Assembly (NCBI GenBank): GCA_965364615.1 | Contig: CBDTYO010000002.1 | Coordinates: forward strand, 1-37,393 | Direction: 5' to 3' | Length of the DNA stretch: 37,393 nucleotides | Origin: an uncultured Bacteroidia bacterium | GTDB taxonomy: Bacteria; Bacteroidota; Bacteroidia; Bacteroidales; GCA-2748055 | Part shown: in pieces, positions 1 to 37,393 of the stretch | Position numbering within the stretch: the first letter of the stretch is position 1 | Layout of the letters: each line of letters starts with the position of its first letter | The notes under the pieces: model-generated | Database searches by the model: none | Told to the model about the DNA's origin: nothing | What the model saw: only the letters and a program-made list of their open reading frames with translations | Translations under genes and position numbers: made by a program

Positions 1-265
1 ATCACCCACCACCGCTATGTTTTGCCTCACAGCGGCCAGTTTCTTGGCGATCAGCGGACGGCCCAGCGACGTGGCCATGGGGTACTTCGACTCATAGGCC
101 GCGTTCATCTTCAGCGACGGGCCTCAGCGATGACAGATCTTGTTCTCCAGACCTGCCTTCCCAAGTTATGCAACGCAAACGTCCATTGGCCATGATTCCA
201 ATACGAGGACACAACGCTTCGCACTCTTCCATACTATGCGTCGTCAGAACTACACTGGTTCGACT
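1..265 (-). other. Fragment resembling the C-terminal part of an ABC-transporter nucleotide-binding domain (ABCA-like H-loop region). It does not fit the neighbouring genes.
   Basis: The minus-strand frame continuous with the sulfatase fragment reads [33 protein letters not shown] (about 167-259). [10 protein letters not shown] is the H-loop region typical of ABCA-type ATPases. The frame stops at 92-94. There is no start codon and no Walker A/B region upstream, because sulfatase sequence lies there instead. Confidence 0.5.
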
Positions 266-535
266 ACAGGCCCGGCTCGGAGCACAATTGGCTGCCGCCG
301 CATAAGCCTGGCTGAACACCATTCCTTCCCCGGCCAGGCGATCCAGGTTCGGGGTCTCATAGTAATCAGATCCCATGAAGCCCACATCTTTCCAACCCAG
401 ATCATCTGCCACAATCAATAGAATGTTTGGCAGTCCCTCATGGGGGTGATTGCAGGATAGCATGGCCGCCATGGCCCATGCCATGGCCGCCAGAAACAAC
501 AGCAAGGTCCCGCTGAAAATTGATCTTTTCATCAT
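266..535 (-). pseudogene. Truncated N-terminal fragment (about 90 aa) of a secreted S1-family sulfatase
   Basis: It has a signal peptide ([21 protein letters not shown]), [16 protein letters not shown], and CAPSRA (the C-x-P-x-R formylglycine motif). Sulfatase-like sequence ends abruptly right after that motif. An ATGA overlap couples it to the next sulfatase gene. Confidence 0.7.
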
Positions 536-1989
536 TCTCCTGAATAGGTGGGCATGCCAAAATTGAATTTGGCAGAAGGCACCCGCTCCTCATCCATCAT
601 CCTGGCAAATTTTTCTACCAGATCGGGGTGGGCCGGGGCCACATTGTGCTCTTCGAAGGGATCGCTTTCAAGGTGATACAGCTCCAGAGGTGCGTCCGGA
701 TTTTTTCCTACCTGCAGCCTGACCGCTTTCCAGGGTTCTGAAAGAAGGGCCTGTTTCCCTCCCCTCTCATGAAATTCCCAGTAGAGAAAATCATGGGCCT
801 CTTGTTCTTCACCCAGCAATTCGGGGAGAAAGGAAATGCCATCGCTTTGCTGAAACCCAAATCCGGTCAGATCAGACAGCGTGGGAAGCACATCCCAGAA
901 GGCAGAGATATGGTCGCTGGTCCTTCCCTTTTCTATGGTCCCCGGCCAGGACACAATCAGGGGAACACGCACACCCCCCTCATATAAATCCCGCTTCACC
1001 CCGCGAAGTCCCCCGCTGCTATTGAAGAATTCCGGATCGGCGCCGCCCTCCTGGTGGGGTCCGTTGTCGCTGGTGAACATGATGAGGGTGTTTTCAGCAA
1101 TGCCCAGTTCTTCCAGCACCTGCACAATCTCCCCCACATAACGATCTATGCGGCTTACCATGGCTGCAAAGGTGGCATGTGGATGCGGCTGGCTGCAATA
1201 CCTGCCGATGACCATGTCCGGGCCATAATCGGCTCCGGGCCTGCCCACATAGGGTTCTTCCGGGTATTTGCCCAAAAAAGACTGAAAGATTTCATCCTCC
1301 GGAACGATCAATTCGGCATGGGGAATCACAATGGGCAAATAGGCAAAGAAAGTGCTGTCGCTGTGCTCCCGGATAAACTCCAGGGCCCTCTCCTGGATCA
1401 CATCCGGGGCATAAGTCTCCGTGCGGGTCCAATCGTTTCCCGGCAAAAATACCTTCTTCTGGTTTTCCCAGAGATATTCGGGATAATAACGGTGGGCGTA
1501 TCGCTGACAGTTATATCCGAAGAAAAGATCGAAACCCTGGTTGACCGGATCCCCTTCCGAACCCGGAAAACCCAGTCCCCATTTGCCGAATGCCCCGGTC
1601 ACATATCCGGCTTCCTTTAATAATTCGGCCAGGGTGACCACTGAGTCGGCCAGGGGCCACTGTCCTTCCGGACGTACCTCCTGGTTTCCGCGGACCGGGG
1701 TGTGTCCCGTATGCAATCCCGTCATCAGGACAGACCTTGATGGCGCACATACCGTGCTGCCCGAATAATGGCGTGTAAAGCGAATTCCCTCCCTGGCCAG
1801 CTGATCCAGATGGGGTGTGGCAAACTTCTCCTGGCCATAGCAGGAGAGGTCGCCATAGCCCAGGTCATCGGCCAGGATATAAATGATGTTGGGAGGGGAA
1901 GATGACTGCGATTCATGGCTTTGCCCAGGCTGACAGGCGTGAGTCAGGGTTGCCAGGCACAGCATGGACAGGGCAAGGTGCTTATTCAT
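532..1989 (-). CDS. Sulfatase (arylsulfatase / N-acetylgalactosamine-6-sulfatase-like), exported
   Basis: 485 aa with a signal or lipobox-like N-terminus. Motifs are [32 protein letters not shown] (CxPxR) and TSDNGPH. The length is that of a full S1 sulfatase. Confidence 0.9.
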
Positions 1990-2069
1990 AAAGTGTGTGT
2001 TTTGGGTAATGTTTTCCCAAGATACATATTTTGAACCTTCACTTTCAAGGATTGTTTACATTTGCGGAA

Positions 2070-3365
2070 ATGAAAAAGGTCTCATTCAAGACACTTGGCT
2101 GCAGGTTGAACCAGTATGAAACCGATGCCCTGGTGACCCGGTTTCACCAGGCAGGGTATGAGGTGGTGGATTTTTCCCAGGCTGCTGATATCACGGTGAT
2201 CAATACCTGCACTGTGACCAACCAGAGCGATCAGAAATCGAGGAACACCATCAACCATGCTGCCCGCAAAAATGCCGGGGCTTTGGTGGTTGTGACCGGA
2301 TGCATGGCCAATCACTACAAAGAACAACTGCAGGCACATGATCTGATCACCTATGTGGTGGACAATGAGCACAAAAACAGCATCGTTTCCCTGGTGGATG
2401 CTCATTTCAAAGGCGAAGTGGTCCAGCCGGATTCTTTTGCGGGAGATGTCTTTGGTTTTGAAACGGTCGATCAGAGTTTGCATACTCGCACTTCCATCAA
2501 GGTGCAGGATGGGTGTGATCATTTTTGCACCTACTGCATCGTTCCCTCCGTAAGGGGAAGAGCGGTCAGCCGTCCCCTGGATGATATCCTGGAAAACATC
2601 AGGCGGGTGGTGGACAATGGCTTCAAAGAGGTAGTGATCACAGGGGTAAACATCGGGAGATACGAACATGGCACATACAACCTGGAGCGCGCCATTGAGA
2701 AGATGGCAGATGTGCCAGGAGATTTCCGCATCCGGATCTCTTCCATGGAGCCGGACGGCTTTGGTCCCGATTTTCACCAGGTGTTTCAGCATCCCAAAAT
2801 GACCCCCCACCTGCATCTCTGCCTTCAGAGCGGCTCTGATAAGATTCTGAAACAAATGCGCAGGATGTATAACACCCGGGGGTTCATGGAAATCCTGGAT
2901 GGCTTTCGCAAGCATTTTCCGGACTTCAACTTCACCACCGACATCATTGTAGGTTTTCCCGGTGAATCGGAAGAGGACTTTGCAGACAGTGTCCGGATGG
3001 CCCGGGAAGCAGCTTTCAGTCACATCCATACCTTCCGTTACTCCAGGAGAAAAGGCACCCGGGCTGACCGCCTGGAGGATCAGGTGGCTGAAAAAGTCAA
3101 ATCGGAACGTAGCGAGGTGATCCGCAAAATCTCCCAAGAGAACAGGATTCAGTACATGCAATCCATGACCGGGAAAGCGCAGCGGGTTCTGATAGAAAAA
3201 GTGGACCGCAAAGGGATGGCCCATGGCTATGGAGAACACTACCTGCCTGTGAAATTCCCGGCCTGCGATGGTAACAGGAATTCATTTCGAAAGGTAAGGC
3301 TTGAGAAAGTGGAACCCGGTAAATCCCCTGTTCTCCGGGGAGTGAATCAAAGCTTCAACCCGTAG
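2070..3365 (+). CDS. mtaB: tRNA methylthiotransferase, MtaB-type (radical SAM)
   Basis: MKKVSFKTLGCRLNQYETDAL is the N-terminal UPF0004/MTTase domain, and CDHFCTYCIVP is the CxxxCxxC radical-SAM motif. The protein is about 431 aa. The ATG at 2070 is preferred over the TTG at 2031 used by the ORF track. Confidence 0.8.
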   Translation: MKKVSFKTLGCRLNQYETDALVTRFHQAGYEVVDFSQAADITVINTCTVTNQSDQKSRNTINHAARKNAGALVVVTGCMANHYKEQLQAHDLITYVVDNEHKNSIVSLVDAHFKGEVVQPDSFAGDVFGFETVDQSLHTRTSIKVQDGCDHFCTYCIVPSVRGRAVSRPLDDILENIRRVVDNGFKEVVITGVNIGRYEHGTYNLERAIEKMADVPGDFRIRISSMEPDGFGPDFHQVFQHPKMTPHLHLCLQSGSDKILKQMRRMYNTRGFMEILDGFRKHFPDFNFTTDIIVGFPGESEEDFADSVRMAREAAFSHIHTFRYSRRKGTRADRLEDQVAEKVKSERSEVIRKISQENRIQYMQSMTGKAQRVLIEKVDRKGMAHGYGEHYLPVKFPACDGNRNSFRKVRLEKVEPGKSPVLRGVNQSFNP

Positions 3366-3838
3366 TAGAGGTGATCGGCCTCCTGGCCATCGATCATGGC
3401 GATGCCAGGCATGACTCCCCAGCTGGCAAAACCATACTTTTCCAGCAAGGCGATGCTGGCCGGATTCCTGTTCAGGAGGATGGCCACAAGCACCGAGAAA
3501 CCAAATTCAGGCGCCATCTGTATCGCATGTTCCATCAGGCGGCTGCCAATTCCAATGCCTCGTTTCTTTTCATCCACATAGTAACTCACTTCGGCCACAT
3601 GGGACAACGCCTGGCGGTCCTGCCGGTAGGGACCCAGGGAAACCCATCCCACTACCTCGGTGTTGCTTTCAATGACAAACACAGGGAAAAGGCTCTGATC
3701 GCGAGCACTGAACCAGCGCTGGCGTTCATTCAGCTCCACCGGTTCCAGGTGCGCTGTACAAAAACGCTGGCGGACTGCCTGGTTGTAGATATCATTGATC
3801 ACCGGCAGGTCGGAGGGTTGTGCTAGTCGGATTCTCAT
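3347..3838 (-). CDS. GNAT-family N-acetyltransferase (phosphinothricin acetyltransferase / YwnH-like)
   Basis: 163 aa. Motifs are VINDIYNQAV and KKRGIGIGSRLMEHAI (the R/Q-x-x-G-x-G acetyl-CoA site). It converges on mtaB and overlaps its 3' end by 19 nt. Confidence 0.8.
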   Translation of the reverse strand: MRIRLAQPSDLPVINDIYNQAVRQRFCTAHLEPVELNERQRWFSARDQSLFPVFVIESNTEVVGWVSLGPYRQDRQALSHVAEVSYYVDEKKRGIGIGSRLMEHAIQMAPEFGFSVLVAILLNRNPASIALLEKYGFASWGVMPGIAMIDGQEADHLYYGLKL

Positions 3839-3947
3839 GACATAAAGATAAAAAACGGAGCCATTCCCTGCTCGTATTAAACTTTTAAGGTCCTTGATTG
3901 TCTAACTCCTATTCTTCGCGCTAAATATTGACTATTAAACACAGAAA

Positions 3948-5183
3948 ATGAGAAAAATAGACAGGAGAATTGTCATCGTCGGCAGCATGTTGTTGATCCT
4001 GCTGGTAGCTTATGGATTAATGCGCTTCCTGATTGCCCAGAGGGATGCTCCCCCGGTTCGCCAGACCATTGAGGCGCGCCGCTTTGTGAGGGTCGAGCCT
4101 GTAAAATACAGCCGCATAAGTGCAGCCGTATCAGAAAGGGGAAGGCTGAGTTCCATCGCTGAAATTGATATAGTGGCTGAAGCCTCAGGAAGAATTGAAG
4201 CTGGAGAGATAATGCTGAAAAAAGGGGCCAGTTTCTCCAAAGGTGATCAACTCTTTGTGATTTACCCCGATGAAGCCAACCTGTCGCTCAAGGCGCGAAA
4301 AAGCCAATACCAGAATACACTGGCCAGCATCATCCCCGATCTGGTGATCGATTTTCCTGAAGCAGAAGAAGGATTTACAGCTTTCTTTTCCTCCATCAAT
4401 GTGGATGAAGCGCTCCCGCCCATGCCTGATATCCAGGACGATAAACTGAAAATATTCCTGGCCAGCAGAAATGTGATCAGCGAATACTACAATATCAAGC
4501 GCGATGAACTTCAGCTGGAACGCCGTACAGTCAAGGCTCCCTTCAATGGTACCTATACCGAGGTGTATATGGAACTGGGTGCCTATACCAATGCAGGGGG
4601 CAGGGTGGCCCGGGCCATTCAGACCGACCAACTGGAAATGGAGGTCCCGGTGATCCGGGCAGATGCAGCCTGGATCAATCTGGGTGATCCGGTCCAGGTG
4701 GTATCCGAGGCCCGTTCACTGACCTGGGAGGGCACCGTGATCCGGAAAGGGCAATTTGTGGATGAAAACACCCAGAGCCAGTCTATTTTCATCCGCATCA
4801 AATCCAATAGCAAACAGACATTGCTTGCAGGGGAGTACCTGACAGCCATCTTCCCGGTTCGGCCCATTGATGGGGTGATGGAGATCCCCAGAAACTCTGT
4901 ATTCAATTCCAATGAAGTTTTTGTGGTGCGACAGGGACGCCTGGCCAAAGAAAGAATTGATGTGATCAAGGTCAATGAACGCACCCTGATTTTCAAGGGG
5001 ATTCCTGAAGGGGACACCCTGGTGGTGCAGCAGCTGATCAATGTATCTGAAGGCACCCTTGTACAAACCGATAAAGAGGATCCGGAGCAGAACAGACAGG
5101 GGCCTGGAGGCCGTGGACCCGGACAGGGAGCCATGGGACAAAACCAGGATTCAACGCTAAATGAAACAAAGGCCAGAAGCTAA
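3948..5183 (+). CDS. RND efflux periplasmic adaptor (membrane fusion protein, HlyD family)
   Basis: It has an N-terminal TM anchor, adaptor-like barrel-sandwich/beta-barrel sequence and a Gly/Gln-rich tail. It lies 12 nt upstream of the RND pump gene. Confidence 0.85.
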   Translation: MRKIDRRIVIVGSMLLILLVAYGLMRFLIAQRDAPPVRQTIEARRFVRVEPVKYSRISAAVSERGRLSSIAEIDIVAEASGRIEAGEIMLKKGASFSKGDQLFVIYPDEANLSLKARKSQYQNTLASIIPDLVIDFPEAEEGFTAFFSSINVDEALPPMPDIQDDKLKIFLASRNVISEYYNIKRDELQLERRTVKAPFNGTYTEVYMELGAYTNAGGRVARAIQTDQLEMEVPVIRADAAWINLGDPVQVVSEARSLTWEGTVIRKGQFVDENTQSQSIFIRIKSNSKQTLLAGEYLTAIFPVRPIDGVMEIPRNSVFNSNEVFVVRQGRLAKERIDVIKVNERTLIFKGIPEGDTLVVQQLINVSEGTLVQTDKEDPEQNRQGPGGRGPGQGAMGQNQDSTLNETKARS

Positions 5184-5195
5184 TACATCCGGACC

Positions 5196-8100
5196 ATGAG
5201 GAAGATTATTGAGAGATTTGTTGAGTACCCGGTATATGCCAACATCATCATAGCTATTGCAGTCCTTGCGGGAGTTTACAGCATGGTCAACATGAAGAAG
5301 GCATTTTTCCCGGAAACGGAAAGCCGGTTTATTACGGTATCCGTATTCTATCCCGGTGCTTCCCCTGTTGAGATGGAGGAAGGTGTTACTTCAAGAATTG
5401 AAGAAGCGGTCAGGGGCCTGATCGGGATCAAGGAGATAAACTCTACCTCAGTGGAAAATTCCGCCTCGGTATCGATTGAGACCACCGGGGAGTATCCCAT
5501 AAACGAGGTGCTTCAGGAAGTGAAAAATGCAGTGGATGGGATCTCTTCTCTTCCTTCTGCGGCAGAACGACCCATCGTCTCCAAACGCCGCTCCAGGGCA
5601 GGAGCCATTATGATGGAATTGGTTCCGGTGGACGGTCAGGATATGGACCTGATGACCCTGAAGGAGCATGCCCAAAGGGTGGAAGAAGACTTTTTCCATT
5701 CAGGGGTGATGAGCCAGATATCCGTTTCAGGCTTCCCCAGTCCTGAGATCTCCGTGGAAATCCAGGAAGAGGAGCTATTGCGCTACAACATTACCTTCGA
5801 TGAGATTGTGCGTTCCATCCAGAACAATAACCGGGATATTTCTGGCGGCGAGATCAAATCAGAGGAGGAAGAGTTCCTGATCAGGCTTCGATCCAGAAGT
5901 GCCAATCCCGATAAGATCGGAAACATTGTATTGCGGGGTCAGACCGATGGAAGCTATGTTCGCATAATGGATGTGGCGGAGGTCAAAGTAAAGTTTGCCG
6001 ACTCACCCAACCGGCAATGGACCAATGGGAAACCTTCTGTTTCGATCAATGTGCAAAAACTGCCCGAGGAGGACCTGGACGAGATTACCGAATACGCCCG
6101 GAATTACATCAAGGAATTCAATGAAAGAAACCTGGGCGTGGAACTGATCGTTTCCAGGGCTTTTCTGGACATTCTTCAAAGCAGGTTGCAACTGCTCAGA
6201 CGAAACGGGCTCATGGGATTCATCCTGGTGATTATTGCCCTTTCGATGTTTCTCAGTTTTCGCCTCTCGCTCTGGGTATCCATCGGCATTCCCATTTCCT
6301 TCCTGGGCATGTTTATCGTAGCCAGTTTTGTCGGAATTACCATCAACCTGCAATCGCTTTTCGGGATGATCCTGGTGATTGGGATCCTGGTAGACGATGG
6401 CATTGTGATTGCTGAAAACATATACCTGCATTTTGAAAGGGGCAAGGGGCCCATGCATGCAGCGGTGGACGGCACCATGGAAGTATTGCCGGCGGTGCTG
6501 ACCTCGGTAACCACCACCATTGTGGCCTTCTCCCCCCTGCTTTTCCTGGCCGGCACACGCATGGAAATGATGCTGCACGTGGCAGTGGTCGTCATTGCTT
6601 CACTGGGATTTTCCCTTTTCGAGGCTTTTCTGATTTTGCCTGCGCACCTGGGAAGCGACTGGGTGCTTAACCGGAAAAAACTGGAGGCCAAAAAACGCGG
6701 ACTGGCCAAGTATTTCGATGGCTTTATCGTCTGGTTGCGCGACCGGGTATATCATTATGCCCTGGACTGGCTGGTCAAATGGCGTTATATTGCTTCGACC
6801 TTCCCCGTGGCACTGGTACTGATTACCATGGGACTGTTTATGGGAGGGCATATCCGCAATACGTTCTTTCCTTCGGTGGATTTCGATCAGTTTACCCTGA
6901 ATATCGCCTTTACACCAGGAGACGGGGAGAGACAAACACTTGAATACCTCGACAGATTAGAAAAATCCATCTGGGAAGTCAGTGACGAGATCACCGAGGA
7001 ACTGGGATTGGACGAGCCCATCATCGAACGCACCAGCAAGAGGCTGGGATCGTCATTCAACGGACAGGAGCGTGGAGCCCATGCAGGGAGCATCAACGTC
7101 TATCCTGTGGACCTGGAAGGCCTGGACATTTCGGGCCGGGACATATCTACCCGGGTAAGCCGGAAAATCGGGAGGGTACCCGAAGCCAGTAAGTTCACTG
7201 TAGGGGGTTTCAACCGATGGGGTTCACCGGTGTCCATAGGTCTGATGTCCAAGAATCTTGAAGAGCTGGAAGAAGCCAAAGAATATATGATCGCCCGCCT
7301 CAATGAAATGCCCCAGTTGAAGGATGTGAATGAAAACATTGCCCTGGGCAAGCAGGAGATCAGGCTCGATTTGAAACCCAGGGCTTACTTCCTGGGCCTT
7401 GACGAAGCTACCATCGCCTCCCAGGTCCGTCAGGGTTTTTACGGGGCACAGGCGCAACGGCTCCAGGTCGGGCGTGACGAGCTCAGGATCTGGGTGCGCT
7501 ATCCCAAATCTGACAGGACCACCCTGGGGCAGATGGAAAAAATGAAGATCAAGACTCCCCAGGGAACTTTTCCCCTGTCGGAACTGGCAGATTACCACAT
7601 GGAACGGGGACCTGTGGCCATCAACCGGTTTAACGGTTCACGCGAGATCCGGGTGGAGGCTGAAACAGTCGATCCCCTGGCCTCTGTGCCTGACATCCTG
7701 GAACAGGTGGAACAAGAAATCATGCCCGAGCTGGAGGCACAGTTTGCCGGAATCCGCTATGTGTATCAGGGCCAGCAGAGATACAGTCAGGAAGCATTGG
7801 GTCAGGCAGGCAGTTCCTATCTGATTGCCTTTGCTGTAATCCTGATGCTCCTGGTCCTGCATTTCCGTAGTGTGCCCAAGGCCATTATCATCATCATGAT
7901 GATCCCCATATCTCTGCTTGGGGTAGCCTGGGGCCATGGCCTGCATGGGCAGCCCCTATCCATTATGAGCCTCTGGGGAGCTGTGGCACTTACCGGGGTG
8001 ATTATCAACGATGCCATAGTGTTTTATTCCAAATTCGACGGATTGTTGGTGGAGGGCTGGAGTGTCAAGGAAGCAGTCAAGGAGGCTGGCAAAATCAGGC

Positions 8101-8426
8101 TCAGGCCCATTATCCTTACTTCTCTGACCACCACCATCGGATTATTTCCGATGCTGTTTGAGAAAAGCGTGCAGGCACAATTCCTGATCCCCATGGCCAT
8201 CAGCCTGGCTTATGGAGTGGCCCTTGGAACCCTTTTTATCCTGATCTTCTTCCCGGTGCTGATTATGTTGCTGAACGATGCCAGGGTATTCCTGAAATAT
8301 TTCTGGACCGGTGTCCGACCCAGCCGTGAAGAGGTGGAAACGGCCATGATTCAGGAAAACAGAAAACGGAGATTTGAGAAAAACCGGGGCAAATTCAAAC
8401 CCACCCTTGAAGAAGACCAATCATGA
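5196..8426 (+). CDS. RND efflux permease (AcrB/AcrD/AcrF family)
   Basis: 1076 aa. It has the typical N-terminus (IERFVEYPVYANIIIAIAVLAG), two large periplasmic loops and 12 predicted TM segments. It sits between the adaptor and outer-membrane-factor genes. Confidence 0.9.
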   Translation: MRKIIERFVEYPVYANIIIAIAVLAGVYSMVNMKKAFFPETESRFITVSVFYPGASPVEMEEGVTSRIEEAVRGLIGIKEINSTSVENSASVSIETTGEYPINEVLQEVKNAVDGISSLPSAAERPIVSKRRSRAGAIMMELVPVDGQDMDLMTLKEHAQRVEEDFFHSGVMSQISVSGFPSPEISVEIQEEELLRYNITFDEIVRSIQNNNRDISGGEIKSEEEEFLIRLRSRSANPDKIGNIVLRGQTDGSYVRIMDVAEVKVKFADSPNRQWTNGKPSVSINVQKLPEEDLDEITEYARNYIKEFNERNLGVELIVSRAFLDILQSRLQLLRRNGLMGFILVIIALSMFLSFRLSLWVSIGIPISFLGMFIVASFVGITINLQSLFGMILVIGILVDDGIVIAENIYLHFERGKGPMHAAVDGTMEVLPAVLTSVTTTIVAFSPLLFLAGTRMEMMLHVAVVVIASLGFSLFEAFLILPAHLGSDWVLNRKKLEAKKRGLAKYFDGFIVWLRDRVYHYALDWLVKWRYIASTFPVALVLITMGLFMGGHIRNTFFPSVDFDQFTLNIAFTPGDGERQTLEYLDRLEKSIWEVSDEITEELGLDEPIIERTSKRLGSSFNGQERGAHAGSINVYPVDLEGLDISGRDISTRVSRKIGRVPEASKFTVGGFNRWGSPVSIGLMSKNLEELEEAKEYMIARLNEMPQLKDVNENIALGKQEIRLDLKPRAYFLGLDEATIASQVRQGFYGAQAQRLQVGRDELRIWVRYPKSDRTTLGQMEKMKIKTPQGTFPLSELADYHMERGPVAINRFNGSREIRVEAETVDPLASVPDILEQVEQEIMPELEAQFAGIRYVYQGQQRYSQEALGQAGSSYLIAFAVILMLLVLHFRSVPKAIIIIMMIPISLLGVAWGHGLHGQPLSIMSLWGAVALTGVIINDAIVFYSKFDGLLVEGWSVKEAVKEAGKIRLRPIILTSLTTTIGLFPMLFEKSVQAQFLIPMAISLAYGVALGTLFILIFFPVLIMLLNDARVFLKYFWTGVRPSREEVETAMIQENRKRRFEKNRGKFKPTLEEDQS

Positions 8427-9721
8427 GCGTAAAAAGAATACTGAGTTATTTAGGGATCAGCCTGTTGTTGTTTTCCGCTGTGCGTGGACAGGATCAGGTA
8501 CTGACCCTGAGCAGGGCGCTGGAACAGGCACTGGAAAACAACTACGGATTGATCATATCCAAAGCGGACCTGCAGGTGGCACAGATCAACAACAACTGGG
8601 GAACGGCGGGCCGTTATCCCACCATTGGTTTCGATGCCTCGGACAACAACAACTATGAACTGAACGATGGCATCTACACCAACCGGCTGTCCGCCGGTGT
8701 GGGTCTTAACTGGGTGCTTTTTGACGGTTTCAGGGTCAATATAACCAAGTCCAGGCTGGAGAACCTGGAGGAACTCCGCTCCGGTGTGCTCGCCCTTCAG
8801 GTGGAATCCACCATTGAGGACATCATCCTTGGTTACTATCAAGTACTGCTTCAGAAGGAGCAGCTTAAGGTGCTGGAAACTATAATGAACCTTTCAAACG
8901 ATCGTTACCAGTACGAGCTCAAGAAACAATCGCTGGGAGGATCGGTCACCTACAATGTGTTGCAGGCAAAGAACACCTATCTCACCGACAAGGCCCTCCA
9001 CATGAACCAGGAGATGCTGGTCCGCAATTCGGTAAGGAACCTCAACTTCATCATGGGGGTGGAACCGTCCCAGACCTGGGAGTTCACGGAAGCTTTTGAG
9101 GCGGACACTTCTGCCTACGTGTTTGGCGATCTGCTGACCAAAATGAAAGCCGACAACCAATCCCTGAAAAACCAATATACCAACCTGCTGCTATCTGAGA
9201 ATGAGACGGCACTGCAAAAATCTGCCTACTCTCCTTCCCTTTCCCTGAGCGCCGGAATGGATTACGGACAGACCTGGGCCTATTCGGGAGGTACACAGAC
9301 TCTCAACACCAACAGCCTTACCCCCTATGGGAATCTGCGTCTCTCCTTCGATATTTATAGTGCCGGAGTCCGCAGAAGGGGAGTGGAAATTGCCACGATC
9401 AATGAAGAAATAGCCCAGGTCGAGATCCAGCAAATGGAGCATGCCCTGACCAACGAGTTGTTCAACCTCCATGACTTCCACCAAGTGCGCCGTGAGTTGC
9501 TGAATGTGGCCAATGAAAATCTGGAAGCCGCCGAATTGAACCTGAGCATTTCCGAAGACAAATACCGCACCGGTGTGATCAATTCATTCAACTACCGGGA
9601 TGTTCAGTTAATCTTCCTGAATGTGAGTTTTCAACGGCTGCAGGCGGTGTATAACCTGATCGGTTCTCAGGCCGCACTGACCCGTATCACCGGTGGATAC
9701 CTGGGATACACCACTGAATAA
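8423..9721 (+). CDS. TolC-family outer-membrane efflux protein
   Basis: 432 aa with a signal peptide and two-repeat OEP-like sequence (LSRALEQALENNYGL..., ...YRTGVINSFNYRDVQ). An ATGA overlap joins it to the RND pump gene. Confidence 0.85.
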   Translation: MSVKRILSYLGISLLLFSAVRGQDQVLTLSRALEQALENNYGLIISKADLQVAQINNNWGTAGRYPTIGFDASDNNNYELNDGIYTNRLSAGVGLNWVLFDGFRVNITKSRLENLEELRSGVLALQVESTIEDIILGYYQVLLQKEQLKVLETIMNLSNDRYQYELKKQSLGGSVTYNVLQAKNTYLTDKALHMNQEMLVRNSVRNLNFIMGVEPSQTWEFTEAFEADTSAYVFGDLLTKMKADNQSLKNQYTNLLLSENETALQKSAYSPSLSLSAGMDYGQTWAYSGGTQTLNTNSLTPYGNLRLSFDIYSAGVRRRGVEIATINEEIAQVEIQQMEHALTNELFNLHDFHQVRRELLNVANENLEAAELNLSISEDKYRTGVINSFNYRDVQLIFLNVSFQRLQAVYNLIGSQAALTRITGGYLGYTTE

Positions 9722-9742
9722 ATTTGTCGTAATTGTGCGAAT

Positions 9743-9760
9743 GCGGACAACCTCTGTCCG
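9743..9760 (+). terminator. Weak stem-loop downstream of the efflux operon
   Basis: CGGACA-acctc-TGTCCG begins 22 nt after the TolC stop codon. No U-tract follows, so an intrinsic-terminator role is uncertain. Confidence 0.25.
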
Positions 9761-9889
9761 GATCAGGTCATTGGATCAAAAGGATCGCGCCCAATCCAGA
9801 ATATCTAATTAGTTTATAATTAGGTTTTTAACAAAATTGGTAGGACCTTTGTATGTTTTTGGATGCCATATTCATCTTAAAACTGCTTC

Positions 9890-12304
9890 ATGCTCCGACA
9901 TTTATTTACCATTTCCATCAGGAACATCCTGAAACATTTCAATTATTCCTTGCTGAATATCATCGGACTGGCCATAGGGATTTCCAGCTTCCTGTTCATC
10001 CTGATCTATGTGAGCGATGAATTAAAATATGATCGCTTCCATGAGAACCATGCGCAGATCTACCGCATGAACCGCCTTTACAACTCCAATGATATCCATG
10101 AGGATGCTGCCACAGTTTCTTTCCCCTTTGGTCCGGCCCTGGCCGAGGATTATCCCGACATGGTGAAAAACATGGTTCGCTTTTTTGACTTCCAGATTTC
10201 AGAAATGCTTTTTGAATACCGGGGGGACAGTACGGATATCATCAAATACAACGAGGAGTGGTTTTACCTGGCCGATTCAACGGTATTTCAGATGTTCAAC
10301 TTTCCGCTTCTGGAAGGAGATCCACTCACAGTCCTGAACGAACCCAACAGGGTAGTGCTTTCGGAAAGCACCGCCCAGCGCTACTTTGGGGATGAACCCG
10401 CCGTGGGGAAAACCCTGTTCTTTGAGGAACAGGTTCCCGTGGAAGTAGCCGGCATTATGAAGGATCTGCCTCCCCAGTCTCATTTTAAAATTGACATCCT
10501 GGGTTCCATGTCTACTTTCCGGGCCATGCAGGGCGGACAAATGCCCCAGACCTGGATCTGGAATCCCTGCTGGACCTATGTGGAGCTGCACGATCATGTA
10601 AGCAGGGAGCAGCTTGAGGCTGTTCTGCCCGACTTTTACCTGAATCAGTATGCGGATTTCCAGGACCAGGACATCACCCTGTACCTGCAAGCGCTCACGG
10701 ATATACACCTCAACTCGCACCACGAATACGAAATGCACCCCAATGGCAAGCTTTCCTACATCAAGATCCTCGCCATCATTGGCATTTTTGTCCTGGTCCT
10801 GGCCTGCATCAATTTCATGAACCTGGCCACTGCCAGTTCAGCCGGTCGGGGCAGGGAGATCGGCATGAAGAAGGTGGCAGGAGCCAGAAGGTCTCAGCTC
10901 AGGACCCAGTTTTTGGGAGAATCCTTGATCATCACCTTTTTCGCCCTGCTTCTGGCAGCCATCCTGGTGGAGATACTGCTTCCCTCCTTTAACAACTTCA
11001 CTGGCAAGTCGATCGATACGGGGATCGTGATCAGGCCGCTCAGTCTTTCCGTGGGACTGGTGCTGTTATTGGTGGTGGGCCTGCTCTCCGGATCCTATCC
11101 TGCTTTTTTTCTCTCACGGCTCGACACCTCCCACCTGAAGGACAGCCTCACCGGGGGCGCCGGCAGGGGCCTGGCAAGAAAGGTCCTGGTCGTGGTGCAG
11201 TTTCTGATTTCAGTGGCACTGATCATTGGCACCATCACAGCCTTTTCCCAGCTCAACTACCTGAGAAAAGCTGACCTGGGTTTCGACCGTGACCAGGTCA
11301 TCCTCTTGCCCACCAAGTTTAACCTGGGTCTCCGATTCGATGCTTTTGCGGAGGAATTGAAGAAACATGAAGACATCATTTCGGTTACCGGGATGGAAGA
11401 CATTCTGGGAGCCAACCACAATACCCGCTCCTTTGTGATTGAAGGCATGTTCGACGATCAACCCTTTTGGTACCCGGCCTTCATGGTCAGGCATGACTTC
11501 ATCGAAACATTCAATATCCCCGTGGTAGAGGGCAGGGCCTTCTCCCGGGATTTTCCTTCAGACACCTCCGAGGCCATCATGATCAATGAAAGCATGGCCA
11601 AGCACCTGGGATGGACCAACGAAGAAGCCATTGGCAAAGCCATCCGTTCGGACGGTAACGAAAGGGTGATCGGGGTGTTCAGTGATTTTAATGCCCTTTC
11701 TCTGCATAAGCCTGCAGGCAATTTTGTCCTGGATATGGTGCAGAATCCGCGCGGAGCTGCGTTCCTGACCCGCTACATGGCCGTGAAAGCAAATACAGAT
11801 GACTATGCAGGGGTATTAAAATACATGGAGGAGGTCTGGAACGATTTTGCCCCCACCCGTCCCTTTGAATACTCCTTCCTGGATGAAGAGCTTAATGCAC
11901 TTTACACAGACGAGAGCAGTTTTTCTAAGCTTTCCATCATATTGACCTTCCTGGCCATCATCATCGCCTGCCTGGGTCTGATCGGCCTGACCAGCTTCAT
12001 GGTGGAACGCAAGACCAAAGAAATCAGTGTGCGAAGGGTGCATGGTGCCACCATCTCCCATGTGAATACCATGCTTTCCAAGGAATTTCTAGGTTTGATC
12101 ATGATTGCCAATCTGATCAGCTGGCCCATTGCCTGGTTTGGGATCAGCCGCTGGCTGGAAAATTTCAGCAGCCACATCGATGTCCAGTGGTACCTCTTCC
12201 TGGTATCCGCCCTGGTTACCATATTCATTACCGTACTGATCACCACCATACATGCTTTCAGGGCCTCCCGGATGAATCCGGCCGATACCCTGAAATACGA
12301 ATAG
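9890..12304 (+). CDS. ABC-transporter permease, MacB-like with duplicated FtsX domains
   Basis: 804 aa. The order is N-terminal TM, large extracytoplasmic domain, 4-TM FtsX bundle, second extracytoplasmic domain, second FtsX bundle (C-terminus ...AFRASRMNPADTLKYE). No ATPase gene is adjacent. Confidence 0.85.
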   Translation: MLRHLFTISIRNILKHFNYSLLNIIGLAIGISSFLFILIYVSDELKYDRFHENHAQIYRMNRLYNSNDIHEDAATVSFPFGPALAEDYPDMVKNMVRFFDFQISEMLFEYRGDSTDIIKYNEEWFYLADSTVFQMFNFPLLEGDPLTVLNEPNRVVLSESTAQRYFGDEPAVGKTLFFEEQVPVEVAGIMKDLPPQSHFKIDILGSMSTFRAMQGGQMPQTWIWNPCWTYVELHDHVSREQLEAVLPDFYLNQYADFQDQDITLYLQALTDIHLNSHHEYEMHPNGKLSYIKILAIIGIFVLVLACINFMNLATASSAGRGREIGMKKVAGARRSQLRTQFLGESLIITFFALLLAAILVEILLPSFNNFTGKSIDTGIVIRPLSLSVGLVLLLVVGLLSGSYPAFFLSRLDTSHLKDSLTGGAGRGLARKVLVVVQFLISVALIIGTITAFSQLNYLRKADLGFDRDQVILLPTKFNLGLRFDAFAEELKKHEDIISVTGMEDILGANHNTRSFVIEGMFDDQPFWYPAFMVRHDFIETFNIPVVEGRAFSRDFPSDTSEAIMINESMAKHLGWTNEEAIGKAIRSDGNERVIGVFSDFNALSLHKPAGNFVLDMVQNPRGAAFLTRYMAVKANTDDYAGVLKYMEEVWNDFAPTRPFEYSFLDEELNALYTDESSFSKLSIILTFLAIIIACLGLIGLTSFMVERKTKEISVRRVHGATISHVNTMLSKEFLGLIMIANLISWPIAWFGISRWLENFSSHIDVQWYLFLVSALVTIFITVLITTIHAFRASRMNPADTLKYE

Positions 12305-12365
12305 GATTTGATTTCGCGCGCAAAGAGTCATAACTTGTATGATCAGTTTTCCAAACCAACTGATC

Positions 12366-13721
12366 ATGAAGAAACCTGCCTGTTTTTTGCTTCCATTTTA
12401 TATGATCCTCCTGGGAATCTTCACCGGTTGCAGCCCGGCTGACGGTCCCAGGATCGATATTCTCCATATTGATGGCGCCTCCTGGGCCTCCAACGTAAGC
12501 ACCTCCTACGGCTGGTTTGGTTCCAGCCCTGAATTTGAAGAGGAAAAGAAGCTCACTTTGGCTGCTTCGGACGGGGACCTTCTTTATATGATGCTGGATG
12601 ACCTGGACTTTTACTACAGGTACAATTCAAAAGATGGTACAAATCTGGAACTTACCTTCGATACCCTGGGGGCTCTTTCGGTATACCTCAACGGGGAATT
12701 AAACTATATGGAGCTATCGGAACCCTCTTCCCTGGAGGCATTTTCCCTTCTCACAGAACCGGAAATGGCCCGGCTATCCACCCTCAATGTAAACGGTTCC
12801 CTGGCAGAAGAGGTCCTACCCATTCTGCAGGAGCATGAATCCCACCTTCAGGGCCTGGGATTGGTGTTGGAAAACGGATCCCCTTTCCCTGACCTGAATG
12901 AACTGCTTGTTCTCTGTCGCCCGGAGTTCCTGGTTCTTCATAATTCCAGCCTATTTCCCGAACCAGGTGGCGAAACAAATCTTGAGGGTCTGGAACTTCT
13001 TTGGATTGAAGACCGAATCCCTTCCCTGTCGAAGACAGTGGCTTGCTGCGGGGATCTGGAATCACTGATTATCTCCGGGTGGGAACCTCTGCCGGGAGAA
13101 ATACTGCCGCTTTCTACTTTAAGAATGTTGCGCAACCTCACACTGGCTGAATCGGAGCTAAGCTCCTTAGAGAACATTGAGTTTCCTGAAACCCTGCAAA
13201 GCCTGAACCTGATCTCCTGCGATACCCTCTACCACATAGATCAAATTAAAGATCTCCCGAAGCTATGCCGCCTGGGTCTTACCGCCTGTGACAAAATCAC
13301 CCGTGTGACGTTGCCCGAGAATCCTGAATCGCTTCGATGGATTTCCCTTCCAGAAAGCATCACACACCAGGAATTCGAGAGGCTGTGCCTTGGCCTGCCA
13401 AGTGTTGAAGTGCTCGAAGCCATCGATTGTTCGGGAATCGAAGACCTCCTCCCCCTTCAGGAGCTGGAAGATCTGAGGATTCTTGCCCTTCAACTGGATC
13501 AGGAACAGCTCACGGGACTGGATTCTCTGACCCAACTTGAATTGCTTATACTAACAGATGAGTTGTTTATGGATAATTCGATTTGGATCAATGAGTTGCG
13601 GGCTTCACTTCCCTCCACCCAAGTGGTGCCCGGCAGCGGACTGTGCCTGGGGTCAGGGTGGCTACTGCTCCTGCTTCCCCTGATCTTTCTCTTCCGCATG
13701 GCCACACGACGAAAAGCCTAA
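12366..13721 (+). CDS. Leucine-rich-repeat lipoprotein with a C-terminal Cys-containing transmembrane anchor signal
   Basis: It has a lipobox (MKKPACFLLPFYMILLGIFTGC) and LRR-like repeats (LxxLxLxxC/L..., for example LQSLNLISCDTL, LCRLGLTACDKI, LRILALQLDQEQLTGL). The C-terminus reads VVPGSGLCLGSGWLLLLLPLIFLFRMATRRKA. An alternative ATG lies at 12339. Confidence 0.7.
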   Translation: MKKPACFLLPFYMILLGIFTGCSPADGPRIDILHIDGASWASNVSTSYGWFGSSPEFEEEKKLTLAASDGDLLYMMLDDLDFYYRYNSKDGTNLELTFDTLGALSVYLNGELNYMELSEPSSLEAFSLLTEPEMARLSTLNVNGSLAEEVLPILQEHESHLQGLGLVLENGSPFPDLNELLVLCRPEFLVLHNSSLFPEPGGETNLEGLELLWIEDRIPSLSKTVACCGDLESLIISGWEPLPGEILPLSTLRMLRNLTLAESELSSLENIEFPETLQSLNLISCDTLYHIDQIKDLPKLCRLGLTACDKITRVTLPENPESLRWISLPESITHQEFERLCLGLPSVEVLEAIDCSGIEDLLPLQELEDLRILALQLDQEQLTGLDSLTQLELLILTDELFMDNSIWINELRASLPSTQVVPGSGLCLGSGWLLLLLPLIFLFRMATRRKA

Positions 13722-13725
13722 ACGG

Positions 13726-14394
13726 GTGTCAAAAGGATCTGGTTCACTCACCGCAAGAATAAGGAAGAATCCCCACAGAATCAGGATCGTTTCCCTGACC
13801 GTTCTGGGCATTCTGATTTTTGCGGCATTCATACACCAGGCCTTTCCTCGTTTATTACTGGCCATCGCAGGAATCACGATGACGGGAGCCGCCATCGCCT
13901 ACTCCATCAGGGGACAGGCAATCGCTGAGGCTTTTGCCCTGGACCGTTTCACCCGGAAAGTGTTGCTATTTTGCCTCCTTGCCATCCCCATCGGGACTCT
14001 TCTGGGCATGCTCACCAGGAACACCTTTGATATTTCTCTGTTCCCTGTCCGGATCACCCTGGTGGCCCTGGTGGCCCCATTGGTTGGAGCCTTTGAAGAG
14101 CTGATTTTCAGAGGCTATATCCAGGGCCACCTTCGTCCCATTGGCCGATATTTTTCCGTGGTATATGCCTCCGCGGTCCACACCTCCTATAAACTGCTTG
14201 TCATCCTGACCCTTTCGGTTTCCCTTCAGTTTGATTTTTTCTTCCTGGTAATCTGGACCTTTGTGGGGGGACTCCTTTTCGGCACCTTGCGTGAGTTTTC
14301 ACAAAGCACCCTCCCTGCCATGACGGCCCATGCTGTTTTCGATGTGGTGGTCTACGGAGGCCTTGCCACCATGCCCGTCTGGGTATGGACTTAG
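13726..14394 (+). CDS. CPBP-family intramembrane glutamic endopeptidase (CAAX protease-like)
   Basis: It is multi-TM. The motifs are FEELIFRGYIQG (EExxxR), SAVHTSYK and MTAHAVFD (HxxxD/N). A GTG start lies 4 nt after the LRR gene's stop codon. Confidence 0.8.
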   Translation: MSKGSGSLTARIRKNPHRIRIVSLTVLGILIFAAFIHQAFPRLLLAIAGITMTGAAIAYSIRGQAIAEAFALDRFTRKVLLFCLLAIPIGTLLGMLTRNTFDISLFPVRITLVALVAPLVGAFEELIFRGYIQGHLRPIGRYFSVVYASAVHTSYKLLVILTLSVSLQFDFFFLVIWTFVGGLLFGTLREFSQSTLPAMTAHAVFDVVVYGGLATMPVWVWT

Positions 14395-14410
14395 TTTGTA
14401 TATTTATATC

Positions 14411-15436
14411 ATGAAAAACAGCATTCTTCCAGGCATCATCCTTTCAGCCTTCCTGCTGGCAGGATGTCAGCAGAAAACCGATAGCCACATCATGACCGTA
14501 CAGGGGCTCATTCCTGCCTCGGAGATGGGCATCACCCTGAGTCATGAACATGTGCTGGTGGACTTCATCGGGGCTGACAGCTCTGGCTACCACAGGTGGG
14601 ACAGGCAGGAAGTGATGGCCAAGGTCCTGCCCTTCCTGACCGAAATCCAGAAGCACAAGGTCTCCACCCTGGTGGAGTGCACTCCGGCCTATCTGGGCAG
14701 GGATCCATGGCTCCTGAGGGCGCTATCAGAAGAAACCGGCATGCACCTGGTCACCAATACAGGGTATTACGGTGCACATCAGAACCTATTCGTCCCCGCT
14801 CATTTTCATCAAATGGATGCCGAGGAAATTTCCCGAATCTGGGTGGAGGAGTTTGAAGAGGGGATCGAAGGAAGTGGCGTGAGGCCCGGATTTATTAAAA
14901 TCGCGGTGGACAGAGATTCCAGCCTCTCGGAAGCACATCAAAAAATCATCACTGCAGCGGCCATGACCCACCAGCGAACCGGCCTGGTCATTGCCTCCCA
15001 TACGGGTCCGGATGCTCCGGCATTTGCACAGATCTCAGTACTTCAATCCCGGGGTGTCGATCCTTCAGCCTTTATCTGGGTTCATGCCCAGGGGGGAAGC
15101 CTGGAAGGCAATATCAAAGCGGCCCGACTGGGAACCTGGATCTCCCTGGACAATGTCAATGTCAATCGGGAGCCGGGATCTGATCAGGATGTGGAGTGGT
15201 ACGCAAACAGATTAACCGCCCTGAAAGACGCCAACCTGCTTGATCGGGTATTGATCTCTCACGATGCAGGATGGTACAAACCGGAAGAAAAGGATGGGGG
15301 ATCATTCAGGGGATTTACCGGGATCTTCACAGATCTGGTCCCTGCACTGATCTCACATGGTTTTACAACCGGGGAGATCGACCTCTTGCTGGTGAAAAAT
15401 CCGGCCAGGGCTTTTAGTCTGAGGTCACCTTCCTGA
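14411..15436 (+). CDS. Phosphotriesterase-family hydrolase (PTE/PHP-like, possible lactonase), lipoprotein
   Basis: It has a lipobox (MKNSILPGIILSAFLLAGC), GITLSHEHVLVDF (the H-x-H metal site) and LISHDAGWY. The ATG at 14411 is preferred over the upstream start at 14330, which overlaps the CPBP gene. Confidence 0.85.
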   Translation: MKNSILPGIILSAFLLAGCQQKTDSHIMTVQGLIPASEMGITLSHEHVLVDFIGADSSGYHRWDRQEVMAKVLPFLTEIQKHKVSTLVECTPAYLGRDPWLLRALSEETGMHLVTNTGYYGAHQNLFVPAHFHQMDAEEISRIWVEEFEEGIEGSGVRPGFIKIAVDRDSSLSEAHQKIITAAAMTHQRTGLVIASHTGPDAPAFAQISVLQSRGVDPSAFIWVHAQGGSLEGNIKAARLGTWISLDNVNVNREPGSDQDVEWYANRLTALKDANLLDRVLISHDAGWYKPEEKDGGSFRGFTGIFTDLVPALISHGFTTGEIDLLLVKNPARAFSLRSPS

Positions 15437-15449
15437 GCAAATATCCCCC

Positions 15450-16109
15450 TTATACGTGGGATACACAATAGATCACACTCTCAATCTCATCGCTCAGGTT
15501 GACATTATTTACAACGATATACTCCGGGACTTTTAGGATCACCGGGGCAAAGTTGATGATCCCTTCCACCCCATATTCCAACAGCTTGTCACAAACCGAC
15601 TGGGCTGCCAGATCCGGAACTGCCAGAATCGCAGTCCGGACCGAAAACCTGTCGATGACTTCCTTCAGGCGCTCCATGGTGTACACCGGGATATCAGACC
15701 GTATGCGTTGTTTGGAAGGATCAATATCGAAGGTGGCCACTATATTGATCATGCGTTGGCTGAAATTGCTGTAATTGGCCAGTGAGGATCCGATGTTTCC
15801 CCGGCCCATCACAATGATATTCTGGCTGCCATTCCTGTAAAAAATTCCTTCCATTTCAGTGATCAGCTGATCCACGAGATATCCGCCCCGCTGGTTCCCC
15901 TTGATCCGGTATTCCGAAAAATCCTTTCTCACCTGCTCGGCCGAGATTCCGGTTTCCTTTCCCAGGGTATAGGAATATACCCTTTTTACCCCCAGGGCCT
16001 GCAGTCTAAGCAGGCTGCCGCGATACAGAAGGATCCTTCTCAGGCTCTTCCTCAATGGGCATTTTGTATTTTTTTTCACATTATTCTTTTTCTTAGGCGC
16101 ATATTTCAC
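15450..16109 (-). CDS. rex: Redox-sensing transcriptional repressor Rex
   Basis: It has an N-terminal winged-helix region (RRILLYRGSLLRLQALGVKRVYSYTLGKETGISAEQVRKDFS) and a Rossmann motif (IIVMGRGNIGSSLANY). The start is GTG, so the exact start is uncertain. It is divergent from the hydrogenase operon. Confidence 0.85.
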   Translation of the reverse strand: MKYAPKKKNNVKKNTKCPLRKSLRRILLYRGSLLRLQALGVKRVYSYTLGKETGISAEQVRKDFSEYRIKGNQRGGYLVDQLITEMEGIFYRNGSQNIIVMGRGNIGSSLANYSNFSQRMINIVATFDIDPSKQRIRSDIPVYTMERLKEVIDRFSVRTAILAVPDLAAQSVCDKLLEYGVEGIINFAPVILKVPEYIVVNNVNLSDEIESVIYCVSHV

Positions 16110-16179
16110 ACAATATCAGAAAAAATTATTAAAAATCAAATTTACCTATAGTATTGTACTATAATGATTTAGCGTCTAG

Positions 16180-16195
16180 TGTTACATGTTTCACA
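16180..16195. promoter_or_regulatory. Candidate Rex operator in the rex/hydrogenase divergent intergenic region
   Basis: The sequence is TGTTAC-ATGT-TTCACA. Against the commonly cited Rex consensus TGTGAA-N4-TTCACA, the right half matches 6/6 and the left half 4/6. It lies 75 nt upstream of the first operon gene. Confidence 0.3.
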
Positions 16196-16269
16196 GCATA
16201 TGTCCAGGGATTCCGGGTTGACTGATATTCGGACTGAATATATTTTTATGGTTATATTTTTCACATATA

Positions 16270-17265
16270 ATGAAGAGGATCACAATCCCCAAGCGCGAAT
16301 GGGATGAGAGGATCCAAGAGCTCCTTTCGTCTTGGAATTTTTATGCCCCGGTGGAAAATGAGTTCAGTTGTGACTATGCCCTGTTGAGTTCCGAAACAGT
16401 TTCTGGGATCGTATACAACAAACCCAAACCGGTTACCCCCTTAAAAAAATTCTTTCTCCCAATCAAGGAAAACGTGACCACCCTCCACCAAAACAGCCGC
16501 CCGGTGGTGATCCTTGGGGCTCCGAATTGCGATGTGATGGCCCTGGCCTTGCTGGACCAGATCTATCTGGACCAGGATTATTACGACCCTGCATATGGTG
16601 AGCGAAGAGAGAGGACGACCATCATCACTTCCGACTGTTTCAGCATTCAGGAGCATTGTCACTGCACCAGCTATGGCATTGATCCCAAAGGCAATGAACA
16701 CTCAGATCTATCTGTAGCCCTGATAGAAGATCAGGTGATTCTCACCACATTCAATGAGAAGGGAGAATCATTCATTGAAAAGCTGGGCATGACGGTCACT
16801 GTTGATCCCGGGAAGCAGCTCATGGAGCTTCTGAAAAACAAGCATCAGGAAGTGGTGAAGTTACTGGCCAGGCAGAATGAGGGACTCCCGGATACCGAGG
16901 AAACCGGCAAGCTCATCAGAGCCAATGGGGAAGAGGTCTGGAAGAAGTACGCCAGGGATTGTGTATCCTGTGGAGCCTGCAGCGCCATTTGTCCTTCCTG
17001 TTCCTGCTTCTTGCTGATCGATAAGCCGGGATTTCAAAAAATCAGGCAGCTCGACACCTGCCAGTATCCTGGTTTTGAGCGCGTAGCAGGAGGTGAGGAT
17101 GCCCTGGGGCCGCTTTCTGAGCGGTTCAGGAACCGCTACCTGTGCAAATATGTCTGGAAGCCCGGAAACTACCATTTGAACGCTTGTACCGGTTGTGGCC
17201 GTTGTATCGAGACCTGCATTGGACAGATCAATAAGAATGAACTCATCATGGAGTTGTCAAACTGA
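16270..17265 (+). CDS. Fe-S subunit, sulfhydrogenase beta (HydB) / AsrA-like
   Basis: 331 aa. Motifs are LGAPNCDVMALALLD, a CHC motif, CVSCGACSAICPSCSCF, LDTCQYPGFERVAGG and CTGCGRCIETC. This layout is shared by AsrA and the group-3b hydrogenase beta subunit. Confidence 0.75.
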   Translation: MKRITIPKREWDERIQELLSSWNFYAPVENEFSCDYALLSSETVSGIVYNKPKPVTPLKKFFLPIKENVTTLHQNSRPVVILGAPNCDVMALALLDQIYLDQDYYDPAYGERRERTTIITSDCFSIQEHCHCTSYGIDPKGNEHSDLSVALIEDQVILTTFNEKGESFIEKLGMTVTVDPGKQLMELLKNKHQEVVKLLARQNEGLPDTEETGKLIRANGEEVWKKYARDCVSCGACSAICPSCSCFLLIDKPGFQKIRQLDTCQYPGFERVAGGEDALGPLSERFRNRYLCKYVWKPGNYHLNACTGCGRCIETCIGQINKNELIMELSN

Positions 17266-17271
17266 GCCGAC

Positions 17272-18096
17272 ATGGGAATAAACGGAAATTTTTACAAACC
17301 CCTGAAATGTGAGCTGACCAAGGTGATCGATGAATCGCCGCTGATCAAAACATTTGTCCTGGTGCCGGAAAAAGAATTCTCTTTTGCCACCGGACAATTC
17401 ATCGAGGTCACCATCGACGGCCTGGGAGAAGCGCCATTTACGCCCTCGTCCTCCCCGCTGCAGAAAGATAAGCTTGAGGTCACCGTCATGAAAACCGGCT
17501 ATGTCACCGATCATATGCACACCATGAAGCCGGGAGATGTGATGGGAATCAGGGGGCCATTCGGACGTGGATATCCTGTAGAAAGATTCCATGACAAGGA
17601 GGTGCTGATCCTGGGAGGAGGTTGTGGATTTGCCCCCATCCGTTCCCTGCTGTTTAACCTGATCGCGATCTCCGATAAACTGAGAAAGGTGACCCTCTGT
17701 TACGGTTCCAAAACCCCCGAAGATTGTATCTATAAACCCTATATCCAGGAATTGCGGGGTACTCCCAAGTTTGAGGTGCTCCGGAGCGTGGACCAGGCAG
17801 ATTCCAATTGGACCGAGCGGGTAGGGGTGGTCACCGTTTTGCTTGACGATGTAAACATGGACATCCCTAACTCGGTAGCCGTGGTATGCGGTCCCCCCAT
17901 CATGATGAAATTCGGAACCATGAAGTTGCTGGAAATGGGATACCCGGAAGAAGATATTTACCTGTCCATGGAGAAAAATATGTCCTGTGGCCTTGGAAAA
18001 TGCGGGCACTGCATGATGGGTCAGTACCTGGTTTGCAAAGACGGACCGGTCTTTACCTACACCGAAATCAAAGATCAACCCCATATCTGGAACTGA
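17272..18096 (+). CDS. FAD/NAD(P)-binding oxidoreductase with C-terminal [2Fe-2S], sulfhydrogenase gamma (HydG) / AsrB / PyrK-like
   Basis: 274 aa with a ferredoxin-reductase-type fold. Motifs are GQFIEVTIDGLGEAPFTPSS, VLILGGGCGFAPIRS (the nucleotide-binding GGGxGxAP) and CGLGKCGHCMMG...VCKDGPVF. Confidence 0.8.
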   Translation: MGINGNFYKPLKCELTKVIDESPLIKTFVLVPEKEFSFATGQFIEVTIDGLGEAPFTPSSSPLQKDKLEVTVMKTGYVTDHMHTMKPGDVMGIRGPFGRGYPVERFHDKEVLILGGGCGFAPIRSLLFNLIAISDKLRKVTLCYGSKTPEDCIYKPYIQELRGTPKFEVLRSVDQADSNWTERVGVVTVLLDDVNMDIPNSVAVVCGPPIMMKFGTMKLLEMGYPEEDIYLSMEKNMSCGLGKCGHCMMGQYLVCKDGPVFTYTEIKDQPHIWN

Positions 18097-18097
18097 C

Positions 18098-18595
18098 ATG
18101 GCACAAAAGATCCTGATCGACCTGGAGAAACTCAGATCCATTGAGGGCACAAGCAGCGATCAAAGTCCCCCGGAAGGGTTCTGTGGATTCTCCATTGACG
18201 CCCGGGGCTTAAAAAGCATCCGCGAGCAGGCCGTATTCCGCTTTTCCTGCCGCAGGTGCTCCGATGCCCCCTGCATCGCTGTTTGCCCGGCCGAGGCCCT
18301 GGAGAAAGATGAAGAGGGATTCATTTCCCGCTCCACAAACCTTTGCATTGGTTGCAAATCCTGTGTTGTCATTTGTCCCTTCGGGACCATGATGAACGAT
18401 TTCTTTGAATACCACCGCAACAAGGAGAATTACTACGACCTGTCGGATGAGAAGGAACTGGATCTCTGGATCCGGTCTTCCCCCGAAGGAGCTGTCTCCC
18501 GGGTAGACATGGAGGAGGACCCGGAACAACATATCTACCAATTGAATGAGCATATCCTGGTGCGGGAACGCACATGGAATACTGATCACATGTAA
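18098..18595 (+). CDS. 2x[4Fe-4S] ferredoxin-like electron-transfer subunit (HycB/HydN-like)
   Basis: The motifs are CRRCSDAPCIAVCP and CIGCKSCVVICPFG. It starts 2 nt after the preceding gene. Confidence 0.75.
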   Translation: MAQKILIDLEKLRSIEGTSSDQSPPEGFCGFSIDARGLKSIREQAVFRFSCRRCSDAPCIAVCPAEALEKDEEGFISRSTNLCIGCKSCVVICPFGTMMNDFFEYHRNKENYYDLSDEKELDLWIRSSPEGAVSRVDMEEDPEQHIYQLNEHILVRERTWNTDHM

Positions 18596-18605
18596 ATATA
18601 CTCTT

Positions 18606-19538
18606 ATGGGAACAAGCCTTTTCTATTTCCTTGTATACCCCGGTTTTCTGTTCATGGCTGTGATAGGGGGACTGCTTTCCTGGTTCGACCGGAAAATCAC
18701 AGCCGGGGTGCAGTTTCGCAAAGGGCCTCCAGTTCTTCAGCCCTTTTATGATTTCTTTAAACTTTTGCTGGTGAAGGAGACCATCCTGCCGGCAAGGGGG
18801 GCCAAGGGTTTGTTCCTGGCTGCTCCGGTATTTGCTGTGTTTGGTGCCACCATGGCCGGGGTTTTTATCCTGCTGCCCCTGCTGAACATCACCACGGGAT
18901 TTCATGGGGATCTGATTGTGATTTTCTACCTGCTCACCATTCCTTCACTGACCTATGTCATCGGGGCCCTTTCCTCAGGAAACCCCCTGGCGGCCATAGG
19001 AGGATCCCGGGAAATGAAACTCATACTGAGTTATGAACTGACCTTTCTGCTGGTGCTGGTGGGCATCATCATCAAGTCTGACCAGAGCATTGATCTGTAC
19101 CAGATCATTCAAACGCAACATAACGGCACTCCCTTCATTGGAAGCATATCCGGGGTGCTGCTGTTTTTGGTGGCCATTTTCTGCCTGCAGGCAAAACTCG
19201 CCCTGGTACCCTTCGACATGCCCGAAGCGGAAACTGAGATCAGCGACGGCATATTCATTGAATACTCCGGCACTCCCTATGCCATGATCAAACTATCAAA
19301 GTACATCCTCTTTTTTGTGCTGCCTGCCTTTGTGGTGGCCCTGCTCATGAACGGGACCCGGCTGGAAGGCATTGGCATACTCTGGGCGGTGCTCAAGCTG
19401 GTGGCCGTGGTGCTGCTGCTGACCCTCATTCGGAATACCAATCCGAGGATCAAGATCAAGCAGGCGATTCGCTTCTTCTTTGTCTGGATGAATCTATTGG
19501 TGATTATTGCTATTGTTCTGGCAATCTTTGGTTTATAA
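18606..19538 (+). CDS. Membrane anchor subunit, NuoH / HycD / MbhM-like
   Basis: The motif is LSWFDRKITAGVQFRKGPP. It is multi-TM, with the conserved region ...LALVPFDMPEAETEISDGIFIEYSG. The ATG at 18606 is preferred over 18546, which overlaps the upstream gene. Confidence 0.85.
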   Translation: MGTSLFYFLVYPGFLFMAVIGGLLSWFDRKITAGVQFRKGPPVLQPFYDFFKLLLVKETILPARGAKGLFLAAPVFAVFGATMAGVFILLPLLNITTGFHGDLIVIFYLLTIPSLTYVIGALSSGNPLAAIGGSREMKLILSYELTFLLVLVGIIIKSDQSIDLYQIIQTQHNGTPFIGSISGVLLFLVAIFCLQAKLALVPFDMPEAETEISDGIFIEYSGTPYAMIKLSKYILFFVLPAFVVALLMNGTRLEGIGILWAVLKLVAVVLLLTLIRNTNPRIKIKQAIRFFFVWMNLLVIIAIVLAIFGL

Positions 19539-19548
19539 AAAAAAGAAC

Positions 19549-19962
19549 GTGGGATTTAAAAGCTTCTGTTTCAAGAAATCATTGTGGTTGTTTCACTTTG
19601 GAGGCGCCTCATGCAACAACTGTGATATTGAGATCCTGGATTGCCTGACACCCAGGTATGATGTGGAACGCTTCGGTATGCTGCTGGTGGGCAGTGTCAG
19701 GCATGCCGATGTCTTGCTGGTCAATGGCTCCATCAACAAGAAGGACAAACCCCGCCTCCTTGAAATCTATGAGCAGGCCCCAAAACCTGTGCTGGTGGTG
19801 GCCATTGGTGCCTGTGGTTGCACGGGGGGCATTTTTGCGGAAGGAGATACTTTTGCCGGACCGGTGGACCAAATCATCCCGGTGGATGCTTACATCCCGG
19901 GGTGTCCCCCCAAACCGGAGGCCATACTGGCCGGAGTTGTCAAACTAATGGGTAAAAACTAA
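19549..19962 (+). CDS. [NiFe]-hydrogenase small subunit, NuoB / HycG / MbhJ-like
   Basis: The motifs are SLWLFHFGGASCNNCDIE, AIGACGCTGG and YIPGCPPKPE, which supply the four Cys of the proximal [4Fe-4S]. The start is uncertain (GTG 19549 or TTG 19507), and no ATG is available. Confidence 0.85.
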   Translation: MGFKSFCFKKSLWLFHFGGASCNNCDIEILDCLTPRYDVERFGMLLVGSVRHADVLLVNGSINKKDKPRLLEIYEQAPKPVLVVAIGACGCTGGIFAEGDTFAGPVDQIIPVDAYIPGCPPKPEAILAGVVKLMGKN

Positions 19963-19967
19963 GGGCC

Positions 19968-20414
19968 ATGATGCTTGAAGAACTAAAAAAGACCTTCTCC
20001 AAAGAAATACTGGATTCAGAGTCGAGGAATGAACGCCGGGTCACCTTGTTCATCCAACCTTCCGCCCTGGTTGCCATGGCTGAACACCTGTATAAACAAC
20101 TTGGCTTCAGGTTTATCATAGCTTCGGCCCTTCACACCAAAAGGGGATTTGAGATCTTCTACCATTTCTCCTACGATAAAACCGGACTGATCCTGAATCT
20201 GCATGTGACCCTCGATCAGGCCAAGCCGGAGGTTGAATCCCTCTCAAACCTGTTCTCAGCCACCAATTGGATTGAAAGAGAAATGCATGAACTCTTCGGT
20301 ATAGACTTTTTGAATCATCCCAACCTGGAACAGTTGCTCTCAGACGGAAACTGGGCCCTGGGAGAATATCCCTACAGAAAGACATTCAAATCAAACGGGG
20401 AGGCCAAAACATGA
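19968..20414 (+). CDS. NuoC / MbhK-like hydrogenase subunit
   Basis: 148 aa. The motif is ...SATNWIEREMHELFGIDFLNHPNL, the NuoC/30-kDa-subunit signature. An ATGA overlap joins it to the large-subunit gene. Confidence 0.85.
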   Translation: MMLEELKKTFSKEILDSESRNERRVTLFIQPSALVAMAEHLYKQLGFRFIIASALHTKRGFEIFYHFSYDKTGLILNLHVTLDQAKPEVESLSNLFSATNWIEREMHELFGIDFLNHPNLEQLLSDGNWALGEYPYRKTFKSNGEAKT

Positions 20415-21604
20415 GCAAGCAAACATTGATACCCGTAGGGCCCTACCATCCTTTACAGGAGGAGCCCGAGCTATTCAAACTTTATTGCGACGGCGAGATT
20501 GTCAAGGATGTTAAATGGGAGACGGGCTATAACCACCGCGGCATTGAGAAACTGGCCGAGAAGAAAAGTTACGAAGAAGTTTTTTTCCTGGTGGAAAGGA
20601 TCTGTGGGATCTGCTCTACCTCCCATCCCTTCGCTTTTGCGAACAGCGTGGAAGAAATCGCAGGAGTGGAGATTCCTGATCGTGCCAAGTACATACGCTC
20701 CATCATCGGGGAACTGGAGCGCATCCACAGCCACCTGCTCTGGGTAGGTCTTGCCGGACATTTCCTGGGTTACAACACCGTCTTTATGTGGGCCTGGAAA
20801 TACCGCGAACCGGTCCTGGATCTGTTCGAGATGATCACCGGTAACCGGAACAGCTATGCCATGTTTAAGGTGGGCGGGGTCAGAAGGGATATCGAAAACC
20901 AGATGGTGCCGGCCATCGAAAAGGTGCTGGCACTGGTGAAGAAAAAAACAGACATGCTGGTGGGTGCTGTCATGGACGATCCCGTGATCCATGCCCGTAC
21001 CAAAGGGGTGGGGATCCTGACCCCGCAGGACATACTGGATTTTGCCGCCGTGGGACCCACCGCCCGGGCATCGGGGGTAGACATCGATGTGAGGCGCGAC
21101 GACCCTTATGCTGCCTATCCGCTGGTGAACTGGAAAGTCATCACTGCACAGGCCGGCGATGTATTTGCCAAGGCAGAGGTGCGTTTGCTGGAGATGTATG
21201 AATCCATTGCCATCATTGAACAATGCCTGACCGGATTAAAAAAGGAGAAAGAAGGCCAGGTGGAAGTGAAAGTGAAACACATCCCCGAAGGATATGGAAC
21301 GGGGCATGCAGAGGCCCCCAGGGGGGAAGTCTATCATTTTGTGGTATCAGATGGTTCCAATTCTCCGGCCCGCCACAAAATCAGGGCCCCAAGCTACACC
21401 AACATTGCCACCTTCAAGAAGTCCTGCGTGGGTCAGAGCATTTCTGATGCCACCATCTCCCTGGCAGCCGTGGACCCCTGTTATTGCTGCACCGAAAGGC
21501 TCGCAGTGGCTCTGGACCGGGCTTCGGGCAAACGGCTCATGAATGCCCGGGAGATCATCAAGCAGTCTGCCGAGCTAACCAACAAATTGCTTCAACAAGA
21601 ATAA
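20411..21604 (+). CDS. Group-4 [NiFe]-hydrogenase large (catalytic) subunit, NuoD / HycE / MbhL-like
   Basis: 397 aa. The N-terminal motif is ERICGICSTSH (Cys65/Cys68) and the C-terminal motif is DPCYCCTER (21473-21499). A 34-aa tail follows the C-terminal motif. Confidence 0.9.
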   Translation: MSKQTLIPVGPYHPLQEEPELFKLYCDGEIVKDVKWETGYNHRGIEKLAEKKSYEEVFFLVERICGICSTSHPFAFANSVEEIAGVEIPDRAKYIRSIIGELERIHSHLLWVGLAGHFLGYNTVFMWAWKYREPVLDLFEMITGNRNSYAMFKVGGVRRDIENQMVPAIEKVLALVKKKTDMLVGAVMDDPVIHARTKGVGILTPQDILDFAAVGPTARASGVDIDVRRDDPYAAYPLVNWKVITAQAGDVFAKAEVRLLEMYESIAIIEQCLTGLKKEKEGQVEVKVKHIPEGYGTGHAEAPRGEVYHFVVSDGSNSPARHKIRAPSYTNIATFKKSCVGQSISDATISLAAVDPCYCCTERLAVALDRASGKRLMNAREIIKQSAELTNKLLQQE

Positions 21605-21607
21605 ACC

Positions 21608-23434
21608 ATGATCATGACCCAGGCCATACAAATCATTGCCGTTCCCGTATTAATGGGCATCCTGTTGTTCCTGCTGCCGTCCGCACTGAGAGTGATTAAA
21701 GCCTTCATTGCCATGGGTGTGGTTCTTTTCACGGGATATCTGGCCCTGAGCCTGTTCGGATCAGAAGACCTGGTATTCTCCCCTGATTACTGGACCCTAA
21801 CAGATAAATACTGTTCCTTCTCCCTGGATGGATTAAGCAGGCTCATCCTCCTTTTTATGGGTTTTATTTCCCTGGTGGTTGTGATCTATTCTCTGGGTTA
21901 CAAAGGGGCAGCGGGCATGCGGAATTTCCATGCCTGGTTCCTGATTACCCTGGGATTTTCCTTTGGTGCCGTACTGGCCAACAACCTGCTGCTATTCCTG
22001 ATCTGCTGGGGGATCCTGGGAATTTCGCTCTACCAGCTGGTGCACGGAAAAGATGAAAGAAGCAGTGCAGCGGCCAAGAAGACCCTGGTGTTGATCGGAG
22101 CCTCAGACGGGATCATGATCCTGGGGATTGCCATTCTCTGGAGGGTCACCGGGACCCTGAATATGAATGAGATAACGCTTCCAACCAGCGATCTGGTCCG
22201 GACCGTGGCCTGCCTCTCCCTGCTGGTGGGGAGCTTCACCAAGGCAGGAGCCTTCCCTTTTCACACCTGGGTGCCCGATTATGCCGAGACAGCCCCTGCC
22301 ACTTCCTCGGCCTTCCTTCCCGCCTCTCTGGACAAGCTCCTGGGCATTTATTTCCTGGCCAGGATCACCACCCAGCTTTTTGTGATGAGTGATTGGATGA
22401 GATTTGTGTTGCTGAGCATCGGGGTTGTGACCATCATTACCGCGGTTTTGATGGCCCTGGTACAACACAATTACAAACGATTGCTTGGCTTTCACGCAGT
22501 CTCCCAGGTGGGTTATATGGTAGTGGGATTCGGATTGGGGTCCATGTTGGGCGTCGCAGCCGGCCTGTTTCACATGATCAACAATGCCATTTACAAAGGG
22601 GGTTTATTTCTTTCAGTCGGTGCAGTGAAGCACCAAACGGGCAAGGAGGACATGGAAGATCTGGGCGGATTATCCAGGGCCATGCCCCTCACTTTCTTTG
22701 CCACCCTGGTATTTGCCCTGTCCATCTCGGGGATCCCGCCATTCAATGGTTTTGCATCCAAATGGATGATATATCAGGGCATCATTGATTTCGGTCAGGG
22801 TTCCGGCATCTCCAACCAGCTCTGGATGGTGTGGCTCGGACTGGCAGTCCTGGGCTCAGCCCTTACCCTGGCCAGCTTCATCAAGTTTACGGGGGGCATT
22901 TTCCTGGGACGCCAGTTAAAACCAGGTTCCAAGATCAAAGAGGTGGGTGCCCTGATGTGGGTCCCCATGATGATCCTTGCCCTGATTTGTATCGGGTTTG
23001 GGGCATTTTCCACCAAGCTGGTGGTTCCCCGTTTATTCATGCCTGTGACAGGTACATTTGAATTTACAGGGACCTGGGCCTCAGGCACAGTAAGCATCCT
23101 GGTCCTGGTATCCATTGTCCTGGGACTGTTGATTTACCTGCTGGGCAATGCGAAAAATTTCCGCACCTCCGATAGTTTTGTGGGTGGGGAAAAGATCCAG
23201 GACCAAACTTCTTATTCCACCCTGGAGTTTTATAAGAGCCTGCAGGAATTCCCCTGGTTGGGCCGCATGTTTCAAAGAGCCAAAGAGGGATGGTTTGATC
23301 TCTACCAGCTGGGCAGGCAATTTATTTCCTGGCTTGGGGCCATTTTCAGCCGCTTACATACCGGAGTTTTACACGACTATGCGCTATGGGTGTTTGCAGG
23401 TGTTGTGATCCTTTTGTTGTTGCTAATCACCTAA
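21608..23434 (+). CDS. Antiporter-like subunit, MrpA N-terminal / NuoL / MbhH-like
   Basis: 608 aa, multi-TM. Motifs are FHTWVPDYAETAPATSSAFL, HMINNAIYKGGLFLSVGAV and GIPPFNGFASKW, the proton-conducting Mrp/Nuo L/M/N signature. Confidence 0.85.
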   Translation: MIMTQAIQIIAVPVLMGILLFLLPSALRVIKAFIAMGVVLFTGYLALSLFGSEDLVFSPDYWTLTDKYCSFSLDGLSRLILLFMGFISLVVVIYSLGYKGAAGMRNFHAWFLITLGFSFGAVLANNLLLFLICWGILGISLYQLVHGKDERSSAAAKKTLVLIGASDGIMILGIAILWRVTGTLNMNEITLPTSDLVRTVACLSLLVGSFTKAGAFPFHTWVPDYAETAPATSSAFLPASLDKLLGIYFLARITTQLFVMSDWMRFVLLSIGVVTIITAVLMALVQHNYKRLLGFHAVSQVGYMVVGFGLGSMLGVAAGLFHMINNAIYKGGLFLSVGAVKHQTGKEDMEDLGGLSRAMPLTFFATLVFALSISGIPPFNGFASKWMIYQGIIDFGQGSGISNQLWMVWLGLAVLGSALTLASFIKFTGGIFLGRQLKPGSKIKEVGALMWVPMMILALICIGFGAFSTKLVVPRLFMPVTGTFEFTGTWASGTVSILVLVSIVLGLLIYLLGNAKNFRTSDSFVGGEKIQDQTSYSTLEFYKSLQEFPWLGRMFQRAKEGWFDLYQLGRQFISWLGAIFSRLHTGVLHDYALWVFAGVVILLLLLIT

Positions 23435-23446
23435 TCTGATCAAAAC

Positions 23447-23980
23447 ATGGAATTAACAATTTCCATCATACTGGGATTTATGATCATCGGAGCGATCTAT
23501 GCCTTACACGCAAAAGATCTCCTTTCGGCCGTGGTAGCCATGGGCATCGTAGGCTACGGACTGGTGATCTGCTTCTTATTGCTGAAAGCCCCGGACCTGG
23601 CCATCGTTCAGATTGTGGTTGAAACCATTACCCTGGTGATCATGGTGGCAGTGGTGCTGGACAGTACCCGAAAGGAATTGGAAGTGCCCTTCGACCGTAA
23701 ATCATTGCTCAACACCATTGCGGGATTTGTGGTGTTTGCCGGCTTGTTCTACTTTTTTCTGAATGCCATTGAAAGTCTCGATCCCCTGGGAATGCATTCG
23801 CTCAGAATGGCAGAACCCTATGTAACCGGTGCCGTGGAAAGCACGGGCAGCATCAACCTGGTCACGGGTGTTTTATTCGACTTCAGGGCCTATGATACAC
23901 TGGGAGAAGCCGTCATCCTCTATACTGCCGCGCTGGGAGCCCTTACCCTGCTTAGAATGAAAGGAAAAAAAACAGACTGA
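23447..23980 (+). CDS. MrpA C-terminal-like subunit (DUF4040 plus MnhB-type domain; MbhD/E equivalent)
   Basis: 177 aa with 5-6 TM segments. The C-terminal motif is NLVTGVLFDFRAYDTLGEAVIL, the MnhB-domain signature. Confidence 0.7.
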   Translation: MELTISIILGFMIIGAIYALHAKDLLSAVVAMGIVGYGLVICFLLLKAPDLAIVQIVVETITLVIMVAVVLDSTRKELEVPFDRKSLLNTIAGFVVFAGLFYFFLNAIESLDPLGMHSLRMAEPYVTGAVESTGSINLVTGVLFDFRAYDTLGEAVILYTAALGALTLLRMKGKKTD

Positions 23981-23981
23981 T

Positions 23982-24419
23982 ATGGAAGGAATGTCCACAA
24001 TTGTCAAAAAGGTCAGCCAACTGGTGGCGGGACTCATTTTCATGTACGGGATATATATCATTCTGCATGGACACCTGACCCCGGGAGGAGGATTTGCCGG
24101 CGGGGCCATCATTGCAGGAGCATTTATTCTGCTGATCCTGGCCTTTGGAAGCAGTGCCCTGAATCTGAAGAAAGAGGTGGTGGGCTCCTCCGCTACTGAG
24201 AGTCTGGCCATCCTGATGGTGGTGATCCTGGCTGTGATGTCCCTGTTGCTGGGACTCAAGGTATTCTTCACCAACTTCCTTCCCAAGGGGGAGCCTGGAG
24301 AGCTGCTGAGCGCAGGAGTGATCCCCCTCTACAATATTTTCATCGGCATCGAAGTGGCCGGGGCCATCCTGACCATATTCCTTGCCCTGGTCATCTTTAA
24401 AGAGGAGAGCACAAAATGA
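23982..24419 (+). CDS. mrpB: Na+/H+ antiporter subunit B (MrpB/MnhB, MbhF-like)
   Basis: The motif is ILHGHLTPGGGFAGGAIIAGAF. It is 145 aa with 4 TM segments and starts 2 nt after the preceding gene. Confidence 0.8.
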   Translation: MEGMSTIVKKVSQLVAGLIFMYGIYIILHGHLTPGGGFAGGAIIAGAFILLILAFGSSALNLKKEVVGSSATESLAILMVVILAVMSLLLGLKVFFTNFLPKGEPGELLSAGVIPLYNIFIGIEVAGAILTIFLALVIFKEESTK

Positions 24420-24754
24420 TTGTCTATGTACTTTGTTTCGTTCTTTTTCTGGTGGGCCTCTATGGGGTGATCACCCGGAGAAACCTGATCAAGATTGCCA
24501 TATCGCTTTCTATCATGGAGTTCAGCATTTTCCTGATTCTTGTGCTGATCGGCTATATTGATCAGGGCCTGGCTCCCATTGTCGAACCCGGATCCGGAAC
24601 GCAGGTATATGTGGATCCACTGCCCCAGGCCATGGTGCTCACCGCCATTGTGATCGGTCTGGCTACCACCGCCATGCTCATGGCCATTGCCATCAGGCTC
24701 TACCGCAAGTATAAGACCTTTGACATTCGTGAAATTAAAAACCTAAGAGGATAA
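24416..24754 (+). CDS. mrpC: Na+/H+ antiporter subunit C (MrpC/MnhC, NuoK-like)
   Basis: 112 aa with 3 TM segments. The motif is GLYGVITRRNLIKIAISLSIME. It has an ATGA overlap with the preceding gene. Confidence 0.8.
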   Translation: MIVYVLCFVLFLVGLYGVITRRNLIKIAISLSIMEFSIFLILVLIGYIDQGLAPIVEPGSGTQVYVDPLPQAMVLTAIVIGLATTAMLMAIAIRLYRKYKTFDIREIKNLRG

Positions 24755-24757
24755 GAG

Positions 24758-26293
24758 ATGGATGCACTGATTCCCCTGTTCGTTGCCATACCCCTGTTGG
24801 TTGCCTTCCTGATCATCCTGCTCAGTAAGCTGGTCAGGGGAATTCACAGGTTCCTGGCACCATTGACCCTGCTGGCGCTCCTGCTTATGGCTGTTTTTGA
24901 ATTTACCGGTCTGGGAGGTATTTCCCGCACCTATGCCATGGGTGGATGGACCGCAGATGGCGGATTCCCTGTGGGAATATTCCTGGTGCTGGACGGATTT
25001 TCAGTGCTTATGCTTTGCATCATCAACCTCATCGGACTGGTGGCCCTGTTTTACTCGCTGTCCTATATGGCCAAATATACCGCTGAGGCCAATTATTACG
25101 CCCTGTTTTGCCTGATTGTGGCCGGAATGAACGGGGTGGTGCTCAGTGGCGATCTTTTCAACTTGTTTGTCTTCCTGGAAGTGTCGGTCATTGCTTCCTA
25201 TGCGCTTGTGGCTTTCGGCGTAGGGAAAACCGAATTGGAAGCCTCCTTCAAATACCAGGTGCTCGGGGGCCTTGCTTCTATGCTGATCCTGCTGGCCATC
25301 GGATTGATTTACTGGAAATCCAAAACACTAAACCTGGCCGATGTGCGAAATGTATTGGATGAAGGATATAGCCGGGCATTTTATGTGTTTGTGCAGGTAT
25401 TGCTTATTGCAGGATTTGGCCTGAAAGCAGCCATCATCCCCTTTCATGCATGGCTGCCCGACGCCCACTCTTCAGCGCCTTCCCCCATTTCTGCCATGCT
25501 GTCCGGGGTCCTGATCAAAGCAGTGGGCATCTATGTGCTGATCCGCCTGTTCTTCAATCTGTTTGTATTCAGCCATGAAATTGCCCTGGTTTTGACTTCG
25601 CTGGGAGCCATATCCATGGTGGTGGGATCGTTGCTGGCCATCATGCAATGGGATGTGAAAAGATTGCTGGCCTATTCCAGCATCAGTCAGATTGGATACG
25701 TGGTCATGGCCTTTGGAATGGGTATTCTTCTCCTGATGAAAGGGGACCAGGAAGCTGCTGCCATCCTGGCCATAGGCGGAGGTATCTACCACATGATCAA
25801 CCATGCCGTTTTCAAAGGACTGCTGTTCCTCAATGCCGGATCCCTGGAATACAGGCTGGATACCCGAAACCTGAAAGAGATGGGAGGGCTCTCAAAGGCC
25901 ATGCCGGTGACCTCCACCACCTCATTCATGGCGTCCATGTCCATCTCAGGAATCCCGCCCTTCAATGGTTTCTTCAGCAAACTCATCATCATCGTGGCAG
26001 CCATCAACGGGCGATTCTACCTGCTGGCCACCCTGGCTGTGGTGGTGAGCATCATCACCCTGGGTTACTTCCTGAAATTCCAGCGCTTTGCCTTCTTCAA
26101 CAAAGCCGGTAAGGCTGTGGAAAAAATTAAGGAAGTTCCCTTGGCCATGTCATTGAGCATGATATTTCTGGCCATCCTGTGCGTGGGATTGAGCCTGCTG
26201 GCCATTCCGTCCGTCAGCGACACTGTGCTGCGCCCGGCCATTGATGTACTGATTCAACCCGAACTCTATTCAACAACAATTATTGGAATTTGA
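24758..26293 (+). CDS. mrpD: Na+/H+ antiporter subunit D (MrpD/MnhD, NuoM/N-like)
   Basis: 511 aa. Motifs are FHAWLPDAHSSAPSPISAMLSG, HMINHAVFKGLLFLNAG and GIPPFNGFFSK. Confidence 0.85.
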   Translation: MDALIPLFVAIPLLVAFLIILLSKLVRGIHRFLAPLTLLALLLMAVFEFTGLGGISRTYAMGGWTADGGFPVGIFLVLDGFSVLMLCIINLIGLVALFYSLSYMAKYTAEANYYALFCLIVAGMNGVVLSGDLFNLFVFLEVSVIASYALVAFGVGKTELEASFKYQVLGGLASMLILLAIGLIYWKSKTLNLADVRNVLDEGYSRAFYVFVQVLLIAGFGLKAAIIPFHAWLPDAHSSAPSPISAMLSGVLIKAVGIYVLIRLFFNLFVFSHEIALVLTSLGAISMVVGSLLAIMQWDVKRLLAYSSISQIGYVVMAFGMGILLLMKGDQEAAAILAIGGGIYHMINHAVFKGLLFLNAGSLEYRLDTRNLKEMGGLSKAMPVTSTTSFMASMSISGIPPFNGFFSKLIIIVAAINGRFYLLATLAVVVSIITLGYFLKFQRFAFFNKAGKAVEKIKEVPLAMSLSMIFLAILCVGLSLLAIPSVSDTVLRPAIDVLIQPELYSTTIIGI

Positions 26294-26294
26294 T

Positions 26295-26780
26295 ATGAGA
26301 TACCTGGCACTGTTCCTACTGACCTTTGTATTCTGGTTGCTTCTGACCTTCGATCTTTCGGTGCCCAACCTGATCGCCGGCGGAGCGGCTGCCCTGGTCA
26401 CCTCTCTCTTGTTTACCAAGTACTTTTTCCACAAGGTGGCAAAATTCATACAACCGGTCCGCTACTTCTGGCTGCTGGTCTACCTGGTCATTTTTACCTG
26501 GGAGTGCATCAAGGCCAACTTTGACGTGGCCTATCGGGTATTGCATCCAGCCATGCCTATCAAGCCCGGAATTGTCAAGGTACACCTGGAACTGAAATCA
26601 GACTTTGCCAGAACCATGTTGGCCAATTCCATCACCATGACCCCGGGCACCATTTCGGTGGACATCATCGATGACGTGCTCTTCGTACACTGGATCTATG
26701 TAAGATCGGAAGATCCGGAAGTCTATAGCCGGAGAATTGCAGGAAAATTCGAAAAATACATTAAAAAGATCTTTGAATGA
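26295..26780 (+). CDS. mrpE: Na+/H+ antiporter subunit E (MrpE/MnhE)
   Basis: It has two N-terminal TM segments, then ANFDVAYRVLHPAMPIKPGIV...MLANSITMTPGT. The ATG at 26295 is preferred over the TTG at 26283. Confidence 0.8.
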   Translation: MRYLALFLLTFVFWLLLTFDLSVPNLIAGGAAALVTSLLFTKYFFHKVAKFIQPVRYFWLLVYLVIFTWECIKANFDVAYRVLHPAMPIKPGIVKVHLELKSDFARTMLANSITMTPGTISVDIIDDVLFVHWIYVRSEDPEVYSRRIAGKFEKYIKKIFE

Positions 26781-27043
26781 TGGACATGCTTGCTATTCTA
26801 CTATACATCCAGATGGCCCTGGCCGTTTTTTGCTTATACAGGGTCATTCGCGGACCTTCCATTGCAGATCGCATGGTGGGCATTGATATTTTCGGGATAC
26901 TGGTGGTGGGCATCTGTGCCATCCTGGCCATTGAGACCCAGCGTACATTCATCCTCGATATCGGGATCGCCTGGATCATACTCAGTTTCATAGGAACCCT
27001 AACCCTCGCCAAATACCTGAGCGGTAAAAAATTAAACGAATAA
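26777..27043 (+). CDS. mrpF: Monovalent cation/H+ antiporter subunit F (MrpF/MnhF)
   Basis: 88 aa with 3 TM segments. The motif is YRVIRGPSIADRMVGIDIFG. It has an ATGA overlap with the preceding gene. Confidence 0.8.
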   Translation: MMDMLAILLYIQMALAVFCLYRVIRGPSIADRMVGIDIFGILVVGICAILAIETQRTFILDIGIAWIILSFIGTLTLAKYLSGKKLNE

Positions 27044-27044
27044 A

Positions 27045-27359
27045 ATGGTAAGTACAATATTCATCTCCGTAGGTGTGCTTTTCAACCTGTTTGGCTGCAT
27101 CGGATTGATCAGGCTTCCTGATGTATACAACCGCTTGCAATCTGCCACCAAGTGCGTCACCCTGGGTACTTGCAGCATCCTGGTGGGCGTGGCTTTCCAT
27201 TTTGGTCTGATGGAAGCCGGCATCAAAGCGCTGATTGCCATCCCTTTGCTATTCTTCGGGGCAACGGTGGCTGCCCATGCGCTGGTAAGGGGCGCCTATC
27301 ATGCAGGCATTAAACTGGGAGACAAAAGTGTTAAGGACGACTATAAAGATGCGCTATAA
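27045..27359 (+). CDS. mrpG: Monovalent cation/H+ antiporter subunit G (MrpG/MnhG)
   Basis: 104 aa. The motif is LFGCIGLIRLPDVYNRLQSATKCVTLG. Confidence 0.8.
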   Translation: MVSTIFISVGVLFNLFGCIGLIRLPDVYNRLQSATKCVTLGTCSILVGVAFHFGLMEAGIKALIAIPLLFFGATVAAHALVRGAYHAGIKLGDKSVKDDYKDAL

Positions 27360-27967
27360 TGAAGTATCCTAAGATCAGAGAGCTTAAAGAGGCGGTCATT
27401 TCACTGGTCACGCCAGCCTATACCTCCTCCTTTCCCCACAAACCCCATACCCCCTTTAAAAACTACAGGGGAAAACCGGAAGTGGACGATAATCATTGCG
27501 TGGGATGCGAAACCTGTGCCAACGTATGCCCTTCCAATGCCATAACCATTGAAGATGACCGTACCACTGGTCAGAGGACAATCACAAGGAACTTCGGGAA
27601 ATGCATCTTCTGTGGAATGTGCCAGCAACACTGCATCACGGGCAAGGGGGTGGTGCTTTCGGATCAAATTTTTGATCTGGCAGTCTTCGACAGGGCCAAG
27701 GTGGTAGAGAAGCAGGAAAAGAAGCTGGTGATTTGCAAGAATTGCCATGCCATCATCACCACCGACGAGCACATCAAATACATGCACGACAAACTGGGTC
27801 CCAAAGCCTTTGCTTCCACCCTCAACCTGAACCTGTTGAACGAAAAACTGAAACTGGCTGAAAAAGAGGATGCCGAAGTGGAAATCAAAGATGGCCTTAA
27901 GAGAAAGGATATGTTCAACATCATCTGTCCCAACTGCATGCGATCTGTCCTAATTCAATATATTTAG
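27359..27967 (+). CDS. 2x[4Fe-4S] NuoI / MbhN-like hydrogenase subunit with an extra C-terminal Cys4 extension
   Basis: The cluster motifs are CVGCETCANVCP and CIFCGMCQQHC. An additional tail of about 100 aa carries CKNC (C126/C129) and CPNC (C190/C193). A TAATG overlap joins it to mrpG. Confidence 0.8.
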   Translation: MKYPKIRELKEAVISLVTPAYTSSFPHKPHTPFKNYRGKPEVDDNHCVGCETCANVCPSNAITIEDDRTTGQRTITRNFGKCIFCGMCQQHCITGKGVVLSDQIFDLAVFDRAKVVEKQEKKLVICKNCHAIITTDEHIKYMHDKLGPKAFASTLNLNLLNEKLKLAEKEDAEVEIKDGLKRKDMFNIICPNCMRSVLIQYI

Positions 27968-27973
27968 CCGGAA

Positions 27974-28423
27974 GTGCATGAACTGGCCCGGCTAATCAAA
28001 CATTCCTCTTGCCTGCTCTTTGTGGGAGTGGGCAATGTGCTGAAAAGAGACGATGGTGTGGGCGTGATCATCAGCCAGGGAATCATTGCCAGACCGGGTA
28101 TATTAACACTGACCGTAGAAGTCAGTATCGAAAACTATATAGGCAAAATTAACTCCATGGACCCCGGAGAGATAGTCATTGTCGATTGCATGGAGCTGGG
28201 GAGCGAGCCCGGAACTTACCGCCTGCTTGAACTTCAGCATTTGGAGGACCTCACCTTCAATACCCACAATATTTCTCTGGGCAAGCTGAGCGATTTTTTC
28301 CATTATCCCACCTATGTGCTGGGGATTCAGCCCCAGAGTGTGGAATTCGGGGATGAACTATCATTGCCTGTGAAAGATACTGCTGCACAGATCATCCAAT
28401 TCATTAACCAAAACCCGCAATAG
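27974..28423 (+). CDS. Hydrogenase maturation endopeptidase (HycI/HybD family)
   Basis: LLFVGVGNVLKRDDGVGV is the GxGN...DDGxG signature. It is 149 aa with a GTG start. Confidence 0.8.
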   Translation: MHELARLIKHSSCLLFVGVGNVLKRDDGVGVIISQGIIARPGILTLTVEVSIENYIGKINSMDPGEIVIVDCMELGSEPGTYRLLELQHLEDLTFNTHNISLGKLSDFFHYPTYVLGIQPQSVEFGDELSLPVKDTAAQIIQFINQNPQ

Positions 28424-28425
28424 TC

Positions 28426-28836
28426 ATGTCCAACAATTATTCATGCCCGGAGTGCAAAAGCAGGATGAGCATTGGCAGCTCCCTTGTCTTATCTGCCAAA
28501 TCGCCCAACAATGAAAGGGGACTTATCTTCCTTGATACCGAACTTGGAAGTTACACCAAAAGAACCCATCCCGATTTTGAGCTTAAGGAGGGGGTGGACT
28601 ATAAATTCTATTGTCCTGTCTGTCATTTTAAACTGAACAAAGCTGATAATCCCCACCTGGTGAAAATGTATATGAGCGATGATTCGGGAAAAGAATTTGA
28701 AATCAATATTTCCAACATCATCGGTGAACACTGTACCTACAAAATTACCGAGAAAAAGGTGGAAGCATTTGGCCCGGACGCCGAAAGATATCGCAAATAC
28801 CTTGATCTTCCCTCGGAATTCCGAAAGTACCTGTAA
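28426..28836 (+). CDS. Uncharacterised Cys4 zinc-ribbon-like protein, last gene of the hydrogenase operon
   Basis: 136 aa. It has CPEC (C7/C10) and CPVC (C63/C66). It starts 2 nt after the protease gene's stop codon. I do not recognise the family. Confidence 0.5.
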   Translation: MSNNYSCPECKSRMSIGSSLVLSAKSPNNERGLIFLDTELGSYTKRTHPDFELKEGVDYKFYCPVCHFKLNKADNPHLVKMYMSDDSGKEFEINISNIIGEHCTYKITEKKVEAFGPDAERYRKYLDLPSEFRKYL

Positions 28837-28856
28837 GCAAATCTCCTTTTTATGAA

Positions 28857-28886
28857 CCCCGCAATGCCCTCACTTGCGGTGTTTTG
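28857..28886 (+). terminator. Rho-independent-type terminator closing the hydrogenase operon
   Basis: The stem is CCGCAA (28858-28863) / TTGCGG (28873-28878) with a 9-nt loop, followed by TGTTTTG. It begins 21 nt after the last stop codon. Confidence 0.55.
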
Positions 28887-28977
28887 CGTGCTTAAGAAAG
28901 GAGAATTTTCTCACATGCATCATATATATTTCATACATTCGTTCTGTAACTATTATGTGGAACGATAAACTACCGCC

Positions 28978-29592
28978 ATGAGAAGGTCCATCCGACAACT
29001 TGCTGCTGCCATTTTGTTTACAGCCTTATTTTGTTCTTTCTATCCCCAGGCCCGGGCCCAGTCCGGTGCCCTTGCAGTGCTTGATTCGGCCCTGCTGGAG
29101 TCGCAGCTGGAATATGTCCACGAAAACACCCGTGTATATAATAATTTCAGGGCCATCCGGGACGATATTTTTCTGAAATTGAAAGGAAATGTCATCGATA
29201 CCCTGGTGGAACAGAAGCTGCTGGTGGAACAATTGAACAGCCGGCTCGCCGAGAGGGGCTTTCAGATTGAAACCTTGAATACAGACCTGGCCAGAACCAA
29301 GAATGAGCGTGATGAGGCCATCAAAAACAAAAACAGCCTTGCCATTTTTGGAATTGCCATGAATAAGGCCTTATACAACTCGGTCATGTGGTTTATAGTG
29401 CTGGGGCTGGCAGCGCTTGCAGTCATTATGCTTGTGTTGTTCAGACGCTCTCACGTAGTAACCAGTCAGACCAAAAATGAACTTGATACCACGCTGAAGG
29501 AGTTTGAGGAATACCGAAAAAGCGCCAGGGAGAAATACGAAAAGCTGGTGGTTTCCCACCACCATGAGATCATGAAGCTGAAGAACAGCTAG
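28978..29592 (+). CDS. Hypothetical coiled-coil membrane protein
   Basis: It has a signal peptide (…FYPQARAQ), a coiled-coil region, one TM segment (VMWFIVLGLAALAVIMLVLF) and a charged C-terminal helix. Confidence 0.5.
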   Translation: MRRSIRQLAAAILFTALFCSFYPQARAQSGALAVLDSALLESQLEYVHENTRVYNNFRAIRDDIFLKLKGNVIDTLVEQKLLVEQLNSRLAERGFQIETLNTDLARTKNERDEAIKNKNSLAIFGIAMNKALYNSVMWFIVLGLAALAVIMLVLFRRSHVVTSQTKNELDTTLKEFEEYRKSAREKYEKLVVSHHHEIMKLKNS

Positions 29593-29670
29593 TCCGCATT
29601 TCGATTATTGAACAATCTTTTAACATCACTGGGCTTTCACCGGTGGGATCCATATCTTTAAGTAAAACCC

Positions 29671-30579
29671 TTGCCCATGAATAACATTCCTGTGCTGCAT
29701 GTGACAGGGAAATCCCTGGCTGTCACCTATGAAGCCGCTCTTGTGAAGCTATATAAGGAGGGAACCCGGTTTAAAACCCAGTACGACAAACCCGGTGATC
29801 CGCTCAGCCTCGACTGCACCCTCAATGCCACGGTCCTGGAACCCGAACGCGATCCCATGATCCACCAGGCTTTTCCGGGGGGGATCGAGGATCTGAAAGA
29901 GTATGTGATGGAATTGAAGGGATTTAAGGACCACTGGGTCAAAAACATGAACGATCCGGGCGATACACGCTGGGAATACACCTACCACGGCAGGCTGCAA
30001 CGCTACGGATCCTGGAAGGAATCCGTCACCGAAAACGGCAAAGCGGAGAGAAGGGATGTGGGCTTTCAGGTGGACCAGATAGAACATGTCATCCATAAGC
30101 TGGTGGAACAGCCCTATACCCGGCAGGCACAAATGATTACCTGGATGCCCAACCACGATCTCCAGGTCTACGATCCTCCCTGTCTTCAATCGCTCTGGTA
30201 TCGGATCCTGGAGGATGGGGATGGGGTACAATGGCTCAACTCGAATATCCGCTTCAGAAGCAACGATGCCTGGGGGGCCAGCTTTATGAATATGTTCGGT
30301 TTTATTCGCTTCAACCGTGAAGTGATCGCCGATGAGGTGGCCCGAAGGAGCGGAAAGGAGGTCCGCCTGGGAAGAATGAATTGGCAGGCCGATTCCTATC
30401 ACATTTACGGGCGGGACATCGCCCAGGCCAAAGCCATGCTGTTTGACCGGCTGGGTGAACTTTCCCTGGAAGAGCGCACCTTTAATTTCGGTGACGATTT
30501 TATCCGGGACATGTATGAAGGGGCAGAACAGCTCGCCTTAATGAAGATCAGGAAGTACGACGAGGAGCATGCGAAGTAA
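29671..30579 (+). CDS. Thymidylate-synthase-fold protein (divergent ThyA / pyrimidine-nucleotide C5 methylase or hydroxymethylase family)
   Basis: The motifs compare with ThyA as follows: DQIEHVIHKLVEQPYTRQAQMITWMPNHD (ThyA DQL..VI..IK..P.SRR...W.P.D); DPPCLQSLWYRI (catalytic Cys region); RFRSNDAWGASFMN (RS.D..LG.PFN); ADSYHIYGRD (GD.HIY). The second Arg of the SRR pair is Gln here. Confidence 0.7.
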   Translation: MPMNNIPVLHVTGKSLAVTYEAALVKLYKEGTRFKTQYDKPGDPLSLDCTLNATVLEPERDPMIHQAFPGGIEDLKEYVMELKGFKDHWVKNMNDPGDTRWEYTYHGRLQRYGSWKESVTENGKAERRDVGFQVDQIEHVIHKLVEQPYTRQAQMITWMPNHDLQVYDPPCLQSLWYRILEDGDGVQWLNSNIRFRSNDAWGASFMNMFGFIRFNREVIADEVARRSGKEVRLGRMNWQADSYHIYGRDIAQAKAMLFDRLGELSLEERTFNFGDDFIRDMYEGAEQLALMKIRKYDEEHAK

Positions 30580-30982
30580 AAAACTCCTCCAGGATCGCTT
30601 CAATGTCCGTTGTTTCCTTGTATTGTTTTGTCAATAGTTTTTCACTGCCGGCTACCATGGCGGACAGCGATTTTCCAGAACGAACATCGAACAGGCAAAG
30701 TATGGGCTTATCCATTTCCAGGGCCCGTCCGATTTCATAGCCCACACCCAGGCTGGGAACGGTCACTTCAGCGACCAGCACATCAGATTCCACGATCCAT
30801 CCCAGATCCCGGTCATGGATCTCACGGTCGGAAAGCTCCCTGTCCTTGCTTTGAATCACCTCGTTACTTCCCACATGTTCGGTGAGTACACTCCCGTATC
30901 TGTGCAGCATTTCAATGATAAGCTCATAGGTACGTGCCAGTTCCCTGCCCCCTCTGATGGATCCACAGAAATATATTTTCAT
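30548..30982 (-). CDS. 2'-deoxynucleoside 5'-phosphate N-hydrolase (DNPH1/Rcl-like; nucleoside 2-deoxyribosyltransferase fold)
   Basis: The motifs MKIYFCGSIRGGRE, VLTEHV, DVLVAEVTVPSLGVGYEIGRA, KPILCLF and SAMV match the Rcl/DNPH1 pattern closely. Its 3' end overlaps the convergent TS-fold gene by 32 nt. Confidence 0.8.
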   Translation of the reverse strand: MKIYFCGSIRGGRELARTYELIIEMLHRYGSVLTEHVGSNEVIQSKDRELSDREIHDRDLGWIVESDVLVAEVTVPSLGVGYEIGRALEMDKPILCLFDVRSGKSLSAMVAGSEKLLTKQYKETTDIEAILEEFFTSHAPRRTS

Positions 30983-31071
30983 CGCCGGAAAGGATTGGAT
31001 GGGTTCATGATGTGATCGAAGTAAAATTAGCTAAATTGGAAGATCGTATTCATTCAAACAAAAGATTTATT

Positions 31072-31254
31072 ATGGCAACAGAAGTTTCAGGAAATGTCCC
31101 CGCGGGGGCGGTATACGCACTGGGTCTTATCGGAGCAGCAGTATATTTCATATCCATAGCCACCGGGTTCTGGGAAGGTTTGTTGGGGGTTCTCAAAGCA
31201 TTGGTATGGCCGGCCATCCTGGTTTTCGACGCTTTCACCACCCTGGCTGTCTGA
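31072..31254 (+). CDS. Small two-TM membrane protein
   Basis: The sequence is MATEVSGNVPAGAVYALGLIGAAVYFISIATGFWEGLLGVLKALVWPAILVFDAF. The ATG at 31072 is preferred over 31012, but the start is uncertain. Confidence 0.5.
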   Translation: MATEVSGNVPAGAVYALGLIGAAVYFISIATGFWEGLLGVLKALVWPAILVFDAFTTLAV

Positions 31255-31647
31255 TTAGAGTTCCATATCCCCCAGGTGCAGATCCAGCGCCCTGACTGAT
31301 ATCTGTATCTCCCAGACCGATATGGCCAGGGACACGATCAGCATAAGCAGGGCAATCCCGAAAATGATTTCTGCTGCCAGCTGCAATTCTATATATACCA
31401 GGAACATACATAGCACACACAGCAGCAGGCTTCCAATTCCCAGCAGTTGCATGGTGCGGGTAAGCGTCAATCTTTTTCTGAGATTCTGAATTTGTCCGAC
31501 CAGGATGGCGTCCGGATTCTCCTTGTAGCGGGCATGAAGGGTTCTGACCACATTGGCATAGGCCAGGAAGCGGTTGGTATAGGCCAGCAGAAGCAGGGAA
31601 ATGGCAGAGAACAGCAACGCCGGTGTGGTGAGGGTCAATTGGTTCAT
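31255..31647 (-). CDS. DUF2721-like membrane protein
   Basis: 130 aa. The motif is TTPALLFSAISLLLLAYTNRFLAYANVVRTLH, and there are 3 TM segments. It lies 13 nt downstream of the aldo/keto reductase gene. Confidence 0.6.
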   Translation of the reverse strand: MNQLTLTTPALLFSAISLLLLAYTNRFLAYANVVRTLHARYKENPDAILVGQIQNLRKRLTLTRTMQLLGIGSLLLCVLCMFLVYIELQLAAEIIFGIALLMLIVSLAISVWEIQISVRALDLHLGDMEL

Positions 31648-31660
31648 CTCCGTTTGGGAT

Positions 31661-32524
31661 TTAGGCCCTCACGCTGGCTTCAGGAAGACGTTTCTGAATG
31701 TCTTTTAGCTGTTCAATGCTTTCGAAACCCATGGTGAATGCATGTGCCAGGCCTTCCCCGGTCTGAAACTGCAGACATTCATCTTTCATATCCAATAACT
31801 GTCCGCAACCATAAACCTTCATGGCGATAATGGCTTTGCCATTGTTCTTCATCCGGGTCAACACCTTGCGCACAGTGGGTACGTCTGCATCCATTCTCGC
31901 CCCGCCTGGGTTGAACCTTGCCAGATCCACCTCCACCCAGGGTTCCTCAGCAGCAGCCTCCAACGCACCGATGGAATGGCAGCTTACCCCATGTGCACGA
32001 ACAATGCCTTTTTCCTTGGCCTCTGAAAGTGCTTCCATGGCGCCTGTCATATTCTGGTTCCACTGTGGATCGGTGACTGCGTGAAGCAGGACAATGTCAA
32101 GATAGTCGGTTCCCAATTCCTGCCTGAAACGGTCCAGGTCCTTTTTCATGGCCTCATAGCTGTTGGAATTGGACTTTGTCAGGATCACCACCTTTTCCCT
32201 TTCCACCTTCTTCAAGGCTGTTCCCACATGGGGATGTGAACCGTATTGATCGGCCGTTTCCCAGAAATTGATCCCATCATCGTAAGCGGCCCGCAGCATG
32301 TCGGACACTCCCTTAATCCCCAGTCTGCGTGTCTGGTCAGAAGATCCTCCGTACCCGTTCGTTCCGGTGCCCATGGCCATCCTTGACATTTCAATGCCTG
32401 TATTTCCCAGTTTGACCCGGTCATGCGGATAGAGCTTATTTTCCAGGGCCAGGGCTTCATAAGGAAATGCGGATAAAAATGCTGCTCCTGCCGCGCTATT
32501 CCTGATAAATGTCCTTCTTTTCAT
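31661..32524 (-). CDS. Aldo/keto reductase with a twin-arginine signal
   Basis: MKRRTFIRNSAAGAAFLSAFP is Tat-like. The AKR motifs are GTNGYGG...INFWETADQYGS and VSCHS. Confidence 0.8.
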   Translation of the reverse strand: MKRRTFIRNSAAGAAFLSAFPYEALALENKLYPHDRVKLGNTGIEMSRMAMGTGTNGYGGSSDQTRRLGIKGVSDMLRAAYDDGINFWETADQYGSHPHVGTALKKVEREKVVILTKSNSNSYEAMKKDLDRFRQELGTDYLDIVLLHAVTDPQWNQNMTGAMEALSEAKEKGIVRAHGVSCHSIGALEAAAEEPWVEVDLARFNPGGARMDADVPTVRKVLTRMKNNGKAIIAMKVYGCGQLLDMKDECLQFQTGEGLAHAFTMGFESIEQLKDIQKRLPEASVRA

Positions 32525-32796
32525 ACTTCCTGTGTTAATGTTTGTCCGGGTAAGATACCAAAACTAGGAACCAAAATCCACTCCATGTGTTTAAAATCAA
32601 GATTTAACATCATGTTAACCAGATGTATATATTTAAAAAATGAAGCGCGGGAAAAACAACAGGAGCTGATCCTGCTGACCAACCTGTGTTTGAAAGCCTT
32701 CTCACCACCCAACATATCTGGTTCACCAGATCTTTGAGATATTATGGTATACCCATGGGTAAATACAGGGCCATACTGGATCTTATGGAGGAAGAA

Positions 32797-34023
32797 TCAT
32801 CGGGGTGATTTCTCCAGCATGACCTTTCTGACCGCTTCCAGGTAGCCGAAATTCCAGCGCATATCGGGCAGGAGATAACCCCCTTCCACCCACTCGTTCC
32901 ATGAGAACACCGTGATCAGCCGGGACTGGCCGGGGTGCTGGTCTGCATATTCCCGGGCCTTGTATAAATAGGCGGCGAAGCTTTCGGGTGATTTGTGATA
33001 ATGAATCACGTGGCTTTTCCCCTTGTCCGGGAACCTGGGTGTATCGTCCCAGCCAATGGATACGTTGGGGAAATAGGGAATATCCAGGGCTTCGTCCCAG
33101 TTTTGCCTGCGCTGCATGGCCTGCTCGCCCCATACAATATAATCCTCCAGTCCTTCCCCCTGTCCCCAGTTATATTTGGTCACGCTGTTGATCCCCAGCA
33201 GGGAAGCAAGCTCGGCATTGCCCCTTCCTTCGCTCAGATCGGGGCGTAAGAGGCCAGGGTTCTTTTCATTGCCCCCGAAGGCAATCACCTGGACATGCAA
33301 TCCCGGGAATCCGGCCTCTTGGGTCTTTTCCCTGAAATAATCCAGGGATGCCCTGGCCCCACTCAGGCCTCCGCAGTCTTCCACAAATTTGTGAAAGTTG
33401 AATATGGAGAACACCGGCTTCCCCTCTATCGTGAAGTAATTGGGCTGGTGGAAATACTGGCGAATCACCCTATCCACTATGATCCTGAAATTCTCCTGAT
33501 CCACCGAACCGGTCCATAACAGGGAATCCGAATCATACTTGTAATGGTTCCAGTAATTCTTCTTGACATCGTGGTTGGCCCACATGAGATAGAATTGCAT
33601 TTTATCATTGTTTCTTGCCTTAAGGAATCCATTGTTCAGGCTGCTTTCAAGAAAGGGACCTCCATCAAACCAGTACCAGTCAAAGATGAATACATTCACC
33701 CCATGGTCCGTGGCCGCATCGATCCACTTTTCCATCACCTGGGGATCGTCGTCCATCTCATACCCCCAGAGCGGAACTTTGGGTTGGTAGTGACCTTCAA
33801 AGCGGGGGGTCCCTTTCCTGATGATTTCCCATTCGCCGGTTTTTTCGGGCCAGAGCATTTTTGCATTGCGTTCCTCATAGTGACAGGATGGCCATACATA
33901 GGCGGCCACGTAATAAGGAATATCGCTGGTCACGGAATGATCCTTCTGCTGACTGTAAGCGAAAGAGGGAATGGTGGCCAACAGAATACATACAATTTTT
34001 TGAACCGGAAAGAAGGTCTTCAT
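32797..34023 (-). CDS. Glycoside hydrolase family 99-like / WbsX-family protein, secreted
   Basis: It has a signal peptide (MKTFFPVQKIVCILLATIPSFAYSQ). Motifs are YYVAAYVWPSCH...WEII, PLWGYEMDDDPQVMEKWIDAATDHGVNVFIFDWYWF and SWNEWVEGGYL. The ATG at 34023 is preferred over 34131. Confidence 0.6.
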   Translation of the reverse strand: MKTFFPVQKIVCILLATIPSFAYSQQKDHSVTSDIPYYVAAYVWPSCHYEERNAKMLWPEKTGEWEIIRKGTPRFEGHYQPKVPLWGYEMDDDPQVMEKWIDAATDHGVNVFIFDWYWFDGGPFLESSLNNGFLKARNNDKMQFYLMWANHDVKKNYWNHYKYDSDSLLWTGSVDQENFRIIVDRVIRQYFHQPNYFTIEGKPVFSIFNFHKFVEDCGGLSGARASLDYFREKTQEAGFPGLHVQVIAFGGNEKNPGLLRPDLSEGRGNAELASLLGINSVTKYNWGQGEGLEDYIVWGEQAMQRRQNWDEALDIPYFPNVSIGWDDTPRFPDKGKSHVIHYHKSPESFAAYLYKAREYADQHPGQSRLITVFSWNEWVEGGYLLPDMRWNFGYLEAVRKVMLEKSPR

Positions 34024-34119
34024 GGCATTCATCATGTTTTGATCCATCCCGAATTTACACAATATATCCAATGCCTGAAAAGCCATGCAGAGATTGTCAC
34101 GATTGTGTATCTTGCCTCC

Positions 34120-34968
34120 ATGATTGAACAAGGAAGCCTGTGCGAATTGCGAATCCAGAAAAGGTCCGGCGTAGGACTTTTTCTCTCCGATGAATCAGGC
34201 GAAGAGGTACTGCTCCCCAACAAATACTGCACGGATGAAATGAAGCCCGGGGAGAAAGTAACTGTCTTCATCTATCGCGACTCGGAAGGCAGAAAAGTGG
34301 CCACCACCCTCAGGCCCAAAATACTTCTCCATGAATTTGCCCTGTTGAAAGTAAGCGCAGTAACCCGGGTGGGTGCCTTTCTTGACTGGGGATTGGAGAA
34401 AGATCTCATGGTTCCTTTCCGGGAGCAGAAACAAAAAATGGAGGAAGGACGCTGGTACATTGTTTACCTCGACCTGGATCGTAAAACTGACCGGCTGTTT
34501 GCCAGCAATCGCCTGGAAAGGTATATTCAAAACGATGAGCTTACTGTAAAGGAAGGCGACGCCGTAGACCTGTTGATACTGCAAAAAACCGATCTGGGCT
34601 TTGCGGTCATCATCAACCACAAGCATAAAGGATTGATTTTTGACAATGAAGTCTTTCAGGAGCTTCGCATAGGAGAGGGCTTGAAAGGATTTGTGAAAAA
34701 AGTACGAGACGATCACAAAATAGATATTTCTTTACAGCCCATTGGATACAAAGAGGCCCATGATGCCAACAGCGAATTGATTCTTAATCAACTGAAAGCT
34801 TCTGAAGGATTCCTGCCCATCACGGATACAAGCAGCCCCGAAGAGATCTACCTGCAGTTGGGCATCAGCAAAAAAGCCTTTAAAAAAACCATTGGCGCCC
34901 TCTATAAACAAAGGCTCATTGAAATTCGGCCCACAGGCATCGCCTTGATCCCACAGGTATCGCCTTGA
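34120..34968 (+). CDS. cvfB: S1-domain RNA-binding protein, CvfB/YitL family
   Basis: Motifs are MIEQGSLCELRIQKRSGVGLFL..., VGAFLDWGLEKDLMVPFREQ, GFAVIINHKHKGLIFDNEV and a C-terminal winged helix (...ISKKAFKKTIGALYKQRLI). The ORF-track start at 33544 is an antisense read-through of the neighbouring gene. Confidence 0.8.
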   Translation: MIEQGSLCELRIQKRSGVGLFLSDESGEEVLLPNKYCTDEMKPGEKVTVFIYRDSEGRKVATTLRPKILLHEFALLKVSAVTRVGAFLDWGLEKDLMVPFREQKQKMEEGRWYIVYLDLDRKTDRLFASNRLERYIQNDELTVKEGDAVDLLILQKTDLGFAVIINHKHKGLIFDNEVFQELRIGEGLKGFVKKVRDDHKIDISLQPIGYKEAHDANSELILNQLKASEGFLPITDTSSPEEIYLQLGISKKAFKKTIGALYKQRLIEIRPTGIALIPQVSP

Positions 34969-35031
34969 TCTCTAAGGCCTCTCCCTGATCTCTGAGGGCT
35001 CGTCTTGATCTCTCAGGCCTCGTCTAAATAT
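34932..35031. repeat. Degenerate 20-bp tandem repeat, about 5 copies
   Basis: The units are cacaggcatcgccttgatcc, cacaggtatcgccttgatct, ctaaggcctctccctgatct, ctgagggctcgtcttgatct and ctcaggcctcgtctaaatat. The first two units encode the last residues of CvfB. The rest fill the convergent intergenic gap. Confidence 0.8.
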
Positions 35032-35044
35032 AGTTCCCTGATTT

Positions 35045-36469
35045 TTACTTTAATCCCAGAATCCAGCCGCTGATTAATCCCAGCGCATTGGGAGAGAAGG
35101 TCTCTTCGATGATATTGTACTCAGAGGGCAGCCCTGTTTTACTGGTTTGAAAGAGGTGGTTCAGCCCGGGCAGTATCATGGTGGTAACCTGTTTGTTTCC
35201 TGCAGCTTGAAGGCCACTTTTTATGGCATTGATGTTCTGTTCCGCCAGGACCTGGCAATCTTTCCGTCCATTTAAGGCAAGCACGGGACAGGAAATGGAA
35301 GCGAAGTAGGGAGTGGGATCAGACATGACGAAAAATTTCATCCATGCATAGGAGGATTCCGGGATCGAGGCCAAAAGGTTGCGCTTGGCTCTTTCTATGT
35401 CCTCTTCGCTGTACTGGCCCCTTTGCTTACTTGAATAATAAGTCGAGGTAAATGCTATAACTTCATCTCCCCAAGTTTGATGTGTCTCGTTAAAGGCCAT
35501 CAAATCATAGACTTTTTCCATGACAATCCGGTTGTCCTCCCGGACGGATCCGCTCACTCCGCTCAACCTGGAGATGTAATCGCTCTGTTCCAGCAGGATG
35601 GTTTTGCCATCCACCCCGGGACCGGCCAAAGACACAATAAAGGCGATATCCTTGTGTTCAGAGGCAAGCATAAACGCGATCAATCCCCCCTCGCTGTGTC
35701 CCAGCATCCCGAGCCGGGACTTATCAACATCGTCACATTTCGCAAGGTATTCGAAGGCCGACCGGGCATCAATGGCCAGATCCGCCGTGGTAGCACCTGA
35801 GGCCATGCCTCCCGATGCTCCGACACCACGGTCATCATAACGCAACACAGCGATCCCGTTTCTGGTCAGATGATCTGCAATGACCCAAAATGGCTTATGG
35901 CCAAAAATCTCCTCATTTCTGTTCTGGCTTCCTGAACCGGATACCAGAACAAGGGCCGGGAAGGGGCCCGGTCCCTCGGGAACTGTCAAAGTCCCCGCCA
36001 GGGTAAAGCCCTCTTTCAATTGTTTGAATTTCACCTCTTCTTCCTTGTACGGGAAGGGAGCCTGAGGTTCCTGGGGGCGTTTCAACACAAAAGGGCTGTC
36101 TTGTTTCTCCAGGTCGAGGGCAAAATTAAGTCCTGACTGATGCCATGAGCCCTGAATACTTGAAGAGGAAGTAAATGTTCCCAGGTAGTAACCCCGTACA
36201 TAAGGGACTTCTATCCGGATGGAATCCCCACCCAACCGTACATCTCCTGTAGGAATGCCTGTGGCTCCCTGGTCGGGACTGTCCATGGTGGCCGTAAAAA
36301 CATCCTCACTTGCCCTGGATATATCAAAGGCGAGACGCAAACTGGTGGCTCCTGCATCCAGAGTTCCCAGCCAGTATCCCACGGGATCTGCTTCTTCAAT
36401 CTGGCTGAAAGTTGGCTGGGCAATCATGAAGGCCAAAGCCACGAGGAAACATTTCTTCGTAGGTATCAT
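35045..36469 (-). CDS. Secreted alpha/beta-hydrolase (serine hydrolase)
   Basis: 474 aa with a signal peptide. GMLGHSEGGLIAF is the GxSxG nucleophile elbow. It has a lipocalin-like N-terminal domain and a C-terminal hydrolase fold. Confidence 0.75.
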   Translation of the reverse strand: MIPTKKCFLVALAFMIAQPTFSQIEEADPVGYWLGTLDAGATSLRLAFDISRASEDVFTATMDSPDQGATGIPTGDVRLGGDSIRIEVPYVRGYYLGTFTSSSSIQGSWHQSGLNFALDLEKQDSPFVLKRPQEPQAPFPYKEEEVKFKQLKEGFTLAGTLTVPEGPGPFPALVLVSGSGSQNRNEEIFGHKPFWVIADHLTRNGIAVLRYDDRGVGASGGMASGATTADLAIDARSAFEYLAKCDDVDKSRLGMLGHSEGGLIAFMLASEHKDIAFIVSLAGPGVDGKTILLEQSDYISRLSGVSGSVREDNRIVMEKVYDLMAFNETHQTWGDEVIAFTSTYYSSKQRGQYSEEDIERAKRNLLASIPESSYAWMKFFVMSDPTPYFASISCPVLALNGRKDCQVLAEQNINAIKSGLQAAGNKQVTTMILPGLNHLFQTSKTGLPSEYNIIEETFSPNALGLISGWILGLK

Positions 36470-36812
36470 AGGTAATTTGTCCCAAATAACATATGGACCA
36501 ATCTAAGACAAAATGGAGGAATTATCAAGGCAAATCTGAACGGCATCCGAATGAAATCAATGCCGGATATTTACCCGTGACATGGAGAAGTAAACTGGAC
36601 TATAACCCTCTTCTCCAGGGTTTTGTTAAATATGGTGTTAATCTTTTGTTCCTGGAGTATCTTACAAAGGTTTTTTGTAATTTGTTTATTCGGATCCCTC
36701 CAACATAATCTTTCCATCCCGGCACTTGCTTTCGCCCCGGCGCTTACTTGGTTTTTATCCCTTTTGGGGCTTACATACATAATTAACAAGTAGCAATTAA
36801 AGAAGATCAGTC

Positions 36813-37094
36813 ATGGAAAAATTTCTCATCGAAGTACCACATGGAGAGGATAAATCCTCATGCATGCGGGCTGTTCAGGTATTTCTTTCTTCCGGGTCAC
36901 ATTTCGTGACCCACGCCGAATGGGGATGCCTGGATGGACATCACAAGGCCTGGTTGATAGTAGAAACAAAAAACAAACACGAGGCAAGGCGCATTTTACC
37001 CGCTGCTTATCAAAGAAATGCCAAGATCGTCAAACTTCACAAGTTTTCCAGAAAGGACATTGAGACATCCGTTATGGACTATCATTCCGATTAA
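36813..37094 (+). CDS. Hypothetical small protein (93 aa)
   Basis: The ORF follows a 340-nt intergenic region. I do not recognise any motif in it. Confidence 0.35.
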   Translation: MEKFLIEVPHGEDKSSCMRAVQVFLSSGSHFVTHAEWGCLDGHHKAWLIVETKNKHEARRILPAAYQRNAKIVKLHKFSRKDIETSVMDYHSD

Positions 37095-37156
37095 TGCAAT
37101 TCCACTCAGATATCCCCTGCTAATTCACCTTTCAGGGGGAAAGAGCCAATTGCATT
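37093..37156. other. Nested inverted repeat / long stem-loop overlapping the stop codon of the 93-aa ORF
   Basis: The outer arms are AATGCAATT (37093-37101) and AATTGCATT (37148-37156). The inner arms are CCCCTG (37114-37119) and CAGGGG (37133-37138). Confidence 0.4.
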
Positions 37157-37218
37157 GCTCAATCTTTTAGCGATATTTGCAGGGTAAAGCTTCTGTAAAT
37201 CCTGTAGTTATTGCATCC

Positions 37219-37393
37219 ATGAGGAAAATTATCATTTTCTCTTCTTTCTGGTTCATCCTGAGCCTGGTCCAATCCTACTTCACGGAAATCATTGATGATG
37301 AGGCCTATTACTGGATGTATTCCAATTTCCTTGATTGGGGCTACTATGACCACCCTCCCGGGATAGCTATTGAAATCTACCTGTCGAAATTCC
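37219..37393 (+). CDS. Glycosyltransferase family 39 (ArnT/PMT-like), 5' partial at the window edge
   Basis: It is not in the ORF track because no stop codon falls within the window. The ATG at 37219 gives MRKIIIFSSFWFILSLVQSYFTEIIDDEAYYWMYSNFLDWGYYDHPPG. The DEAYYW...WGYxDHPP pattern is typical of this family's N-terminus. Confidence 0.65.
   Translation, partial: MRKIIIFSSFWFILSLVQSYFTEIIDDEAYYWMYSNFLDWGYYDHPPGIAIEIYLSKF

Follow-up and report, generated by a model that had tools for sequence, protein, structure and literature searches.

An 18-gene Bacteroidales operon predicted to encode a Rex-regulated, Mrp-linked NAD(P)H:H+ oxidoreductase with a group-4 [NiFe] hydrogenase core

The 18 co-directional genes g1-g18 (positions 16270-28836, + strand) of the 37,393-nt window, the whole stretch of DNA that was analysed, form a genuine operon that is conserved in Bacteroidales. 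On balance, we read it as encoding one Rex-regulated, membrane-bound, ion-coupled NAD(P)H:H+ oxidoreductase of the complex I superfamily that would dispose of NADH as H2. The proposed electron partner is NAD(P)H, with NADH favoured over NADPH.

Extent and conservation of the operon

The first-pass annotation of this DNA described three modules, namely an AsrAB-like pair, a group-4 hydrogenase core and a full Mrp antiporter, and HMM searches with Pfam and NCBIfam upheld these assignments, with g18 lacking a significant Pfam family. Its reading of a Bacteroidota context was also correct. The features are as follows.

15450-16109, - strand: rex, redox-sensing (NADH/NAD+) transcriptional repressor, divergent from the operon (Pfam and NCBIfam)
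16180-16195, + strand: distal Rex operator-like box, TGTTACATGTTTCACA (pattern match)
16250-16265, + strand: proximal Rex operator-like box, GGTTATATTTTTCACA (pattern match), ending 4 nt 5' of the g1 start codon
16270-17265, + strand: g1, Fe-S subunit like sulfhydrogenase beta or AsrA, 331 aa, 17 Cys (Pfam, NCBIfam, PDB)
17272-18096, + strand: g2, FAD/NAD(P)H/[2Fe-2S] subunit like sulfhydrogenase gamma or AsrB, 274 aa (Pfam, NCBIfam, PDB)
18098-18595, + strand: g3, HycB/HydN-type 2x[4Fe-4S] electron-transfer subunit, 165 aa (Pfam Fer4 families)
18606-19538, + strand: g4, NuoH/MbhM-like membrane anchor (Pfam NADHdh, 1.1e-61)
19549-19962, + strand: g5, NuoB/HycG/MbhJ-like small subunit with proximal [4Fe-4S] (Pfam Oxidored_q6, 1.4e-32)
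19968-20414, + strand: g6, NuoC/MbhK-like subunit (Pfam Complex1_30kDa, 8.7e-25)
20411-21604, + strand: g7, group 4 [NiFe] hydrogenase large subunit, 397 aa (Pfam Complex1_49kDa and NiFeSe_Hases)
21608-23434, + strand: g8, antiporter-like subunit resembling the MrpA N-terminal domain, NuoL and MbhH, 608 aa (Pfam Proton_antipo_M, 7.7e-59)
23447-23980, + strand: g9, MbhD+MbhE fusion equal to the C-terminal part of MrpA (Pfam MbhD and MbhE)
23982-24419, + strand: g10, MrpB/MnhB/MbhF-like (Pfam MnhB, 1.4e-24)
24416-24754, + strand: g11, MrpC/NuoK/MbhG-like (Pfam Oxidored_q2, 9.9e-28)
24758-26293, + strand: g12, MrpD-like second antiporter-like subunit, 511 aa (Pfam Proton_antipo_M, 1.1e-66)
26295-26780, + strand: g13, MrpE/MnhE/MbhA-like (Pfam MNHE, 2e-43)
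26777-27043, + strand: g14, MrpF/MbhB-like (Pfam MrpF_PhaF, 8.2e-14)
27045-27359, + strand: g15, MrpG/MnhG/MbhC-like (Pfam PhaG_MnhG_YufB, 6.7e-22)
27359-27967, + strand: g16, HycF/NuoI-like 2x[4Fe-4S] subunit with an extra C-terminal CxxC...CxxC (NCBIfam, PDB)
27974-28423, + strand: g17, HycI-type large-subunit maturation endopeptidase (Pfam HycI)
28426-28836, + strand: g18, orphan Zn-ribbon-like protein, 136 aa, CPxC...CPxCH (motif)
28859-28885, + strand: possible terminator, weak hairpin CCGCAA...TTGCGG (arms 28859-28879) followed by TGTTTTG

Nineteen genes had been claimed, but the gaps between the 18 that we count, which range from -4 to +12 nt and so agree with the spacing of at most about 12 nt given before, leave no space for another. 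The reported overlaps are present as three ATGA (g6/g7, g10/g11, g13/g14) and one TAATG (g15/g16). Independent gene calling on a related 3.5-Mb contig (L038) gave the same 18 genes, and its 310-aa call for g4 agrees with the start at 18606. The upstream limit is a 160-nt region shared with rex, as expected from the divergent promoter region proposed earlier. At the other end a hairpin and T-tract terminator had been suggested; the hairpin exists, but its fold is weak (-11.1 kcal/mol; z = -0.93 against shuffles) and the terminator scan made no call at 28859-28885. Firmer evidence for the 3' end of the operon comes from the 141-nt gap that follows and from the unrelated gene beyond it.

More than 100 independent loci share this gene content and order, which puts the arrangement far beyond what chance would produce. 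Among metagenome loci seeded with the large subunit, g1-g3 were found in all 37 with enough upstream DNA, and g16 and g17 in all 33 with enough downstream DNA; g18 is present in 25 of 33. The genome loci seeded with g1 (n=37) run on into hydrogenase and Mrp genes up to the limit of their DNA, L011 stopping inside g1; in L034 the large subunit is frameshifted. The seeded loci belong to Bacteroidales and Cloacimonadota, with two Cloacimonadota among those seeded with g1. The identity of g1-g3 tracks that of the large subunit (rho 0.69-0.78), and the core subunits do much the same. The gene set is widespread, and the recurrence of AsrA/B-like genes with hydrogenase and mrp genes in other genomes, put forward in the first-pass annotation as a check, is borne out. 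The view that the combination is unusual overstated its novelty: members of the g7 clade, none of which has a demonstrated function, routinely share the gene set, asrA and asrB have been mentioned in passing beside group-4 and Mrp clusters of Saganbacteria (PMC6349859), and an "Mbh-Mrp-oxidoreductase type" has already been named in Elusimicrobia (bioRxiv 10.1101/765248).

Hydrogenase core, input module and membrane arm

The operon is predicted to encode a complete group-4 [NiFe] hydrogenase. In g7, RICGICSTSH and DPCYCCTER line up with the Ni-Fe ligand motifs of MbhL and HycE, and a comparison of the large subunits of 27 loci found both motifs unchanged throughout. All four Ni-Fe Cys ligands are kept, and the protein ends in a 34-aa HycE-like cleavable tail. 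It is 39.7% identical to MbhL (285 bits) and 36.7% to HycE (280 bits). The small subunit g5 carries CNNC, GACGC and GCPP. The genes g16, g17 and g18 sit 3' of the Mrp genes. The g16 protein matches the NCBIfam formate hydrogenlyase Fe-S subunit (9.3e-34) and, in the PDB, scores 95 bits with E. coli HycF (7z0s_F) versus 38 bits with P. furiosus MbhN (6cfw_N), and g17 exceeds the cutoff of TIGR00072 (76.3 bits; cutoff, 47.45) and matches TIGR00142 (hycI) with 2.1e-22. The 97 homologue clusters of g18 are called "hypothetical protein" or, where named, carry generic names (rubredoxin, C4-type Zn-finger), and a fold search of the PDB with its AF2 model (pLDDT 81) gave no match (best E = 0.42).

The input module has three members, g1, g2 and the HycB-type ferredoxin g3. 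The g1 protein matches Pfam Fer4_22 (2.8e-20), and its sole PDB match is the beta subunit of P. furiosus sulfhydrogenase I (9nez_B, 2.4e-25); the full-length alignment brings their Cys motifs into register. The NCBIfam matches of g1 (ShyB, 1.6e-40; AsrA, 9e-33; HydB, 4e-31) are each far below cutoff, as those of g2 (PRK08345, 5.9e-64; AsrB, 6e-62) are below theirs. Because they fall below every NCBIfam equivalog cutoff, g1 and g2 constitute a distinct subfamily, and the substrate assigned to them is an extrapolation. JGI labels g1 homologues as "sulfhydrogenase subunit beta (sulfur reductase)". In g2, the Pfam domains FAD_binding_6, NAD_binding_1 and DHODB_Fe-S_bind are present, the FAD/NAD and [2Fe-2S] motifs are retained, including C-x4-C-x2-C...C, and the best PDB match is the gamma subunit of the same P. 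furiosus enzyme (9nez_C, 2.2e-49); no preference for NADH or NADPH can be read from its sequence. The g3 protein has eight Cys in two cluster motifs and matches NCBIfam HydN (1.3e-15) and, in the PDB, 9mqx_E, the HDCR subunits HycB3/HycB4 and the FHL subunit HycB.

With HycB-like g3, HycF-like g16 and NuoB-like g5, the electron-transfer arm resembles that of formate hydrogenlyase. In P. furiosus MBH, ferredoxin electrons enter through MbhN, whereas g16 is nearer to HycF. The operon contains neither formate dehydrogenase nor CO dehydrogenase genes, as the first-pass annotation had stated. The analogy it drew with the Mrp-coupled, modular hydrogenases of Thermococcus that are linked to formate or CO (HydDB group 4b) holds well, and g3 and g16 strengthen it. 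The known inputs are ferredoxin, formate or CO, whereas the predicted input here is an NAD(P)H-oxidising module.

The membrane arm consists of NuoH-like g4 and a complete MrpA-G set (g8-g15) with two antiporter-like subunits. The g8 protein matches MbhH (9.4e-51) and MrpA (1.6e-46) in the PDB, and g9 covers residues about 600-790 of the NCBIfam MrpA models. Among the others, g10 and g15 exceed their cutoffs (NF006248, 107.6 bits against 92; TIGR01300, 85.3 against 63.1), and g12 matches antiporter subunit D (6.5e-117).

Rex control and the proposed electron path

Of all the features of the gene context, the divergent rex, overlooked in the first-pass annotation, points most strongly to a link with NADH. 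Its product contains the Pfam domains Put_DNA-bind_N and CoA_binding and scores 200.6 bits with NF003996 (cutoff, 138). The pattern KGTKA-N6-TCACA has two matches in the 37-kb window, both inside the 160-nt intergenic region, against 0.35 expected by chance. Related loci have TTGTTA-N6-TCACAA at the position of the distal box, and distant loci have a perfect TGTGA-N6-TCACA palindrome at that of the proximal box, 4-6 nt 5' of g1. A divergent rex occurs in 30 of 36 large-subunit-seeded loci and most g1-seeded loci, and in L038 hypFCDEA adjoin it. Taken together, rex and the two candidate boxes are suggestive of Rex control of the operon. Rex lets go of DNA as NADH/NAD+ goes up, and expression would therefore be expected when NADH needs disposal, favouring the H2-evolving direction. 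The link to an NADH donor is only suggestive, and not specific, because ferredoxin-dependent hydrogenases of other bacteria are also under Rex control.

By homology, electrons from NAD(P)H would pass through FAD to the [2Fe-2S] cluster of g2, then to the [4Fe-4S] clusters of g1, the two of g3, the two of g16 and the proximal one of g5, and finally to g7, whose [NiFe] site would reduce 2 H+ to H2. Turnover at the interface of g7/g5 with g4 would be coupled to the movement of H+ or Na+ through the Mrp-type arm g8-g15. The formation of H2 from NADH requires about +18 kJ/mol at 1 atm H2 and is near equilibrium at ~10-100 Pa H2. With the membrane arm, an ion gradient could therefore force electrons from NADH onto protons, and at very low H2 the enzyme, reversible in principle, might instead conserve a small amount of energy.

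Rival readings

Several points count against NAD(P)H as the donor. Thermodynamics disfavours the reaction except at low H2 or at the expense of a gradient, rex is not adjacent in the Cloacimonadota loci and some Bacteroidales loci among those compared, and g16 and g3 could be direct ferredoxin acceptors. The last point leads to a rather unlikely alternative, a ferredoxin-dependent Mbh-type hydrogenase with donor entry at g16 or g3, in which g1-g2 would be a separate soluble NAD(P)H:ferredoxin or NAD(P)H:acceptor oxidoreductase, or a side branch (a combined ferredoxin:H+/NAD(P)+ oxidoreductase). Rex control would suit such an enzyme too, and by score g7 is as near to ferredoxin-dependent MbhL as to HycE. 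Group 4g is putatively ferredoxin-coupled in HydDB (PMC5037454), and Mrp-linked hydrogenases of Cloacimonadota and other phyla, assigned to "group 4g", have been read accordingly in MAG papers (PMC8542988, PMC9324843). However, these papers assumed the donor without looking at any extra genes. The strict, tight linkage of g1-g3 to the hydrogenase across two phyla argues against this reading, as do the HycB-type connector g3 between the input pair and the hydrogenase and the far greater likeness of g16 to HycF, a relay from a docked dehydrogenase, than to MbhN. The tight gaps, this linkage and the correlated identities support a single unit.

The same complex might run in the uptake direction, as an H2:NAD(P)+ oxidoreductase that stores the ~18 kJ/mol in an ion gradient or supplies NADPH; it would then be a membrane-bound, energy-conserving analogue of the soluble sulfhydrogenase or Hox enzymes. 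H2 oxidation with NAD(P)+ is exergonic at high H2, two antiporter-like subunits fit a pump, and the enzyme from which the closest beta/gamma homologues come, P. furiosus sulfhydrogenase I, is considered to return H2 to the cell as NADPH. We nevertheless consider this direction improbable: derepression of the Rex type at already high NADH would be the opposite of what an NADH producer needs, and both the [NiFe] core and HycI belong to the group-4 type that evolves H2. It is very improbable that g1-g2 form a sulfur, polysulfide or sulfite reductase module linking H2 or ferredoxin to sulfur-compound reduction. The JGI label and the presence of AsrA and AsrB among the top NCBIfam matches point that way, but the AsrA, AsrB, ShyB and HydB scores are all far below cutoffs, Pfam and NCBIfam found no AsrC-like (siroheme) subunit in the operon, and the reduction of sulfur that sulfhydrogenase can carry out is not considered physiological. 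Moreover, the large subunit of MBS-type sulfur reduction lacks two of the Ni-Fe Cys (PMC8165549), whereas g7 retains all four.

If the NAD(P)H:H+ oxidoreductase reading is correct, the Bacteroidales and Cloacimonadota with this gene set would possess a membrane-bound H2-producing enzyme with NAD(P)H input, giving them an outlet for NADH as H2.

Gene content and boundaries of the operon

The first-pass annotation had recognized three modules, namely an AsrAB-like pair, a group-4 hydrogenase core and a full Mrp set, and sequence searches against Pfam, NCBIfam and the PDB confirmed all three. The observation is genuine and its earlier interpretation was in essence correct, except that 19 genes had been counted, whereas the plus strand carries 18 ORFs between 16270 and 28836. 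The gaps between neighboring genes are −4 to +12 nt (with starts chosen to agree with the independent gene calls of L038, a related 3.5-Mb contig) and leave no space for a nineteenth gene. ATGA overlaps join three gene pairs (g6/g7, g10/g11, and g13/g14), and a TAATG overlap joins one (g15/g16). The searches also added a third member of the input module, g3, and three more genes after the Mrp block.

Genes of the operon, in order, all on the plus strand; g1 to g17 assigned by Pfam, NCBIfam and PDB sequence searches
g1: Fe-S protein, sulfhydrogenase beta / AsrA-like
g2: FAD/NAD(P)H/[2Fe-2S] protein, sulfhydrogenase gamma / AsrB-like
g3: HycB/HydN-type 2x[4Fe-4S] protein
g4: NuoH/MbhM-like
g5: NuoB-like small subunit
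g6: NuoC-like
g7: [NiFe] large subunit
g8: MrpA N-terminal domain / NuoL-like
g9: MbhD+MbhE fusion, equal to the C-terminal part of MrpA
g10 to g15: MrpB, MrpC, MrpD, MrpE, MrpF and MrpG, respectively
g16: HycF/NuoI-like 2x[4Fe-4S] protein
g17: HycI protease
g18: 28426-28836, Zn-ribbon-like orphan, 136 aa

On its 5′ side, the operon shares a 160-nt intergenic region with the divergent gene rex. A sigma-70 promoter scan found as many promoter-like sites as expected from shuffled sequence, and its consensus is unsuited to Bacteroidota. The 141-nt gap on the 3′ side contains a GC-rich hairpin with a 6-bp stem, after which comes TGTTTTG. The hairpin and T-rich stretch of the terminator claimed there are thus present, but the fold is at the level of shuffled sequences (z = −0.93) and was missed by a terminator scan, which makes the terminator the weakest piece of the observation. 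The downstream gene at 28978-29592 was excluded as an operon member; it has no Pfam match, and L038 has an unrelated gene after g18.

The product of g18 carries an invariant CPxC...CPxCH motif and has only about 97 homologue clusters, which are called "hypothetical protein," rubredoxin, or C4-type Zn-finger where they are named. Its AF2 model (pLDDT 81) has a largely beta structure, for which Foldseek found no PDB fold match, and neither the homologue search nor the model gave a functional lead. Two observations concern other parts of the window. A 147-aa ORF at 92-535 (minus strand) matches the sulfatase profile over its first 65 positions only and adjoins a full-length sulfatase gene (532-1989, minus strand); it may be a truncated sulfatase duplicate. 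A weakly thymidylate-synthase-like ORF (29671-30579, plus strand) converges on and overlaps an ORF of the nucleoside 2-deoxyribosyltransferase family (30548-30982, minus strand), and the two may form a nucleotide-modification or salvage pair.

Hydrogenase core, input module and membrane arm

The closest solved relative of the large subunit g7 (20411-21604) is MbhL of Pyrococcus furiosus (8.4e-84, 39.7% identity), followed by HycE of E. coli (2.7e-82, 36.7% identity); MbsL and NuoD are poorer matches. Both Ni-Fe ligand motifs, RICGICSTSH (L1) and DPCYCCTER (L2), are kept in alignment with MbhL and HycE and are invariant in all 27 related loci compared. The small subunit g5 retains its CxxC, GxCxC, and GCPP cysteines, and the subunits that define group 4 were found through the Pfam families Oxidored_q6, Complex1_30kDa, NADHdh, Fer4 (NuoI/HycF), and Proton_antipo_M. 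By its ligand motifs and subunit set, the encoded enzyme is a [NiFe] hydrogenase of group 4, the energy-converting type related to complex I. NCBIfam lacks a large-subunit model specific to group 4; g7 scores best there against NuoD and FpoD, both times below cutoff.

The tail of HycE is the segment removed by HycI. In g7, the 34 aa after DPCYCCTER align to this tail, and g17 scores above the cutoff of the maturation protease superfamily TIGR00072 (76.3 bits versus 47.45) and below that of the HycI equivalog TIGR00142 (79.5 versus 119.1). Both marks of group 4 maturation, a HycI-type endopeptidase and a C-terminal extension, are present, and cleavage of the tail is predicted. An assignment to MBS/Mbx, a non-hydrogenase derived from hydrogenases, was ruled out, as g7 has all four Ni-Fe cysteines, of which the MBS/Mbx large subunit retains two (PMC8165549). 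With regard to accessory genes, hypF-hypC-hypD-hypE-hypA lies directly behind rex in L038 (1-4948). The corresponding position in the window is occupied by a phosphotriesterase-family gene, a CAAX-protease-like gene, and a MacB/FtsX permease gene, so the hyp genes must be elsewhere.

The single PDB match of g1 is the beta subunit of P. furiosus sulfhydrogenase I (9nez_B, 2.4e-25), which aligns over the full length including the Cys motifs, and the best match of g2 is the gamma subunit of the same enzyme (9nez_C, 2.2e-49). The [2Fe-2S] motif of the gamma subunit is kept in g2 as CG-GKCGHC...CKDGPVF, and so is the GGxGxxP nucleotide fold. The beta/gamma pair of sulfhydrogenase connects the hydrogenase to NAD(P)(H). 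In NCBIfam, g1 and g2 score comparably against ShyB/ShyC, HydB/HydG, and AsrA/AsrB and are far under all equivalog cutoffs (for example, 113.9 versus 323 for AsrA and 209.1 versus 288.6 for AsrB), so that they form a separate subfamily of this NAD(P)H:Fe-S oxidoreductase pair. We also observed that g1 (16270-17265) diverges much faster than its partners when the window is compared with the related loci L001-L011 and L035; identities in the closest loci are 66-77% for g1, 85-91% for g2, and 93-97% for g5.

Pfam and NCBIfam searches found no AsrC-like, group-3 alpha/delta, or molybdopterin-family subunit among the 18 operon products. An anaerobic sulfite reductase AsrABC was rejected, as the operon lacks the siroheme subunit AsrC and the AsrA and AsrB scores are below cutoff. 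A soluble sulfhydrogenase (group 3b) was rejected as well, since group-3 alpha/delta subunits are missing and NuoD- and NuoB-type proteins serve as large and small subunits (NCBIfam NuoD 1.3e-98 versus ShyA 1.7e-10 and HydD 5e-05), and so was a formate hydrogenlyase (group 4a/4b FHL), for which the FdhF/Fdh molybdopterin subunit is missing.

In FHL, electrons are relayed from the docked dehydrogenase through HycB, HycF, and the small subunit to the [NiFe] site (PDB 7Z0S). The operon has similar connectors: g3 matches the HycB-type proteins of HDCR and FHL (HycB 7e-09), and g16 matches HycF with 95 bits (4.6e-26) versus 38 bits for MbhN. By homology, electrons would flow from NAD(P)H to the FAD/[2Fe-2S] centers of g2, the Fe-S centers of g1, then g3, g16, g5, and finally the [NiFe] site of g7. 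The hydrogenase is predicted to depend on NAD(P)H, since g2 has FAD/NAD-binding domains and is homologous to sulfhydrogenase gamma. Besides its two [4Fe-4S] motifs, g16 (27359-27967) has an extra C-terminal pair of CxxC motifs (126/129 and 190/193), which could be an additional metal site.

The MrpA-G set is complete, with g8 and g9 together making up MrpA and g10-g15 being MrpB-G, and is encoded together with the hydrogenase. The predicted membrane arm, which also includes the NuoH-like g4, has two antiporter-like subunits (g8 and g12) and in composition resembles Mrp or MBS more than MBH with its single antiporter-like subunit. The E0′ of NAD+/NADH is about −320 mV and that of H+/H2 is −414 mV; at 1 atm H2, the evolution of H2 from NADH therefore has a free-energy cost of about +18 kJ/mol, and the reaction is in equilibrium near 70 Pa H2. 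An ion gradient acting through the Mrp-type arm could drive this reaction. At very low H2, a small amount of energy might be conserved instead, and the enzyme would be reversible in principle.

Several known systems share parts of this arrangement. The Fdh2-Mfh2-Mnh2 and CODH-Mch-Mnh3 clusters of Thermococcus onnurineus (group 4b) have the three modules in common with the operon, each in a single cluster, a likeness of module content. We take their order to be soluble substrate dehydrogenase, group-4 core, and full Mrp/Mnh. However, their input is a formate dehydrogenase or CODH, whereas that of the window is a sulfhydrogenase beta/gamma-like FAD/Fe-S pair with a HycB-type ferredoxin; in addition, the host is bacterial and mesophilic (Bacteroidales), and a HycF-like subunit and HycI follow the Mrp genes. 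According to HydDB, group 4b translocates Na+ by way of Mrp (PMC5037454). For P. furiosus MBH (group 4d, 6CFW), the window holds counterparts of the subunits MbhA-H and MbhJ-N, with MbhH as the best match of g8, although MbhN is matched only weakly by g16 and the gene order is unlike. MBH takes electrons straight from ferredoxin and has no flavoprotein module, whereas the operon contains the flavoprotein g2. For E. coli FHL-1 (group 4a, 7Z0S), HycE, HycF, and HycB rank first or high among the PDB matches of g7, g16, and g3; both systems have a HycI protease and a C-terminal tail on the large subunit (predicted to be cleavable here), and the FHL-1 relay is the template for the wiring that we propose. 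In contrast to FHL-1, the operon has no FdhF/molybdopterin subunit and has a full Mrp arm rather than HycC/HycD only.

The Fe-S, FAD/NAD(P)H, and [2Fe-2S] motifs of the beta/gamma pair of P. furiosus sulfhydrogenase I/II (group 3b, 9NEZ) are conserved in g1/g2, but the pair sits on group-3 alpha/delta subunits in sulfhydrogenase and beside a membrane-bound group-4 core in the operon. Complex I would share with the operon an NADH-oxidizing module (predicted here), which feeds an Fe-S chain, a NuoB/NuoD-type site, and antiporter-like subunits. The NADH module is NuoEFG in complex I and the FNR/PyrK-type g2 with the AsrA-like g1 in the window, and the acceptor is quinone in complex I and, as proposed, H+ at the [NiFe] site in the window. 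A cluster from Saganbacteria (PMC6349859) is similar in gene content, with group-4 hydrogenase, Mrp-like, and asrA/asrB-like genes in one region, but it also has a molybdopterin oxidoreductase and cooF, both of which are absent from the operon.

Conservation and Rex control

A genome scan seeded with g1 gave 37 loci in Bacteroidales/Bacteroidia MAGs, cultured Saccharicrinis, Salinivirga, and two Cloacimonadota. One of them (L011) stops inside g1; those that reach past it contain g2, g3, the hydrogenase, and the Mrp genes in unchanged order as far as the DNA extends. In the two Cloacimonadota loci, the gene order is the same and the large subunit is 72-73% identical to that of the window. The large-subunit gene of one locus (L034, 14168-15361) is frameshifted over several frames. 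L034 was rejected as a locus without a large subunit, since the gene is there and merely split, and the frameshifts are probably an assembly error and not a sign of a pseudogene, given that the contig belongs to a MAG assembly of long contigs.

A metagenome scan seeded with a large-subunit alignment gave 80 loci with 74-93% identity; it reached close relatives only (at least 74% identity), and synteny is confirmed within that range. Here, g1-g3 were found in all 37 loci with enough upstream DNA, the divergent rex in 30 of 36, and g16 together with g17 in all 33 with enough downstream DNA. The orphan g18 closes the operon in 25 of the 33 loci; no g18 was detected in the eight loci whose large subunits diverge most (74-80% identity). 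The expected co-occurrence of AsrA/AsrB-like genes upstream of hydrogenase and Mrp genes in genomes and metagenomes was therefore borne out, with the full operon in every sufficiently long locus. Sequence identity in g1-g3 rises and falls with that of the large subunit (rho 0.69-0.78), in much the same way as for the core subunits, which is consistent with inheritance as one unit. Among the best 120 database matches, large-subunit homologues are 82-97% identical, and the labelled ones are from Bacteroidales or Bacteroidetes MAGs. Judging from these sequences, the operon is abundant in environmental Bacteroidales.

The divergent gene scores above cutoff in three NCBIfam Rex models (best, 200.6 bits versus 138). 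The relaxed pattern KGTKA-N6-TCACA occurs at two sites in the 37-kb window (0.35 expected), both in the 160-nt intergenic region.

Rex gene and operator-like boxes
15450-16109, minus strand: rex
16180-16195: distal Rex operator-like box
16250-16265: proximal Rex operator-like box, ending 4 nt before the g1 ATG

A perfect TGTGA-N6-TCACA palindrome occupies the proximal site in loci that are more distant. A repressor gene and inverted-repeat operators, the two components of a Rex regulon, are both found here, the operators as candidates. Rex dissociates from DNA as NADH/NAD+ rises, and induction of the operon would therefore be expected under NADH excess, which favours the NADH-consuming direction. 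A further Rex-like box, TGTATTTTTTTTCACA, lies at 16065-16080, within the rex ORF or at its 5′ end. Equivalent boxes occur in the related loci L013 (9800-9815), L012, L014, L015, L018, L022, L025, and L036, and the box is a perfect TGTGA-N6-TCACA in distant loci; this position suggests autoregulation of rex. Two related loci, L095 and L097, have two rex copies upstream of the operon, one per strand.

Possible reactions and significance

Clusters of this kind have been seen before. The Saganbacteria cluster was called enigmatic and proposed to contain an oxidoreductase module, with its function stated as unknown (PMC6349859), and this case is cited for the "Mbh-Mrp-oxidoreductase type" of Elusimicrobia, whose oxidoreductase is likewise of stated unknown function (bioRxiv 10.1101/765248). 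Group 4g has been described as structurally heterogeneous, with no biochemically characterised member (PMC7886697), and the donors given in a review of complex I-like enzymes are limited to ferredoxin, CO, and formate (PMC8165549). Apart from the passing mentions for Saganbacteria and Elusimicrobia, no account of an Mbh/Mrp hydrogenase linked to NAD(P)H, or of this operon in Bacteroidales, turned up in full-text literature searches.

We suggest, with slightly better than even confidence, that the operon encodes a Rex-regulated, ion-translocating group-4 [NiFe] hydrogenase complex fed by NAD(P)H. This reading is favoured because of the strict linkage of the input module, the HycB/HycF-type relay, and the Rex control. 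It is also conceivable that the enzyme is a ferredoxin-dependent Mbh and that the NAD(P)H module is co-expressed or forms a side branch. Ferredoxin oxidation has been assumed for the Mrp-linked hydrogenases of Cloacimonadota, Omnitrophota, and Auribacterota, which were reported as 4g (PMC8542988, PMC9324843); however, the same three observations speak for NAD(P)H as the donor, and we regard ferredoxin dependence as unlikely, though worth keeping in view. The identical complex could instead run as an H2:NAD(P)+ pump, but Rex control, together with the linkage and the relay, argues for the fed hydrogenase and makes this direction improbable to us. Reduction of a sulfur compound, against which linkage, relay, and Rex control all speak, appears very improbable.

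A more specific form of the NAD(P)H-fed reading, which we advance tentatively and at somewhat less than even confidence, is a complex I-like NADH:H+ oxidoreductase. An FNR-type NADH module (HydBG-like, not NuoEFG) would have been recruited independently by a group-4 hydrogenase, the Na+/H+ gradient would drive the uphill transfer from NADH to H+ via Mrp, and Rex would switch the system on when NADH builds up. Every part and the modular principle are already known, and similar neighbourhoods have been glimpsed earlier; what is new is an uncharacterised input module of predicted NAD(P)H type on a modular Mrp-linked group-4 hydrogenase, widespread and conserved. As a cultured carrier exists (Saccharicrinis sp. 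156, locus L029), the hypothesis is directly testable.

To our knowledge, the known respiratory (group 4) hydrogenases use ferredoxin, formate, or CO as donors. A member fed by NAD(P)H and coupled to ions would open a new entry to H2 from the main fermentative reductant and would be an alternative to the electron-confurcating [FeFe] hydrogenases, and a second, independent way of adding an NADH module to the complex I superfamily. Genome-derived models of anoxic sediments and digesters that label such hydrogenases "ferredoxin-dependent Mbh, group 4g" may then be wrong in the donor and the energetics, and fermentative Bacteroidales and Cloacimonadota would have a route from NADH to H2 that is free of both ferredoxin and confurcation.

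Follow-up and report, generated by a model that had tools for sequence, protein, structure and literature searches.

A flavoprotein input arm and a conserved NADH-sensing repressor suggest that the membrane-bound hydrogenase Hun of Bacteroidia runs on NAD(P)H

Which electron donor feeds a membrane-bound [NiFe] hydrogenase whose operon opens with a flavoprotein and iron-sulfur module? The question arises from three open reading frames at positions 16270–18595 of a 37,393-nucleotide stretch of DNA from an uncultured Bacteroidia bacterium (contig CBDTYO010000002.1; the whole stretch is called the window here). Their coordinates match exactly those given in the initial annotation. They encode an AsrA/HydB-like Fe-S protein of 331 residues, a protein of 274 residues with FAD/NAD(P) and [2Fe-2S] domains, and a HycB-like protein of 165 residues. 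To our knowledge, all characterised group 4 hydrogenases take their electrons from ferredoxin, formate or CO. The classification in HydDB likewise has no NAD(P)H-coupled class in group 4, the donors being ferredoxin, formate or CO, and NAD(P)H coupling would therefore be as unusual for a membrane hydrogenase as the initial annotation had supposed.

The three frames are genes 1–3 of an operon of 16 genes that extends to 27967, with intergenic gaps of 1–10 nt. When the open reading frames and their Pfam and NCBIfam matches are compared with the description of Glass et al. (2021, bioRxiv 10.1101/536078), the gene content of 16270–27967 is hunA to hunP, in the same order as in the published Hun. 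The locus is thus a Bacteroidia member of Hun, a 16-subunit, Mrp-linked, group 4 (HydDB 4g-type) membrane-bound [NiFe] hydrogenase. The complex itself is therefore not new, an identity that the initial annotation had missed.

Hun was published as a biochemically uncharacterised supercomplex of HydDB group 4g (Glass et al., 2021). It comprises AsrA-like, AsrB-like, Fe-S, NuoH, NuoB, NuoC, [NiFe] large, NuoL, seven Mrp-type and NuoI subunits, and is reported from Atribacteria, Firmicutes, Omnitrophica, Elusimicrobia, Bacteroidetes and Kosmotoga. The same work describes HunG as having CGIC and CYCC motifs and as typed 4g yet distant from other 4g sequences, and HunAB as AsrAB-like, with AsrC absent; in one variant a molybdopterin protein separates HunB from HunC. 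The donor that it proposes for HunABC is ferredoxin; NAD(P)H and Rex are both unmentioned. In genes, gene order and HunG motifs the operon of the window agrees with this description, and differs only in how we read the donor: both the flavoprotein subunit and the conservation of an NADH-sensing repressor suggest that Hun runs on NAD(P)H and not on the published ferredoxin.

The input arm begins with hunA (16270–17265, forward strand), whose product is identified by Pfam, NCBIfam and PDB comparisons as an AsrA/HydB(beta)-like poly-[4Fe-4S] protein. It has a Pfam Fer4_22 match (E = 2.8e-20), and its best NCBIfam matches are ShyB (E = 1.6e-40), AsrA and HydB, every one of them far under the equivalog cut-off. 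The sole PDB match is the beta subunit of P. furiosus SH-I (9nez_B, E = 2.4e-25). All the Cys groups align with it, which bears out the AsrA/HydB Cys pattern noted earlier in this protein, and 16 motif-forming Cys residues (C87 to C316) are conserved.

The second gene, hunB (17272–18096, forward strand), encodes an AsrB/HydG(gamma)-like protein that combines FAD and NAD(P)-binding domains with a [2Fe-2S] site, and is the proposed NAD(P)H site. The Pfam domains FAD_binding_6, NAD_binding_1 and DHODB_Fe-S_bind all exceed their gathering scores. The motifs GGGCGFAPIRS and CGLGKCGHC are both found where the initial annotation had read them, and the Pfam matches back the FAD/NAD(P) fold that it proposed. 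The top PDB match is SH-I gamma (9nez_C, E = 2.2e-49). An AlphaFold2 model, built with database homologues (pLDDT 84, pTM 0.85), has as its best fold match the NADPH-bound Pyrococcus SH-I gamma (9nf0_C, TM 0.86), followed by NADH-dependent b5 reductases and NqrF. The sequences GEAPFTPSSSP, RGPxG, GGGxGxAPxRS and CGPPxMMKF and four Cys residues are invariant across phyla; the FAD, NAD and [2Fe-2S] motifs are all retained in 77 species of Bacteroidia, as well as in at least five further phyla. A comparison of the nucleotide-binding residues with homologues of known specificity had also been proposed. Here the NAD(P)-type motifs proved to be conserved, but the β2-loop was rejected as a discriminator between NADH and NADPH, because the HunB loop YG[SA]KTxxD aligns with the NADH-specific NqrF and NfnA and equally well with the NADPH-preferring SH-I gamma.

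The third gene, hunC (18098–18595, forward strand), encodes a HycB/HydN-like 2x[4Fe-4S] connector, on the basis of Pfam, NCBIfam, PDB and the Cys positions. Its two Cys groups are complete (C51/54/59/63 and C83/86/89/93), in agreement with the earlier reading of a 2x[4Fe-4S] protein at this position, and in the PDB comparison it matches HycB and the HycB3/4 subunits of HDCR.

The remaining genes, all on the forward strand, encode the hydrogenase core and a complete membrane arm. The membrane anchor hunD (18546–19538) is NuoH/MbhM-like (Pfam NADHdh, E = 1.4e-61); its real start is probably the ATG at 18606, as judged from relatives, which begin at the equivalent of M21. It is followed by the NuoB-type small subunit hunE (19507–19962, Pfam Oxidored_q6), with conserved Cys motifs CNNC, GACGC and GCPP, and by the NuoC-like hunF (19968–20414, Pfam Complex1_30kDa). 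The [NiFe] large subunit is hunG (20411–21604), with the L1 motif RICGICSTSH, the L2 motif DPCYCCTER and a 34-residue C-terminal extension. Among 67 sequences at least 98% carry its CGIC and CYCC motifs, which are kept in other phyla too; in the PDB HunG matches MbhL (6cfw_L, 285 bits) and HycE (7z0s_E, 280 bits). Next come the NuoL/MbhH-like antiporter subunit hunH (21608–23434, 608 residues, Pfam Proton_antipo_M) and the Mrp module hunI–O (23447–27359), which was assigned from Pfam matches and consists of MbhD/E (23447–23980), MnhB (23982–24419), a NuoK-like subunit (24416–24754), a MrpD-like subunit of 511 residues (24758–26293), MrpE (26283–26780), MrpF (26777–27043) and MrpG (27045–27359). 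The last gene, hunP (27359–27967), encodes a NuoI/HycF-like 2x[4Fe-4S] subunit that bears two further CxxC motifs near its C-terminus. Its top PDB match is HycF (7z0s_F, E = 4.6e-26), to which it is closer (95 bits) than to MbhN (38 bits). A HycI-type maturation endopeptidase is encoded at 27974–28423 (PF01750, 31.5 bits against a cut-off of 23). The locus thus has the traits of a group 4 energy-converting [NiFe] hydrogenase, namely the four Ni-Fe Cys ligands, a C-terminal extension of the cleavable kind, the HycI-type protease and the NuoB-type small subunit with its one [4Fe-4S] cluster.

The association of the two halves is strongly conserved. The gene order is identical in 80 of 80 Bacteroidia species genomes, all of them metagenome-assembled genomes and none from a cultured host, and the input-arm motifs are at least 90–98% conserved among 77–80 species-level genomes. 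Given this conservation of both motifs and order, the features of the input arm are not due to chance. The same order is seen in Spirochaetota, Omnitrophota, Elusimicrobiota, Saganbacteria and further lineages, where the identity of HunA is 28–41%. A HunA homologue was also found in Ca. Saelkia tenebricola, the sole hydrogenase of which is typed 4g. Eight contexts outside Bacteroidia were informative, the contigs L087, L088 and partly L089 being too short to inform; in all eight the distant HunA homologue stands with a Hun-type hydrogenase, and in none with a sulfhydrogenase or a sulfite reductase. The link between an NAD(P)H-type flavoprotein/Fe-S unit and a Mrp-type group 4 [NiFe] hydrogenase, to which the initial annotation drew attention, is thus a stable one. 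Group 3 alpha/delta subunits were found neither in the window nor in any of 88 related contexts. A molybdopterin or formate dehydrogenase subunit was likewise found neither in the window nor in the Bacteroidia loci; a molybdopterin subunit lies between HunB and HunC only in the Saganbacteria-type variants L090–L092.

Comparison with known systems shows where each part of Hun has its relatives. P. furiosus MBH (6CFW; group 4d, ferredoxin-coupled and Mrp-linked) has in common with Hun the MbhJKLMN-like core and the Mrp-type arm. It differs in lacking both the HunABC arm and the second large antiporter-like subunit of Hun. P. furiosus SH-I (group 3b; 9nez/9nf0) has FAD, NAD(P), [2Fe-2S] and Cys motifs in common with HunB and HunA, but its partner is a group 3 alpha/delta dimer, whereas that of Hun is a group 4 membrane hydrogenase. 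The NCBIfam scores (139 against a cut-off of 690, and 179 against 600) also place Hun outside the group 3b sulfhydrogenases (HydABDG/ShyABCD). For similar reasons Hun is not a Salmonella-type AsrABC: HunA scores 114 bits with TIGR02910 (cut-off 323), HunB scores 209 with TIGR02911 (cut-off 289), and there is no AsrC. E. coli formate hydrogenlyase (7Z0S; group 4a) and the Mrp-linked, formate- or CO-respiring group 4b enzymes have the same connector logic as Hun, from a substrate dehydrogenase through HycB-like, HycF-like and small subunits to the large subunit. Hun belongs to neither, as the only substrate-binding module in the window is the flavoprotein HunB. Hun resembles respiratory complex I in its NuoBCDHI core and antiporter-like subunits, and also in its NADH-type dehydrogenase module and Fe-S chain. 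The input of complex I is NuoEFG, whereas that of Hun is of HydBG/AsrAB type; NuoE, NuoF and NuoG are absent, and because the NuoD homologue of Hun keeps the Ni-Fe Cys residues the acceptor should be H+ and not quinone. The reaction of complex I is downhill, whereas that of Hun would be uphill.

A second line of evidence on the donor comes from the gene upstream. Divergent from hunA lies rex (15450–16109, reverse strand), which encodes an NADH/NAD+-sensing repressor (NCBIfam NF003996, 200.6 bits against a cut-off of 138; Pfam Put_DNA-bind_N and CoA_binding). It occupies this divergent position in 74 of 80 related loci. Three operator-like sites are found around the intergenic region. Putative operator A, TTGTATTTTTTTTCACAT (16064–16081), lies at the 5' end of rex and agrees with TTGTGAAnnnnTTCACAA at 10 of 14 positions; rex probably starts at the GTG at 16079, within this site. 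In an alignment of 75 intergenic regions, operator A coincides with a positionally conserved island, TTGTGAwTTGTTTCACAw, with 12–14 of 14 matches in most relatives. Putative operator B, TGGTTATATTTTTCACAT (16249–16266; 10/14), directly follows a –10-like box, ends 3 nt before the hunA ATG, and corresponds to the conserved island ATGTGAATCTTCTCACAT, which has 11/14 in most relatives. As far as can be judged from sequence, its position fits that of a repressor site. The operator-like site C, GTGTTACATGTTTCACAG (16179–16196; 10/14), is confined to the window's own clade, with homologues of 12/14 in loci L001, L008 and L014 and of 11/14 in L010. The promoter-like sequence TTGACT-17-TATTTT (16218–16246, forward strand) lies upstream of hunA. 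A scan for sigma-70 promoters and terminators gave counts no higher than in shuffled sequence, and this is the only scan match that we use, since the intergenic alignment shows that relatives keep its TTGACT and TAnnTTTTAT boxes.

In the window alone the Rex pattern has 2 matches against 1.7 expected, so that single 10/14 sites are not above chance. Across 74 loci, the control regions (16.3 kb) contain 73 sites of at least 12/14 and the other sequence (1.35 Mb) contains 7, an 863-fold enrichment. The locus therefore has both the repressor and, as predicted sites, TTGTGAAnnnnTTCACAA-type operators at the target promoter, as befits a Rex regulon. Outside Bacteroidia, rex and operators are also found beside hunA in two lineages, in the Omnitrophota locus L083 and in L089/L090; rex is not adjacent in six of the eight contexts. 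An equivalent repressor geometry occurs at the NADH-dependent hydrogenase of C. bescii. However, Rex in Caldicellulosiruptor (C. bescii) also controls a ferredoxin-dependent, NADH-independent MBH, and Rex control alone is thus no proof of NADH use. Its conservation at hun, which the initial annotation had not seen, nevertheless adds a link to NADH, and favours an NADH-oxidising, H2-evolving direction.

Taken together, the evidence favours NAD(P)H as the donor, indirectly. We infer a substrate, an electron path, a direction and an ion coupling that would make Hun an NAD(P)H-fed, ion-coupled, Rex-controlled, H2-evolving valve, a reading to which we give slightly better than an even chance. HunA, HunB and HunC would form a distal electron-input arm. 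HunB would bind FAD and exchange hydride with NAD(P)H, of which NADH is the likelier form, and electrons would pass from its [2Fe-2S] cluster through the [4Fe-4S] clusters of HunA, the two clusters of HunC, the two of HunP and the one of HunE to the Ni-Fe site of HunG. The wiring would be that of formate hydrogenlyase, with formate dehydrogenase replaced by an NAD(P)H dehydrogenase. The calculated energy change from NADH to H2 is +18.2 kJ/mol at 1 atm H2 and about zero at 1e-3 to 1e-4 atm, and one ion at 150 mV is worth 14.5 kJ/mol. Since the reaction needs an input of energy unless H2 is very low, the Mrp-type arm, with its two antiporter-like subunits, would admit ions, and this inflow would push H2 evolution. 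Near equilibrium the complex might also work in reverse. Rex would repress hun at low NADH/NAD+ and release it once NADH accumulates, which suits a valve for the release of surplus NADH as H2. Against this reading, the molybdopterin-containing variants show HunAB side by side with another substrate module, so that HunAB might serve as an outlet to NAD(P)+ and not as an inlet. Flavin-based bifurcation or confurcation was set aside, as the operon has none of the known bifurcating modules (HydB/NuoF FMN, NfnB, EtfAB, HdrA).

The best-placed alternative, which we nonetheless consider unlikely, is that stated by Glass et al. (2021): Hun is driven by ferredoxin like MBH, HunABC take electrons from ferredoxin, H2 evolution pumps ions out, and electrons do not physiologically enter at HunB's NAD(P) domain. 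HydDB has group 4g as putatively ferredoxin-coupled, and metagenome papers assume likewise. HunC and HunP resemble ferredoxin and could be its docking sites, and Rex, as just noted, is able to control a ferredoxin-dependent MBH. However, a route from ferredoxin only would need no flavoprotein or NAD domain, and MBH itself works without such a module. In HunB, by contrast, the FAD and NAD motifs are invariant across phyla, and the closest solved homologue of HunB binds NADPH. The premise that AsrAB is fed by ferredoxin is also unlike what its domain content suggests. Salmonella Asr is described as NADH-linked. As HunP, the ferredoxin-accepting subunit of MBH, is retained, ferredoxin could still supply electrons to Hun.

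It is less probable still that the NAD(P) coupling is reversed, so that Hun oxidises H2, reduces NAD(P)+ and saves about 18 kJ/mol through ion export. This would be exergonic at high H2, the membrane arm is complete, and group 4 enzymes are listed as reversible in the HydDB table. Against this, the operator geometry implies derepression at high NADH, which is the wrong signal for an enzyme that produces NADH, and the names of the host genomes (ADurb, MFD, CSMAG, binchicken) suggest an origin in digesters, sediments and wastewater, which are usually poor in H2. That HunA is instead a sulfur or polysulfide reductase, a role once proposed for the beta subunit of sulfhydrogenase and one that the initial annotation had suggested, or that HunABC form a soluble oxidoreductase of their own which simply shares the transcript, is very improbable despite the homology of HunA to SH-I beta and AsrA, since AsrC, a siroheme subunit and sulfur-handling genes are absent from the window and the 88 related contexts, the strict hunA-B-C-D position is held across phyla at 28% identity, and HunC is a HycB-type connector.

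We put forward, more tentatively than the valve itself, that Hun may be the first NADH:proton oxidoreductase coupled to ion-motive force, a Rex-switched "complex I that reduces protons" whose N-module would have been recruited independently, from the HydBG/AsrAB lineage. The identity of the donor is directly testable, as hun has been reported in cultured Kosmotoga (Glass et al., 2021).

If true, an NADH-linked, ion-coupled group 4 enzyme would fill a gap in the hydrogenase classes, and at least the Hun part of group 4g would be NAD(P)H-coupled, correcting the assumed ferredoxin donor. In at least six phyla, fermenting and syntrophic organisms would be able to dispose of NADH by releasing H2 above the thermodynamic threshold for H2, at a price of 1–2 imported ions per H2. 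The Bacteroidia, Omnitrophota, Elusimicrobiota and Atribacteria with hun belong to lineages of digesters, sediments and the deep subsurface, and models of the H2 threshold and of NADH re-oxidation would change for these hun carriers. Hun would also be a second, independent case of an NADH module grafted on the Mbh/Mrp scaffold, the evolutionary source of complex I.

The genes hunA, hunB and hunC stand at the head of a compact 16-gene operon (16270-27967). They are followed by NuoH-, NuoB- and NuoC-like subunits, the [NiFe] large subunit and a 608-aa NuoL-like subunit, then by MbhD/E, MnhB, a NuoK-like subunit, a 511-aa MrpD-like subunit, MrpE, MrpF and MrpG, and finally by a NuoI/HycF-like subunit. 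Behind the operon comes the gene of a maturation protease of the HycI type. The gene number, order and motifs match those described by Glass et al. (bioRxiv 10.1101/536078) for "Hun", a 16-subunit Ni-Fe hydrogenase-Na+/H+ antiporter supercomplex, and this is therefore a Bacteroidia Hun operon. These authors noted that HunAB is similar to AsrAB, with AsrC missing, that HydDB types HunG as group 4g, yet that it has the unusual motifs CGIC and CYCC, and that some MAGs carry a molybdopterin protein between HunB and HunC. The hosts that they list are Atribacteria, Firmicutes, Omnitrophica, Elusimicrobia, Bacteroidetes and cultured Kosmotoga. They proposed ferredoxin as the donor to HunABC, and mention neither NAD(P)H nor Rex. 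The same arrangement appears, unexplained, in earlier surveys: once as an "Mbh-Mrp-oxidoreductase type", with the oxidoreductase function given as "unknown", and once as a group 4 hydrogenase called "enigmatic", found in Saganbacteria alongside asrA/asrB-like genes. None of the group 4 classes in HydDB is NAD(P)H-coupled, and 4g is described there as "undetermined role, ferredoxin-coupled (putative)". Hun is thus a known, uncharacterised family, of which the window holds a further member.

The initial annotation proposed that the first three proteins couple NAD(P)H to a membrane-bound hydrogenase. ORF calls and Pfam, NCBIfam and PDB matches bear out its gene positions and domain content: HunA (331 aa, 16270-17265) has Fer4_22, HunB (274 aa, 17272-18096) has FAD_binding_6, NAD_binding_1 and DHODB_Fe-S_bind, and HunC (165 aa, 18098-18595) has two complete four-cysteine groups. 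HunA matches the NCBIfam models ShyB, AsrA and HydB at E values of 1e-31 to 1e-40, far under their equivalog cut-offs. Its sole solved relative is the β subunit of Pyrococcus furiosus soluble hydrogenase I (SH-I; 9nez_B, E 2.4e-25), with every cysteine group in register, and HunB matches the γ subunit of the same enzyme (9nez_C, E 2.2e-49). The AlphaFold2 model of HunB (pLDDT 84.2, pTM 0.85) is closest to the γ subunit of the NADPH-bound SH-I complex (9nf0_C, TM 0.86), followed by NADH-cytochrome b5 reductases and NqrF. The nucleotide-binding pocket, whose loss would have spoken against the proposal, is thus present as far as sequence and fold tell. The loop YG[SA]KTxxD aligns both with NADH-specific NqrF (YGARSLRE) and NfnA (LGARTKD) and with NADPH-preferring SH-I γ, and therefore leaves the choice of nucleotide level.

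The closest matches of HunC are connector ferredoxins of the HydN/HycB type, including HycB of E. coli formate hydrogenlyase (FHL) and HycB3/4 of HDCR. HunG retains both Ni-Fe motifs (RICGICSTSH and DPCYCCTER), has a 34-aa C-terminal extension, and scores about the same against MbhL (285 bits) as against HycE (280 bits). HunP is far closer to HycF (95 bits) than to MbhN (38 bits). The wiring therefore resembles that of FHL, running from a substrate dehydrogenase through HycB-like, HycF-like and small subunits to the large subunit; it differs in having a flavoprotein/Fe-S pair in place of formate dehydrogenase, and a membrane arm of the Mrp type. Beyond its two [4Fe-4S] motifs, HunP (27359-27967) extends into a C-terminal region with two extra CxxC pairs (C126/C129 and C190/C193), which could form a zinc ribbon or an additional cluster; the extension might be where the HunABC arm docks. 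The start of hunD is probably the ATG at 18606 rather than 18546, from which the mechanical ORF call overlaps hunC. The protein encoded behind the HycI protease gene (28426-28836, 136 aa) has two CxxC pairs and belongs to no Pfam family, and a near-identical metagenome scaffold (L086) is arranged alike.

Scanning one genome per GTDB species yielded 258 HunA relatives, the best 80 of which, all Bacteroidia MAGs, were compared. Wherever there is enough flank, the order hunA-B-C-D-E-F-G-H onward is identical. The FAD motifs (GEAPFTPSSSP, MKTGYVT, RGPFGRGYP), the NAD-domain motifs (LGGGCGxAPIRS, CYGSKTxxDCIYKP, VCGPPxMMK), the [2Fe-2S] cysteines of HunB and the 16 motif-forming cysteines of HunA are at least 90-98% conserved across 77-80 species. 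An exhaustive profile-free search gave 192 HunA clusters (50% identity) at E 1e-30 or better. The nearest relatives outside Bacteroidia (28-41% identity) are from Spirochaetota, Omnitrophota, Elusimicrobiota, Saganbacteria and other lineages, and each of the eight informative contexts is of the Hun type. The gene order of the window recurs in five (L081/82, L083, L084, L085, L093/94), whereas in three (L090, L091, L092) a molybdopterin oxidoreductase and one further gene are inserted; none has group 3 hydrogenase subunits or AsrC adjoining hunA. Across these phyla HunB shows 54-58% identity, and its cofactor motifs are invariant. The published model, in which reduced ferredoxin feeds HunABC, may hold, given the ferredoxin-like HunC and HunP and the assumed ferredoxin coupling of group 4g; however, it does not account for the flavin and NAD(P) domain of HunB, which is complete and invariant in six or more phyla.

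In Saganbacteria and two other lineages, the inserted molybdopterin oxidoreductase (518-610 aa) follows hunB (L090 12944-14674, L091 11881-13437, L092 11880-13712). A gene for an unannotated 234-250-aa protein stands behind hunC in L091 and L092; in L090 the additional gene, of 309 aa, separates hunB from the molybdopterin gene. The arrangement points to a dual-input complex for formate(?) and NAD(P)H. Because HunAB here coexists with another substrate module, its role might alternatively be to pass electrons out to NAD(P)+ rather than to take them in. In 31 of the 80 Bacteroidia operons (L021 11882-12337 and 30 further loci among L020-L080), though not in the window, a 151-aa cyclic-nucleotide-binding-domain protein (PF00027, 41.5 bits), which may be a regulatory or accessory subunit, lies between hunB and hunC.

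Divergent from hunA is rex, encoding a redox-sensing repressor (15450-16109; NF003996, 200.6 bits, cut-off 138), a link absent from the initial annotation. It has the same position in 74 of the 80 related loci. An alignment of 75 rex-hunA control regions has only two strongly conserved islands, both Rex-box palindromes. One, TTGTGAwTTGTTTCACAw, is at the 5' end of rex; the other, ATGTGAATCTTCTCACAT, begins directly after a conserved promoter-like pair (TTGACT ... TAnnTTTTAT) and ends 2-4 nt ahead of the hunA ATG. Control regions totalling 16.3 kb hold 73 sites with at least 12/14 matches to TTGTGAAnnnnTTCACAA (68 of 74 loci), against 7 in the remaining 1.35 Mb, an 863-fold enrichment. The window's own clade has weaker candidates, each 10/14 (16064-16081, 16179-16196, 16249-16266), which taken alone are not above chance. 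The association recurs independently outside Bacteroidia in another gene orientation: an Omnitrophota MAG has a 12/14 box in its 52-bp rex-hunA gap, the sole such site in 19.6 kb, and in a molybdopterin-variant lineage one box (13/14) is at the start of rex and another (11/14) covers the -35 of the hunA promoter. Rex control is, however, not confined to hydrogenases that use NADH: in Caldicellulosiruptor bescii, Rex represses an NADH-dependent bifurcating hydrogenase, its sites there overlying the promoter, but also activates a ferredoxin-dependent membrane-bound hydrogenase, where its site is 45 bp upstream of the transcription start. Judged from its sequence, the geometry at hunA is of the repressor type. 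The start of rex is probably the GTG at 16079, inside operator A (the site at 16064-16081), the mechanical call at 16109 probably being too long. Just upstream of rex, more distant Bacteroidia relatives have HypF (L021 6889-9024, L071 6881-9115), in the place of which the window's clade has a phosphotriesterase-family protein with a lipoprotein-like N-terminus (14330-15436).

On the basis of these observations, we hypothesise that NAD(P)H would give a hydride to the FAD of HunB, from which electrons would travel via its [2Fe-2S] cluster, the clusters of HunA, and then HunC, HunP and HunE, to reach the Ni-Fe site in HunG. Rex control leans mildly towards NADH as the nucleotide. That H2 production from NAD(P)H is endergonic at standard potentials, as the initial annotation held, agrees for NADH with a calculated cost of +18.2 kJ/mol at 1 atm H2, equilibrium being reached only near 1e-3 to 1e-4 atm. 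Since one ion crossing 150 mV yields 14.5 kJ/mol, one or two ions moving inward via the Mrp arm could drive the reaction even where the H2 level would otherwise forbid it. Rex would release hun from repression when the NADH/NAD+ ratio is high, which fits H2 evolution from NADH better than H2 uptake with energy conservation; the latter is thermodynamically fine at high H2, but matches the Rex logic poorly. Finally, neither reduction of a sulfur compound by HunA, an alternative in the initial annotation, nor an unrelated co-transcribed enzyme has support, there being no sulfur-handling gene in the window or 88 related contexts and a strict hunA-B-C-D order down to 28% identity.

Elsewhere in the window, a divergent thymidylate-synthase-family protein (29671-30579, + strand, 39.5 bits) is convergent with a nucleoside 2-deoxyribosyltransferase-family protein (30548-30982, - strand), a pair that resembles MilA/MilB-type pairs of a CMP-hydroxymethylase and an N-glycosidase. 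In the upstream region (532-1989 and 3948-12304) lie a sulfatase, an RND efflux system (HlyD-like, AcrB-like, OEP) and a MacB-type permease, ordinary neighbours that show no apparent hydrogenase link.

The initial observation is thus borne out, and its interpretation is supported in part: the NAD(P)H-type module is intact in sequence and fold and bound to a hydrogenase operon, whereas the sulfur alternative finds no support. The gene cluster is already published, and the support for NAD(P)H input is entirely genomic; substrate, electron path, direction and ion coupling are what we infer from it. Against the searchable literature, the case for an NAD(P)H dehydrogenase, and not a ferredoxin acceptor, as the input arm appears to be new, as does the conserved Rex control of hun. 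If the NADH reading is true, Hun would be a new functional class of energy-converting hydrogenase.
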